Virus record (IMG/VR): IMGVR_UViG_2778261088_000006
Strand: one strand, 5' to 3'
DNA length: 27,160 nucleotides
Origin: a virus
Taxonomy: Duplodnaviria > Heunggongvirae > Uroviricota > Caudoviricetes
The notes under the pieces: generated by a model
What the model saw: the letters and a program-made list of their open reading frames with translations, nothing else
What the model was told of the DNA's origin: nothing
Database searches by the model: none
Shown here: positions 1 through 27,160 of the stretch, in pieces
Position numbering within the stretch: the stretch's first letter is position 1
How the letters are laid out: every line of letters begins with the position of its first letter
Position numbers and translations under genes: made by a program

Positions 1-77
1 GGTAAGCAGAGTTTTTGAAATGTAAGGCCTTTGAATAAGACAAAAGGCTGCCTCATCGCTAACTTTGCAACAGTGCC
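1..77 (+). mobile_element. IS26 right end (partial; element continues left of the window): 3' end of tnp26 plus 14-bp terminal inverted repeat
   Basis: Bases 2-25 encode ...VSRVFEM-stop, the C-terminus of the IS26 transposase as I recall it; bases 64-77 TTTGCAACAGTGCC are the reverse complement of the IS26 terminal IR GGCACTGTTGCAAA; the intervening bases also match my memory of the IS26 end. Not database-verified. Confidence 0.85.
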
Positions 78-185
78 ATCATAGATATTGTCCCGTTCGA
101 CACCTGCGGCGCGCAAGGCGTCGTGCTGCAGGTCGAGAGACTGCGAGCCATCGGCTTTGGAGACGCGGGCATATCCGATCAGCAT
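78..185 (-). pseudogene. tnpR: 5' fragment (36 codons) of a serine-recombinase resolvase gene, truncated by IS26
   Basis: Reverse complement from 185 reads ATG CTG ATC GGA TAT GCC CGC GTC TCC... = MLIGYARVSKADGSQSLDLQHDALRAAGVERDNIYD, a typical resolvase/invertase N-terminus with the catalytic-serine motif YARVS. The frame runs directly into the IS26 IR at 77. Divergent from tnpA as in Tn3-family elements. Confidence 0.7.
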
Positions 186-310
186 GTATCACAAACGTTG
201 GTTTGAGGCGGCGCTTCGGCCACGATTGCATTGACCTCTGGAAGTGTATCTCAACCAGCTTCATAAACAAAGCGTCTTGAACGCTATCAGATTTTGAAAA
301 AGGAACATGT
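186..310. promoter_or_regulatory. tnpR-tnpA divergent intergenic region, expected to hold the res site and divergent promoters
   Basis: 125-bp spacer between divergently oriented tnpR (start 185, minus) and tnpA (start 311, plus). Tn3-family elements with this layout place res here. Individual res subsites were not delimited. Confidence 0.4.
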
Positions 311-3196
311 ATGCCGCGTCGCGTCACTCTAACCGATCGGCAGAAAGACGCGCTGTTGCGCTTGCCGACTTCACAGACGGATTTGCTCAAGCACTATACG
401 CTGAGTGATGAAGACCTTGGGCATATCAGGCTGCGTCGGCGCGCTCACAACAGGTTCGGCTTCGCCCTGCAATTGTGTGTCCTGCGCTATCCCGGCCGGG
501 TGCTGGCTCCAGGCGAACTGATCCCTGCAGAGGTCATCGAATTTATCGGAGCGCAGCTTGGCCTGGGTGCCGACGATCTCGTAGACTATGCTGCCCGCGA
601 GGAAACACGGCACGAGCATCTTGCCGAGTTACGGGGGCTCTACGGCTTCCGCACCTTCTCCGGACGTGGTGCGAGCGAGCTGAAGGAATGGTTGTTCCGA
701 GAAGCCGAGATGGCGGTGTCGAACGAGGATATCGCCCGTCGCTTCGTAGCCGAGTGCCGACGCACCCGCACTGTCCTTCCCGCGACATCCACGATCGAGC
801 GGCTTTGTGCCGCGGCTCTCGTCGATGCCGAGCGACGCATCGAGACGAGGATCGCCAGTCGGCTGCCTATGTCGATCCGAGAACAGTTGCTGGCATTGCT
901 CGAGGAGACGGCTGATGATCGGGTGACCCGTTTTGTGTGGCTGCGCCAGTTCGAGCCTGGCTCGAACTCTTCGTCGGCCAACCGGCTGCTCGACCGGCTC
1001 GAATATCTGCAACGCATCGATCTCCCCGAGGATCTGCTTGCCGGCGTTCCTGCCCATCGGGTGACTCGTCTGCGCAGGCAGGGTGAACGGTATTATGCCG
1101 ACGGCATGCGCGATCTCCCGGAGGACAGGCGGCTTGCGATCTTGGCTGTTTGCGTCTCGGAATGGCAGGCGATGTTGGCCGACGCAGTGGTCGAAACCCA
1201 CGACCGGATCGTCGGCCGTCTCTACCGTGCTTCGGAGCGTATTTGCCATGCAAAGGTCGCAGACGAAGCGGGGGTGGTGCGTGACACCCTGAAATCCTTC
1301 GCCGAGATCGGGGGCGCCCTGGTCGATGCACAGGATGATGGCCAGCCGCTGGGCGATGTCATCGCGAGTGGGTCAGGGTGGGACGGCTTAAAAACCCTTG
1401 TTGCAATGGCAACCAGGCTGACCGCCACCATGGCCGACGATCCGCTCAATCATGTGCTCGACGGTTATCACCGCTTCCGCCGATACGCTCCACGCATGTT
1501 GCGCCTGCTCGATCTGCGAGCTGCGCCCGTTGCACTGCCGCTTCTGGAAGCGGTGACGGCCCTTCGTACCGGTTTGAACGATGCCGCGATGACCAGCTTC
1601 TTGCGGCCCAGCTCGAAATGGCATCGCCACCTTCGGGCCCAGAGGGCTGGCGACGCTCGCCTATGGGAGATCGCGGTGCTGTTCCATCTGCGCGATGCGT
1701 TCCGCTCCGGAGATGTCTGGCTTACTAGGTCCCGGCGCTATGGCGATCTGAAACACGCACTCGTTCCGGCACAATCCATCGCGGAAGGCGGTCGTCTCGC
1801 TGTGCCATTGCGGCCGGAGGAATGGCTGGCAGACCGGCAAGCTCGCCTCGACATGCGGTTGCGCGAGCTTGGCCGTGCCGCTCGCGCAGGCACGATCCCG
1901 GGCGGGTCGATTGAAAACGGCGTTCTGCATATCGAGAAACTCGAAGCCGCCGCGCCGACAGGCGCCGAAGATCTGGTGCTCGATCTCTACAAGCAGATCC
2001 CGCCCACGCGCATCACCGATCTCCTGCTGGAGGTGGATGCGGCGACCGGCTTCACCGAAGCGTTCACCCATCTGCGCACAGGAGCACCCTGCGCTGACCG
2101 GATCGGGCTAATGAACGTTATCTTGGCGGAAGGGATCAACCTCGGCTTGCGCAAAATGGCGGATGCGACAAACACCCACACCTTCTGGGAATTGATCCGC
2201 ATTGGACGGTGGCATGTCGAGGGCGAAGCCTATGACCGGGCGCTGGCCATGGTGGTCGAGGCACAGGCAGCGTTACCCATGGCCCGGTTCTGGGGCATGG
2301 GCACGTCGGCTTCGAGCGACGGACAGTTCTTCGTCGCTACAGAGCAAGGTGAGGCCATGAACCTGGTCAACGCGAAATATGGCAATACCCCGGGCCTGAA
2401 AGCCTATAGCCACGTCTCCGACCAATATGCGCCGTTCGCAACCCAGGTGATTCCTGCAACGGCAAGCGAAGCGCCTTACATCCTCGATGGCCTGCTGATG
2501 AACGATGCTGGACGCCATATCCGCGAGCAGTTCACCGACACGGGCGGCTTCACCGATCACGTCTTTGCCGCATGTGCCATTCTCGGCTACCGGTTCGCTC
2601 CGCGCATCCGCGACCTGCCATCCAAACGGCTCTACGCGTTCAATCCGTCGGCCGCCCCGGCGCACCTGCGAGCGTTGATCGGCGGAAAGGTCAACCAAGC
2701 CATGATCGAGCGCAATTGGCCCGACATCCTGCGCATCGCCGCCACCATTGCTGCCGGGACCGTCGCGCCAAGCCAGATTCTGCGGAAACTCGCCTCCTAT
2801 CCGCGGCAGAACGAGCTCGCGACAGCCCTGCGGGAAGTCGGTCGCGTCGAGCGCACCCTGTTCATGATCGACTGGATTCTGGATGCCGAACTCCAACGGC
2901 GTGCCCAGATCGGGCTCAACAAAGGCGAAGCTCATCATGCGCTGAAGCGGGCAATCAGCTTCCACCGCCGCGGTGAAATCCGCGACCGTTCCGCCGAAGG
3001 CCAGCATTACCGCATCGCCGGCATGAATCTGCTCGCCGCCATCATCATCTTCTGGAACACCATGAAGCTCGGCGAGGTCGTTGCAAACCAGAAACGCGAT
3101 GGAAAGCTGCTATCGCCCGATCTCTTGGCCCATGTTTCGCCGCTCGGATGGGAACACATCAATCTCACCGGAGAATATCGCTGGCCAAAGCCTTAG
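311..3196 (+). CDS. tnpA: Tn3-family transposase, 961 aa, apparently intact
   Basis: Uninterrupted 961-aa ORF in GC-rich DNA, N-terminus MPRRVTLTDRQKDALLRLP, size and composition typical of Tn3-family TnpA. ATG at 311 follows an AAGGA ribosome-binding site. The stop codon lies inside the terminal IR, as is usual in this family. Many opposite-strand ORFs here are GC artefacts. Confidence 0.9.
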   Translation: MPRRVTLTDRQKDALLRLPTSQTDLLKHYTLSDEDLGHIRLRRRAHNRFGFALQLCVLRYPGRVLAPGELIPAEVIEFIGAQLGLGADDLVDYAAREETRHEHLAELRGLYGFRTFSGRGASELKEWLFREAEMAVSNEDIARRFVAECRRTRTVLPATSTIERLCAAALVDAERRIETRIASRLPMSIREQLLALLEETADDRVTRFVWLRQFEPGSNSSSANRLLDRLEYLQRIDLPEDLLAGVPAHRVTRLRRQGERYYADGMRDLPEDRRLAILAVCVSEWQAMLADAVVETHDRIVGRLYRASERICHAKVADEAGVVRDTLKSFAEIGGALVDAQDDGQPLGDVIASGSGWDGLKTLVAMATRLTATMADDPLNHVLDGYHRFRRYAPRMLRLLDLRAAPVALPLLEAVTALRTGLNDAAMTSFLRPSSKWHRHLRAQRAGDARLWEIAVLFHLRDAFRSGDVWLTRSRRYGDLKHALVPAQSIAEGGRLAVPLRPEEWLADRQARLDMRLRELGRAARAGTIPGGSIENGVLHIEKLEAAAPTGAEDLVLDLYKQIPPTRITDLLLEVDAATGFTEAFTHLRTGAPCADRIGLMNVILAEGINLGLRKMADATNTHTFWELIRIGRWHVEGEAYDRALAMVVEAQAALPMARFWGMGTSASSDGQFFVATEQGEAMNLVNAKYGNTPGLKAYSHVSDQYAPFATQVIPATASEAPYILDGLLMNDAGRHIREQFTDTGGFTDHVFAACAILGYRFAPRIRDLPSKRLYAFNPSAAPAHLRALIGGKVNQAMIERNWPDILRIAATIAAGTVAPSQILRKLASYPRQNELATALREVGRVERTLFMIDWILDAELQRRAQIGLNKGEAHHALKRAISFHRRGEIRDRSAEGQHYRIAGMNLLAAIIIFWNTMKLGEVVANQKRDGKLLSPDLLAHVSPLGWEHINLTGEYRWPKP

Positions 3197-3229
3197 CGTA
3201 GGATTCCGCCCCCTCCCGCAAACGACCCC
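3192..3229. repeat. 38-bp Tn3-family terminal inverted repeat (right end of transposon)
   Basis: Reverse complement of 3192-3229 is GGGGTCGTTTGCGGGAGGGGGCGGAATCCTACGCTAAG: outer GGGG and inner ACGCTAAG are the conserved ends of Tn3-family 38-bp IRs. GC-rich sequence stops and AT-rich DNA begins just beyond 3229. The partner IR is not in the window. Confidence 0.55.
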
Positions 3230-3564
3230 AGAAAGCAATCAAGTTACCGCGCAAGGAATCCGGCAAATACATTCTCCACCAAAGCATCTTCGATTCCGAA
3301 CACGATAAAAAAGGCGATGAATTTTTCAACATCAACTGGAGCGAAATAACGACAGAGCATGTTCTGACGTTACTATGTTGCTTTGCGACGGAATACAACA
3401 ACGTTGCCAGCGGCGACTACATCAGGGCAATGGCTGGAGAAGTTGAGGACCGCCAAGAACCATCGTTACTAAGTCCACTGATTAACATAATTCTGGGCAC
3501 CCAGATACTGGAACAAAAAAAAGTGCCGAAAGGGGTATTAACAGGCAAGCATAATTATTTTTAA
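3230..3564 (+). pseudogene. 3' remnant (about 111 codons, no start codon) of a gene interrupted by the transposon insertion
   Basis: Frame beginning at 3230 is open to TAA at 3562-3564 in AT-rich DNA where stops are otherwise frequent; it has no plausible start and begins exactly at the transposon IR. Translation ...GDEFFNINWSEITTEHVLTLLCCFATEYNNVASGDYIRAMAGEVEDRQEPSLLSPLINIILGTQILEQKKVPKGVLTGKHNYF. Same strand as the downstream RelA/SpoT gene. Product not recognised. Confidence 0.35.
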
Positions 3565-3657
3565 CAATTATATGCAGTAATTTTGTGGTTATATTCTCCA
3601 TTGATTTTCTAACCGCTTTATCATTAGATGTAACAGCATGTAAATCATTTAAAATGG

Positions 3658-4794
3658 ATGAAAGCAATGGGGAATGAAGTTTATCAAAGTCAAAAATGCA
3701 AGTTGAAATATTCAAAATCTCAAATTGATAGGGCTGCTCAATTGATAAGGCACGGGTGTAGTGACGAAGAAAGGCAGCAAGCTATTGAAATGATACAAAA
3801 TTTCCGTGAGCTGCATCTTTATCCATTAATGCTCATGAAAAATCATTTAGCAAGAGCAGCTGCTAAGGTTGACAAAGACAAAAAGATTCTCGTTGCAAGA
3901 AGACTTAAGCGACTTTCTACCATAATAGATAAACTAGAGCGTCCTAGTCTTGATGGAGGCAGAACTAGCAATGCAATTAAATTAACACGGATGCAGGACG
4001 TTGGCGGATGTAGGGCCATTGTCAGAAACTTAGACCAGTTGATACAGCTAAAGGAACGTCTTTTAAAAAGCAAATCTGTTCATAGGATTGTTAAAGAGTA
4101 TGATTATCTTACTCCCAAAGACAGCGGCTATAGTGGAATCCACCTTGCATACAGTTGCTTCGATCAGAAAGAGGAGCAATATCCGTGGCGAAAAACAAAG
4201 ATTGAGATACAGTTAAGAACTCAATTGCAGCATGCTTGGGCTACTAGCCTTGAAATAATTGATACCCTTGAAGGTATCAAGCTGAAAACTTCAAGTGAAG
4301 GGCATCCAGAATGGAGACGATTTTTCTATCTAGCCGGATGTCTTGTAGCGCACGACGAAAAAGCCTGCACTCTTGATGAGCTAGTTGTATCTCAGTATGA
4401 AGGCGAGCTTAAAGAGCTGGAACGGACTTTATCTGTACGGAGGAAACTAAGCACATACACCCTCGCCTTAAATTTAACTTCTGACGCGAATTTGATTAAG
4501 AAGTTGCCAAAAAATCATAAGGGGCATTACTTAGTAACAATGAGAAATGCAGAAAACAAGCCCAATACAAAAAACAAAAAAATGTTCCTAGTGTCTGTTC
4601 GCGCATTTAAAACAAAAGAAGCAGATGAAGCCCTTGAGGCCTTAAATAAAGACGATTCTGATCCTAATGTATTGATATCTGTTCTCGTTGCTACAGATAA
4701 CATTAAGTCACTAAAAAAAGCCTACCCCAACTATTTTGGCTCAACAAACCAGTTTACAAAATTCTTAGATAAGCATCTTCGTAACGAAGGATAG
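3658..4794 (+). CDS. RelA/SpoT-domain nucleotidyltransferase with C-terminal extension; candidate fused toxSAS (CapRel-like) defence protein
   Basis: 378-aa ORF with the RelA/SpoT synthetase motifs in order: RLKRLSTIIDKLER (aa 81-94), DVGGCRAIV (114-122), KDSGYSGIHL (154-163), EIQLRTQLQHAWA (183-195). About 180 residues follow the catalytic core. An alternative start ATG lies at 3667. Confidence 0.8.
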   Translation: MKAMGNEVYQSQKCKLKYSKSQIDRAAQLIRHGCSDEERQQAIEMIQNFRELHLYPLMLMKNHLARAAAKVDKDKKILVARRLKRLSTIIDKLERPSLDGGRTSNAIKLTRMQDVGGCRAIVRNLDQLIQLKERLLKSKSVHRIVKEYDYLTPKDSGYSGIHLAYSCFDQKEEQYPWRKTKIEIQLRTQLQHAWATSLEIIDTLEGIKLKTSSEGHPEWRRFFYLAGCLVAHDEKACTLDELVVSQYEGELKELERTLSVRRKLSTYTLALNLTSDANLIKKLPKNHKGHYLVTMRNAENKPNTKNKKMFLVSVRAFKTKEADEALEALNKDDSDPNVLISVLVATDNIKSLKKAYPNYFGSTNQFTKFLDKHLRNEG

Positions 4795-4800
4795 TTGCTT

Positions 4801-4829
4801 AATTTTGCCCGGTAATTCCGGGCAAAATT
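4801..4829. terminator. Perfect hairpin between convergent genes; probable bidirectional terminator
   Basis: AATTTTGCCCGG-TAATT-CCGGGCAAAATT: 12-bp perfect stem with 5-nt loop, 7 nt after the RelA/SpoT stop and immediately after the stop of the minus-strand gene at 4831. Confidence 0.45.
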
Positions 4830-4830
4830 G

Positions 4831-5079
4831 TCAATCTGCATTCAGGAGCAATGCGTTATCTATGATGATCTGCTCCCATTCTTCGAATGCCCGGTCGCGG
4901 ACGCCCTGGGGAACGCTGTTAGTTTTGAAATCGACGACCGTACGCCATTTCCCGTCCGGACGGTACATGCGCAGAGCTTTACTTCCCCCTTCCCTGCGCA
5001 CCTCAACGTTATGCTTGTCAGCAAACTCTTGTAATGCTCGTAGCGTCCCATGCTTTACTGTGTAGTATCGCTTTTTCAA
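4831..5079 (-). CDS. lxc: Small protein, 82 aa; position matches P1 Lxc
   Basis: ORF overlapping the upstream ulx-like gene by 4 nt (ATGA) and lying downstream of darB on the same strand, the order I recall for P1 (lxc, ulx, darB). Symbol assigned by synteny only. Confidence 0.55.
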   Translation of the reverse strand: MKKRYYTVKHGTLRALQEFADKHNVEVRREGGSKALRMYRPDGKWRTVVDFKTNSVPQGVRDRAFEEWEQIIIDNALLLNAD

Positions 5080-5516
5080 GTTTTCTCTCCAGCCTGTGCC
5101 AAGGCTTCAACTTCCAAATCGTAAGACTCAAACTCATAGTCCTGGTCGTCAACCTCTTCAGGCACTGGCAGTAAATGCCAGGCTGAGTATATCTGACCAT
5201 TATCAAAACGCTCCTGGCTGTAGAGCGTCGCGGCTATGAGCGTCAGCGCCGGACGGTCATAACGGTAAATTTTGCGAACGTCACGGTCAACGAGACGACC
5301 GAAATTACCATAACCGCGCTCCAGTAATAATTTTTTAATTTCCGGCCAGTATGGACCATAGCTGCGGTACAGGCGGGGATTTTTCAGTAATCGCCCGCGT
5401 AGCCCTGACAGGAAGAAATCAACGTATTCGTCTTCTGTCTTTCCTAACAACGCTGTACGGAGTACCGCCTCAAGATATGTTTTATTCGGTTTTATTGTAT
5501 CAGATAGTGTGGCCAT
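5076..5516 (-). CDS. ulx: 146-aa protein; position matches P1 Ulx
   Basis: ORF immediately downstream of darB on the minus strand (darB stop 5550, this start 5516). Symbol assigned by synteny only. Confidence 0.55.
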   Translation of the reverse strand: MATLSDTIKPNKTYLEAVLRTALLGKTEDEYVDFFLSGLRGRLLKNPRLYRSYGPYWPEIKKLLLERGYGNFGRLVDRDVRKIYRYDRPALTLIAATLYSQERFDNGQIYSAWHLLPVPEEVDDQDYEFESYDLEVEALAQAGEKT

Positions 5517-5549
5517 ATTATGCGACGCCCGGCGAACCGGGCGCTCCTG

Positions 5550-8500
5550 TTATGCGTATTGTTGGATGACGGCCAGAACGTCCGCCACGTTGTGTTTTGT
5601 CTCGATAATCCACCAGTTACCCGGGAAATCGCTGTTCTTCGCCTTCGCTGGCAGCCAGCGAGCGCCGAATTTCGCCTTGATTGCGTCTTTCGCACGGAAA
5701 AGAACGCCTTTCATGCCTGAGGCTTCCTGAAGCCCAAATACCTCGCCAGCGGCGAATTTTGGTGCGTACATCATCTTCAGGTCGGCGGTGGATACGCGAT
5801 AATTCAGACCAAGAGACTGAGCTATGCTGGTGGCATCACCCTGTATTGATGATAACTCTTCTTGTTTCTCGTTTCTGGCGGCAATCTCTTCCTCCGTGAT
5901 GTTGCCAAGGGCCAGGTTTATCCGATCAGCGTCGGCCTGTTTCTCTTCATCGGTGCGCCCGGCAAGAACCGTGTTAATTCTCTGCAATATCTCCACATGA
6001 TTCTTGCGCATGCTGAGCAATTCCGGCGTAACCTCGTTAAGATCCACCAGCCCAAGGATGGCAAGGTCGGAAAACATTGATACCAGGTTGTAGGTCATGC
6101 GATAGCTGAGTTGACCATAGGCTGATGGCAACTGCACCGCATCCATTTTATAGGCATCCATAAATTTAGAGCCGTCGTTTACGACATCCGCAATTGCCGG
6201 TGTGATTTTTCCTGTGGTGGCGGCCTCCCTGATTGCTGTTACCCACGATTGAGTCAGCGCGGAAACTGCATGATTCAGATTGGCTTTGCGTTCTGCTGCA
6301 ATGCGCGCGCTTGCAGCGTCCATTGACTGTTTGATCTCGTCTTTATTGCTGTAAATGCCAATGGTGCCAAACTGTGCTGTGGTGATCTCATAATCTGACG
6401 CCCGGAACTCATTGGTACCGAAAATGGCATTGGTGACTTCAAGTTCAGAATCCCCGTTACGAGTAGCCCCCTGGCTTGTTTTTTCCGGCATTCTGGCGAT
6501 CGCATCCGCTATTTTCTCCTGAATTGCTTCAGGGGATAGCGTATCTCCGTATGACGCGATTACATCGCCATAATTGGAGCCAAACAGTTCAACCAGGAAT
6601 GTTTCTGCCGAACGGATCTGGCGGTTATTCCCTTCCGACATCATACCAAGCACCCATTTTGCAATTGACGACTTCAGCGCGCCGTCACGGCGATCCGGGT
6701 AAACCGCATGCTTCAGTGGGTCCGTATAGGTACCAACAAAATCGATGCTATAGCCTGACTCTGTAGTCTGAACGCCGTATGAGTCAGTGATTTTGATCAT
6801 GCCGCGCTGCTGGAAACGGTAGAAATCGTCACAGGAAATGATGTCGTTAATCCCGGCGATGGAGACGCCACCACTGATTTTCTGCATAACAGCATCTTCA
6901 TCGGGAGTTACATCCACCTGTTTATCCAGCGTCTTCACATCCCAGTTACCCGATTTGGTGCCTCTTAAGGTAAAGATGATCTCCACGTCTGCGCGCTGGC
7001 TGTCGAAGTCCAACGACTTAATGCGAACGATATCACCGGCACAATCGTAGTATTGGCCTACACGCCATGAGCGATCGCCGATAACAAGGAACTCATTCGC
7101 ATGGTTAACCAGATCAGGATCAACATCCAGAATGCCTTTATTTATTGCATCCTCCACCAGCGGGCGCAGGCGTTTGATATCCGTCGCGGCCTTCTGAGTA
7201 CGGTTCAATAATTTCTCATAGCGGGAGATGGCCTGAGAGATATTAGCCTTGCGCTGAATGGCGCTTTTCAACGACGCGCGATACTGTGCTAACAACGTAC
7301 GGTCTGTGTGATGGACGCTACCCCAGCGGGCTTTCCAGTCTGCGTTATCAGCTGCTTTGGCCATTACCGCCTGTTTGAATTTAGCTACCTCGGCGGTGGT
7401 CTTTTCAAGTTCCGCTTTGCTTCGCTTTAATTCAGCGGTAAGTACCTCCACATCCTCGCCAGCTGCGTGCTGCGCCTTGATGTAATTCTGAAGGTCGATA
7501 GTAGCCTGTTCTTTCTGGCGAGCGCGTTTCGCAGCTTTCGCCTTATCCATTTGAACCTGCATCATTGCCAGACGTTCGCCGTCATCCTTCGCGGTATACA
7601 TCTGCATTTCGATCATGTCATTGGCGTCGGCGTTCTCCATTTCCGACTTATCTGAACGGAGGATATCGGAGATCCAGCCTGCTTTACGCTTCAGCGTCTT
7701 CAATCGGTATTCATCGAAAGACCCCTTGCCGCAGTAGTAGTGAACGCGAACGCTTGCACGGTTGGAGCCAACTCGAGCACCGCGACCGTTACGCTGTGCG
7801 ATACTGGCTGGTGTCCATGGCAACGTCAGATGATGGATGTCAGTCGTTCCTCGATGCAGGTTGATACCCACCTCTGCCTTTTTGTTGCAGATGATGATCG
7901 GAGTCCGGCCCTCCTGGAAGTCGGCTGCAATCTTTTCCAGACCGCCCAACGACATTTCATTCTGCTGCGCGATATAGGCGTCATACAGAGCCATTTGCTC
8001 GTTGTATTTCGCTATCTGTGCATCTGTTGGTTCATCCGGTAACTCTTTCGGCGGTTTAACCGCTTTCAGTTTCTTACCGGTTTTACCTGCCTCGGCAACC
8101 GTCTGAGCATTCAGGATCCCCACCTTTGAAGGTTCAAGGTTAAGAGCATTGCAGATAATGCGCTTGAGCTTCTGGTGCTGCGTTTTTTCGTCCGTGAAGA
8201 TGATTTGCTTACCTTCCGGGAAAAACTCCTTCAGCGTGGCGATCAGCTTCACGTATTTGGGCGTAACGGGGTGAGTTACAGTCTGTTCGTCAATGCCAAA
8301 CTTGGCCAAGCGCTTATTCACTTCCTGCTCGAACGCTTCCGGAACCTGCAACTGAATAAACTCGCCCTTATCTATCAGGGAGTATTGCGATTGCTGCGTG
8401 ATTGAATCATCACTGTCGTCGTCTTCGCTGGTGGCTTGTTTGGGCAAACTGTCCGCCAGCTGCTGCACCGCATCGGCGTACTCCGGCAGGAAACGATAGG

Positions 8501-11500
8501 TGATCCGGCGATAGTACAGGTCCATGTCAGTACATACGCGGTCCATATCCCTGATTATTGAGAAGATCGGACGGGCTTTCTCGTGCTCAATCACTCCGTC
8601 TTCATCGACCGAGGTCGTTACGCCATTGTTGGCTTTGGCCGCCGCTTCCGCCTGCTGACGCAATTCTTCATACGCCGCCAGTTGTTCTTCAGTAAGTGGT
8701 GCATCCTGCTGGTGTTCGTCCAGCTCCGGGATCTCCACGGTATCCTTAACGTCTTCCGCCGTTTTAAGCGTTGTCCAGCGATGGAATATGCCGCGCAGCG
8801 CATCAAGGTTTTCAAAGCCCACCAGCGCCATTTTTTCTTCAACTTCACCGCTGATTTTCTGTACCGTTTCCAGCCTGGTCTTGCCGAAGAATTTAACGAA
8901 GTCATCAGGACCGTAGATCCCCATCTTCTGCCAGTATTCCTTCGGCAGAACATGAGAAAGCATGTTGTATGCATCGATCGGGGTGTTAACGACTGGCGTT
9001 GCAGTCAGGAGAACCGGTCCACGCCCACCATTCTTTTTCATCAGGTACGCGTTTTTGATTGCCATATCTCGCGCCGATTGCGCCACCGCGCTGGTGGGCA
9101 GATAGGCCAGCTGTGACGCTTCGCGACCATTTTTATAGCTATTGCGGTAGTTGTGGCCTTCGTCAGCAATCACGCTGTCGAAGCCCATATCCTCAAAGTA
9201 CGGATACTTCTCTGCTTTTTCGGTACCGGTATCTGAATACTCCGACAATACCCGGCGACGCGCCGCCTCTTTGCGATGGGAATCGGAGTCCATTGCGCTG
9301 GCCACACGCCCGGCAGCAACGAAGTCATAAAGCATGTCTTGTGCATGCTCATCTACGGTGTCATCACGTAGCGGAATGCGGGCGTATTGTTCTTTGGTAA
9401 ACACGACTGCACGGTAGTTTGAGTGCGGGATCGCGTTCATCCGCGCCGTGATAGTGGCTTCATCTGCCAGCTTAAGGGCATCGCGCATAACGGGAGTGCC
9501 ATCTGCACCAACGACAGGTTTACCGTTCTCATCGAGCACCGGCACCTGGCGAATCTGATCGCCATCCATCAGCACATCAAGACCGACGAACAGGTAGTTA
9601 CTGAATGCCTCTTCACTCAGAAACTCTTTTGCTTCGTAATACCAGTTTTCCAGCACTGATTTAGGCACTACATACGCAGTACGGGTGGAACGACCGTTCT
9701 CATAGTTGAACGCCTCAAGCGCCAGCGCGGTCGTGGTTTTACCCAGCCCGGTACCGAAGCCCAGGATGCCGCGCCCATCTTCGGACAGTCGGCGCACCTC
9801 GCTATTCTGGTAATCAAATGGCTGTCGCTTACCGCTTAATCCCTTCAACCCAAGCGGATCGCCAGAGTGTTCATACGGGATATTGCTATTGAAAACATCG
9901 TTGTATTTGGCAACCAGCTCATCGTAGCGATCGTGCGTCTTGATCCACTTATTGAACTGGTCCTCAAGCAGTGCCATCTGCTCGCGGTAGCCGTTCGCCG
10001 TCGCGCTATCTTTGCCACCGATACGCGCACCATTGAGATACTTTTCCAGCTGTGCCGGGAACCCGGTCGCGTTTTCACCTGATTTACGGTCCCACTCGTA
10101 GCGGATCTCGCCTGTTTCTTTATCCTTGCGCTGGACGACACCGTATCGGTGCCCGACGAACAGACCATCACCACCGTGATAGGTGTCAGAAACCATTTCG
10201 TCGCCTTCCAGCTGCACTGACTGCACATAGCGCAGATCCGGATAGCCGTTTTCCTGCAAAAACTCCAGAATGACGGAGCGGTCGAACCAACGGCTATTGA
10301 GCTTAAAGCGGATATTCTCTGCTGGCGTCTTGATGCGCTTCTCTTCGATCGCTGCCAGCTGATTAAGGACGTTGTTCTTTACTGGACCGTCGGGGAGTGT
10401 GGCAAGGAATTCCTGTTTTGGAGCCACTATCTCGTTAATGTCGCCGCTGGTGGCGCGGGCGAACGGAACAATCCCGCCATACGGTGAAACCGCAATACCA
10501 GGGGTGCTGGCCAATAAATTAAGCAACTCTTCATCACTGGCTGGCAGTTCGCCGGTAAACGCAAGGCGGAAATCATCGAGCTGGATTGGATCGCGGGTAA
10601 GATCGCTATAGAGATAACGCAGGGTGTCCTGATAGCTGGTGGAGTCATAACTGGCGCTGGAATCATGCGTAACCAGCTTTCCTGCCAGCTCGTCAGAAAT
10701 AGTGCCATCCAGCTTAATTGCACCACGGAAAGCAAACCAGGAGCGCGCACCGCTTCCCGATAATTTAGCTATCGGACCGCGACCGGGGTTACCAAAACGG
10801 TCAATCTCTGCCTGCAAACGGGACACCAGAGAAAGGCGCTGTTGTTCGATTTGTTCAGCACTATGCCCGGCGGCCTTCATGTCCTGATATTCAATTAACA
10901 TCCGGCCAATCATCGCCCCGCGATACAAGCGTTCACGGTATTTTTCAGGCTGGCTGTTAATCCAGTCCACCAGCTGCACCATATCGTCGCTGATTGATGT
11001 GGTGTACTTATCGCGGACATTTGCCATCTGGGTAAATGTCATGCCGAGACGGCCTTCTGTTGTAGTCAGGTTACGCTGAAGAGCCTCCCAGCTATCCGCG
11101 CCATAACTGGCAGCATCGATCTTAAGTTCCTTCCCGGCATCAGCTTCAATCCAGCGACCACCAGCATATTTTTGCCATACGCCATTAATCAGGCGCATTT
11201 CCCCTTCACCAACAACGTCTGCGGTCGGTGACGGTTCAGCCATATCGAGCAAAGACCAGTCGATACGGCTTTCGAAACGATGAATCAGCTTCGCTTTAAG
11301 AGACTGGTTATCAATCTGACCGTCGGCACGAACCTCAATACGCCCCTGGAAGCCCTTTTCCTGGGTGCCATGAACAAACCGGCGGCCATCCTTTTCAAAC
11401 CACTTGCCAGAAATAAACGTTGGCCAAAGCACATTTGCCGATTCAAGAGTGCTTTCATCCACCAGGGGGATTTTCTCAGCCATCTCTGCCGGATGTTTGC

Positions 11501-12317
11501 GCATCAGCACCACATCTACGACCGTACTGGTCCCGTTTGCGTCAAAAGTACCGGTAGGCAGGCGGTGGGCACCAAGAAATTCAGCTTTCCGTGATAGGCG
11601 CAGGCGTAACCGCTTCATGTTTGAACCTGAAACAATGGACGGCGGCACAATCACACACATGAATCCGCCAGGCTTTATCTTGTCCAGCATGCGGAGCATG
11701 AAGTAAGAACCCATGTCCGTTTCTTCTGCGTAAGGCTTATCGATGTTGCGTGTGTTATCACGACCACCGAACGGAACGTTACCCACAACATGGTCGAATG
11801 AATCGTTAGGCGTGCTTACAGCCAGTTGTTCGAACGGGGAAATCTGTACGCTGTCTTCCGGATGTAACAGCTGGTTTATACGACCGGAAACACTGCTGAT
11901 CTCAGTCGCGGTCATCACCGTACCAACCGGTTTTGTCTCATTAAAAACGCCGGTGCCCGCCGATGGTTCCAGAGTGTTACCTACGTCCGCGCCATAGAGC
12001 TTCATGATCTCCCAGACGCCTTCAGCAATAGGCTTTGGTGTGTAATATTCGGAGACGGACCCGCCAATGCCGCCTTCACCAGTGTACCCGGCCAGGATCT
12101 GGCGCTGTTCATCTGTCAGTGTCGCGCCGTCCACCAGCGAATTAAGCAAATCTATCGCCTTCTGATTCGCCTCCCGGCGCAGTCGGTCATAGCTTTTGCC
12201 TTCCACCTTTTCCACGCCGTATTTAATCGGCGCTCGGTGAGATGTTATTGCCCTAATGTATTTCAATATTTCGCTGACACTTGAACAGCGAAACACCCCC
12301 ATAGATAGCTTGTTCAT
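5550..12317 (-). CDS. darB: Giant 2255-aa methyltransferase-helicase fusion; P1 DarB-like antirestriction protein
   Basis: Single 6.8-kb ORF. N-terminal N6-adenine methyltransferase motifs (LEPSAGTGVF SAM-binding, VVGNVPFGG catalytic). Central SF2 helicase motifs (GFGTGLGKTT Walker A, VIADEGHNYRN DExH box, LLTATPVVN motif III, QRNGRGAR motif VI). Length and architecture match P1 DarB as I recall it; portal, protease, lyz and ssb follow in the P1 order. Confidence 0.88.
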   Translation of the reverse strand: MNKLSMGVFRCSSVSEILKYIRAITSHRAPIKYGVEKVEGKSYDRLRREANQKAIDLLNSLVDGATLTDEQRQILAGYTGEGGIGGSVSEYYTPKPIAEGVWEIMKLYGADVGNTLEPSAGTGVFNETKPVGTVMTATEISSVSGRINQLLHPEDSVQISPFEQLAVSTPNDSFDHVVGNVPFGGRDNTRNIDKPYAEETDMGSYFMLRMLDKIKPGGFMCVIVPPSIVSGSNMKRLRLRLSRKAEFLGAHRLPTGTFDANGTSTVVDVVLMRKHPAEMAEKIPLVDESTLESANVLWPTFISGKWFEKDGRRFVHGTQEKGFQGRIEVRADGQIDNQSLKAKLIHRFESRIDWSLLDMAEPSPTADVVGEGEMRLINGVWQKYAGGRWIEADAGKELKIDAASYGADSWEALQRNLTTTEGRLGMTFTQMANVRDKYTTSISDDMVQLVDWINSQPEKYRERLYRGAMIGRMLIEYQDMKAAGHSAEQIEQQRLSLVSRLQAEIDRFGNPGRGPIAKLSGSGARSWFAFRGAIKLDGTISDELAGKLVTHDSSASYDSTSYQDTLRYLYSDLTRDPIQLDDFRLAFTGELPASDEELLNLLASTPGIAVSPYGGIVPFARATSGDINEIVAPKQEFLATLPDGPVKNNVLNQLAAIEEKRIKTPAENIRFKLNSRWFDRSVILEFLQENGYPDLRYVQSVQLEGDEMVSDTYHGGDGLFVGHRYGVVQRKDKETGEIRYEWDRKSGENATGFPAQLEKYLNGARIGGKDSATANGYREQMALLEDQFNKWIKTHDRYDELVAKYNDVFNSNIPYEHSGDPLGLKGLSGKRQPFDYQNSEVRRLSEDGRGILGFGTGLGKTTTALALEAFNYENGRSTRTAYVVPKSVLENWYYEAKEFLSEEAFSNYLFVGLDVLMDGDQIRQVPVLDENGKPVVGADGTPVMRDALKLADEATITARMNAIPHSNYRAVVFTKEQYARIPLRDDTVDEHAQDMLYDFVAAGRVASAMDSDSHRKEAARRRVLSEYSDTGTEKAEKYPYFEDMGFDSVIADEGHNYRNSYKNGREASQLAYLPTSAVAQSARDMAIKNAYLMKKNGGRGPVLLTATPVVNTPIDAYNMLSHVLPKEYWQKMGIYGPDDFVKFFGKTRLETVQKISGEVEEKMALVGFENLDALRGIFHRWTTLKTAEDVKDTVEIPELDEHQQDAPLTEEQLAAYEELRQQAEAAAKANNGVTTSVDEDGVIEHEKARPIFSIIRDMDRVCTDMDLYYRRITYRFLPEYADAVQQLADSLPKQATSEDDDSDDSITQQSQYSLIDKGEFIQLQVPEAFEQEVNKRLAKFGIDEQTVTHPVTPKYVKLIATLKEFFPEGKQIIFTDEKTQHQKLKRIICNALNLEPSKVGILNAQTVAEAGKTGKKLKAVKPPKELPDEPTDAQIAKYNEQMALYDAYIAQQNEMSLGGLEKIAADFQEGRTPIIICNKKAEVGINLHRGTTDIHHLTLPWTPASIAQRNGRGARVGSNRASVRVHYYCGKGSFDEYRLKTLKRKAGWISDILRSDKSEMENADANDMIEMQMYTAKDDGERLAMMQVQMDKAKAAKRARQKEQATIDLQNYIKAQHAAGEDVEVLTAELKRSKAELEKTTAEVAKFKQAVMAKAADNADWKARWGSVHHTDRTLLAQYRASLKSAIQRKANISQAISRYEKLLNRTQKAATDIKRLRPLVEDAINKGILDVDPDLVNHANEFLVIGDRSWRVGQYYDCAGDIVRIKSLDFDSQRADVEIIFTLRGTKSGNWDVKTLDKQVDVTPDEDAVMQKISGGVSIAGINDIISCDDFYRFQQRGMIKITDSYGVQTTESGYSIDFVGTYTDPLKHAVYPDRRDGALKSSIAKWVLGMMSEGNNRQIRSAETFLVELFGSNYGDVIASYGDTLSPEAIQEKIADAIARMPEKTSQGATRNGDSELEVTNAIFGTNEFRASDYEITTAQFGTIGIYSNKDEIKQSMDAASARIAAERKANLNHAVSALTQSWVTAIREAATTGKITPAIADVVNDGSKFMDAYKMDAVQLPSAYGQLSYRMTYNLVSMFSDLAILGLVDLNEVTPELLSMRKNHVEILQRINTVLAGRTDEEKQADADRINLALGNITEEEIAARNEKQEELSSIQGDATSIAQSLGLNYRVSTADLKMMYAPKFAAGEVFGLQEASGMKGVLFRAKDAIKAKFGARWLPAKAKNSDFPGNWWIIETKHNVADVLAVIQQYA

Positions 12318-12369
12318 TGGTAATCCTTAACAAGTGACTAGTGTTAAATTCCGTTAAAACACGATGCGA

Positions 12370-15114
<2,745 letters not shown>

Positions 15115-15126
15115 CCACCAAAAATA

Positions 15127-15153
15127 ACCCCGGCGGCTGCCGGGGTTCTCGTT
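15127..15153. terminator. Rho-independent terminator, probably bidirectional
   Basis: CCCCGGC-GGCT-GCCGGGG stem-loop followed by TTCTCGTT on the plus strand and preceded by TTTTTGGTGGTTATTT (a U-tract for the minus-strand transcript); lies after the pro stop at 15114. Confidence 0.6.
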
Positions 15154-15158
15154 AACTA

Positions 15159-15413
15159 TTATCGCCTTCGTCTGCGTGCCATATATTTGCGCACCGCGCG
15201 ACGTGGGCAATCTGAAGCGGTTTCTTTCTGCTGCATCAATCTTGCAGCCATGCTCAAAAATGTCAGGCACAGCCGAAGCCCGGCATATAATAGCGGTTCC
15301 AGTGGCCACGTCTCATTGAGCACATATACCGCCATGAAAATCGAGTCGAAAACTATCGCCGCCAGCGATAACTTCATTGTCGAAAGTCGGCGTAGCTGCC
15401 GGAGTTTATTCAT
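15159..15413 (-). CDS. Small hydrophobic protein (84 aa) translationally coupled to the end of lyz; possible lysis accessory protein
   Basis: Its ATG (15411-15413) overlaps the lyz stop (ATGAATAA). Contains a hydrophobic segment (LSLAAIVFDSIFMAVYVL) and an Arg-rich C-terminus. No family recognised. Confidence 0.3.
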   Translation of the reverse strand: MNKLRQLRRLSTMKLSLAAIVFDSIFMAVYVLNETWPLEPLLYAGLRLCLTFLSMAARLMQQKETASDCPRRAVRKYMARRRRR

Positions 15414-15963
15414 TGACCGGCCCCGTCAGGCAAAGCTGGCGTTCTTTTTCACGGCGAATCTTTAACCCGGGCAGGGGGACGCCGTTACTGTTCACAAAAT
15501 CAGGGAGATGGTTACACATATTCACCCATTCCCCTTTCTGCGCCCACTTGTGGATGGACGTTTCGACTCGCATGCCTCGCGCTTTGCTGTAGTAGGTCCG
15601 TAAACTATTGCATCCCATATTGAATGCCGCGCTTGTCATTGCGCTGAAGGCATTATCGGGCATGTCTTTGCCCCGGAAGTGCTGATTAATACAGCGTTCA
15701 GCGATCAGGATATTCTTTTCCCAATCAGCGGCGATTTGCTGGTCTGTTTTTCGCACACCCGGCGTTACCCCGTGTGTATTACCGATCCCGTCAGTCCATA
15801 CCCCTGCCGGGCACATGTATGGATCACGTCGGCAACCTTCAGCGTTACCAATCAGCTCAAGCCCCGCCTGGTTGGTTCGCACATTGCCATTACCCATCAC
15901 GATGGTAATCATCACCGCGATAGCGCAAATTGCACCGCCTCCTGCGGCTGTTTTTCCCTTCAT
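15406..15963 (-). CDS. lyz: SAR endolysin (lysozyme), P1 Lyz
   Basis: Translation from the ATG at 15963 begins MKGKTAAGGGAICAIAVMITIVMGNGNVRTNQAGLELIGNAEGCRRDPYMCPAG..., the signal-anchor-release N-terminus and lysozyme domain of P1 Lyz as I recall it. GAGG ribosome-binding site 7 nt upstream. The ORF track extends upstream to 16062 but the internal ATG is the likely start. Confidence 0.9.
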   Translation of the reverse strand: MKGKTAAGGGAICAIAVMITIVMGNGNVRTNQAGLELIGNAEGCRRDPYMCPAGVWTDGIGNTHGVTPGVRKTDQQIAADWEKNILIAERCINQHFRGKDMPDNAFSAMTSAAFNMGCNSLRTYYSKARGMRVETSIHKWAQKGEWVNMCNHLPDFVNSNGVPLPGLKIRREKERQLCLTGPVNE

Positions 15964-16096
15964 AAAGACCTCATAAGCGAATTTTTTACGCTCCAGGACA
16001 AACACCCATTCACAGCCAATACCGACTGACTCGATCCCTTTAGAAGACACAGGATAATGCAAATCACTTGTTAGCTACGTTTCAAAGATATACATT

Positions 16097-16113
16097 ATTG
16101 CTCTAATTAATTT
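16097..16113. promoter_or_regulatory. P1 C1-repressor operator-like site upstream of ssb
   Basis: ATTGCTCTAATTAATTT matches the recalled C1 operator consensus ATTGCTCTAATAAATTT at 16 of 17 positions; sits in the AT-rich lyz/ssb divergent region 20 nt before the ssb start. Confidence 0.45.
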
Positions 16114-16132
16114 ATTTTATTAGGTAAGATAA

Positions 16133-16621
16133 GTGGCACAACGCGGTGTAAACAAAGTCATCCTGATTGGTACCCTGGGGCAAGACCCGGAGATCAGGTA
16201 TATACCAAATGGCGGCGCGGTCGGAAGACTCAGCATCGCAACGAATGAATCATGGCGCGACAAGCAAACGGGCCAACAGAAAGAGCAAACAGAATGGCAT
16301 AAAGTCGTTTTGTTCGGGAAACTTGCTGAAATTGCGAGTGAATATTTACGAAAAGGTTCTCAGGTCTACATCGAAGGGAAACTTAAAACCCGTAAGTGGA
16401 CAGATGACGCCGGTGTAGAACGTTACACGACGGAAATTATCGTCAGCCAGGGCGGCACCATGCAAATGATCGGCGCTCGCCGTGACGATTCACAGTCCTC
16501 AAATGGCTGGGGGCAATCAAACCAACCTCAAAACCACCAGCAATACAGTGGTGGCGGTAAACCTCAGAGCAACGCCAATAACGAACCTCCAATGGACTTT
16601 GACGACGATATTCCGTTTTGA
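16133..16621 (+). CDS. ssb: Single-stranded DNA-binding protein
   Basis: GTG start with AGGT ribosome-binding site; N-terminus [30 protein letters not shown], a Gly/Gln-rich linker and the acidic C-terminal tail DFDDDIPF typical of bacterial and phage SSB. Confidence 0.92.
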
Positions 16622-16818
16622 ATGTGTAAAAAACGACTGAAAGAAAAGCGGTGGTCCAGACGCCGACAAAAGCACGAACTCGCTCAAAAACGCCAAAGTT
16701 GGCAATGGCACGCGCTTTTAACGAATAGAACACCCCGAGATATTGCTTTCGCTGGTGGGAAAACATTCCTAACCAACCTGAAGGCGCAATACATCAGTTT
16801 TTAAGCAGAGAAAAGACT

Positions 16819-17613
16819 ATGGCAGCACAAAATACTAAAACCATTCAATACCGCCTACGTAATGGCCAGAGTGTCGAAGTGACCATCAATAATGATGGAG
16901 TGCCAGGCGAAAAGGTTTCTATCTCTGATCTGGCTATCGAAAAAACCATCATGTGCCACCTTGGCTTTACTGAAGAAGTGAGCAAAAAGCATGGTGTAGC
17001 TATCTGGCGAACAATGGATACTGGCATGCGCAGATTCATTACCGCTCGTACCCCAGGTATGACCATGATGGACCTCATGCAGATTGCACCGCTGTTTGAG
17101 TGTGAACCTTTGGATGTATTCAGCAATCCAGCTATCTGCCAGCAGTTATATGGTGAGATGAAACTCGCTGTTACCCCCATTGTGCTGCATGAAGGATCGC
17201 TTGCTGGCGTATGGAAAGTAGAGCGAATTTCAAGCTACATGCCCTTCCACATCCATGTCAACGGCGTAATCGCAGGTGAAAATCAACCTGTTTCAGTTAC
17301 AAAGTCAGACCTCAAGCGCGCAATTCTTGAAGCAAGTTGTCGAGTTATCGGCCTTGGCAAACAGTCTTATGTTTCCTTCCCGGCTGGCCCTGAAGGCCCG
17401 GCAGAAATTCTGATTATGGATGCCGATCTGCTCTGGCAAATACAGTTTCTGATTGGCAAAAGCATCATCCGCGCTGAAGAACTCGATCAGTACATTACCT
17501 GCACGATGACAGATGAAGTCAAAAGTGTGGCTATAGCCAAGGCCCGGAACCTGTGTCGTGCTGCATTAACAGAACTGCAAGAAAACACCACGGAAGAGGT
17601 GGAAAGTGACTAA
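16819..17613 (+). CDS. Hypothetical protein, 264 aa; first gene of an unassigned two-gene operon
   Basis: ATG preceded by GAGAAAAG; clean ORF; its stop overlaps the start of the next gene. No motif recognised. Confidence 0.6.
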   Translation: MAAQNTKTIQYRLRNGQSVEVTINNDGVPGEKVSISDLAIEKTIMCHLGFTEEVSKKHGVAIWRTMDTGMRRFITARTPGMTMMDLMQIAPLFECEPLDVFSNPAICQQLYGEMKLAVTPIVLHEGSLAGVWKVERISSYMPFHIHVNGVIAGENQPVSVTKSDLKRAILEASCRVIGLGKQSYVSFPAGPEGPAEILIMDADLLWQIQFLIGKSIIRAEELDQYITCTMTDEVKSVAIAKARNLCRAALTELQENTTEEVESD

Positions 17614-18700
17614 TCGTATACAGAATGAACCTGCCTGGTTAGCACTGATAGAACAGTATAAAGACAATTGGGAACTGGCAGCGAAAGAGTTGCTTGATAT
17701 TGAGTTAACACCTCATCAAGCAAAAATTATTAACGCGATAAAGAACACCGGAGCCAAAGTCACTGCCACCACACCACATGGTATTGGGGAAACCTCTATT
17801 GTGGCAGTGATTAGCATCCTGCAAACAATACTGTATTCGTGTTCCCGTACAGTGGTTGTTTCTCCTGCTATTAACGATAGTCGAAAAACAATAATTGACT
17901 ATATGTTCCGTTATTGGGAGCGAGTTACCCAAAAACACCCTTTTCTTGGCAATCATTTCAGAATGCACCCTGACAAAGGGTTGGTGCATATCAGTGAAAT
18001 ATGGGGATGCGTCTATATAACCTATTGTCTGAATAACGAAGTGTCTCTGGCTGGTTTTACTGGACCGCACGATCTTTTCATCGTTATTAACTCGGCGGAA
18101 ATCAGCGATCGCGCTCATGCAGTGATAACTGGCAATTTAACCAATTATGACTCGCGCCTGCTGTTGCTGTCGAAACCATCGGAACGCGAGAAAGGGTACT
18201 TTTATGATTCGCATCACCGGTTGGCCCATAGTAAAAACAATCCTGCTGGTTTTTTCACGGCGATAACTCTAAACACAGAGGATTCACCTCTCGTTTCTGA
18301 AGCATATCTTGAATTCAAAGCCAAAGAGTTTGGTGGGCGCAATAGCGATGAATATCGCCGATTGATCTTGGGGAAATTTCCCGGGATTCGGGAGTTGATG
18401 GAAAAGTCATCTGTTCCCCGTAATATGCACTTCACAATGACTGACGGTAGTAAATGGGTAGTGCCTACGATCGTGATCGCCAAACACCATGCGAAACATC
18501 ACGCTCAAAAACACAACTCCAGCACATTAGACTGGCTGAAGGCCTATACAATACCGTTATTCTCGGCAAACCATAACGCTATAGCTGAATGGGCTAAACA
18601 AATCCCCTGGCAGGATGTGGCTGAAGAGGCATTTGTCGAAAAACCACCAAGAGATTTGCACGAGCACTGTTGGCTGACATCAGAAAAGAGCTTCTCGTGA
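17606..18700 (+). CDS. Hypothetical protein, 364 aa, with degenerate P-loop-like and Walker-B-like segments
   Basis: GTG start overlapping the upstream stop by 8 nt, preceded by GGAAGAGGTGG. Contains TTPHGIGETS (P-loop-like but with E where the lysine is expected) and DLFIVINSAE about 90 residues later; His-rich stretch HHAKHHAQKH. Confidence 0.6.
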   Translation: MTNRIQNEPAWLALIEQYKDNWELAAKELLDIELTPHQAKIINAIKNTGAKVTATTPHGIGETSIVAVISILQTILYSCSRTVVVSPAINDSRKTIIDYMFRYWERVTQKHPFLGNHFRMHPDKGLVHISEIWGCVYITYCLNNEVSLAGFTGPHDLFIVINSAEISDRAHAVITGNLTNYDSRLLLLSKPSEREKGYFYDSHHRLAHSKNNPAGFFTAITLNTEDSPLVSEAYLEFKAKEFGGRNSDEYRRLILGKFPGIRELMEKSSVPRNMHFTMTDGSKWVVPTIVIAKHHAKHHAQKHNSSTLDWLKAYTIPLFSANHNAIAEWAKQIPWQDVAEEAFVEKPPRDLHEHCWLTSEKSFS

Positions 18701-18703
18701 GGT

Positions 18704-18733
18704 AAAAATCCCGCCGATTGGCGGGATTTCTTT
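18704..18733. terminator. Bidirectional rho-independent terminator between convergent transcription units
   Basis: AAAATCCCGCC-GATT-GGCGGGATTT followed by CTTT; lies between the stop of the plus-strand 364-aa gene (18700) and the stop of the minus-strand 102-aa gene (18732). Confidence 0.6.
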
Positions 18734-19040
18734 AATATATGATCTGGTCTATATGATCACCAAAATCATCGTCGTCGTCCTCATCACCACCATCTACTGC
18801 TGGCCAATCAACAAACCAGCCAGCGTAAAGATGCAGCGTTCGGAGAACATCACTTGCGGGAGCATCAAGGGTGTTAACGAATCCCATATAGCTATTGGGA
18901 TTTGCTCCAGCTATGGCTTCAGCGATCATGTCCTCGGTAATGTCACCGGAGATAATGCTTAAACGCCCGGAAACTTCTTCATTATCATCAAATTCGATAA
19001 TGGCATCTCCGCCTAATGGCGCTGCGATTTTAATCTGCAT
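18732..19040 (-). CDS. Small acidic protein (102 aa), last gene of the darA-type operon
   Basis: Overlaps the ddrB-like stop by 11 nt; strongly acidic C-terminal part (VDGGDEDDDDDFGDHIDQIIY). Function unknown. Confidence 0.5.
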   Translation of the reverse strand: MQIKIAAPLGGDAIIEFDDNEEVSGRLSIISGDITEDMIAEAIAGANPNSYMGFVNTLDAPASDVLRTLHLYAGWFVDWPAVDGGDEDDDDDFGDHIDQIIY

Positions 19041-22017
19041 TATTTAGCTCCTTTGCCACACCTAATAACAGTTCCAGCAATCCGTCACCATTCATCAGTG
19101 ATGCGGCAGCGGCCTCTTTGTCATGATACAACTGAAGAGCCATAGAGAATACTTCCGTTGCTGACGTTTTGGAAATAGTCGGTGATTTCTGCCGAATTTT
19201 CCCTGAGTTACTCACTGAGACTGGCGGGTATACCTTCGCCATATAAATATTACTCAATCGAGATCTGAAGCACCATTCAGGCTTGCCACGCCCACCGATA
19301 TTGACGAATGATGGCTTATCCCCTTCAACATTGGCCTTCAGGAATGACCGGGCTTTCTCTAACAAACCAGGGTTACTGTACTCAAGATGATGACCCAGCT
19401 CGTGCCACAGTGCACTTGCATTTTCATCGTTCAAATTGACAGCAACAACACCATTTAGATTTGCATATGCCCTTCCCTGGTGGTGAATCACCTTTGATAA
19501 GGTCGATATTTTCCCGCCGGTCAGGCGATAAATATCAGCAAGTTCCTTGCGCAGGTCTATCCCACCATTCTGTCCAGCGCGGGCTTCTTCCACTTCTTCC
19601 GTGATAAAAGAGTCGGCCCACTCAAGAGCTTTTTCTTCAGATACGGATGAGTTGGCGATCGCACTGTTCATGGCAGATAACACTTTCTCGTGGACCGAAC
19701 CCATACTTCGCTGATTCATTTGCCAGCGTGTCTGCGGGTTATATGAGAATCGCTTAAGTAGTTGGTCAAGCTGCTCAAGTTCTTCTTCACTGACATACTT
19801 TTTAGCCTCACCAATAATGCCAGGGAGAATATTGCCGTTAGGATTAAACGCTCGCGAAAGGAAGAGTTTCAGCGCCCCCATGCCCTCCGATGCTTCAATA
19901 TCACCAATAACCCGGTTAACAATGGCCGCACTCTTCGGATTAGCATCCGCCAACGCTCTGGCTACGATTTGCAGGGACGATACGACCTCACGCTGCATAT
20001 CAGTCCTGATCTCATCAATAAACTCTGGCGTTATGCCGTGCTCTTGAAGGATATCCCGGCCTTCCGCCGTTACCCCATCGATATCACCGACATGTTTATT
20101 AACACGACTTTGCAATGCCTTAAATGCCTTCAGAATTCCACGGGCATCATCCGCTTTACTAACGGCCTTCCTGAATGCTGGCAAGAAGTCTGAGTTAACC
20201 TCATTTTGTTGATCGGCCCACTGAATGGAGGCTTCTTTCATCTCGTCCAGAGTCAGATCACCCAACGCGGTATGGTCTGTGAATATGAGCGACAACCTCT
20301 GAACCATTTCTGCCAATGGTGATGCCGAATGCGCCGCGCTAAGGAATGCTTTCACCCTGGTTGGGCGAATGGAAAACCAGTCAATAGCTGGTGGCATATC
20401 TCCGTTTTTTATCGCCTGCGCTATCTCGTCAAAGCCATCGCGCCCAAGGGAGGATGCGTGATTTAACAAGCCGCGAAGTAACGAATTGCTGATACCGAAT
20501 AATCGGCACCATTTTTTCACGTCGGCAACAGGCATTCGAACAAAATGCGCAAGCACTTGTACAAGCTGTTCATCCTGGGGATCTGTACGGGAAAGCAGCC
20601 TGATCAGATGAATAATGTCTTTGATGCCGGATGCCCGATGTAATAGCAAACTGGTATATGGAGCAACACCATTGTAACTACCGCCGGAAACGGACTCGAA
20701 AAGACCGCCGGATATCCCTTGCATGCCTTCGTTTTCCAGTTCCTGAGACACCTGGCGAAGGATATCCTGTAACGACACATCACCACCGCCAAACATATCC
20801 CCCAGCGCCTGGCCCTGGTGCTGTAACTCATCATTGATACGTTGAGCCATCAACTTAAAGGCGGTGGCCATACGCTTCGCGCTACGGTTATTCGCGACGA
20901 TGAACAACGCGAGTGCTTTCACTTCCGGGGCCGTTTCGCTGAACATATCCCCCTGAGCAATAACATCGGTAATATGCTGGCCTGACTCCTTCGATTGCCT
21001 TACCAGGTCTACCGCATCTTTCAATGCCGCCAGCGCCTTTTTATCGAGGCTATCCGCTGTCTCAATGCCATCAACAATAGTTGTCACAGCCTGCTTGTGC
21101 GCTTCTCCTGATAAAGCCTGCATCTGGACAAAATCATTGGCTGCCGCATTAAGCGCCGTCAGAACATTACGCATATCCGGATCAGGTTCTTCTGCAACCA
21201 TCCTTACCAGGCGCGCATCCTTATATGCCTTGGCAAAGATCGCGTTTTGTATACGGTCAACAAGTTGCCGCGTTGGTCGCCCATCTTCCGTTACAAGGCC
21301 AGCCGCCTGTGTGGCACCAACTTGCGTCATAAATCCGCGAATAAACGCGTCATTACTGCGGCTAAGCAGATCTCCGCTTTCTGACGGGTTAAAAAGCGCC
21401 ATCATCGCCGGTGTTATGCTGTCGGCATCAACAAAAGCCTTTTCACTGGCTGCCATTTCCTGAAGATCAGAAATATTTGAGTCCTTGGCAAACTGAACGC
21501 GGTCAACCTTGGTTAACCGGCGGCGCACCAGTACCGGAGCCGTCATTGATTCAACCTTTTCAGGTCGTATGCCGAATTCGGTCGCATGATCAATCAGGTA
21601 CTCACGATACCGATCCGCATTGCCGTCCTGATAGGCTTTGATGATCCCCATGGTCCGTCCATTACCTGACTCAACGGCATTGTCCTCACCAATTATCGGC
21701 GCACCATGGCTGGATAAACCGGAATCAGTAAGCTGAGCAGGCCGCAAATCTTTGGATATCTGGTTAACCTGAAGAAGGCTGGATGCGCGGGTCCGGTCGC
21801 GCGGCTGAAGTTCCTGGGGATAGTCAGGATTAATTTTCCCATCCAGAGTATTGGATACCAAAAGAGCTGAGGCATCGACGATATCAAACGCTGTTTTTAC
21901 CTCGTCTCCCTTCGCTGTCACCACATACGAAACCCGCCCATAACCGGGCAGGTTCTTTAGCAGCTCGATCAGCGTTTCTATGCTGGTGGCCATTACCACC
22001 TGATCGCTTAAGCTCAT
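19030..22017 (-). CDS. ddrB: Large protein of the darA operon (995 aa), P1 DdrB-like
   Basis: Large ORF downstream of darA-like and ddrA-like genes on the same strand; size agrees with my recollection of P1 DdrB (about 108 kDa). Assigned by synteny and size. Confidence 0.7.
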   Translation of the reverse strand: MSLSDQVVMATSIETLIELLKNLPGYGRVSYVVTAKGDEVKTAFDIVDASALLVSNTLDGKINPDYPQELQPRDRTRASSLLQVNQISKDLRPAQLTDSGLSSHGAPIIGEDNAVESGNGRTMGIIKAYQDGNADRYREYLIDHATEFGIRPEKVESMTAPVLVRRRLTKVDRVQFAKDSNISDLQEMAASEKAFVDADSITPAMMALFNPSESGDLLSRSNDAFIRGFMTQVGATQAAGLVTEDGRPTRQLVDRIQNAIFAKAYKDARLVRMVAEEPDPDMRNVLTALNAAANDFVQMQALSGEAHKQAVTTIVDGIETADSLDKKALAALKDAVDLVRQSKESGQHITDVIAQGDMFSETAPEVKALALFIVANNRSAKRMATAFKLMAQRINDELQHQGQALGDMFGGGDVSLQDILRQVSQELENEGMQGISGGLFESVSGGSYNGVAPYTSLLLHRASGIKDIIHLIRLLSRTDPQDEQLVQVLAHFVRMPVADVKKWCRLFGISNSLLRGLLNHASSLGRDGFDEIAQAIKNGDMPPAIDWFSIRPTRVKAFLSAAHSASPLAEMVQRLSLIFTDHTALGDLTLDEMKEASIQWADQQNEVNSDFLPAFRKAVSKADDARGILKAFKALQSRVNKHVGDIDGVTAEGRDILQEHGITPEFIDEIRTDMQREVVSSLQIVARALADANPKSAAIVNRVIGDIEASEGMGALKLFLSRAFNPNGNILPGIIGEAKKYVSEEELEQLDQLLKRFSYNPQTRWQMNQRSMGSVHEKVLSAMNSAIANSSVSEEKALEWADSFITEEVEEARAGQNGGIDLRKELADIYRLTGGKISTLSKVIHHQGRAYANLNGVVAVNLNDENASALWHELGHHLEYSNPGLLEKARSFLKANVEGDKPSFVNIGGRGKPEWCFRSRLSNIYMAKVYPPVSVSNSGKIRQKSPTISKTSATEVFSMALQLYHDKEAAAASLMNGDGLLELLLGVAKELNNAD

Positions 22018-22029
22018 CCCTGTTACGCC

Positions 22030-22395
22030 TTATGCTGCCTCTTTAATGTTGGCGGCTATCCATGCCGCCGTGTGCTGTTTAACCTGGTCCAGGTCGATGT
22101 ATGTGCCAACATATTGACTCAAATCCTGCAAGGTACCGATAAATGCATCGGTGCTCTGATCGACGAATTTATCAGCCAGGAAATCAGCAACCAGTTTTGG
22201 CACACCATCATGTACCGAAGGTTGTTTTTCCTCGCCACTACTGCCGCCGGACACACCGTACCCCATCTGTTGCATGATCTGGTCAATTTCATCGCTGATA
22301 TCCAGCAACTCCATGCCACTCGCGGTAGCCGCTTTGGACATCAAAGCATCCAACTTATCGCTGAGATCCATTAACTCAATAGCTGATAGTGTCAT
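22030..22395 (-). CDS. ddrA: Small protein (121 aa), P1 DdrA-like
   Basis: ORF between darA-like and ddrB-like genes, overlapping the darA stop by 4 nt. Assigned by synteny. Confidence 0.55.
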   Translation of the reverse strand: MTLSAIELMDLSDKLDALMSKAATASGMELLDISDEIDQIMQQMGYGVSGGSSGEEKQPSVHDGVPKLVADFLADKFVDQSTDAFIGTLQDLSQYVGTYIDLDQVKQHTAAWIAANIKEAA

Positions 22396-24311
22396 GCCGC
22401 TACCCCCGCTTTCTGGATTGCTACCAGCAGATCAGCCAAGTGGCGAGCAGCGCCATTAACCAGCTCTTCGTTTTCCTCAAAACGCCCGGCAGCCTGAAGG
22501 GCTGCAATCGCTTCCCGGACATTACCCCGGGCGTTACGGATCTCCGCCATGTCAGTGCTTTGCATATCCATCACGTTATTGAGATATTCAATGGCTTTAT
22601 TAGCCTCTGCATCTGCTTCGCTAACCGTTTCATCAGGCTGTGCCGGGGCAGGTTCTGGCTGAGTAATCTCACCGACTTCGGCCTGCAATGCATTGATCAT
22701 GCTCTGCACCATTTTCTCGGTGCCAGCGCCCCCCGGAAACGCAATATTGGGGAAAGTTTTTTGAAACTGAGTTTTCAGCATTACGCGGAACTCGTCTGGT
22801 GAGCTGGTGGCCAGCTCCAGAGCTTTTTGTGCATATTTGCCAAACGGACCATTAGTAAGTGTCTTCGCCAGGAAGTCGAAAGAATCCTCGCGAGGCAATA
22901 ACTTCAGGTCGTACTCACTCATTTGCTGATCAGAAAGCGGGGTATCGTAAGTAGCAATGCCGTAGCGTGCATATTCATAATACGGGTCACCTTCATCAGG
23001 GCGCGGCAGAATTGCTTTGTTACCTTCAGGTATTGCGCCAGGGGCCGCCGGACGCATTTGCAGGGCATATCGATATGCACCTACAGAGACTTCTGGTTCA
23101 GGCGAAGAGCTACCGGTATCCTCCGCTGGTTCAGGTTCGACGTTTTCCGGTTTATGTTCTTCTGGTTGGACCAGGTATTCCGATACATTACCCGCTTTAT
23201 AGGCTTTAAACAGCTTGCCGATCGCATCTGCCATGTCCACACCCTGTATGGATTTAGCCTTGATCATGTACACGCTGCCATCCGAATCGGTTAACTGGAT
23301 ATACCCTTCGCCGTCCTCAATGAATTGCTTCATTGATGCACCATTACTGAGCGTCACTTCCCCGTTCATATGCATACGATTTTTGATACTGGCAAGGCGA
23401 TCCGTCATCGCGCGAGAGTGTCCACCAGTCATCCCCGCAGGAGCAATGGTATCGCGCCCACCAGTGCGATTGAGCTGATCAATCTCCGTCTGCAAACGCT
23501 CATTCTCTTCATAAAGAGAATCCGCTTCCGATGCAACAGCGTTAATTTTCTGCTCCAGATCTACCTTCTGCCCTTCTACCGCTGCCACCTGATCCACGAG
23601 GTCGCTCATGGCATCCTCTTTCTGGTCACTGTCAGCCTGTAGTTGGGTTATTTCATCAACAAGGGCTTTTTTCTTCTTCTGCGCACGCTGAAATTTTGCC
23701 GAGTTTTTCTCTGCAAGGTTGGCAAGTTTCATGGTGACCTGCGCCAGCGTCATATCACGTCCACTCATCGGAGCAACGGTGTGAGTAACGTCTTTTTTAT
23801 TCAGTAAGAACTGGAAAGCAACCAGCGTATCGCTATTGGTGATCCGGTTTTCCGCTGTCGGGCTATGAAACAGAATGCTGATAGTCTGACCATCACTGAG
23901 CGGAATAATGGCTGGCAGGACCGGCAGCCCGTTAACGTTACGTGCCCGGCCAATTTCAGCACCGCCGATCGCGCGCGCGCCGCTCTGGGCCACATCCCCC
24001 GTTTTATCACTCCCCGCAGAGATTCCGGTACCATTCAGCTTCTGGTTCAATGCCCGGACAAATGCCTGCATGGTCCGGTGTAACTGCAAACGAGTAGAAC
24101 TAATCGCCTCCAGTAAATCCGTAGCACACCAGTGGATCGGCGTGTCATAGAAGAACGTAGCCTCGATTTCCTCCAGGGTGTTGGATTCCGTCATCAGATA
24201 GCGGTCCTCACCGGCCATTAATGCGCGATATTCATCATCAGTCACTGGCGGGGGAAGCACGTCAAGCCCAGGCTTGATCGTCACCCCTTTATTGATATTG
24301 AACTGTTCCAT
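22392..24311 (-). CDS. darA: Virion-associated antirestriction / head protein (639 aa), P1 DarA-like
   Basis: 639-aa ORF with a central coiled-coil segment, flanked by lysis genes and hdf upstream and ddrA/ddrB downstream, matching the P1 darA operon as I recall it. Confidence 0.75.
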   Translation of the reverse strand: MEQFNINKGVTIKPGLDVLPPPVTDDEYRALMAGEDRYLMTESNTLEEIEATFFYDTPIHWCATDLLEAISSTRLQLHRTMQAFVRALNQKLNGTGISAGSDKTGDVAQSGARAIGGAEIGRARNVNGLPVLPAIIPLSDGQTISILFHSPTAENRITNSDTLVAFQFLLNKKDVTHTVAPMSGRDMTLAQVTMKLANLAEKNSAKFQRAQKKKKALVDEITQLQADSDQKEDAMSDLVDQVAAVEGQKVDLEQKINAVASEADSLYEENERLQTEIDQLNRTGGRDTIAPAGMTGGHSRAMTDRLASIKNRMHMNGEVTLSNGASMKQFIEDGEGYIQLTDSDGSVYMIKAKSIQGVDMADAIGKLFKAYKAGNVSEYLVQPEEHKPENVEPEPAEDTGSSSPEPEVSVGAYRYALQMRPAAPGAIPEGNKAILPRPDEGDPYYEYARYGIATYDTPLSDQQMSEYDLKLLPREDSFDFLAKTLTNGPFGKYAQKALELATSSPDEFRVMLKTQFQKTFPNIAFPGGAGTEKMVQSMINALQAEVGEITQPEPAPAQPDETVSEADAEANKAIEYLNNVMDMQSTDMAEIRNARGNVREAIAALQAAGRFEENEELVNGAARHLADLLVAIQKAGVAA

Positions 24312-24312
24312 G

Positions 24313-24924
24313 TTAATTTCCTGCTTTCAGTTGCTTAAGACGGCGTTTGAGTTCGCCATTTCGGGCCTTTTCGTTATTGAGTCGGCCTGTCTCCTTATCC
24401 AGCTTCGCCCGCAAATCAGTGATCTGCTGTTGATTGAAAGACACCGAGTTCTGCGCTGATTTATAAGCGGCAACCACCTGAGCATTCCGCTGTTTTGCCT
24501 CTTGCAGGCGCTGAAAGTTGGATTTTACTGCCGGTTTCTTGTCTACCGGATTGGCAACACGTTTCGCTTTGGCGATCAGTGATTTCTGGAATTTTGCGGA
24601 GTTTTTGCGGGCCGCTTGCCCCATGACGGTACCAAGCGTCTTGATATCCGGCGACTGAGCGTTAGGAATAGCTTTTCCATTCAGCCTCACAGACGATATA
24701 TCGCCAGTATCGTTTACCTGTATGGCAAGAATTTGTCCGTCGTTAAGAACCAGCTTTGCGGTTTTAACTTTAACGCCATCTTTCGTTGTTGCGCGGTTGC
24801 TGGAGTCAACCTCAATTACCGTAACACCGGTTTTATTGATCGCCGCGATAAGGGATTTCAGCCCCTTTTCATTAACCTGGTCAAAATCGACCGTTGCATA
24901 CTTATTTTTCGTCATCTGACACAT
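24313..24924 (-). CDS. hdf: Protein immediately upstream of darA (203 aa), P1 Hdf-like
   Basis: Stop lies 1 nt before the darA start. Lys-rich with a C-terminal coiled coil. Assigned by synteny. Confidence 0.6.
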   Translation of the reverse strand: MCQMTKNKYATVDFDQVNEKGLKSLIAAINKTGVTVIEVDSSNRATTKDGVKVKTAKLVLNDGQILAIQVNDTGDISSVRLNGKAIPNAQSPDIKTLGTVMGQAARKNSAKFQKSLIAKAKRVANPVDKKPAVKSNFQRLQEAKQRNAQVVAAYKSAQNSVSFNQQQITDLRAKLDKETGRLNNEKARNGELKRRLKQLKAGN

Positions 24925-25345
24925 CCTGTGCGAGATTTATTACGTAACTTCTGCGGATTTGCTGAGTAACAGGGAAAATCCGATACAACGGGTTAATGAA
25001 CGAGTCGCCATGCGTAACCATGACGTTGAAATGCCACAGTCGCTCTCCTTTACCCATATATTCAGTGGGTATGTACAACCATTCACTGTTTTCGCCCTGT
25101 TCAGCCGACGTCAAACAACGTTGTTCGCCTTCAATCACTGTCGTCGGCTTCTGAACATCGCGGATCCAATATCTGACCGTTGCGCCGCGCAAAAACGGGA
25201 ATTTAGACCGGTATTTGAACGGCACCCGGATGAAACCCGGTTTAATTTCCACATCACCAAGTTCTAAATGCGTGATGTCCTTGCGTTTTAGCAAATAGCG
25301 ATCGGCTAAGGCTAACGCAAGAACGCATACACCCCAGCCAATCAT
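24902..25345 (-). CDS. lydB: Putative antiholin (147 aa), P1 LydB-like
   Basis: Overlaps the upstream holin-like gene by 4 nt; N-terminal hydrophobic segment. Assigned by synteny with P1 lydA-lydB. Confidence 0.55.
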   Translation of the reverse strand: MIGWGVCVLALALADRYLLKRKDITHLELGDVEIKPGFIRVPFKYRSKFPFLRGATVRYWIRDVQKPTTVIEGEQRCLTSAEQGENSEWLYIPTEYMGKGERLWHFNVMVTHGDSFINPLYRIFPVTQQIRRSYVINLAQDVSDDEK

Positions 25346-25671
25346 TTCCCGCCTCCCTTTTTCACCAAACTTGTAAGAACATTCAGAATGCTATCGATAT
25401 TCACTCGTTTCATCCCTGAAATCACCTCATGACCGTTATTGCTGGCTATCGTTACCATTAAGTACGTAATTGATAACTCCCAGCCCTCGTGTTGCCCCAA
25501 TAGGTACGCCACCGCGCCAGCTGTCACTGCAACAAAGATCTCCGTAACCAATCCCAACAAATTGCCAGACTGGCGACCGTCTCGGACATCCATCAGGAAC
25601 GTGCCTATCCCACCAATTACTGAAAGCAGGAGCGCAATAGCAACTGGAGCTAATTCCTGTGTGTCAAGCAC
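25342..25671 (-). CDS. lydA: Putative holin (109 aa), P1 LydA-like
   Basis: GTG start with AGGAGG ribosome-binding site 6 nt upstream; two or three predicted transmembrane segments (VAIALLLSVIGGIGTFLM, LGLVTEIFVAVTAGAVAYLL); charged C-terminus. Confidence 0.6.
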   Translation of the reverse strand: MLDTQELAPVAIALLLSVIGGIGTFLMDVRDGRQSGNLLGLVTEIFVAVTAGAVAYLLGQHEGWELSITYLMVTIASNNGHEVISGMKRVNIDSILNVLTSLVKKGGGK

Positions 25672-25745
25672 AAGTTCCCTCCTACGTTGTCAGGAGGTAA
25701 TGGTATGCAAAGTAACTTCTCAACCGGTTATGTTGCATAAGAGAC

Positions 25746-26009
25746 TTACCTATTCAACCGACTTTTGGAACCTTCAATAATAAGCCTGCTATTGGCGCTG
25801 AAAATAAGAACCATGCAGCTCTGAAGGCTTTCATTCATGTCCTTATATTCCGCGAGATACATGCCAATAAAGCCAGCAAGTACGGCGGAAATACATTCGG
25901 CCAGCAATTTCTTGCATGAAGACTCGTAACGGTTTTCACATAGCCCACTCAAATACGAATACACCCCACCAAGAAGGGATAACATCACGATATGTACATA
26001 AAATGTCAT
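25746..26009 (-). CDS. Small membrane protein (87 aa) upstream of the holin gene
   Basis: ATG at 26007-26009; hydrophobic segments (VHIVMLSLLGGVYSYL, AVLAGFIGMYLA). Possibly a further lysis-control gene; not assigned. Confidence 0.45.
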   Translation of the reverse strand: MTFYVHIVMLSLLGGVYSYLSGLCENRYESSCKKLLAECISAVLAGFIGMYLAEYKDMNESLQSCMVLIFSANSRLIIEGSKSRLNR

Positions 26010-26136
26010 TTTTTACCTATACAACAGTAAGTTGAACAACATTTGAGAACGGTATGCACTTTGTGATTTCCACACACACTGGTTTTGTTAATTAAAACCT
26101 GTAGCTTGCAATAAATAACGATAGTGGGCAGAAAAT

Positions 26137-26322
26137 ATGCTAATAGGCTATGTACGCATATAGACAAATGAACAAAACACAGCTATGCAGTGAAAAGCAC
26201 TTGAAAGCGCAGGATGTGAGCTAATTTTTGCGAATAAGGCGAGCAGCAAAAAAGCTGGGCACCCTGGGTTAAAAAAGGTTCTGCGTATGCTTTCCAGAGG
26301 TGATACCCTAGTCTCGGACTAG
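26137..26322 (+). pseudogene. Decayed 5' fragment of a Hin/Gin/Cin-type DNA invertase gene with in-frame stops
   Basis: Translation MLIGYVRI-stop-TNEQNTAMQ-stop-KALESAGCELIFANKASSKKAGHPGLKKVLRMLSRGDTLVSD-stop aligns with the cin product in this window (MQIGYIRVSTNDQNTDLQRNALNCAGCELIFEDKISGTKSARPGLKKLLRTLSEGDTLV). Stops at 26161 and 26188; similarity ends near 26313. Confidence 0.55.
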
Positions 26323-26444
26323 GGACAACATTTCGAGAACAGTTTTCATTAGCGGTCAGCAGGCGCTAGATACATCGAATTGATGTGCCGCGCGATAAAT
26401 GTACCTATTCTATCAAGATAAATTACACCGACGCGGCATTAGAA

Positions 26445-27017
26445 TTACAGCTCAGATTGAGTTTGGCGCTTCTCTACAGGATGATAACGATAAATCGTCG
26501 ATACACCGATATCGTAAATAATTGCCAACTGTTTCCTGCTGTAGCCATTTTCGATCAACCTCGCTATTTGCTCATGTTGTTCTTTTGTCAACTTCGGGCG
26601 ACGTCCGCCAATGCGTCCCTGTTCGCGTGCAGCTGCCAGTCCGGCCAGTGTTCTCTCAACAATTAATTCACGTTCCATTTCTGCTAAAGCACCCATGACA
26701 TGAAAAAAGAAACGCCCCATGGGTGTTGATGTGTCAATACTGTCTGTCAGACTACGGAAATTAACACCTTTTTCCCGCAACTCCTCTATAAGCGTGATAA
26801 GGTGTTTCATACTTCTGCCAAGCCTATCCAGCTTCCAGACAACCAGCGTATCTCCTTCTGATAACGTTCTGAGCAGCTTTTTCAAGCCTGGTCTGGCTGA
26901 CTTTGTTCCGCTTATTTTATCTTCAAAAATCAGTTCACATCCTGCGCAGTTCAGTGCATTTCTTTGTAAATCTGTGTTTTGGTCATTTGTTGACACACGA
27001 ATGTAGCCAATTTGCAT
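26445..27017 (-). CDS. cin: Site-specific DNA invertase (serine recombinase), P1 Cin-like
   Basis: Translation from the ATG at 27017 begins MQIGYIRVSTNDQNTDLQRNAL... with the Hin/Gin/Cin catalytic motif, the conserved LVVWKLDRLGRS and a C-terminal helix-turn-helix region (GYSRKQLAIIYDIGVSTIYRY). The ORF track starts 9 nt earlier at a TTG. A cix-like site and tail-fibre coding sequence follow. Confidence 0.9.
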   Translation of the reverse strand: MQIGYIRVSTNDQNTDLQRNALNCAGCELIFEDKISGTKSARPGLKKLLRTLSEGDTLVVWKLDRLGRSMKHLITLIEELREKGVNFRSLTDSIDTSTPMGRFFFHVMGALAEMERELIVERTLAGLAAAREQGRIGGRRPKLTKEQHEQIARLIENGYSRKQLAIIYDIGVSTIYRYHPVEKRQTQSEL

Positions 27018-27069
27018 GAAAAACAACCTCTTTGTTTAGTTAAAAATACATCGTTGGTATAGGTAGGGA

Positions 27070-27097
27070 TTAAGACTAAAACGTTGGTTTAGGGGAA
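27070..27097. promoter_or_regulatory. cix-like inversion crossover site
   Basis: TTAAGACTAAAACGTTGGTTTAGGGGAA: imperfect dyad with half-sites resembling hix/gix (TTATCAAAAACC), about 50 bp from the cin start. Exact boundaries uncertain. Confidence 0.35.
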
Positions 27098-27160
27098 GGC
27101 TCGGCGCTGCCCGTTGGTGTGCCTGTTCCGTGGCCCTCCGCCACACCACCAACGGGGTGG
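27092..27160 (+). CDS. Start of a tail-fibre variable segment inside the invertible region (partial; continues beyond window end)
   Basis: Open frame GEGSALPVGVPVPWPSATPPTGW beginning at the cix-like site; a PxPWP...P.GW stretch is, as I recall, conserved at the constant/variable junction of Mu/P1/P2-type tail fibres. Confidence 0.3.

Follow-up and report, generated by a model that had tools for sequence, protein, structure and literature searches.

CapRelSJ46, from Salmonella phage SJ46, is a fused toxin-antitoxin and gives defence by itself: its C-terminal domain restrains an N-terminal tRNA-pyrophosphorylating toxin and frees that toxin on binding a phage major capsid protein (Zhang et al. 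2022; PMC9712102). The CapRel homologues of Enterobacter and Klebsiella are likewise active alone, and anti-phage activity triggered by phage proteins has been described for CapRelSJ46, CapRelEbc, CapRelKp and CapRelEcHT (PMC9712102). The CapRelSJ46 constructs comprised the ORF with 100–200 bp of upstream DNA in promoter-less pBR322, and the SJ46 gBlock begins directly past the stop codon of mat, holding the intergenic spacer and no mat sequence (PMC9712102). Since the active construct carries only this spacer and the ORF, CapRelSJ46 works without mat sequence. Two-gene toxSAS systems are also known, among them PhRel/ATphRel of mycobacteriophage Phrann (cited in PMC9712102), in which a RelA/SpoT-type toxin gene stands beside a small co-oriented frame.

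The stretch of DNA analysed here (27,160 nucleotides; IMG/VR virus record IMGVR_UViG_2778261088_000006; hereafter the window) contains a RelA/SpoT-type gene preceded, on the same (+) strand, by an open frame at 3230–3564. The frame comprises 110 codons followed by a TAA at 3562–3564; its first full codon lies at 3232, positions 3230–3231 being the final two bases of a split CAG codon, and its translation reads KAIKLPRKESGKY...GKHNYF. An in-frame TAG at 3199–3201, within the inverted repeat of a transposon, is its upstream limit, and translation of the + frames revealed no ATG, GTG or TTG in this frame upstream of an ATG at 3430. A first-pass annotation of the same DNA had reported a start-less frame beginning at the outer end of the transposon repeat, and this description holds, with 110 codons plus a stop following a repeat whose last base is 3229. 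The annotation had also placed the stop 94 bp before a co-oriented RelA/SpoT gene; the strand is correct, and the gap measures 93 nt to an ATG at 3658 or 102 nt to one at 3667. The statement that both genes share the same AT-rich DNA is accurate only for the end of the frame. The G+C content of 3230–3480 is 46%, resembling P1 backbone (47–52%), and AT-rich DNA is confined to the final 84 nt of the frame (34.5%), the spacer that follows (28%) and the RelA/SpoT gene (39%).

We identified the truncated gene by comparison with P1-like elements. A megablast search with 3230–3660 returned the gene annotated as mat, or maturation control protein, in P1, P7, SJ46, RCS47 and 681 plasmid records, and alignment with intact genes placed the break between nt 307 and 308 of the 642 nt of mat. 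The full-length gene sought in P1-like genomes is mat, and the remnant represents the 3′ 335 nt, or 52%, of its 213 codons (nt 308–642; codons 103–213 plus the stop). All 335 nt are identical to the intact annotated mat genes of three relatives, L006, L012 and L013 (0 differences, 100%); the frame is therefore not a chance one, and since it shows no decay the insertion is recent. At the protein level the 110 residues match positions 104–212 of the 212 in PHROG 1837 (E = 3e-53), and a homology search with the remnant protein recovered only P1-type Mat, mostly as partial proteins and without Pfam domains. From the breakpoint onward the surroundings are equally familiar: over about 11.6 kb (3225–14794) the window is 99.99% identical to L006, where the gene order is ref-mat-capRel-lxc-ulx-darB, and the remnant occupies the same backbone position, upstream of a cargo slot and lxc-ulx-darB, as mat in SJ46, pE148-2 and L004–L013.

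Compared with mat of P1 and P1-like phage-plasmids (P1_gp006; PHROG 1837), the first 280 nt of the remnant are 92% identical in DNA to P1, and reading frame, stop position and location upstream of lxc-ulx-darB all agree, but the remnant lacks codons 1–102, the start codon and the Pmat/LPmat/C1-operator region, all three elements of which are annotated 5′ of mat in the P1 record. The missing 5′ 307 nt are absent from the whole window, and the Pmat/LPmat region was not retained with the remnant, as the match begins only at mat nt 308. With neither a start codon nor Pmat/LPmat, the remnant would make no Mat protein. On the strength of these alignments we regard it as a pseudogene fragment and would label it accordingly.

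The 5′ side of the junction belongs to a Tn3-family transposon. The window starts inside IS26, positions 1–77 being an exact match to the IS26 terminus, ending GGCACTGTTGCAAA. The next segment, 78–185 (−), holds the 5′ 36 codons of a Tn5393-type tnpR cut by IS26; its reverse complement reads MLIGYARVSKADGSQSLDLQHDALRAAGVERDNIYD. An intact tnpA (311–3196, +) encodes a 961-aa transposase with Pfam domains DUF4158 and DDE_Tnp_Tn3 (E = 1e-143) and is transcribed towards the remnant, and the terminal part of the inverted repeat lies at 3192–3229, so that a DDE_Tnp_Tn3 transposase and a terminal repeat ending GGGG are both present. Positions 77–3229 match the Tn5393-type element of plasmid R64 at 99.97% (1 mismatch in 3153 nt), the match starting inside the recombinase CDS and stopping at 3229. 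An identical terminus, ...CGCAAACGACCCC, abuts unrelated DNA in five other records, and this, together with the end of the R64 match, identifies 3229 as the last base of the inverted repeat. The CC at 3228–3229 also fits intact mat (...GAACGCC|AGAAAGC) as well as the transposon end, leaving a 2-nt ambiguity in the junction as read from sequence alone.

The element in R64 is of the Tn5393 type (Chiou and Jones 1993), Tn5393 being the strA-strB transposon of the Tn3 family. The copy in the window shares its 961-aa transposase, divergent resolvase gene and identical terminal repeat, but everything past tnpR codon 36 has been removed by IS26 and only the tnpA end is left. No partner inverted repeat was found in window positions 1–5600, because IS26 cut the transposon at 77/78, and the window holds no resistance gene; the other end of the insertion lies outside it. 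The Tn3-family element in the window is thus a transposon remnant, tnpA end only. The proposal that the frame represents the 3′ end of a gene split by a Tn3-family insertion and IS26 agrees with the intact mat alignment, the R64 match and the IS26 cut at 77/78. In R64 itself (L098), the Tn5393 repeat has its last 37 bp in two tandem copies (6114–6200), and the flank that follows shares 12 nt (AGAAAGCAATCA) with the mat flank at window positions 3230–3241. We found no similarity between the two flanks beyond these 12 nt, and the identity is an unexplained coincidence, due to chance or to target preference.

The gene downstream of the remnant is intact and encodes a 375-aa homologue of CapRel, a fused toxSAS toxin-antitoxin defence protein (3667–4794, +). 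The ORF aligns with CapRelSJ46 (PDB 7ZTB) at E = 5e-186 over residues 1–370 of 373, without large gaps and including the C-terminal domain; the SGYSGIH motif with the equivalent of the catalytic Tyr155 is kept, and the product is further matched by Pfam RelA_SpoT (E = 3e-12) and PADLOC PDC-S33. Two in-frame ATGs three codons apart, at 3658 and 3667, could serve as the start. We favour 3667, the fourth residue of the ORF, since residue 1 of CapRelSJ46 aligns there and relatives are annotated from that codon; an out-of-frame ATG at 3654 leads to a stop after 7 codons. Besides the end-to-end alignment and the Tyr155 motif, the gene shares with CapRelSJ46 its place in a P1-like element, in the slot that separates mat from lxc, the differences lying in the protein, which is about 75% identical, and in the spacer upstream. 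With the two-gene toxSAS systems it has in common a RelA/SpoT-type toxin gene beside a small co-oriented frame, but here that frame is part of an unrelated gene of the phage backbone, and one polypeptide holds both toxin and antitoxin. By analogy with CapRelSJ46, the RelA/SpoT gene of the window should be a self-contained CapRel that needs no partner.

Within the assembly collection, 586 blocks list the identical CapRel protein. We also considered whether the window allele is the published CapRelEcHT, and this was ruled out by differences in both sequence and upstream context. In pE148-2 (L001), the closest PLSDB relative with an intact mat, capRel is split by ISKpn26 (6438–8765); the defence gene is thus also a target of mobile elements in that lineage.

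The first-pass annotation had raised the possibility that the RelA/SpoT gene had lost its promoter together with its upstream partner. The spacer between mat and capRel (3565–3666, +) is intact, with 102 of 102 positions identical to L001, L006, L012 and L013. Compared with the spacer tested from SJ46, it is 67% identical (76/113), 10 nt shorter and without the SJ46 hairpin. A consensus promoter scan of 3150–4900 returned fewer promoter-like sites than shuffled sequences and none in the spacer, and the RNA fold of the spacer did not surpass those of shuffles (z = −0.5). By eye, a TTGATT at 3601–3606, kept in SJ46, is followed 17 nt later by a poor −10, and as a guess this pair could be the capRel promoter. 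Because the homologous SJ46 spacer sufficed for functional expression in a promoter-less vector, and because the spacer is complete here, the suspected promoter loss is probably unfounded; we infer that the capRel promoter lies within 3565–3666. No + strand terminator was predicted between tnpA and capRel, including the gap between mat and capRel. Read-through from the transposase gene may therefore add to capRel transcription, and some co-transcription of mat and capRel is possible in intact relatives of this allele.

To the right of capRel the window returns to P1 backbone, with lxc (4831–5079, −) and ulx (5076–5516, −) in the positions and sizes annotated in SJ46 and RCS47, and these two genes bound the cargo slot on its far side. 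We surveyed the contents of the slot in 80 mat loci from IMG/VR (L018–L097). The mat-lxc interval fell into about eleven classes: it is empty (30–40 bp) in 10 loci, holds CapRel, as one of two alleles, in 12 and EcoP1-type res/mod in 9, and in most of the others is occupied by other, mostly defence-like genes. In 68 of the 80 loci there is a mat gene and no CapRel, and mat is full length (213 aa) in 78. Named elements give the same picture. P1 has res/mod, on the opposite strand, next to mat, RCS47 has lxc immediately after it, and JL22 and Ro157c2YLVW carry other genes there, without CapRel. Slot occupants that match defence families, in addition to these, are a SIR2/ThsA-like protein, JukA, PDC-S31 and PDC-S34; Mat, by comparison, matched no defence family in PADLOC. 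On this survey, the mat-lxc slot appears to be a cargo hotspot of which mat forms the conserved left border.

Several occupants of the slot deserve mention in their own right. Loci L021, L026, L040, L058, L073, L082, L088 and L096 carry a 434-aa SIR2/ThsA-like protein (PDC-S25), a 3.6-kb JukA block, and PDC-S31 and PDC-S34 candidates. Slot proteins of 202, 346 and 169 aa have no PADLOC match and could be unrecognised defence genes.

The final ~23 residues of Mat differ by cargo class across L018–L097, with length and several positions kept (...VP.G.LTGK.N..). Since this tail and the fall in G+C content over 3480–3564 (46% to 34.5%) both track the cargo class, a cassette recombination boundary probably lies inside the 3′ end of mat, and we read the association between tail and cargo as linkage rather than function. 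A functional alternative is that the tail is tuned to the cargo, Mat, a late protein, interacting with the element's own defence gene or shielding the element from it, for example by preventing P1's own capsid from setting off CapRel. If so, truncation of mat would alter the behaviour of CapRel. We consider this highly improbable: linkage to cargo is the only observation in its favour, and the published construct without mat speaks against a requirement for Mat.

Taken together, we assign a probability of roughly 0.93 to the reading in which the frame at 3230–3564 is the 3′ 52% of mat, a pseudogene left by insertion of a Tn5393-type transposon that IS26 subsequently cut, and in which its neighbour is a single-gene CapRel carried as cargo and not a partner. 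The transposon would have inserted between mat nt 307 and 308, and IS26 would later have cut it within tnpR. Since then the mat remnant would have been carried as passive DNA, possibly transcribed by read-through from tnpA, while capRel has kept its whole upstream spacer and presumably its own promoter. Mat function, perhaps with virion production, would have been lost, and capRel should still be expressed. A search of PLSDB, complete E. coli genomes, GenBank phages, IMG/VR, GTDB species genomes and JGI metagenomes did not recover the exact junction, which is a private allele of a familiar type of event.

The first-pass annotation had suggested a different relationship, in which the locus may once have been a two-gene system and the RelA/SpoT gene is now without its partner, to which the remnant belonged, and possibly without its promoter; such a partner might be, for instance, an antitoxin or a regulator. 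Both genes do read in the same direction across a gap of about 100 nt in which no terminator is predicted, an intact mat immediately precedes the gene in 10 of the 10 listed places of the identical CapRel protein, and the C-terminal tail of Mat varies with cargo class. Against these points, full-length mat is found just as well beside an empty slot, res/mod and many other cargos, the great majority of surveyed mat loci being without CapRel, and in intact relatives the sequence of the remnant closes mat, which belongs to the P1 backbone and occurs irrespective of the gene that follows it. CapRel, moreover, has its own antitoxin domain, the active CapRelSJ46 construct contains no mat sequence, the Enterobacter and Klebsiella homologues work alone, and Mat resembles no known defence family. 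A two-gene origin is largely refuted by these data, and we give it very little credence. Equally little weight attaches to the idea that the remnant still yields a functional product, either a 44-aa C-terminal Mat peptide from the ATG at 3430 or a read-through fusion with the transposon. In its favour, the frame is unbroken and does not differ from the functional allele, a 44-codon ORF spans 3430–3564, and tnpA is transcribed towards it with no + strand terminator predicted. A fusion is countered by tnpA being in a different frame and ending at 3196, and by the want of any start codon between the TAG at 3199–3201 and 3430; a recent insertion accounts for the match to intact alleles, and there is no sign that the final 44 residues form an independent unit.

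How the junction itself arose is less certain than what it joins. We infer direct transposition into mat, but a secondary event, in which an adjacent deletion or recombination mediated by IS26 or the transposon eliminated the 5′ portion of mat, perhaps along with ref, c8 and cre, is a possibility that we rate as unlikely while taking it seriously. IS26 has already cut this very transposon, the 5′ part of mat is absent from the window, no record with the reciprocal junction was found, and the 12 nt shared by the mat and R64 flanks are odd. The break nonetheless coincides exactly with the terminal base of the transposon, as in junctions made by a transposase. An adjacent deletion of the Tn3-family kind would give the same junction, and it would bear only on what became of the 5′ part of mat, leaving the identity of the remnant as it is.

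Disruption of mat is found in other elements as well. A different Tn3-family transposon follows mat nt 453 in L105 (5001–5576), and an IS end follows nt 461 in L103 (5001–5583) and L104, where the truncated protein belongs to a cluster of 235 sequences; this IS is presumably IS2. Both the inserted element and its position differ from those in the window. Just 5′ of an intact mat, SJ46 (L003) carries a Tn1721-type Tn3-family transposon (2101–5445) and L012 a Tn3-family transposon with a HepT/MNT pair (3971–8860), each replacing or displacing ref. The ref-mat area is a recurrent landing place for transposons. Elsewhere in the window, two ORFs of 264 and 364 aa without Pfam or PADLOC matches lie between ssb and ddrB (16819–18700, +). 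The gene content here differs among relatives, with a HipA-like kinase in L007 and other genes in L009, and the interval looks like a second variable slot.

With the remnant assigned to a dead P1 backbone gene and the RelA/SpoT gene to a self-contained CapRel, the arrangement is an ordinary one, and mat and capRel are both already known. Its significance is mainly one of annotation: the remnant is a pseudogene fragment of mat, and its intact neighbour a CapRel-type defence gene with no need of a partner. The likely consequence of the insertion is the loss of Mat, and possibly of virion production, and not the loss of the defence gene. What is said here of Mat function follows record annotation and PMC10695390. 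Older literature counts Mat among the essential proteins of P1, although CRISPRi knockdown of mat gave an efficiency of plating of 0.28 (PMC10695390). As a phage, this P1-like, resistance-associated element may thus be defective, having ceased to form infectious particles, and may yet still protect its host through CapRel. Surveys of P1-like phage-plasmids have described the gain of IS26 and transposon cargo and the decay of some elements into plain plasmids, and a possible phage defect combined with a retained CapRel would fit this published picture.

What the first reader, a model, noticed from the sequence alone, without database searches (positions are those of the whole stretch)
3230..4830. 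AT-rich cargo island occupies the position where P1 carries its res-mod restriction genes
As I recall the P1 map, the Type III restriction-modification genes res and mod lie immediately upstream of lxc-ulx-darB. Here the DNA adjoining lxc is instead an AT-rich island carrying a different immunity-type gene, itself invaded by a GC-rich transposon. That suggests this is a variable defence slot in P1-like elements, exchanged between relatives.
Basis: inference. Interest (0 to 1): 0.55.

Follow-up and report, generated by a model that had tools for sequence, protein, structure and literature searches.

The report
CapRel defence gene in P1's res-mod slot
In this P1-like phage-plasmid the place where phage P1 keeps its restriction-modification genes holds a single gene closely related to the well-studied CapRel anti-phage protein; this is one of at least 14 alternative fillings of a swap site already described as variable, so the finding is correct but ordinary.

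Summary
Between the Tn3-family transposon end (3229) and the lxc stop codon (4831) the DNA has 39% G+C, against 50% for the backbone. P1 carries res-mod exactly here.

- 3230-3561 is not cargo. It is the 3' third of the backbone gene mat.
- The transposon sits inside mat (about codon 140 of 250), not inside the island.

The real cargo is 3562-4800 and holds one gene, 3667-4794. Its product is 75% identical over its full length to CapRelSJ46 (PDB 7ZTB), the fused toxin-antitoxin that senses phage capsid protein and pyrophosphorylates tRNA. All tested key residues are conserved, and the sensor domain is the most divergent part. SJ46 carries its capRel in the same slot.

Among 77 P1-like loci the mat/lxc gap falls into 14 classes:
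- res-mod, two CapRel alleles, two SIR2 alleles, PIN, DUF2971 and a JukA-containing block;
- two GNAT alleles, EAL plus a partner, YaaC plus an NDT-like gene, and a lipoprotein;
- an empty 96-bp allele.

Cassette class is uncoupled from the flanking backbone haplotype, which indicates exchange by homologous recombination. Published work already lists res-mod as a low-GC variable region and reports CapRel in P1-like elements. Verdict: real, correctly interpreted in the main, already known.

The parts
1..3229 (+). End of IS26 followed by a Tn3-family transposon remnant. Not part of the defence cassette; it interrupts mat.
   Evidence: 100% identical over 1-3229 to an IS26 / Tn3-family tnpA module present in many multidrug-resistance plasmids. 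G+C 0.608. No PLSDB plasmid or complete E. coli genome has this transposon/mat junction.
311..3196 (+). Tn3-family transposase tnpA, 961 aa.
   Evidence: Pfam DDE_Tnp_Tn3 (E 1.4e-143) and DUF4158 (E 3.8e-54).
3192..3229 (-). Terminal inverted repeat of the Tn3-family element (GGGGTCGTTTGCGGGAGG... read on the minus strand). The outer end at 3229 is shown; the inner limit is approximate.
   Evidence: Sequence read. Identity to unrelated plasmids stops at 3229.
3230..3561 (+). 3' fragment of mat (maturation control), the last 111 codons. The gene is truncated by the transposon at about codon 140 of 250.
   Evidence: 3225-3509 is 91.9% identical to P1 3129-3413 inside mat 2716-3468. The in-frame translation ends ...KVPKGVLTGKHNYF*, with the stop at 3559-3561.
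3562..4800 (+). Cargo cassette proper: promoter/leader plus capRel. Low G+C (0.38).
   Evidence: No homology to P1. Same cassette at 99% or more identity in 83 of 5426 complete E. coli genomes, 85 of 89 places on plasmids, and in at least 30 listed PLSDB plasmids out of the 49 records covering >=80% of the query.
3667..4794 (+). capRel homologue, 375 aa (an alternative upstream ATG at 3658 gives 378 aa). It is a fused toxSAS toxin with a pseudo-zinc-finger antitoxin/sensor.
   Evidence: Pfam RelA_SpoT, E 2.8e-12. PDB 7ZTB (CapRelSJ46), E 5e-186, residues 4-374 aligned to 1-370. 75% identity by BLASTP. PADLOC PDC-S33, E 4e-86. R79, R116, Y155, L280, L307, Y352 and Y355 conserved.
4801..4829 (.). 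Perfect 12-bp-arm hairpin (AATTTTGCCCGG-TAATT-CCGGGCAAAATT), A/T-flanked on both sides. Probable bidirectional terminator shared by the convergent capRel and lxc genes.
   Evidence: Inverted repeat I5, 100% complementary. Fold -22.1 kcal/mol, z -5.4. A GCCCGG...CCGGGC-type hairpin precedes the lxc stop in several slot classes, including the empty one.
4831..5079 (-). lxc, the right-hand backbone anchor of the slot.
   Evidence: 4833-15081 is 98.0% identical to P1 9752-20000. P1 annotation.
5076..5516 (-). ulx, a backbone gene.
   Evidence: Used as the probe that retrieved 80 IMG/VR loci.
5550..12317 (-). darB, a backbone anti-restriction gene, 2255 aa.

Best explanation
The window comes from a P1-like phage-plasmid. 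Its convergent backbone genes mat and lxc flank a recombination-exchangeable cargo slot.

In P1 the slot holds the EcoP1I type III restriction-modification genes res and mod. Here it holds a single-gene CapRel-type fused toxin-antitoxin defence system.

By homology to CapRelSJ46, the N-terminal toxSYNTH domain is held closed by the C-terminal pseudo-zinc-finger domain, whose YXXY motif blocks the ATP site. When a superinfecting phage makes a trigger protein, the sensor domain binds it. For CapRelSJ46 the triggers are the major capsid protein or the small protein Gp54 of phage Bas11. The enzyme then opens and pyrophosphorylates the 3' CCA ends of tRNAs, so translation stops and the infection aborts. 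This protects the lysogen population, and therefore the phage-plasmid.

The cassette is swapped between related elements by homologous recombination in the conserved flanks, not by a dedicated mobile-element mechanism.

Shown here: identity, position, conservation of key residues, polymorphism of the slot, and uncoupling of cassette class from the backbone.
Inferred: the enzymatic activity, the trigger, and the recombination mechanism.

The adjacent IS26/Tn3-family resistance-region fragment is a separate, later event that broke mat.
For: Identity of the gene:
- Full-length match to the CapRelSJ46 crystal structure sequence 7ZTB (E 5e-186) and to 9ERV.
- 75% identity and 87% positives over 371 residues.
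- Pfam RelA_SpoT and PADLOC PDC-S33.
- ATP-coordinating R79 and R116, G-loop Y155, hinge/loop L280 and L307, and the YXXY motif (Y352, Y355) are all conserved. Their roles are taken from PMC9712102.
- Identity is 77% in residues 1-269 but 63% in the pseudo-ZFD (residues 270-339), the published specificity determinant.
- No second ORF with a family hit lies in the slot, so there is no separate antitoxin gene.

Position:
- P1 order is mat-res-mod-lxc.
- SJ46 carries capRel between mat and lxc.

Slot polymorphism:
- 14 classes among 77 loci, including an empty 96-110 bp allele.
- Annotated by Pfam and PADLOC.
- All cargoes are 0.33-0.43 G+C.

Exchange:
- Backbone identity within a class is about the same as between classes (98.31% vs 98.24% in distal darB).
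- 29 pairs of backbones 99.8% or more identical carry different cassettes.
- The same cassette sits on backbones less than 97.5% identical.
- The left breakpoint varies inside the mat 3' end, while the right one is fixed at the lxc stop.
- No flanking direct or inverted repeats.

Literature:
- res-mod is 'highly variable region 1', of low G+C, among 54 P1-like phage-plasmids (PMC9603915).
- CapRel, type III RM, dGTPase and PrrC are reported in P1-like phage-plasmids (bioRxiv 10.1101/2025.09.12.675607).
Against: - No experiment exists on this allele. 25% of its residues differ from the characterised protein, including a one-residue insertion and heavy substitution at about residues 295-306. I take that stretch to be the beta6-beta7 loop, placed around L307. 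Its trigger range is therefore unknown.
- The consensus scan found only a weak promoter-like site (3482-3509, inside the mat tail) upstream of the gene, and no strong Shine-Dalgarno sequence is evident.
- The recombination mechanism is inferred from population patterns only.
- The 77 loci come mostly from IMG/VR and may include near-duplicates, so class frequencies are rough.
- Five slot classes (two GNAT, EAL, YaaC/NDT-like, lipoprotein) have no defence-model hit. 'Defence slot' is therefore not proven for every occupant.
Confidence: 0.9

Rival explanations
1. The RelA/SpoT-like gene is a plasmid-addiction (post-segregational killing) module or an alarmone synthetase. On this view it manipulates host physiology for the phage-plasmid's own maintenance and is not an anti-phage sensor.
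For: It belongs to the toxSAS toxin-antitoxin lineage (Pfam RelA_SpoT). It sits on a low-copy plasmid prophage that benefits from stabilisation. P1's own res-mod at this site can also behave as an addiction module (general knowledge; PMC10879196 discussion).
Against: Toxin and antitoxin are one polypeptide. Differential decay of a separate antitoxin, the basis of post-segregational killing, is therefore not available. The 75%-identical prototype is non-toxic on its own, is activated by phage proteins and acts on tRNA (PMC9712102). The most divergent part is the trigger-binding domain, as expected for a sensor under an arms race.
Confidence: 0.05
2. The AT-rich segment is cargo brought in by, or together with, the adjacent GC-rich transposon. 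This is close to the reader's picture of an island 'invaded' by, or associated with, the transposon.
For: The two lie side by side, and 3230 is the first base after the transposon end.
Against: The transposon ends at its own terminal repeat at 3229, and the next 332 bp are mat backbone. The cassette with intact flanks occurs at 99% or more identity in 76 or more complete E. coli genomes, in many PLSDB plasmids and in phage vB_EcoM-673R5, with no record reproducing this transposon/mat junction. The transposon module occurs in hundreds of unrelated plasmids without the cassette.
Confidence: 0.02
3. The slot differences are decay products: deletion of an ancestral res-mod followed by drift. On this view there was no exchange of alternative functional cassettes.
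For: An empty allele exists (7 of 77 loci). P1's own mod is IS5-disrupted.
Against: Cassettes share no sequence with res or mod. Each is an intact ORF with its own domain family. The same cassette recurs on divergent backbones, and near-identical backbones carry different cassettes.
Confidence: 0.03

Closest known systems
CapRelSJ46 of Salmonella phage SJ46 (PDB 7ZTB; Zhang et al., Nature 2022, PMC9712102)
   Same: Same architecture and length (375 vs 373 aa) and 75% identity end to end. The same catalytic and autoinhibition residues are present (R79, R116, Y155, YXXY). The genomic slot between mat and lxc of a P1-like element is also the same.
   Different: A distinct allele. The slot DNA is only about 78% identical and forms a separate cluster. 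The pseudo-ZFD is 63% identical, with a one-residue insertion and many substitutions at about residues 295-306, which I place in the beta6-beta7 loop. S279K, K277I and R314K changes lie in or near published trigger-contact positions. Phage specificity is untested.
EcoP1I type III restriction-modification (res-mod) of phage P1
   Same: It occupies exactly the same mat/lxc interval. It is also low in G+C (0.36) and is also an anti-phage function carried by the prophage.
   Different: Unrelated proteins and mechanism: DNA methylation and cleavage versus abortive infection through tRNA modification. It is two genes of 5.1 kb on the minus strand, against one gene of 1.1 kb on the plus strand.
'Highly variable region 1 (res-mod)' of P1-like phage-plasmids (PMC9603915), and phage-encoded defence hotspots such as those of P2/P4 (Rousset et al. 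2022, cited in PMC9712102)
   Same: Conserved core genes flank a low-GC interval whose content differs between otherwise near-identical elements and is rich in defence genes.
   Different: The papers I read name the region as variable but do not catalogue its occupants. I did not read the Rousset paper itself.

Membership tests
CapRel (fused toxSAS toxin-antitoxin) | N-terminal RelA/SpoT-type small alarmone synthetase (toxSYNTH) fold | tested here: met
   Pfam PF04607, E 2.8e-12, above its cut-off. Also matches RelQ/RelP/YjbM structures.
CapRel (fused toxSAS toxin-antitoxin) | Catalytic and ATP-binding residues present (R79, R116, G-loop Y155 in SJ46 numbering) | tested here: met
   All three are identical in the global alignment. 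Their roles are from PMC9712102.
CapRel (fused toxSAS toxin-antitoxin) | C-terminal antitoxin (pseudo-ZFD plus anchors) fused in the same polypeptide, with the YXXY autoinhibition motif | tested here: met
   The alignment to 7ZTB runs to residue 370 of 373. YPNY is conserved, as are L280 and L307.
CapRel (fused toxSAS toxin-antitoxin) | No separate antitoxin gene next to it | tested here: met
   Apart from a 76-aa antisense ORF inside capRel (334-564 of the slot, minus strand, not scanned against family libraries), capRel is the only ORF of 70 aa or more in the 1323-bp slot. The neighbours are mat and lxc.
CapRel (fused toxSAS toxin-antitoxin) | Phage-protein-triggered tRNA pyrophosphorylation that gives abortive infection | not testable with these tools
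   Needs phage challenge and biochemistry. Inferred from 75% identity to the characterised protein.
P1-like phage-plasmid variable region 1 (mat/lxc cargo slot) | Flanked by the conserved backbone genes mat and lxc-ulx-darB, in P1 order | tested here: met
P1-like phage-plasmid variable region 1 (mat/lxc cargo slot) | Alternative, mutually non-homologous contents in otherwise similar elements, including an empty state | tested here: met
   14 clusters among 77 loci. The empty allele is 96-110 bp in 7 loci.
P1-like phage-plasmid variable region 1 (mat/lxc cargo slot) | Contents are predominantly anti-phage defence genes | tested here: inconclusive
   Eight of the 13 non-empty classes are a known system (res-mod) or hit PADLOC models: CapRel x2, SIR2 x2, PIN (PDC-S34), DUF2971 (PDC-S31) and JukA. 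GNAT x2, EAL plus partner, YaaC plus NDT-like, and the lipoprotein have no defence hit.
P1-like phage-plasmid variable region 1 (mat/lxc cargo slot) | Exchange between relatives (cassette history differs from backbone history) | tested here: met
   Within-class and between-class backbone identity are about equal. Near-identical backbones carry different cassettes, and the same cassette sits on divergent backbones. No formal recombination test was run.

The most novel reading that the evidence does not exclude
The mat/lxc gap of P1-like phage-plasmids may be a compact, mostly single-gene defence hotspot. Its uncharacterised occupants would then be new anti-phage genes: the roughly 200-aa GNAT acetyltransferase, the EAL-domain protein with a 244-aa partner, the YaaC-like protein with a nucleoside-deoxyribosyltransferase-like protein, and the 135-aa lipoprotein. 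The CapRel allele in this window, with its diverged sensor domain, may recognise a different set of phage triggers from CapRelSJ46.
Probability: 0.45. Interest if true: 0.5.

Novelty: already known. Interest (0 to 1): 0.25.

Why it matters
It shows cleanly how a phage-plasmid trades one immunity system for another at a fixed address. The prototype CapRel gene comes from this very slot.

Practically, the slot is a short, well-bounded interval that can be read out of any P1-like contig using the mat and lxc anchors. That makes it a cheap place to look for further single-gene defence candidates and natural CapRel sensor variants.

For this particular element, the transposon has broken mat. That may impair its ability to grow as a phage; this is inferred, not tested.

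None of this changes current understanding.

Tried and rejected
- Flanking direct or inverted repeats, or att-like sites, around the cassette: only chance-level short repeats plus the terminator hairpin.
- Promoter and terminator consensus scan of 3200-5200: no more hits than in shuffles. It missed the obvious hairpin because that lacks a pure T-run.
- The small antisense ORFs 3165-3401 and 3482-3715: no Pfam hits, so treated as non-genes.
- Searching for the transposon/mat junction in PLSDB and in complete E. coli genomes, to identify the source replicon: no record covers it.
- Genome-contig scan with Ulx: only 3 loci, because the collection holds one genome per species, so it did not help the census.
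- Loci with lxc but no mat within 10 kb (L006, L071, L086 and several contig ends): L071 is a rearranged backbone (antirepressor, lpa and a DUF968 protein follow lxc). L006 gave no informative domains. All were left out of the table.
- A first mafft-based backbone comparison timed out. It was replaced by query-anchored alignments.
- Two paper look-ups failed on a term shorter than three letters.
- Structure prediction and the large protein-database searches were not run, because a 75%-identical solved structure already answers the identity question.

Full report
**What is in the sequence.** The window is a P1-like phage-plasmid.
- From 4833 to 15081 it is 98.0% identical to P1 9752-20000 (lxc, ulx, darB, prt, pro). 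The rest continues in P1 order.
- Positions 1-3229 are foreign and GC-rich (0.608). They comprise the end of IS26 and a Tn3-family tnpA (311-3196; Pfam DDE_Tnp_Tn3, E 1.4e-143). This block is 100% identical to a module found in many resistance plasmids.
- The transposon's terminal repeat ends at 3229.
- Its G+C is 0.392, and 0.381 for the strict cargo. Backbone windows of the same size average 0.500 (sd 0.028, minimum 0.423), giving z = -4.3.

**Boundaries.** The first 332 bases (3230-3561) are not cargo.
- 3225-3509 matches P1 3129-3413 inside mat at 91.9%.
- The frame reads through 111 codons to a stop at 3559-3561.
- The transposon/mat junction corresponds to P1 3133|3134, about codon 140 of the 250-codon mat gene.
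- So the transposon interrupts a backbone gene, not the island.
- No plasmid in PLSDB and no complete E. coli genome carries this junction, so the insertion is private to this element.
- On the right, homology to P1 resumes at 4833, two bases into the lxc stop codon.
- Just before it lies a perfect 12-bp-arm hairpin at 4801-4829 (-22.1 kcal/mol, z -5.4). It is placed to terminate both convergent genes.

**The P1 map.** The annotated P1 record gives mat 2716-3468, res 3544-6456 (minus strand), the IS5-disrupted mod up to about 9780, then lxc 9750-9998, ulx and darB. The 1323-bp non-homologous segment here replaces 6338 bp of P1.

**The gene.** The only substantial ORF in the cargo is 3658/3667-4794.
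- It has a RelA_SpoT domain.
- It matches the crystal-structure sequence of CapRelSJ46 (7ZTB) over its whole length (E 5e-186), with 75% identity and 87% positives.
- It hits the PADLOC candidate family PDC-S33.
- CapRelSJ46 is annotated in phage SJ46 between the maturation control gene and lxc, which is the same slot.
- According to PMC9712102, CapRelSJ46 is a fused toxin-antitoxin. Its pseudo-zinc-finger C-terminus blocks the ATP site of the toxSYNTH domain until it binds a phage major capsid protein.
- A second trigger, Gp54 of Bas11, binds an overlapping surface (bioRxiv 10.1101/2024.05.10.593582).
- In the window protein R79, R116, Y155, L280, L307 and the YXXY tyrosines are all conserved.
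- Identity is 77% in residues 1-269 but 63% in the pseudo-ZFD (270-339). There is a one-residue insertion and many changes at about residues 295-306, which I place in the beta6-beta7 loop.
- The enzyme and its autoinhibition are therefore very probably intact, while the trigger range may differ. The latter is inference.

**How common it is.** The cassette is found at 99% or more identity as follows:
- in 83 of 5426 complete E. coli genomes, 85 of 89 places on plasmids;
- in at least 30 of the listed PLSDB plasmids (49 records cover at least 80% of the query);
- in phage vB_EcoM-673R5, where frameshifted annotation splits it.

**Is the slot variable?** I used Ulx as a probe and fetched 80 IMG/VR loci with 10-kb flanks. 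I located the mat and lxc anchors in each. Seventy-seven loci had both anchors, counting P1, SJ46, 673R5 and the window. The intervening DNA clusters into 14 classes, annotated:

| Class | Loci | Size or length |
|---|---|---|
| SIR2-like | 12 + 2 (two alleles) | 434 aa |
| res-mod | 11 | 5.1 kb |
| DUF2971 protein (PDC-S31) | 10 | |
| Empty | 7 | 96-110 bp |
| CapRelSJ46 type | 7 | |
| PIN_12 protein (PDC-S34) | 5 | |
| Lipoprotein, antirepressor, HTH and JukA block | 4 | 3.6 kb |
| GNAT acetyltransferase | 4 + 4 (two alleles) | |
| CapRel allele of this window | 4 | |
| EAL-domain protein plus a 244-aa partner | 3 | |
| YaaC-like plus nucleoside-deoxyribosyltransferase-like | 2 | |
| Lipoprotein | 2 | 135 aa |

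- All cargoes have 0.33-0.43 G+C.
- Eight of the 13 occupied classes are a known defence system or hit defence-candidate models. Five do not.

**Junction anatomy.**
- In the empty allele the mat stop is followed after eight bases by a GCCCGG...CCGGGC hairpin, and then by the lxc stop.
- Cassettes lie between the mat stop and a hairpin of this kind.
- The last 50 or so codons of mat remain homologous but diverge in a cassette-specific way. Similarity to P1 mat ends between positions 621 and 698 of 753, depending on class.
- The right junction is always at the lxc stop.
- There are no flanking repeats and no recombinase.

**Exchange.**
- Flanking backbone segments are no more alike within a cassette class than between classes. 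Distal darB gives 98.31% vs 98.24%, and cre gives 98.23% vs 97.85%.
- Dozens of pairs with 99.8% or more identical flanks carry different cassettes.
- The same cassette sits on flanks less than 97.5% identical.
- Only the part of mat next to the slot shows some linkage.
- This pattern is expected if cassettes move between co-resident relatives by homologous recombination in mat and lxc. The mechanism itself is inferred.

**What is already known.**
- PMC9603915 lists res-mod as the first of eight 'highly variable regions' among 54 P1-like phage-plasmids and notes its low G+C.
- A 2025 survey found CapRel, type III RM, dGTPase and PrrC systems in P1-like elements, with CapRel more common in E. 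coli.
- The CapRel prototype was taken from SJ46.
- I found no paper in the searchable library that tabulates the occupants of this slot or describes the empty allele. That is a gap in cataloguing rather than a new kind of biology.

**Verdict.** The finding is correct in observation and in its main interpretation. Two corrections apply: the transposon is in mat, and the cargo starts at 3562. It is a known defence family in a known variable region, so novelty is low. The residual interest lies in the uncharacterised cassettes and in the natural sensor-domain variant.

Noticed in passing
window 17606-18700 (+): A 364-aa ORF with no Pfam or PADLOC hit occupies the place where P1 has IS1 and isaB (P1 22533-24243). 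isaA upstream is conserved (96% aa). This is the literature's 'variable region 2'; the local G+C of 0.459 was measured over 16650-18730, which also includes isaA.
   Followed up: partly
window 26445-27026 (-): A resolvase/invertase gene (193 aa; Pfam Resolvase plus HTH_7). It is only 71% identical in DNA to P1 cin and lies in the opposite orientation relative to lydA-lydB. This suggests a different or inverted tail-fibre invertible-segment module. The surrounding 25.6-27.1 kb is the lowest-GC backbone stretch (0.42).
   Followed up: partly
window 1-3229, and L002 2103-5447 (phage SJ46): Two independent Tn3-family insertions lie at or in mat, next to a capRel slot. Here it is an IS26/Tn3-family tnpA module; in SJ46 it is Tn1721 tnpR-tnpA immediately upstream of a shortened mat (213 aa annotated). 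The mat region may be a preferred or tolerated landing site for resistance transposons.
   Followed up: no
L071 10729-16769: In one IMG/VR P1-like contig, lxc is followed not by the slot and mat but by an antirepressor (ANT/ORF6N), two unknown ORFs, the late-promoter activator Lpa and a DUF968 protein. This is a rearranged backbone joining distant P1 regions at the lxc end of the slot.
   Followed up: partly
L003 6442-7541 (phage vB_EcoM-673R5): The same capRel allele is annotated there as two ORFs (a 'RelA/SpoT family protein' of 182 aa plus a hypothetical protein). This implies a frameshift or sequencing error in that record, or a genuinely broken copy.
   Followed up: no

Follow-up and report, generated by a model that had tools for sequence, protein, structure and literature searches.

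A divergent allele in the mat–lxc slot of a P1-like phage-plasmid, probably encoding a CapRel-family fused toxin–antitoxin

The window analysed here, a 27,160-nucleotide stretch from IMG/VR virus record IMGVR_UViG_2778261088_000006, is P1-like phage-plasmid sequence. Its left end is occupied by the end of a Tn3-family transposon, which is followed by the 3′ remnant of a mat gene, by a gene encoding a RelA/SpoT-domain protein and by lxc, ulx and darB, and the gene order mat–CapRel–lxc–ulx–darB is the same in Salmonella phage SJ46. Two further ORFs have no Pfam match and were named prt-like and pro-like by collinearity with P1, from their position relative to darB. The principal features are as follows (+, the strand as given; −, the opposite strand).

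1..3229, +, end of a Tn3-family transposon, with tnpA at 311..3196 and the terminal inverted repeat ending at 3229
3230..3563, +, 3′ remnant of mat, its last ~110 codons (334 nt; 87.7 % identical to P1 mat and 96–98 % to SJ46 mat)
3564..3666, +, AT-rich intergenic leader from the mat stop to the CapRel start, about 62–82 % identical to the SJ46 leader
3667..4794, +, putative CapRel-family fused toxSAS toxin–antitoxin gene (375 aa plus stop; the alternative ATG at 3658 gives 378 aa)
4831..5079, −, lxc, convergent with CapRel (95–100 % identical to SJ46 and ~98 % to P1)
5076..5516, −, ulx, also convergent with CapRel (95–100 % identical to SJ46 and ~98 % to P1)
5550..12317, −, darB, encoding 2,255 aa
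12393..14102, prt-like ORF
14065..15114, pro-like ORF
elsewhere in the window, lysozyme, ssb, ddrB, darA and a Cin-like invertase, from Pfam matches

Positions 1–3229 are 100 % identical, exactly up to 3229, to a Tn3-family transposase/IS26 region that thousands of resistance plasmids share; the terminal repeat is one that we take to resemble that of Tn5393. Since the transposon identity ends at 3229 and mat sequence starts at 3230, the transposon inserted into mat, as a later event and as a bystander unrelated to CapRel. The mat remnant is an open frame up to its stop codon at about 3561–3563, and in plasmid pE148-2, for which we checked the annotation, a full-length mat gene lies upstream of CapRel. 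The first-pass annotation of this DNA, which was made from the letters alone, had described the RelA/SpoT-domain gene as apparently acquired cargo in a sharply AT-rich island between transposon DNA and the phage backbone. The island is evident in the base composition, with 38 mol% G+C in the CapRel cassette (3566–4830) compared with 49–52 mol% in the P1 backbone and 61 mol% in the transposon, but the mat remnant separates the gene from the transposon, and the cargo is better described as an allelic cassette in a conserved slot. Carriage of CapRel by the transposon itself was considered and rejected, since the transposon identity stops at 3229, mat follows, and dozens of P1-like plasmids carry the same allele, with all of 3300–5600 covered at ~99 % identity.

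The sharp limits of this cassette are seen when the window is compared with SJ46 in sliding 100 nt windows. Nucleotide identity is 96–98 % in mat (3225–3424) and 95–100 % from position 4825 on, but only 53–83 % across 3425–4824. In the reference P1 genome the mat–lxc interval contains the EcoPI res/mod genes together with IS5, and since P1 carries EcoPI res/mod where SJ46 and the window carry CapRel, we conclude that the interval is an exchangeable defence slot. The near-identical flanks, taken with the saturated synonymous sites and low pN described below, indicate that the window and SJ46 CapRel genes are old alleles that have been swapped as a cassette and kept under purifying selection.

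The gene itself is intact. A six-frame ORF list gives an unbroken 378-aa ORF with an ATG start at 3658..4794 (+), although the ATG at 3658 is followed three codons later by another in the same frame, at 3667. Both in SJ46 and in the NCBI proteins for the window allele the annotated start is this second ATG, which yields a 375-aa product, and position 3667 is the more likely start; residue numbers in this paper refer to the 375-aa protein and are the same as those of CapRelSJ46 up to residue ~300. The translation of 3658..4794 contains all four of the motifs that had been quoted at first pass, RLKRLSTIIDKLER, DVGGCRAIV, KDSGYSGIHL and EIQLRTQLQHAWA, and the Pfam RelA_SpoT model (PF04607) matches residues 82–196 of the 378-aa ORF with an E-value of 2.8e-12 and a score of 47.4 bits, for which the gathering score is 27 bits. 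The call of an intact RelA/SpoT-domain gene is thus sound, and the HMM search that had been proposed as a check on it gives a significant result. The same annotation had counted about 180 residues of C-terminal extension, and about that number do follow the Pfam match, but the sensor/antitoxin part proper comprises the last ~100–120 residues, while the stretch between it and the Pfam match is still to be counted with the conserved toxin domain and the anchors (PMC9712102). The neighbours of CapRel are the mat remnant upstream and the convergent lxc gene 36 nt downstream, and there is no separate antitoxin gene beside it, in that no co-oriented small ORF with a family match is present among these neighbours.

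Within the gene the following elements can be placed, by Pfam match and mapping onto CapRelSJ46 for the toxin domain and from AlphaFold2 secondary structure and alignment for the C-terminal part; the roles of the three toxin-domain residues are those given in PMC9712102.

3901..4245, +, core RelA/SpoT nucleotidyltransferase (toxSYNTH) domain (PF04607)
3901–3903, +, R79 of the toxSYNTH domain, ATP-coordinating
4012–4014, +, R116 of the toxSYNTH domain
4129–4131, +, Y155 of the toxSYNTH domain, in the G-loop
4435..4791, +, predicted antitoxin/sensor region at the C-terminus, in which a pseudo-zinc-finger domain is accompanied by anchor helices and a C-terminal helix
4723..4734, +, putative YXXY auto-inhibition motif Y353-P-N-Y356, within the conserved block KSLKKAYPNYFGST and aligned with Y352 and Y355 of CapRelSJ46

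When all PDB chain sequences were searched with the ORF, 7ZTB and 9ERV were matched with E-values of 5e-186 and 3e-185 in one stretch covering ORF residues 4–374, and the alignment to 7ZTB extends to its residue 370 of 373. The single-gene PADLOC candidate PDC-S33 also matches the protein over its full length (E=4.2e-86); since a literature search found no papers on PDC-S33, the HMM match is the sole link between that candidate and CapRel. Aligned globally, the window protein and the SJ46 CapRel product (locus L001) match end to end with 74.3 % identity, which is distributed unevenly, with 77.6 % identity over residues 1–272, 65.3 % over residues 273–373 and a minimum of 9 of 20 positions at residues 301–320. 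Whether the gene is a known CapRel allele or a divergent one had been left undecided at first pass, with alignment to the SJ46 protein suggested as the means of deciding, and because identity is 74.3 % overall and 65 % in the C-terminal domain, the gene is a divergent allele, distinct from that of SJ46.

The divergence has spared all of the residues to which experiments on CapRelSJ46 assign a role (Zhang et al., 2022; PMC9712102): A77, R79, R116, Y155, L280, L307, V338, L339, A341, A351, Y352 and Y355 are all conserved between the two proteins. In CapRelSJ46 the Y155A substitution abolishes defence, Y352A and Y355A render the protein constitutively toxic, as does substitution of the interface residues A77, V338, L339, A341 and A351, and activation by the SECphi27 capsid protein requires L280 and L307 (PMC9712102). 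Six CapRelSJ46 residues have been named as contacts with Gp54 of phage Bas11 (PMC11578894), and five of these are conserved (L270, D273, N275, L276 and K278), the exception being S279, which is replaced by lysine. In an alignment of 50 homologues R79, R116 and Y155 are invariant, as are A352, Y353, P354 and N355 of the YXXY block, and Y356 is at least 90 % conserved. The gene product is thus a full-length CapRelSJ46 homologue that keeps the mapped residues and occupies the same mat–lxc slot, which agrees with the fused toxSAS (CapRel-like) layout proposed at first pass. We therefore consider it highly probable that the gene encodes a CapRel-family fused toxin–antitoxin defence protein of a P1-like phage-plasmid, for which an auto-inhibited tRNA pyrophosphokinase mechanism would follow by homology.

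An AlphaFold2 model, built from the alignment of 50 homologues, has a mean pLDDT of 85.3 and a pTM of 0.85. After the alpha/beta toxin domain it predicts helices at residues 238–255, 257–271 and 274–278, followed by strands at 286–294 and 307–315, a helix at 316–331 and a strand at 335–342 (approximately nucleotides 4522–4692); distal to this last strand the YXXY motif lies among short helices, and a final helix spans 361–371. The cysteine-less pseudo-zinc-finger domain of CapRel is described as an antiparallel sheet of three strands in which a helix lies between beta7 and beta8, flanked by anchors and a C-terminal helical extension (PMC9712102), and the predicted strand–strand–helix–strand region of the window protein matches this topology; it also lacks cysteine, none being present after residue 235. 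A Foldseek search of the model against the PDB ranks 9ERV and 7ZTB first (E ~1e-40, ~360 aligned columns, TM 0.69–0.75, rmsd ~10 Å), under the labels ‘Salmonella CapRel bound to Bas11 Gp54’ and ‘Salmonella tRNA pyrophosphokinase CapRel’. It has been noted that AlphaFold predicts a closed state of CapRel whereas the crystal is open (Zhang et al.), and an rmsd of ~10 Å despite a TM of ~0.7 against the open crystals would fit a different orientation of the domains, an observation that is suggestive and falls short of proof.

A protein search recovered 3,550 relatives at E≤1e-5. In the alignment of 50 homologues the mean column entropy is 1.09 bits in the toxin domain and 1.98 bits in the C-terminal region, where the family varies more than anywhere else; values of 1.9–2.6 bits are reached at residues ~240–345, with a fall to 0.55 bits in the block KSLKKAYPNYFGST. 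This pattern matches what has been published for the family, in which effector and auto-inhibitory plug are conserved and the sensor evolves fast.

Some database records name the product a ‘GTP pyrophosphokinase’, and it has a weak likeness to small alarmone synthetase (SAS) enzymes, seen in a match to the NCBIfam model GTPPhKinYjbM (E=6.6e-9), in PDB matches to RelP and RelQ that cover only the catalytic core (E=1e-8 to 1e-4) and in SAS fold matches with TM ~0.35 and 20–25 % identity. These similarities raise the alternative of a housekeeping SAS of the RelQ/RelP/YjbM type, making (p)ppGpp and bearing a C-terminal extension that is a conserved regulatory tail. However, the score against the YjbM equivalog model is 35.8 bits with a cut-off of 320 bits, the matches to CapRel are far stronger, and the full-length protein shares 74 % identity with a characterized tRNA-pyrophosphorylating toxin. 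An SAS-only architecture spans ~200–250 aa, whereas the window protein has 375 aa with an extra sensor domain, and its gene sits in a phage-plasmid defence slot that few E. coli strains carry in this form, with 1.5 % of the complete genomes having the gene. The first-pass annotation had itself raised the prospect that the C-terminal region is just a conserved part of a housekeeping SAS, but this region is where the family varies most, and no conserved tail is seen. We have rejected the housekeeping reading, which we regard as improbable in the extreme. Within the defence proteins the chemistry has also to be considered, since toxSAS enzymes include both tRNA pyrophosphorylation and the synthesis of (pp)pApp with depletion of ATP (PMC9712102, PMC11782079), the latter being the activity of FaRel/Tas1-like proteins. 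Such an activity here seems highly unlikely, given that the toxin domain shares 78 % identity with its counterpart in CapRelSJ46, a tRNA pyrophosphorylator in vitro, and that the entire CapRel subfamily is described as translation-inhibiting (both PMC9712102).

It may also be asked whether the gene, as a CapRel member, is silent or decaying in the element studied here. CapRel starts 430 nt downstream of the transposon end, and the mat promoters have been removed, so that read-through transcription from mat into CapRel is lost. A consensus promoter and terminator scan of positions 3400–5000 found no promoter-like site within the leader at 3564..3666; its sole promoter-like site lies at 3482–3509, inside the mat remnant, and as one site was found where 3.3 are expected by chance the count is uninformative. 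Moreover, some other copies of the allele are broken: that of pE148-2 has an ISKpn26 insertion, and that of phage vB_EcoM-673R5 has lost single nucleotides from A-runs at two places, from which it follows that the gene is dispensable to the element. Against silencing or decay are the intact ORF, which is amino-acid identical to the commonest form of the allele, the complete intergenic leader between mat and CapRel, and the finding that plasmid-borne CapRel homologues function when expressed from their native promoters (PMC9712102). The leader presumably contains CapRel's own promoter and ribosome-binding site, and we think it very unlikely that the copy in the window is silent or decaying.

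For the preferred reading, that of an active CapRel-family defence protein, a mechanism can be proposed by homology to CapRelSJ46 and CapRelEbc (PMC9712102, PMC11578894, PMC13423816). The free N-terminal toxSYNTH domain would act as a pyrophosphokinase, transferring pyrophosphate from ATP to the 3′-CCA ends of tRNAs and so switching translation off. In an uninfected cell the C-terminal pseudo-zinc-finger domain would fold onto the toxin domain, with the YXXY motif plugging the adenine pocket between R79 and R116, and the enzyme would be auto-inhibited. Upon infection a phage protein would bind the variable C-terminal domain and keep the enzyme open; translation would then stop and the infected cell would abort the infection, by which the clonal population and the resident phage-plasmid would be protected. 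It is for CapRelSJ46 only that pyrophosphorylation of tRNA 3′-CCA ends, and the rescue of N-terminal fragment toxicity by the C-terminal fragment, have been described (PMC9712102), and we infer tRNA pyrophosphorylation, auto-inhibition and abortive infection for the window protein from its homology to the SJ46 and Ebc proteins.

Comparison of the two alleles at the nucleotide level gives a pS of ~0.85 and a pN of 0.17 overall, and purifying selection on CapRel is evident. A dN/dS ratio relative to SJ46 is not usable because synonymous sites are saturated (pS 0.83–0.99), and pN alone can be compared between regions: it is 0.13 in the toxin part and about twice that, 0.245, in residues 231–345. 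The changes include an almost wholesale replacement of the beta6–beta7 loop (residues 296–305; I296E, T297N, G300T, D302N, T303K, G304K, K305M and one additional residue), five substitutions in helix alpha10 and differences at 8 of the last 11 residues; two further changes, K277I and S279K, lie in or beside anchor-1. In CapRelSJ46, hydrogen–deuterium exchange and mutagenesis link the loop, alpha10 and the C-terminal helix to binding of the capsid protein (PMC9712102). Because the altered sensor regions are those tied to capsid-protein binding in SJ46, it is plausible that the window allele has a different phage range. With the loop, alpha10 and C-terminal helix largely replaced and the catalytic and auto-inhibition machinery intact, we consider it an even chance that the trigger differs from both known activators of CapRelSJ46, of which one is Bas11 Gp54 and the other the major capsid protein of SECphi27-type phages; it could then be a new phage protein or a phage–host complex of the kind that activates CapRelEbc.

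The allele is common in E. coli and well represented in the databases. The exact 375-aa protein is present on 276 contigs in NCBI (e.g. EAZ1177198.1, ‘RelA/SpoT domain-containing protein’) and is the commonest amino-acid form of its allele; its 90 % cluster has 313 members, every named one of which is from E. coli, and no other protein cluster exceeds 78 % identity. Among 5,426 complete E. coli genomes, 83 (1.5 %) contain the gene at ≥99 % nucleotide identity, with 83 of its places on plasmids and four on the chromosome. In PLSDB the protein is encoded by 52 plasmids (≥95 % amino-acid identity), and a further 22 carry a 60–80 % relative, which among the matches listed is the SJ46 type, at 74.7 %. 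When the GTDB species genomes were scanned with this one protein as query, three loci only were obtained, in Kluyvera (70 %), an Erwinia MAG (67 %) and an Enterobacter sp. (43 %), and this single-protein scan did not recover CapRelEbc or CapRelKp. It has been reported that E. coli P1-like elements commonly carry CapRel or dGTPase systems (2025 phage-plasmid preprint, bioRxiv 10.1101/2025.09.12.675607). In the literature that we searched, no paper characterizing the window allele was found; the characterized homologues found there are CapRelSJ46, CapRelEbc and CapRelKp (PMC9712102, PMC11578894, PMC13423816). The gene is thus a catalogued member of a known family, for which both the mechanism and the occurrence in E. 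coli P1-like elements are already published.

The find is in itself an ordinary one, and the main value of the window allele is as a natural sensor-domain variant for studies of specificity. A second, anciently diverged CapRel allele in the slot of the best-studied one constitutes a natural experiment on the evolution of sensor specificity in a bacterial protein akin to pattern-recognition receptors, and if the trigger does differ, the two alleles alternating in the P1 slot would form a natural pair for mapping how the pseudo-zinc-finger sensor is retargeted. The CapRel alleles, EcoPI and others also mark an exchangeable defence slot in a clinically widespread, resistance-carrying lineage of phage-plasmids.

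The closest known system is CapRelSJ46 of Salmonella phage SJ46 (PDB 7ZTB and 9ERV; Zhang et al., 2022, 2024), which has the same single-ORF architecture (373 aa, compared with 375 aa for the window protein) and shares with it the catalytic, YXXY, interface and hinge residues, the predicted topology of the pseudo-zinc-finger domain and the genomic slot. The two differ by 96 substitutions and a one-residue insertion, and in their sensor surfaces. CapRelEbc of Enterobacter chengduensis and CapRelKp of Klebsiella pneumoniae are likewise fused CapRels with the same mechanism, in which the variable C-terminal domain sets specificity (PMC9712102, PMC13423816). The SJ46 and Ebc proteins are 70 % identical overall and 47 % identical in the C-terminal domain (PMC9712102, PMC13423816), a divergence comparable to that between SJ46 and the window allele. 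CapRelEbc and CapRelKp have other triggers, that of CapRelEbc being T7 Gp0.4 in complex with host FtsZ (PMC13423816), which illustrates how far CapRel specificity can shift. Because the protein search found no cluster more than 78 % identical other than the E. coli one, it is very unlikely that the window allele is the same as either of these. Further removed are PhRel/ATphRel of mycobacteriophage Phrann and FaRel2/ATfaRel2, which resemble CapRel in combining a tRNA-pyrophosphorylating RelA/SpoT-type toxin with a protein antitoxin in a prophage-carried defence system (PMC9712102, PMC11782079); both are bicistronic, however, whereas toxin and antitoxin of the window protein form one polypeptide. 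The EcoPI type III restriction–modification res/mod genes of P1 share with the window gene the mat–lxc slot and a role as anti-phage cargo, although their proteins and mechanism are unrelated to those of CapRel.

Within the mat-lxc slot, identity of the window to Salmonella phage SJ46 falls to 53-83 % (window 3425-4824), vs 96-100 % in the flanks (3225-3424 and 4825-5600), and the change is sharp at the cassette edges. These breakpoints, together with synonymous sites that are saturated between the window and SJ46 cassettes, show that the slot behaves as a defence cassette exchanged by recombination. The features in and beside it, and in the remainder of the window, are as follows.

Window 1-3229: Tn3-family transposon end, with tnpA at 311..3196 and the inverted repeat ending at 3229
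Window 3230-3563: mat remnant (last ~110 codons)
Window 3482-3715 (-): antisense ORF of 77 aa, overlapping the CapRel leader and start
Within window 19030-24924: ddrB (ddrB-ParB domain) and darA (DarA_N/DarA_C domains)
Window 24313..24924: second DarA_N-like ORF
Window 26445-27026 (-): serine recombinase (Resolvase and HTH_7 domains), close to the window end
SJ46 31-3375: Tn3-family transposon (Tn1721 tnpR/tnpA), compared with window 311-3196
Plasmid pE148-2 (NZ_AP024520.1) 2868-5195: CapRel gene split by ISKpn26
Phage vB_EcoM-673R5 4367-5466: CapRel split into two annotated CDS by two single-base deletions in A-runs

The P1 gene mat is interrupted in the window by the transposon end, to which all but its 3′ portion has been lost, and maturation control in this element may be impaired through the disruption. 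The transposon end is IS26-associated in other plasmids, and its junction with mat is absent from the plasmids of PLSDB, where no record covers at least 80 % of window 1-5000. In SJ46 the Tn1721 genes lie directly upstream of mat, near that phage's own CapRel; the two P1-like elements appear to have acquired their transposons by independent insertions, in both cases beside this defence slot. The 77-aa antisense ORF is most likely a chance ORF within AT-rich DNA.

The CapRel allele of the window is inactivated in some other records, as listed for pE148-2 and vB_EcoM-673R5; the deletions in the latter could be either real frameshifts or sequencing errors.

The P1 anti-restriction (Dar) set is complete around CapRel (window 5076-12317 and 19030-24924), comprising ulx, darB (2,255 aa), ddrB, darA and the second DarA_N-like ORF, such that anti-defence genes adjoin a defence gene. 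The serine recombinase is probably the Cin-type invertase that operates the tail-fibre switch of P1. P1 itself differs at the mat-lxc position, carrying EcoPI res/mod and IS5 where the window has CapRel.

Follow-up and report, generated by a model that had tools for sequence, protein, structure and literature searches.

What are the two overlapping genes that lie between ssb and hxr in this P1-like element, in a slot adjoining the dar/ddr anti-restriction operon, and what might they do for it? The window, i.e., the whole stretch of DNA analyzed, is 27,160 nucleotides long. The features of the locus, in window coordinates, are as follows.

16097–16113, plus strand: Ossb, C1 repressor operator, ATTGCTCTAATTAATTT, upstream of ssb, with one mismatch to the C1 consensus
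16133–16621, plus strand: ssb, opening the presumed operon; ORF 100% identical to P1 Ssb
16819–17613, plus strand: isaA (gene 1), ATG start, 264 aa, P1-family protein (ORF call)
17596–17602, plus strand: GAGGTGG, Shine–Dalgarno-like sequence for gene 2, within the 3′ end of isaA (sequence reading)
17606–18700, plus strand: gene 2, GTG start, 364 aa, "pseudo-terminase", classed as a PacB paralog (ORF call)
18706–18729, no strand assigned: terminator-like hairpin, stem of 10 bp with 6 G–C pairs, loop of 4 nt
18732–19040, minus strand: hxr, right-hand edge of the variable slot, 97–100% identical to P1 Hxr over 82 aa (annotation)

Signals and Expression

The two plus-strand ORFs are exactly those of the first-pass annotation, including their 8 nt overlap, GTGACTAA, at 17606–17613. 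The isaA–gene 2 junction, GAGGTGG included, is the same in 20 related loci. Translational coupling of the two genes, also proposed earlier, is supported by the Shine–Dalgarno-like sequence together with the overlap, and translation of gene 2 is probably coupled to that of isaA. The hairpin is flanked by AAAAA (A-rich) upstream and CTTT (T-rich) downstream. Gene 2 and hxr run toward it from either side, with their stop codons at 18700 and 18732. Judging from this placement, it is a terminator common to the convergent ssb-isaA-gene 2 and ddrB-hxr transcripts, in agreement with the bidirectional terminator at which the pair had been said to end. In plasmids without gene 2, the same hairpin directly follows the isaA stop codon.

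Across the whole ssb promoter and operator region, the window has the same sequence as P2ssb/Ossb/P1ssb as annotated in P1. The gap between ssb and isaA contains neither a promoter-like site nor a plus-strand terminator-like site by consensus scan, such scans being the sole basis for the co-transcription argued here. Because they lie downstream of ssb with no such site between, isaA and gene 2 probably owe their transcription to the ssb promoters, which C1 represses, and would be expressed soon after induction or infection. Control of the ssb-isaA-gene 2 transcript probably acts at Ossb.

Gene 1

Gene 1 and P1 IsaA are identical at 254 of 264 residues (96%), and the ssb-isaA order is common to P1 and the window. 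By identity and synteny, gene 1 is the known P1 gene isaA (IS1-associated gene A), which has been scored non-essential by CRISPRi. The annotated start of P1 IsaA gives a protein of 320 aa, whereas an in-frame stop codon in the window leaves the conserved 264-aa form. Also, P1 isaA is followed by IS1 and isaB, whereas the window isaA is followed by gene 2. P1 isaB was considered as an interrupted version of gene 2 and rejected, the two sequences being without similarity. IsaA is unrelated to PacA. Homologs of IsaA are found in the same operon as Tad2-like and orphan methyltransferase genes.

Searches of Pfam and NCBIfam gave zero matches for IsaA and gene 2, and single-sequence searches of PDB sequences gave none for either. 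No PADLOC-DB model matches IsaA, gene 2, or P1 IsaB at E values up to 1.

Gene 2 as a PacB Paralog

BLASTP aligns residues 1–285 of gene 2 with P1 PacB at 34% identity (E = 1e-51), and tblastn matches the PacBs of P1, P7, RCS47, SJ46, and D6 with E values of 1e-43 to 4e-46. Identity is about 34% to every PacB variant. Gene 2 also matches PHROG 2, the large terminase group, at 9e-8, and its family profile matches the solved large terminases Sf6 gp2, P74-26, and T4 gp17. An AF2 model of gene 2, built from 4 sequences, had a pLDDT of 53.7 and so was left out of the fold search. The homologous part of P1 PacB is its N-terminal ATPase-fold domain, with which gene 2 has in common the motifs GYFYDSHH, SPLV, and GGR-S--YR--LG-FP. 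In addition, the stop/start overlap by which pacB follows pacA resembles that of gene 2 after isaA. The parts of gene 2 are as follows.

17606–18385, plus strand: PacB-like ATPase-fold domain, aa 1–260 (alignments with PacB; family profile)
17768–17797, plus strand: degenerate Walker A, TTPHGIGETS, aa 55–64, with Glu62 at the Lys position (alignment)
18071–18100, plus strand: degenerate Walker B, DLFIVINSAE, aa 156–165, with Ile161-Asn162 at the Asp-Glu positions (alignment)
18386–18697, plus strand: C-terminal tail domain, aa 261–364, about 100 aa, in place of the nuclease domain (alignments)

P1 PacB keeps the Walker A Lys, the Walker B Asp-Glu, and QPT, whereas gene 2 has replaced them all. 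That is, HGTGKS of PacB reads HGIGETS in gene 2, LYIIDE (within LLYIIDEASG) reads LFIVIN, and the coupling motif SQPT reads SKPS. Across the alignment, the Walker A Lys, like the catalytic residues of the Walker motifs in general, is kept in 35/35 catalytic terminases and in 0/11 degenerate paralogs. The first Walker B position is Asp in 33 of the catalytic terminases and Glu in 2; the second is Glu in all 35. The C-terminal RNase H-like nuclease domain is absent as well: P1 PacB, with its nuclease domain, has 494 aa, whereas gene 2 stops at aa 364, after an unrelated 100-aa tail.

Gene 2 is a separate gene from the large terminase to which its ATPase domain is homologous. Each of the three GenBank phage records with gene 2 has a second tblastn match, and a locus carrying a clade 2 paralog has a PacB-like gene about 5 kb upstream. 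No small terminase gene is adjacent to gene 2, whose upstream neighbors are ssb and isaA. In the tree, a single clade (bootstrap 170/200) nested within the PacB-like terminases holds 10 of the 11 degenerate paralogs.

On these alignments, gene 2 is a PacB paralog that keeps the signature of the terminase ATPase fold, a non-catalytic offshoot of the large terminase family. The earlier guess that the NTPase fold is degenerate, Glu taking the place of the Walker A Lys, was made from TTPHGIGETS and DLFIVINSAE and is borne out by the PacB alignment. The large terminase ATPase domain is a well-characterized structural family, but gene 2 belongs to it as a non-catalytic branch. We are highly confident in the identity of the pair, isaA followed by a PacB paralog. 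A literature search found no description of an inactive terminase paralog in P1-like phages.

Conservation and Relatives

Loss of the catalytic motifs and of the nuclease domain, together with the free variation of residues at the former catalytic positions among relatives, could mean that gene 2 is a non-functional, decaying remnant of a duplicated pacB. This is highly improbable. Codon-by-codon checking found the 364-codon frame intact in 33/33 copies, and the gene is full length in 101/101 E. coli matches. Between clades 52% identical, dN is 0.39 and dS 2.9, giving a dN/dS of about 0.14. The ribosome binding site and the overlapping start are conserved among relatives, and a conserved tail domain has been acquired. 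Since the frames are intact and dN/dS is about 0.14, gene 2 is, on these measures, a working gene and not a decaying relic.

The order of IsaA and then the paralog, with stop/start overlaps of 8, 11, and 14 nt, is found in three diverged clades, in two different genomic locations; the clade 2 and clade 3 pairs follow cre and are away from ssb. In clade 3, a Lys-Ser persists in a shifted position and one Walker B residue is still acidic, so some of these relatives may retain residual nucleotide binding.

A tail-less relative, P0032, is coupled through TAATG to ref, directly before a homolog of mat ("maturation control"); the ref of P1 carries the C1 operator Oref. P1 Mat, which occupies the same place after ref, was considered as a tail-less member of the dead-terminase family and rejected; P0032 lies between ref and a true mat homolog. 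The ORF upstream of P0032 was likewise rejected as a second IsaA, being Ref. No IMG/VR loci were found for the relatives P0027 and P0028; for P0002, P0019, P0021, and P0188, the genomic context is absent from the records or the contigs are too short.

The Variable Slot

Among complete E. coli genomes, gene 2 is found in 100 of 5426 and isaA in 335 of 5426; the whole query is covered in 119 of 509 plasmids. One carrier element, CP057875, matches the window at 100% identity from ssb to hxr. Between the isaA stop codon and the terminator, gene 2 has been cleanly inserted or deleted. P1 has no gene 2, and its ssb-ddrB interval consists of isaA, IS1 (insB, insA), isaB, and hxr. The first-pass annotation, which tentatively gave P1 only hxr at this place, is therefore corrected. 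Its view that neither gene was an assigned P1 gene holds for gene 2, absent from P1, but not for gene 1, which P1 keeps in place as IsaA.

In otherwise collinear elements, the ssb-hxr interval has alternative gene contents. The states seen are isaA alone, isaA with gene 2, isaA with IS1 and isaB, ompC, an optional DUF2829 gene, and yjjJ. The earlier idea of a variable cargo slot stands in this respect, but the slot is not an undescribed one: it corresponds to the published variable region 2, or RD-2, of P1-like phage-plasmids (PMC9603915, PMC6906374). Where these papers list the region as variable, the second ORF is not named as a terminase paralog (PMC6906374, PMC9603915). The mBio relAP1 paper was rejected as a description of this slot, its subject being RD-1.

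Because P1 is viable without it, gene 2 is, judging from its distribution, optional accessory equipment and not core machinery. It differs in this from PacB, which is encoded in the late pac operon, whereas gene 2 occupies an early, C1-controlled accessory slot and is optional among P1-like elements.

A Proposed Binding Role in Packaging

We propose that gene 2 encodes a non-catalytic terminase mimic, made early along with ssb. As its product is predicted neither to hydrolyze ATP nor to cut DNA, it would act through binding and not through catalysis. Paralogs that are pseudoenzymes generally regulate their active relatives or compete with them, and on this precedent the gene 2 product is proposed to occupy the partners of the PacB ATPase domain. 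Candidate partners are PacA, pac DNA, the portal, and the PacB ring itself. Packaging would thereby be modulated or hindered, be it the timing in the element itself or that of a co-resident P1-like rival. The gene 2 product would probably act together with IsaA.

Something akin is known from satellites. Their packaging-interference proteins (e.g., SaPI Ppi, PICI Rpp, and satellite small terminases) are non-catalytic, bind the terminase complex, and redirect or block packaging. These proteins, which are satellite-encoded, either target the small terminase or take its place; none is known to be a catalytically dead paralog of the large terminase that belongs to the phage itself.

Several observations sit poorly with a packaging role. 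Gene 2 is in an early operon, while pacA and pacB of P1 are expressed from a late promoter. Because its identity to every PacB variant is much the same, gene 2 does not appear to mimic one particular rival. The residual motif residues of clade 3 leave room for nucleotide binding in some relatives, and the tail domain keeps company with replication and recombination genes and not with packaging genes (see below). We put the probability of the reading as a whole, a dead PacB paralog with a binding role, at about 0.4. The mechanism itself, argued from sequence, is tentative and on balance doubtful.

The Tail Domain

Alignments show no similarity between the tail (aa 261–364) and the PacB C-terminus. 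Its matches are instead the PHROG 17928 C-terminus and a set of stand-alone proteins of 98–123 aa. In Cronobacter phage JK004, it is a stand-alone protein whose gene is the second one after that of a DnaB-like helicase. In Xanthomonas phages, it forms the C-terminus of a 471-aa protein whose gene adjoins recombinase, exonuclease, and SSB genes. The tail is also the most conserved part of the protein, being 61–65% conserved between clades vs. 43–49% for the ATPase-like part.

These contexts suggest another role, in which the dead ATPase fold would serve as a DNA- or protein-binding module, and the tail would link it to replication or recombination proteins, with the product acting early, together with Ssb and IsaA and apart from packaging. 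The position of gene 2 downstream of ssb, on the same presumed transcript, is consistent with such a role, as is the occurrence of the tail-less relative after ref, which encodes a RecA-dependent nuclease. The argument is one of context, however, the tail is without known function, and the clade 2 and 3 pairs, placed after cre, are not near ssb at all. We consider an exaptation to DNA metabolism unlikely.

Terminase-Sensing Receptors

The preferred reading, a non-catalytic PacB paralog that binds PacB partners, has also to be weighed against the recognition of terminases by bacterial immune receptors. EcAvs2 and Upx are triggered by the terminase ATPase domain alone, and Avs2 and Avs3 touch the active site and the bound ATP (PMC13601566). 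The residues contacted by Avs2 and Avs3 are exactly those gone from gene 2. An early terminase look-alike might, then, fill the terminase-sensing receptors (Avs1–3, Upx) without activating them. In a weaker form, a paralog with some other job would have lost its ATP site and thereby escaped the sensors.

T4 vs.8 is a precedent of a kind: this terminase ATPase paralog stands alone, has its Walker motifs intact, and is toxic in combination with EcAvs2, and its describers suggest that such proteins may be anti-defense factors (PMC13601566). Like gene 2, vs.8 and Ksap1/Ksap2 are lineage-restricted, appear non-essential, resemble the ATPase domain of their own phage's terminase, lie outside the packaging genes, and have no known function (PMC13601566, PMC11564622). 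They differ as follows. T4 vs.8 keeps Walker A and Walker B and triggers EcAvs2 (PMC13601566), whereas gene 2 has lost both motifs. Gene 2 derives from PacB and not from gp17, and so represents an independent duplication. The added tail domain and the partnership with IsaA also set gene 2 apart.

The surroundings of gene 2 favor immune evasion to some extent. The accessory slot is next to the dar/ddr operon, IsaA homologs share operons with Tad2-like and orphan methyltransferase genes, and the predicted expression of gene 2 precedes that of the late terminase. On the other hand, neither PADLOC nor Pfam gives a match. Without an ATP site, the protein should bind Avs2 and Avs3 less well, an argument against an efficient sponge, and Upx recognition is independent of the catalytic residues, so that a dead ATPase domain might still trigger it. 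No earlier example of a mimic blocking a bacterial pattern-recognition receptor came up in a literature search. Immune evasion is thus a rather unlikely explanation. Still more speculative, and a long shot in our estimation, is a counter-defense module of IsaA and the dead terminase, in which the ATP-blind mimic would bind Avs1–3 and Upx non-productively or would shield PacB. If true, this would be the first phage mimic of a viral pattern to block a bacterial pattern-recognition receptor, and the degenerate PacB paralogs of P1-like elements would constitute an unrecognized anti-defense family.

Implications

P1 serves as a model phage, and phage-plasmids of the P1-like type are widespread in Enterobacteria. 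Recognizing gene 2 as a conserved, putatively non-catalytic packaging-ATPase paralog accompanied by IsaA makes three questions testable. Are pseudo-terminases a means by which phages control or sabotage the packaging of DNA? Do these paralogs interact with the terminase-sensing immune receptors known in P1-like hosts? What is the role of IsaA? Since reference P1 naturally lacks gene 2, gain- and loss-of-function work is straightforward. There is also a matter of annotation. RefSeq labels gene 2 "hypothetical protein", and two GenBank records mislabel it "terminase large subunit"; gene 2 should not count as a terminase in phage typing or in the prediction of packaging strategy.

Layout of the Gene Pair

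Two plus-strand genes fill the interval between ssb and hxr, as follows.

16819–17613, plus strand: isaA (gene 1), ATG start, 264 aa
17596–17602: GAGGTGG, the ribosome-binding sequence for gene 2
17606–18700, plus strand: gene 2, GTG start, 364 aa
18706–18729: terminator-like hairpin, 10-bp stem with 6 G-C pairs
18732–19040, minus strand: hxr, convergent with gene 2

The genes overlap by 8 nt (GTGACTAA), and we infer that they are translationally coupled. The hairpin, with A-rich upstream and T-rich downstream flanks, lies between the stop codons of gene 2 and hxr. Thus far the first-pass annotation was accurate: both ORFs, their overlap and the terminator are where it put them, and the two peptide segments it quoted are encoded at nt 17768–17797 and 18071–18100.

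Gene 1 Is isaA

Gene 1, not recognised in that annotation as a P1 protein, is the known gene isaA: 254 of its 264 residues (96%) are identical to P1 IsaA, and it follows ssb in P1 as in the window. The annotated P1 start is 56 codons earlier, 30 nt past the end of ssb, giving 320 aa. That extra N-terminal stretch is interrupted in the window (16622–16818) by an in-frame TAG, at a codon that is AAG in P1; the conserved form of IsaA is therefore the one of 264 aa. A genome-wide CRISPRi screen of P1 scored isaA as non-essential (PMC10695390).

The IsaA homologs found, with identities as low as 31%, are all on plasmids, or on contigs of ~85–110 kb, of Escherichia, Klebsiella, Raoultella and Enterobacter that carry P1-type c1 and cre. 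In P1-like contigs of the latter three genera (L038–L042, about 3700–6900), the homolog is the final gene of an operon downstream of cre that also includes Tad2-like (PF11195), N6_N4 methyltransferase and dUTPase genes. This looks like an early operon rich in anti-defence genes.

Gene 2 Is a PacB Paralog Lacking the Catalytic Residues

The similarity of P1 to the window ends exactly at the isaA stop codon, beyond which P1 has IS1 and then isaB. Gene 2 is not isaB, as the IsaB protein is unrelated to it. Only three GenBank phage records contain gene 2, two of them annotating it as "terminase large subunit"; in RefSeq E. coli genomes its label is "hypothetical protein".

Translated searches of phage genomes align residues 1–285 with the large terminase PacB of P1, P7, RCS47, SJ46 and D6 at ~34% identity (E 1e-43 to 4e-46). 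Pairwise BLASTP against PacB gives E 1e-51, and the family profile matches the solved large terminases Sf6 gp2, P74-26 and T4 gp17. Thus, the earlier suggestion of a degenerate or non-canonical NTPase was right about the motifs, but the family is a known one, the PacB-like large-terminase ATPase.

Catalytic motifs of PacB and gene 2
Walker A: PacB HGTGKS; gene 2 HGIGET
Walker B with catalytic Glu: PacB LLYIIDEAS; gene 2 DLFIVINSA
Coupling motif: PacB SQPT; gene 2 SKPS

The non-catalytic family motifs GYFYDSHH, SPLV and GGR-S--YR--LG-FP are retained. In an alignment of 46 sequences, all 35 bona fide terminases keep the Lys, the Ser/Thr, the acidic residue (Asp in 33, Glu in 2) and the Glu. The Lys and the Asp-Glu pair are kept in none of the 11 short paralogs, where the replacements vary from paralog to paralog; the window copy has no catalytic residue left. 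The nuclease domain is also missing, residues 261–364 forming a different domain. The protein is therefore predicted to be without enzymatic activity. Gene 2 is homologous to the large terminases, yet four of the features that define them are missing: Walker A, Walker B with the coupling motif, the nuclease domain and a packaging-module context. It should not be classed as a terminase. Two PacB-like large terminases, P0049 and P0060, have a long intein-like insertion within the Walker A loop.

Conservation and History of Gene 2

HMMER, run exhaustively against 1.84 billion representatives, turned up few relatives of full length. Among the first 47 matches, those of at least 240 aa were aligned; they comprise one full-length relative (P0023, 366 aa), several degenerate paralogs of 244–444 aa, and ordinary terminases of ~500 aa. 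IMG/VR scans place the tail-bearing type in three clades: clade 1 (19 loci, 96–99% identical to the window), clade 2 (13 loci, ~52%) and the P0023-like clade 3 (4 loci, ~48%).

Codon-by-codon inspection of 33 copies from clades 1 and 2 showed an uninterrupted 364-codon frame with the same degenerate motifs in every one, and all 4 of clade 3 read through 366 codons. Between clades 1 and 2, dN is 0.39 and dS 2.9 (saturated), a ratio of ~0.14. The tail is better conserved (61–65% identity) than the ATPase-like part (43–49%). Gene 2 is under purifying selection, a maintained gene and not a relic; simple decay of a terminase gene is contradicted by these data. Clade 3 copies (L051–L054, around 6001–7098) are less decayed than that of the window, with a P-loop of GIGHKS or GIGQKT, in which Lys-Ser is shifted by one residue, and a Walker B of IIVMD or IIVTE, with one acidic residue. 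Residual nucleotide binding is possible in these copies.

A neighbour-joining tree groups 10 of the 11 degenerate paralogs into a single clade that is nested within the PacB-like terminases (bootstrap 170/200); the other, P0062, has a separate origin. In the simplest history, pacB was duplicated long ago in the P1 lineage, and the copy then lost its nuclease domain and its active site decayed, with the tail gained in one branch.

The ssb–hxr Slot

In PLSDB, 509 plasmids match an ssb-to-hxr query, 119 of them covering at least 80% of it. Among 5426 complete E. coli genomes, 100 have gene 2 and 335 have isaA, nearly all plasmid-borne. Gene 2 is thus accessory in distribution. Its presence or absence is a clean indel, bounded by the isaA stop codon and the hairpin; P1 and many plasmids have isaA without it. 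The first-pass proposal of a variable cargo slot holds across P1-like elements, as the interval has these other states:

isaA followed directly by the same terminator
isaA, IS1 and isaB, as in P1
ompC porin gene in place of isaA
additional DUF2829 gene between ssb and isaA
HipA-family yjjJ gene

The slot is not new, corresponding to variable region 2, or RD-2, of P1-like phage-plasmids in the portions of PMC9603915 and PMC6906374 that describe it; those portions do not identify the terminase paralog. In the P1-like plasmid pE2855-2 (NZ_AP018798.1; L044, 5723–6835), ompC lies on the opposite strand and isaA is absent. A porin carried by a phage-plasmid could change receptor display.

Pairing with IsaA and the Tail Domain

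Clade 1 loci run ssb, isaA, gene 2, with hxr and ddrB next on the other strand. Clades 2 and 3 likewise have an IsaA homolog, 47–49% identical to that of the window, immediately 5′ of gene 2; there the genes that precede the pair are pacB, c1, cre and two small ones, and those that follow it are doc and a UmuD-like gene. The stop and start codons overlap by 8, 11 or 14 nt depending on the clade, with purine-rich sequence just before each start. Therefore, the pair is conserved across ~50% protein divergence and two genome positions. P0032, a tail-less dead-terminase paralog of 263 aa, lies between ref (a RecA-dependent nuclease) and a P1 mat homolog (35% identical) at L046 5330–7885. The start of P0032 and the stop codon of ref share bases (TAATG), coupling the two genes, and a distant IsaA is encoded 2.7 kb upstream on the same element.

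Sequences that match the tail are the C-terminus of PHROG 17928 and free-standing proteins of 98–123 aa. One of these (98 aa) is encoded two genes past a DnaB-like helicase in Cronobacter phage JK004, a P1 relative (L050, 4001–4297). In Xanthomonas phages, as in Tenjo (L049, 1894–3309), the tail is the C-terminus of a 471-aa protein adjoining recombinase, exonuclease and SSB genes. The company of the tail domain is DNA replication and recombination. Together with the ssb neighbor of gene 2, the tail suggests a possible role in DNA metabolism, which we rank third among the readings.

Expression

The window and P1 are identical in sequence across the ssb promoter region, with its C1 operator Ossb (16097–16113). 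Consensus scans of the ssb–isaA interval found no promoter-like site and no plus-strand terminator, and the detailed P1 annotation likewise has neither there. Hence isaA and gene 2 are probably co-transcribed with ssb on C1 derepression, well ahead of the late pacAB operon.

In a plasmid without gene 2 (CP142546.1; L045, 2960–3010), the final isaA codons carry synonymous changes (GAAGTGGAAAGCGAT) that abolish the GAGG ribosome-binding site and the GTG start of gene 2. P1, also without gene 2, retains both.

Proposed Role of the Gene 2 Protein

The homology to PacB, the catalytic and nuclease losses, purifying selection, the pairing with IsaA, the accessory spread, and the likely expression and inactivity lead us to propose that the protein acts by binding, without catalysis. 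Paralogs that have become pseudoenzymes usually act as regulators or competitors of their active relatives. For this reason, our first choice is that the gene 2 protein would modulate or interfere with packaging, its own or a rival's, by engaging partners of the PacB ATPase domain (PacA, pac DNA, the portal or the PacB ring). That P0032 adjoins mat is in loose agreement with this.

The chief alternative is that the protein interacts with host immunity, where it might go unseen by terminase sensors or might jam them. Terminase ATPase domains trigger Avs2 and Upx, the active site and bound ATP are read by Avs2 and Avs3, and EcAvs2 is activated by T4 vs.8, a terminase ATPase paralog that stands alone and keeps its motifs intact (PMC13601566). 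Gene 2 has lost exactly the features these sensors read. However, loss of the ATP site should weaken sensor binding, making a sponge the less likely version.

The nearest described proteins are the terminase-ATPase-like accessory proteins T4 vs.8 and Ksap1/2, from which gene 2 differs by its PacB origin, decayed motifs, additional tail and IsaA partner. Gene 1 has been described before; for gene 2, literature searches yielded no description. Gene 2 is of moderate interest, being common, conserved and easy to test in P1, and it bears on packaging control and terminase sensing alike.

Other Observations in the Window

Another C1-operator-like site, a weaker one that departs from the consensus at 3 positions, lies at 12247–12263 (ATTGCCCTAATGTATTT). 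The lysozyme ORF (15406–16062, minus strand) encodes 218 aa, and its tblastn match in P1 is in two pieces of 26 and 192 aa, which suggests an N-terminal frame difference from P1 lyz.

Follow-up and report, generated by a model that had tools for sequence, protein, structure and literature searches.

The best described relatives of the locus studied here are the Cin system of phage P1 and its kin and the Min system of plasmid p15B. In P1, P7 and D6, an intact cin gene occupies the corresponding position beside the holin genes, with strand and frame unchanged; in P1 it has 186 codons. Din-family serine invertases use a catalytic serine near residue 9-10 (Ser9), and their Fis-dependent recombinational enhancer (sis) contains two Fis-binding sites at a fixed spacing of about 48 bp. 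The enhancers of Hin, Gin and Cin work in either orientation and at a distance. For p15B, the papers of Iida, Sandmeier and Arber from 1990-1992 reportedly described the Min region as a Cin-like system substituted by Pin-related DNA. The GenBank record of P1 states that its positions 31570-31832 are "89 pct identical (1 gap)" to nucleotides 7147-7408 of p15B, and it puts this p15B segment between the min enhancer (6463-6533) and lydC (7483-7638). We analysed a stretch of 27,160 nucleotides of a tailed-phage genome (the window), in which the spacing of these elements is the same. The coordinates, identity and gap count of the match between the window and P1 equal those of the p15B note in the P1 record, a comparison made through the P1 annotation. 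Like p15B of Escherichia coli 15T- (GenBank X62121), the window has the order lydA, lydC, cin-like stub, min and, going by the P1 annotation, p15B also shares the 89%, one-gap similarity to P1 31570-31832 and an equal distance from the stub to the min enhancer. There is no substantive difference between the two. The relic described below is real, ordinary and already on record for p15B; outside the original p15B papers, a full-text literature search returned nothing relevant on a cin pseudogene or a truncated cin.

Sequence matches place the window in a large group of P1-like plasmid prophages. Over 25700-27160 it is 100% identical to the E. coli plasmid NZ_OP242276.1 and 98.8% identical in nucleotides to pJIE250-3, and phage vB_EcoM-813R1 is about 99% identical to it over 25950-26460. 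The invertase gene of pJIE250-3 runs opposite to P1 cin, and its product is 98.5% identical in amino acids to p15B Min (PMC6906374); on this identity and the 98.8% nucleotide match, we classify the window as a p15B-like P1 plasmid prophage, i.e. a modern p15B-type element. Its right end encodes darA, hdf, lydB, lydA and lydC on the minus strand (22392-26009), and lydC is followed by the cin-like fragment, an intact invertase gene (26445-27017, minus strand) and a crossover-like site. The interval between lydC and the fragment (26010-26136, plus strand) aligns to P1 31533-31659 and corresponds to the former lydC-cin intergenic region with the cin promoter region; its similarity to P1 is clear from about 26050. 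The upstream region of lydC, a gene of the other strand, must lie in this interval too.

The fragment itself, hereafter psi-cin (26137-26313, plus strand), corresponds to codons 1-59 of a P1-type cin, inactivated and truncated. Aligned without gaps and in the same frame, 157 of its 177 nucleotides (88.7%) are identical to P1 cin and 118 (66.7%) to the intact neighbouring invertase gene. The similarity to P1 cin is far beyond chance, since the megablast match of the region to P1 has E = 3e-90; this match runs from about 87 bp upstream of the ATG to codon 59 (P1 31570-31836, 89.5% identity, one gap). In the codon alignment to P1 cin, a TAG stands in place of the Ser9 codon (26161-26163; TCA in P1) and a TGA in place of Arg19 (26191-26193; CGA in P1). 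The translation of 26137-26322 reads MLIGYVRI*TNEQNTAMQ*KALESAGCELIFANKASSKKAGHPGLKKVLRMLSRGDTLVSD*, its third in-frame stop being codon 62 (TAG, 26320-26322). Similarity to invertase genes stops at 26313, leaving 59 codons with two thirds of the gene gone. When the stops are masked, the peptide matches the Pfam Resolvase profile (PF00239, E = 2.8e-9) at positions 2-68 of 145 and shows no C-terminal HTH_7 domain, whereas the neighbouring gene has Resolvase and HTH_7. No functional invertase of the Din family is encoded here: there is no uninterrupted frame of about 185-190 codons, the catalytic serine is lost and the domains are incomplete. Compared with the intact cin of P1, P7 and D6, the fragment shares the position beside the holin genes, the strand, the frame, a recognisable promoter region and the enhancer stretch; it differs in ending at codon 59, in its two nonsense codons (one of them at the catalytic serine) and in lacking cixL and the C segment downstream. 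Because psi-cin sits in the slot and orientation of P1 cin beside lydC, is much closer to P1 cin than to its neighbour and has P1-like DNA upstream, we regard it as a true cin relic, the dead front end of a resident P1-type cin.

These results also bear on a preliminary description of this DNA, whose interpretation they support in part. The invertase fragment with in-frame TAG and TGA codons and with homology ending at a palindrome was correctly recognised; its homology was given as about 55 codons, and the homology stands although the length is 59. The intact gene of P1, P7 and D6 is in the same frame, not a different one, which upholds the status of psi-cin as a pseudogene. The labels, however, had been reversed: the intact gene was named cin, while it is the fragment that matches P1 cin and the intact gene that is of Min/Pin type. 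A scar of a duplicated or exchanged module had been suggested, of which exchange is retained and duplication is not. Two invertase-like sequences 131 bp apart and in inverted orientation could indeed be read as a gene and its decayed duplicate, or as one system and the remnant of a co-existing second inversion system, the latter also raised at the time. We find this scarcely credible given the far greater identity of the fragment to P1 cin than to its neighbour, the P1-like upstream region, the exact cin slot, and the lack of a second set of crossover sites associated with the fragment. In the slot beside lydC, psi-cin is what is left of the resident system that was replaced.

Very probably, then, psi-cin is a non-functional relic of the resident cin, a scar of cassette replacement without present function. 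The homology, orthologous position, truncation, stop codons, degraded signals and cassette boundary can all be read directly, and from them we infer an order of events. The ancestral P1-like plasmid prophage would have had the arrangement of P1, P7 and D6, i.e. lydC, cin, the C segment and tail-fibre gene S. The 3' part of cin and the invertible tail-fibre segment would then have been replaced by a foreign cassette that brought a multi-segment tail-fibre region and its own min, which faces the opposite way. The left-hand join would have come to lie within cin, so that the old promoter region and codons 1-59 remained. The remnant would later have decayed by the two nonsense codons, missense changes and a weakening of its promoter and ribosome-binding signals, and its persistence would be due to a young lineage in which nothing removes it.

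The decay is visible in the coding sequence and in the signals around it. Relative to P1 cin there are 20 substitutions in psi-cin, 9 at codon positions 1-2 and 11 at position 3, causing 8 missense and 2 nonsense changes. Of the promoter elements annotated in P1, the -10 hexamer of P1cin has gone from TAAAAT to TAAAAC and that of P2cin from TATCAT to CAACAT; the Shine-Dalgarno GAG of the cin ribosome-binding site reads GGG, and a candidate promoter hexamer TATAAA reads AATAAA. A C1 operator annotated upstream of cin in P7 was set aside, as the upstream region of P7 is not homologous to that of the window. The promoter region nevertheless retains about 93% identity to P1, and stub and min converge at a distance of 131 bp. 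Transcription from the old cin promoter might thus be imagined to cross the stub and the palindrome and to enter min from its 3' end, damping min and keeping inversion rare. Such an antisense role seems to us very unlikely: both -10 hexamers and the candidate TATAAA have lost key bases, a promoter scan detected no sigma-70-like site on the plus strand, and no Rfam family matched 25700-27160 at E <= 1. Nor is there any excess of conservation. Among 11 distinct p15B-type sequences, the density of variable sites is 2.3% in psi-cin, 1.9% in lydC, 3.1% in the intergenic region and 1.7% in the spacer that follows the stub; psi-cin is as variable as its flanking DNA.

A similar question arises for the relic of the cin recombinational enhancer (26155-26226, plus strand), which maps to the "enhancer" of P1 at 31678-31749 with 62 of 72 positions identical. 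The stub could in principle have been kept as a second cis-acting enhancer (sis), binding Fis and stimulating the inversion of tail-fibre segments by Min. The stretch is free of indels, so that the spacing of its Fis sites is kept, the Fis-like site centred at nucleotide 78 of the gene (GCGCAGGATGTGAGC) is unchanged, and every stub found in relatives retains the enhancer stretch; an intact site at preserved spacing is also a point against reading psi-cin as a mere relic. The other Fis-like site (nucleotides 22-36), however, has changed from GTATCAACAAATGAA to ATATAGACAAATGAA, with the loss of the conserved outer G and two further bases, and the stretch has the highest substitution density of the stub (10/72 nucleotides, 13.9%, versus 10/105, 9.5%, in the remaining coding nucleotides). 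Moreover, min has an enhancer-like stretch of its own in which both Fis-like sites are intact (GTGTCAACAAATGAC and GCGCAGGATGTGAAC). The retention of the stretch in relatives is not informative, since four independent, uniformly distributed breakpoints would all lie beyond codon 30 with a probability of about 0.5. We accordingly see little prospect that the stub acts as an enhancer for Min. With mutations in the -10 hexamers and the ribosome-binding site, the enhancer the most substituted part and polymorphism equal to that of the flanks, nothing in the sequence supports a regulatory role for the stub, and the earlier suggestion of a retained regulatory sequence is not borne out.

The fragment ends in the palindrome CCCTAGTC-TCG-GACTAGGG (26306-26324), which is present exactly as first described. 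Its left arm is made of cin codons 57-59, the last base of the arm being the last position of invertase similarity, and its right arm, which contains the third in-frame stop, is non-cin DNA. P1 and other relatives read CCCTGGTC at the left arm: the position is CC(C/T)TGGTC in P1, the D6-like plasmids, SJ46 and E. fergusonii, and it is the A at 26310, peculiar to the p15B type, that perfects the pairing. The right arm is polymorphic at 26318 (A/G), giving an imperfect stem GGCTAGGG in 5 of 17 related loci, and in the D6-like relatives the corresponding place reads AATTAAGA and there is no palindrome. Perfect palindromes with 8-bp stems and loops of at most 6 nt are not rare in the window (about nine distinct ones, versus 2.6 expected in shuffles), so the notable point is the coincidence of this one with the junction and not its existence. 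Perfect palindromes with stems of at least 8 bp lie, e.g., at 948-968, 4805-4825, 15126-15147 and 18707-18728; several are GC-rich, and these may be terminators of dar and other operons.

Could the palindrome at the junction be functional, as a stabiliser or terminator at the 3' end of the min mRNA or as a protein-binding site, with the stub kept as the supplier of its left arm? A stable RNA hairpin is predicted on either strand (-13.5 to -15.8 kcal/mol; z about -3.3), and it is a lineage-specific G-to-A change that perfects the pairing. We nonetheless judge this explanation very unlikely. There is a stem but no T-run directly after it, as an intrinsic (Rho-independent) terminator would have, no U-tract adjoins it on either strand, and the terminator scan made no call. 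The polymorphic right arm leaves the stem imperfect in those 5 of the 17 related loci, the palindrome is absent from the equivalent place in D6-like relatives that carry the same cassette, and a stronger structure (-21.4 kcal/mol) lies just 3' of min, in the inverted repeat at 26381-26444. The palindrome would rather be a by-product of the formation of the junction than a functional site. The present junction at codon 59 most likely arose by a secondary deletion within a longer stub, after which a template switch would perhaps have corrected the near-palindrome, with a templated G-to-A change in the left arm. Two other origins were considered and rejected. The action of Cin or Min at a quasi-crossover site was dropped as cin codon 59 has, on a simple reading of the letters, no core of the AAACC..GGTTT type, and the opening of a hairpin, in the manner of P nucleotides, does not fit the 3-nt non-symmetric loop.

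Between psi-cin and the incoming cassette lies a spacer of 67 bp (26314-26380) that occurs in P1-family plasmids only, namely those of the p15B type and, at about 80% identity, the D6-like ones. A distant BLAST search of the spacer against phages matched only two near-identical P1-like phages. Its derivation from decayed cin, min or other DNA of the window was rejected, as local alignments were no better than those of shuffled sequences; the same result led us to drop matches to cin codons 68-86 that had been seen by eye and prompted by SJ46. One part of the spacer, at 26325-26348 (plus strand), is an imperfect direct repeat of 26036-26058 (20/24 positions, one indel; z = 4.8, with 1 of 2000 shuffles scoring as high). 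The repeat has the sequence ACAACATTT[C]GAGAAC.GT.T.CA, and its copies bracket psi-cin, which suggests that part of the lydC-cin intergenic region now exists in two copies. If two related plasmids had crossed over unequally or illegitimately, such a doubling would result. The spacer and the bracketing repeat are not explained by a simple one-step replacement, and to this extent they speak against the relic reading in its plainest form. The spacer of the D6-like plasmids also aligns, weakly, with the lydC-cin intergenic region of the window (z = 3.0).

The relic is widespread. A synthetic query from which the stub had been deleted matched 147 p15B-type plasmids in PLSDB at a query coverage of at least 80%. 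We infer that at least 147 PLSDB plasmids carry the relic, as an insert of 288 bp was present in each of the approximately 52 matches listed. With this query, we found no relative that has min and lacks the stub, all sampled matches being in two pieces across the extra 288 bp. Such constancy is an argument against a functionless relic, and formally it leaves room for selection to retain the stub.

Related stubs are found in other lineages. In the D6-like plasmids pKOr024_2 and pEc-050-T20-MAC_3, the stub has about 103 codons and a frameshift caused by a 2-bp deletion, and it is followed by the homologous spacer and by a min that is 99% identical. The stub of phage SJ46 has about 80 or more codons and lies beside a convergent pin-type gene. 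In E. fergusonii pRHB41-C23_2 about 77 codons remain, the fifth of them a TAA; the DNA beside this stub is unrelated and has no invertase gene. Each lineage's stub resembles the cin of its own backbone most closely, and breakpoints and inactivating lesions differ. As in the window, all these stubs are truncated 5' parts of the cin of the backbone beside a replaced tail-fibre region, and three of the four from SJ46, pKOr024_2, pEc-050-T20-MAC_3 and pRHB41-C23_2 adjoin a convergent invertase of the pin/min type; the terminal palindrome is confined to the p15B type. When tail-fibre cassettes are replaced, the left seam thus falls repeatedly inside cin, as would be expected: cin becomes dispensable, but the DNA upstream of lydC, immediately to the left, is still needed. 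The D6-like stub is about 20% diverged and stands beside a homologous spacer; if both lineages go back to a single event, the stub has survived for long, which counts against the relic reading. The stub is a useful marker and not a discovery: it shows that host range in P1-family plasmid prophages changes when whole cassettes of tail-fibre and invertase genes are swapped. In the related loci L014, L017, L105 and L015, the stubs are located at 2188-2500, 2503-2815, 1299-1650 and 2939-3175, respectively. PGAP/RefSeq labels the D6-like stub as an incomplete, frameshifted recombinase pseudogene, and the record of vB_EcoM-813R1 leaves its cin stub without annotation.

The intact gene convergent with psi-cin (26445-27017, minus strand) encodes a DNA invertase of 190 aa with full-length Pfam Resolvase and HTH_7 domains. 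It is 100% identical to genes of many p15B-like plasmids and 72% identical in nucleotides to P1 cin over the first 177 nt, and by its sequence we assign it to the Min/Pin type and not to Cin; the intact invertase of p15B-type elements should be annotated accordingly. The preliminary description had seen in the stub and the intact gene a potential substrate for homologous inversion. They do lie in inverted orientation, but their longest exact match is 13 bp (GCGCAGGATGTGA) at the overall identity of 66.7% given above, and RecA of E. coli needs 20-30 bp. Inversion by homologous recombination between them is thus unlikely. Upstream of min, we read from the sequence a candidate crossover site of the mix/cix type, AAGACTAAAACG-TT-GGTTTAGGGGAA (27072-27097), which resembles the 12-2-12 layout of Din crossover sites. 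The DNA just inside this site (27079-27160) recurs three to four times at 88-96% identity in L028 and L030, as repeated borders of a multi-segment invertible region would. Among p15B-type loci (L004, L012, L026 and L027), min is mosaic, with 92-100% identity and 8% variable positions, while the stub and spacer are 98-100% identical; this suggests a frequent exchange of min sequence with other pin/min genes, e.g. those of chromosomal prophages. In the GenBank record of vB_EcoM-813R1, the sequenced phage nearest to the window (ON470617.2; L002, 6496-7067), the min-type invertase is split into two CDS, "Hin1" and "Hin2", which reflects either a frameshift of the isolate or an error of sequencing or annotation.

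The outer boundary of the Min cassette points to where the cassette may have come from. The 64 bp at 26381-26444 start with 5'-TG, contain two repeats of the type GATAAAT(G/T)TAC inside an inverted repeat, and look like the terminal right end of a Mu-like transposable phage. The region 26381-27160 is 87-88% identical to the ends of chromosomal Mu-like prophages and viral contigs with invertases of the pin/min type. The similarity begins exactly at TGATG in all contexts, including five outside the P1 family, and the flanks differ: gsk, a truncated wzz(fepE), three viral contigs and the P1-family plasmids. Two E. coli chromosomes have the element at the junction between prophage and host, beside gsk or inside the truncated wzz(fepE). 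The prophage between aes and gsk encodes Mor, Gam, an ExeA/MuB-like ATPase and a protein with a DDE "integrase catalytic domain" (a DDE transposase), and its aes-side end, TGAGATAAATGACA, matches TGAGATAAATTACA of the right end in inverted orientation. The sequence at 26381-26444 thus combines a junction position with unrelated flanks, the terminal 5'-TG, and an association with transposition genes and related repeats at the far end. With attR of Mu and the ends of Mu-like prophages it shares the 5'-TG and repeated motifs of the CGATAAAT type (R1 and R2 in Mu), and, like gin of Mu, the invertase of the window lies just inside the end and in the same orientation relative to the tail-fibre gene. 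There are also differences: the terminal 21 bp are identical to the R1 site of Mu attR at only 15 of 21 positions without gaps (local alignment z = 3.3, with 1.3% of shuffles as high), and com/mom is missing between the invertase gene and the terminus. As found in the plasmid, this terminus is an orphan, with no transposase genes known nearby, and the other boundary of the cassette lies outside the window.

The Min cassette has the look of a Mu-like right arm whose last 64 bp are still in place. We give an even chance to the proposition that the Min cassette was grafted from the right arm of a Mu-like phage, and that psi-cin, the doubled intergenic piece and the palindromic junction are scars of this graft. 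The phage DNA would have been inserted, or illegitimately joined, near cin, with its terminal transposase-binding end kept intact 64 bp beyond min. Recombination between homologous tail-fibre genes would then have deleted the rest of the phage together with the 3' end of cin and the C segment. The Mu-like end offers a concrete and testable route for the swapping of cassettes and, if the graft is real, transposases of Mu-like prophages resident in the same cell might still recognise the orphan end. In the viral contig L030 (3652-3908), a Mu-like right end abuts the truncated 3' part of a second min-like gene, 88% identical to 26474-26730 of the window, so there one transposable phage end lies inside the invertase gene of another element.
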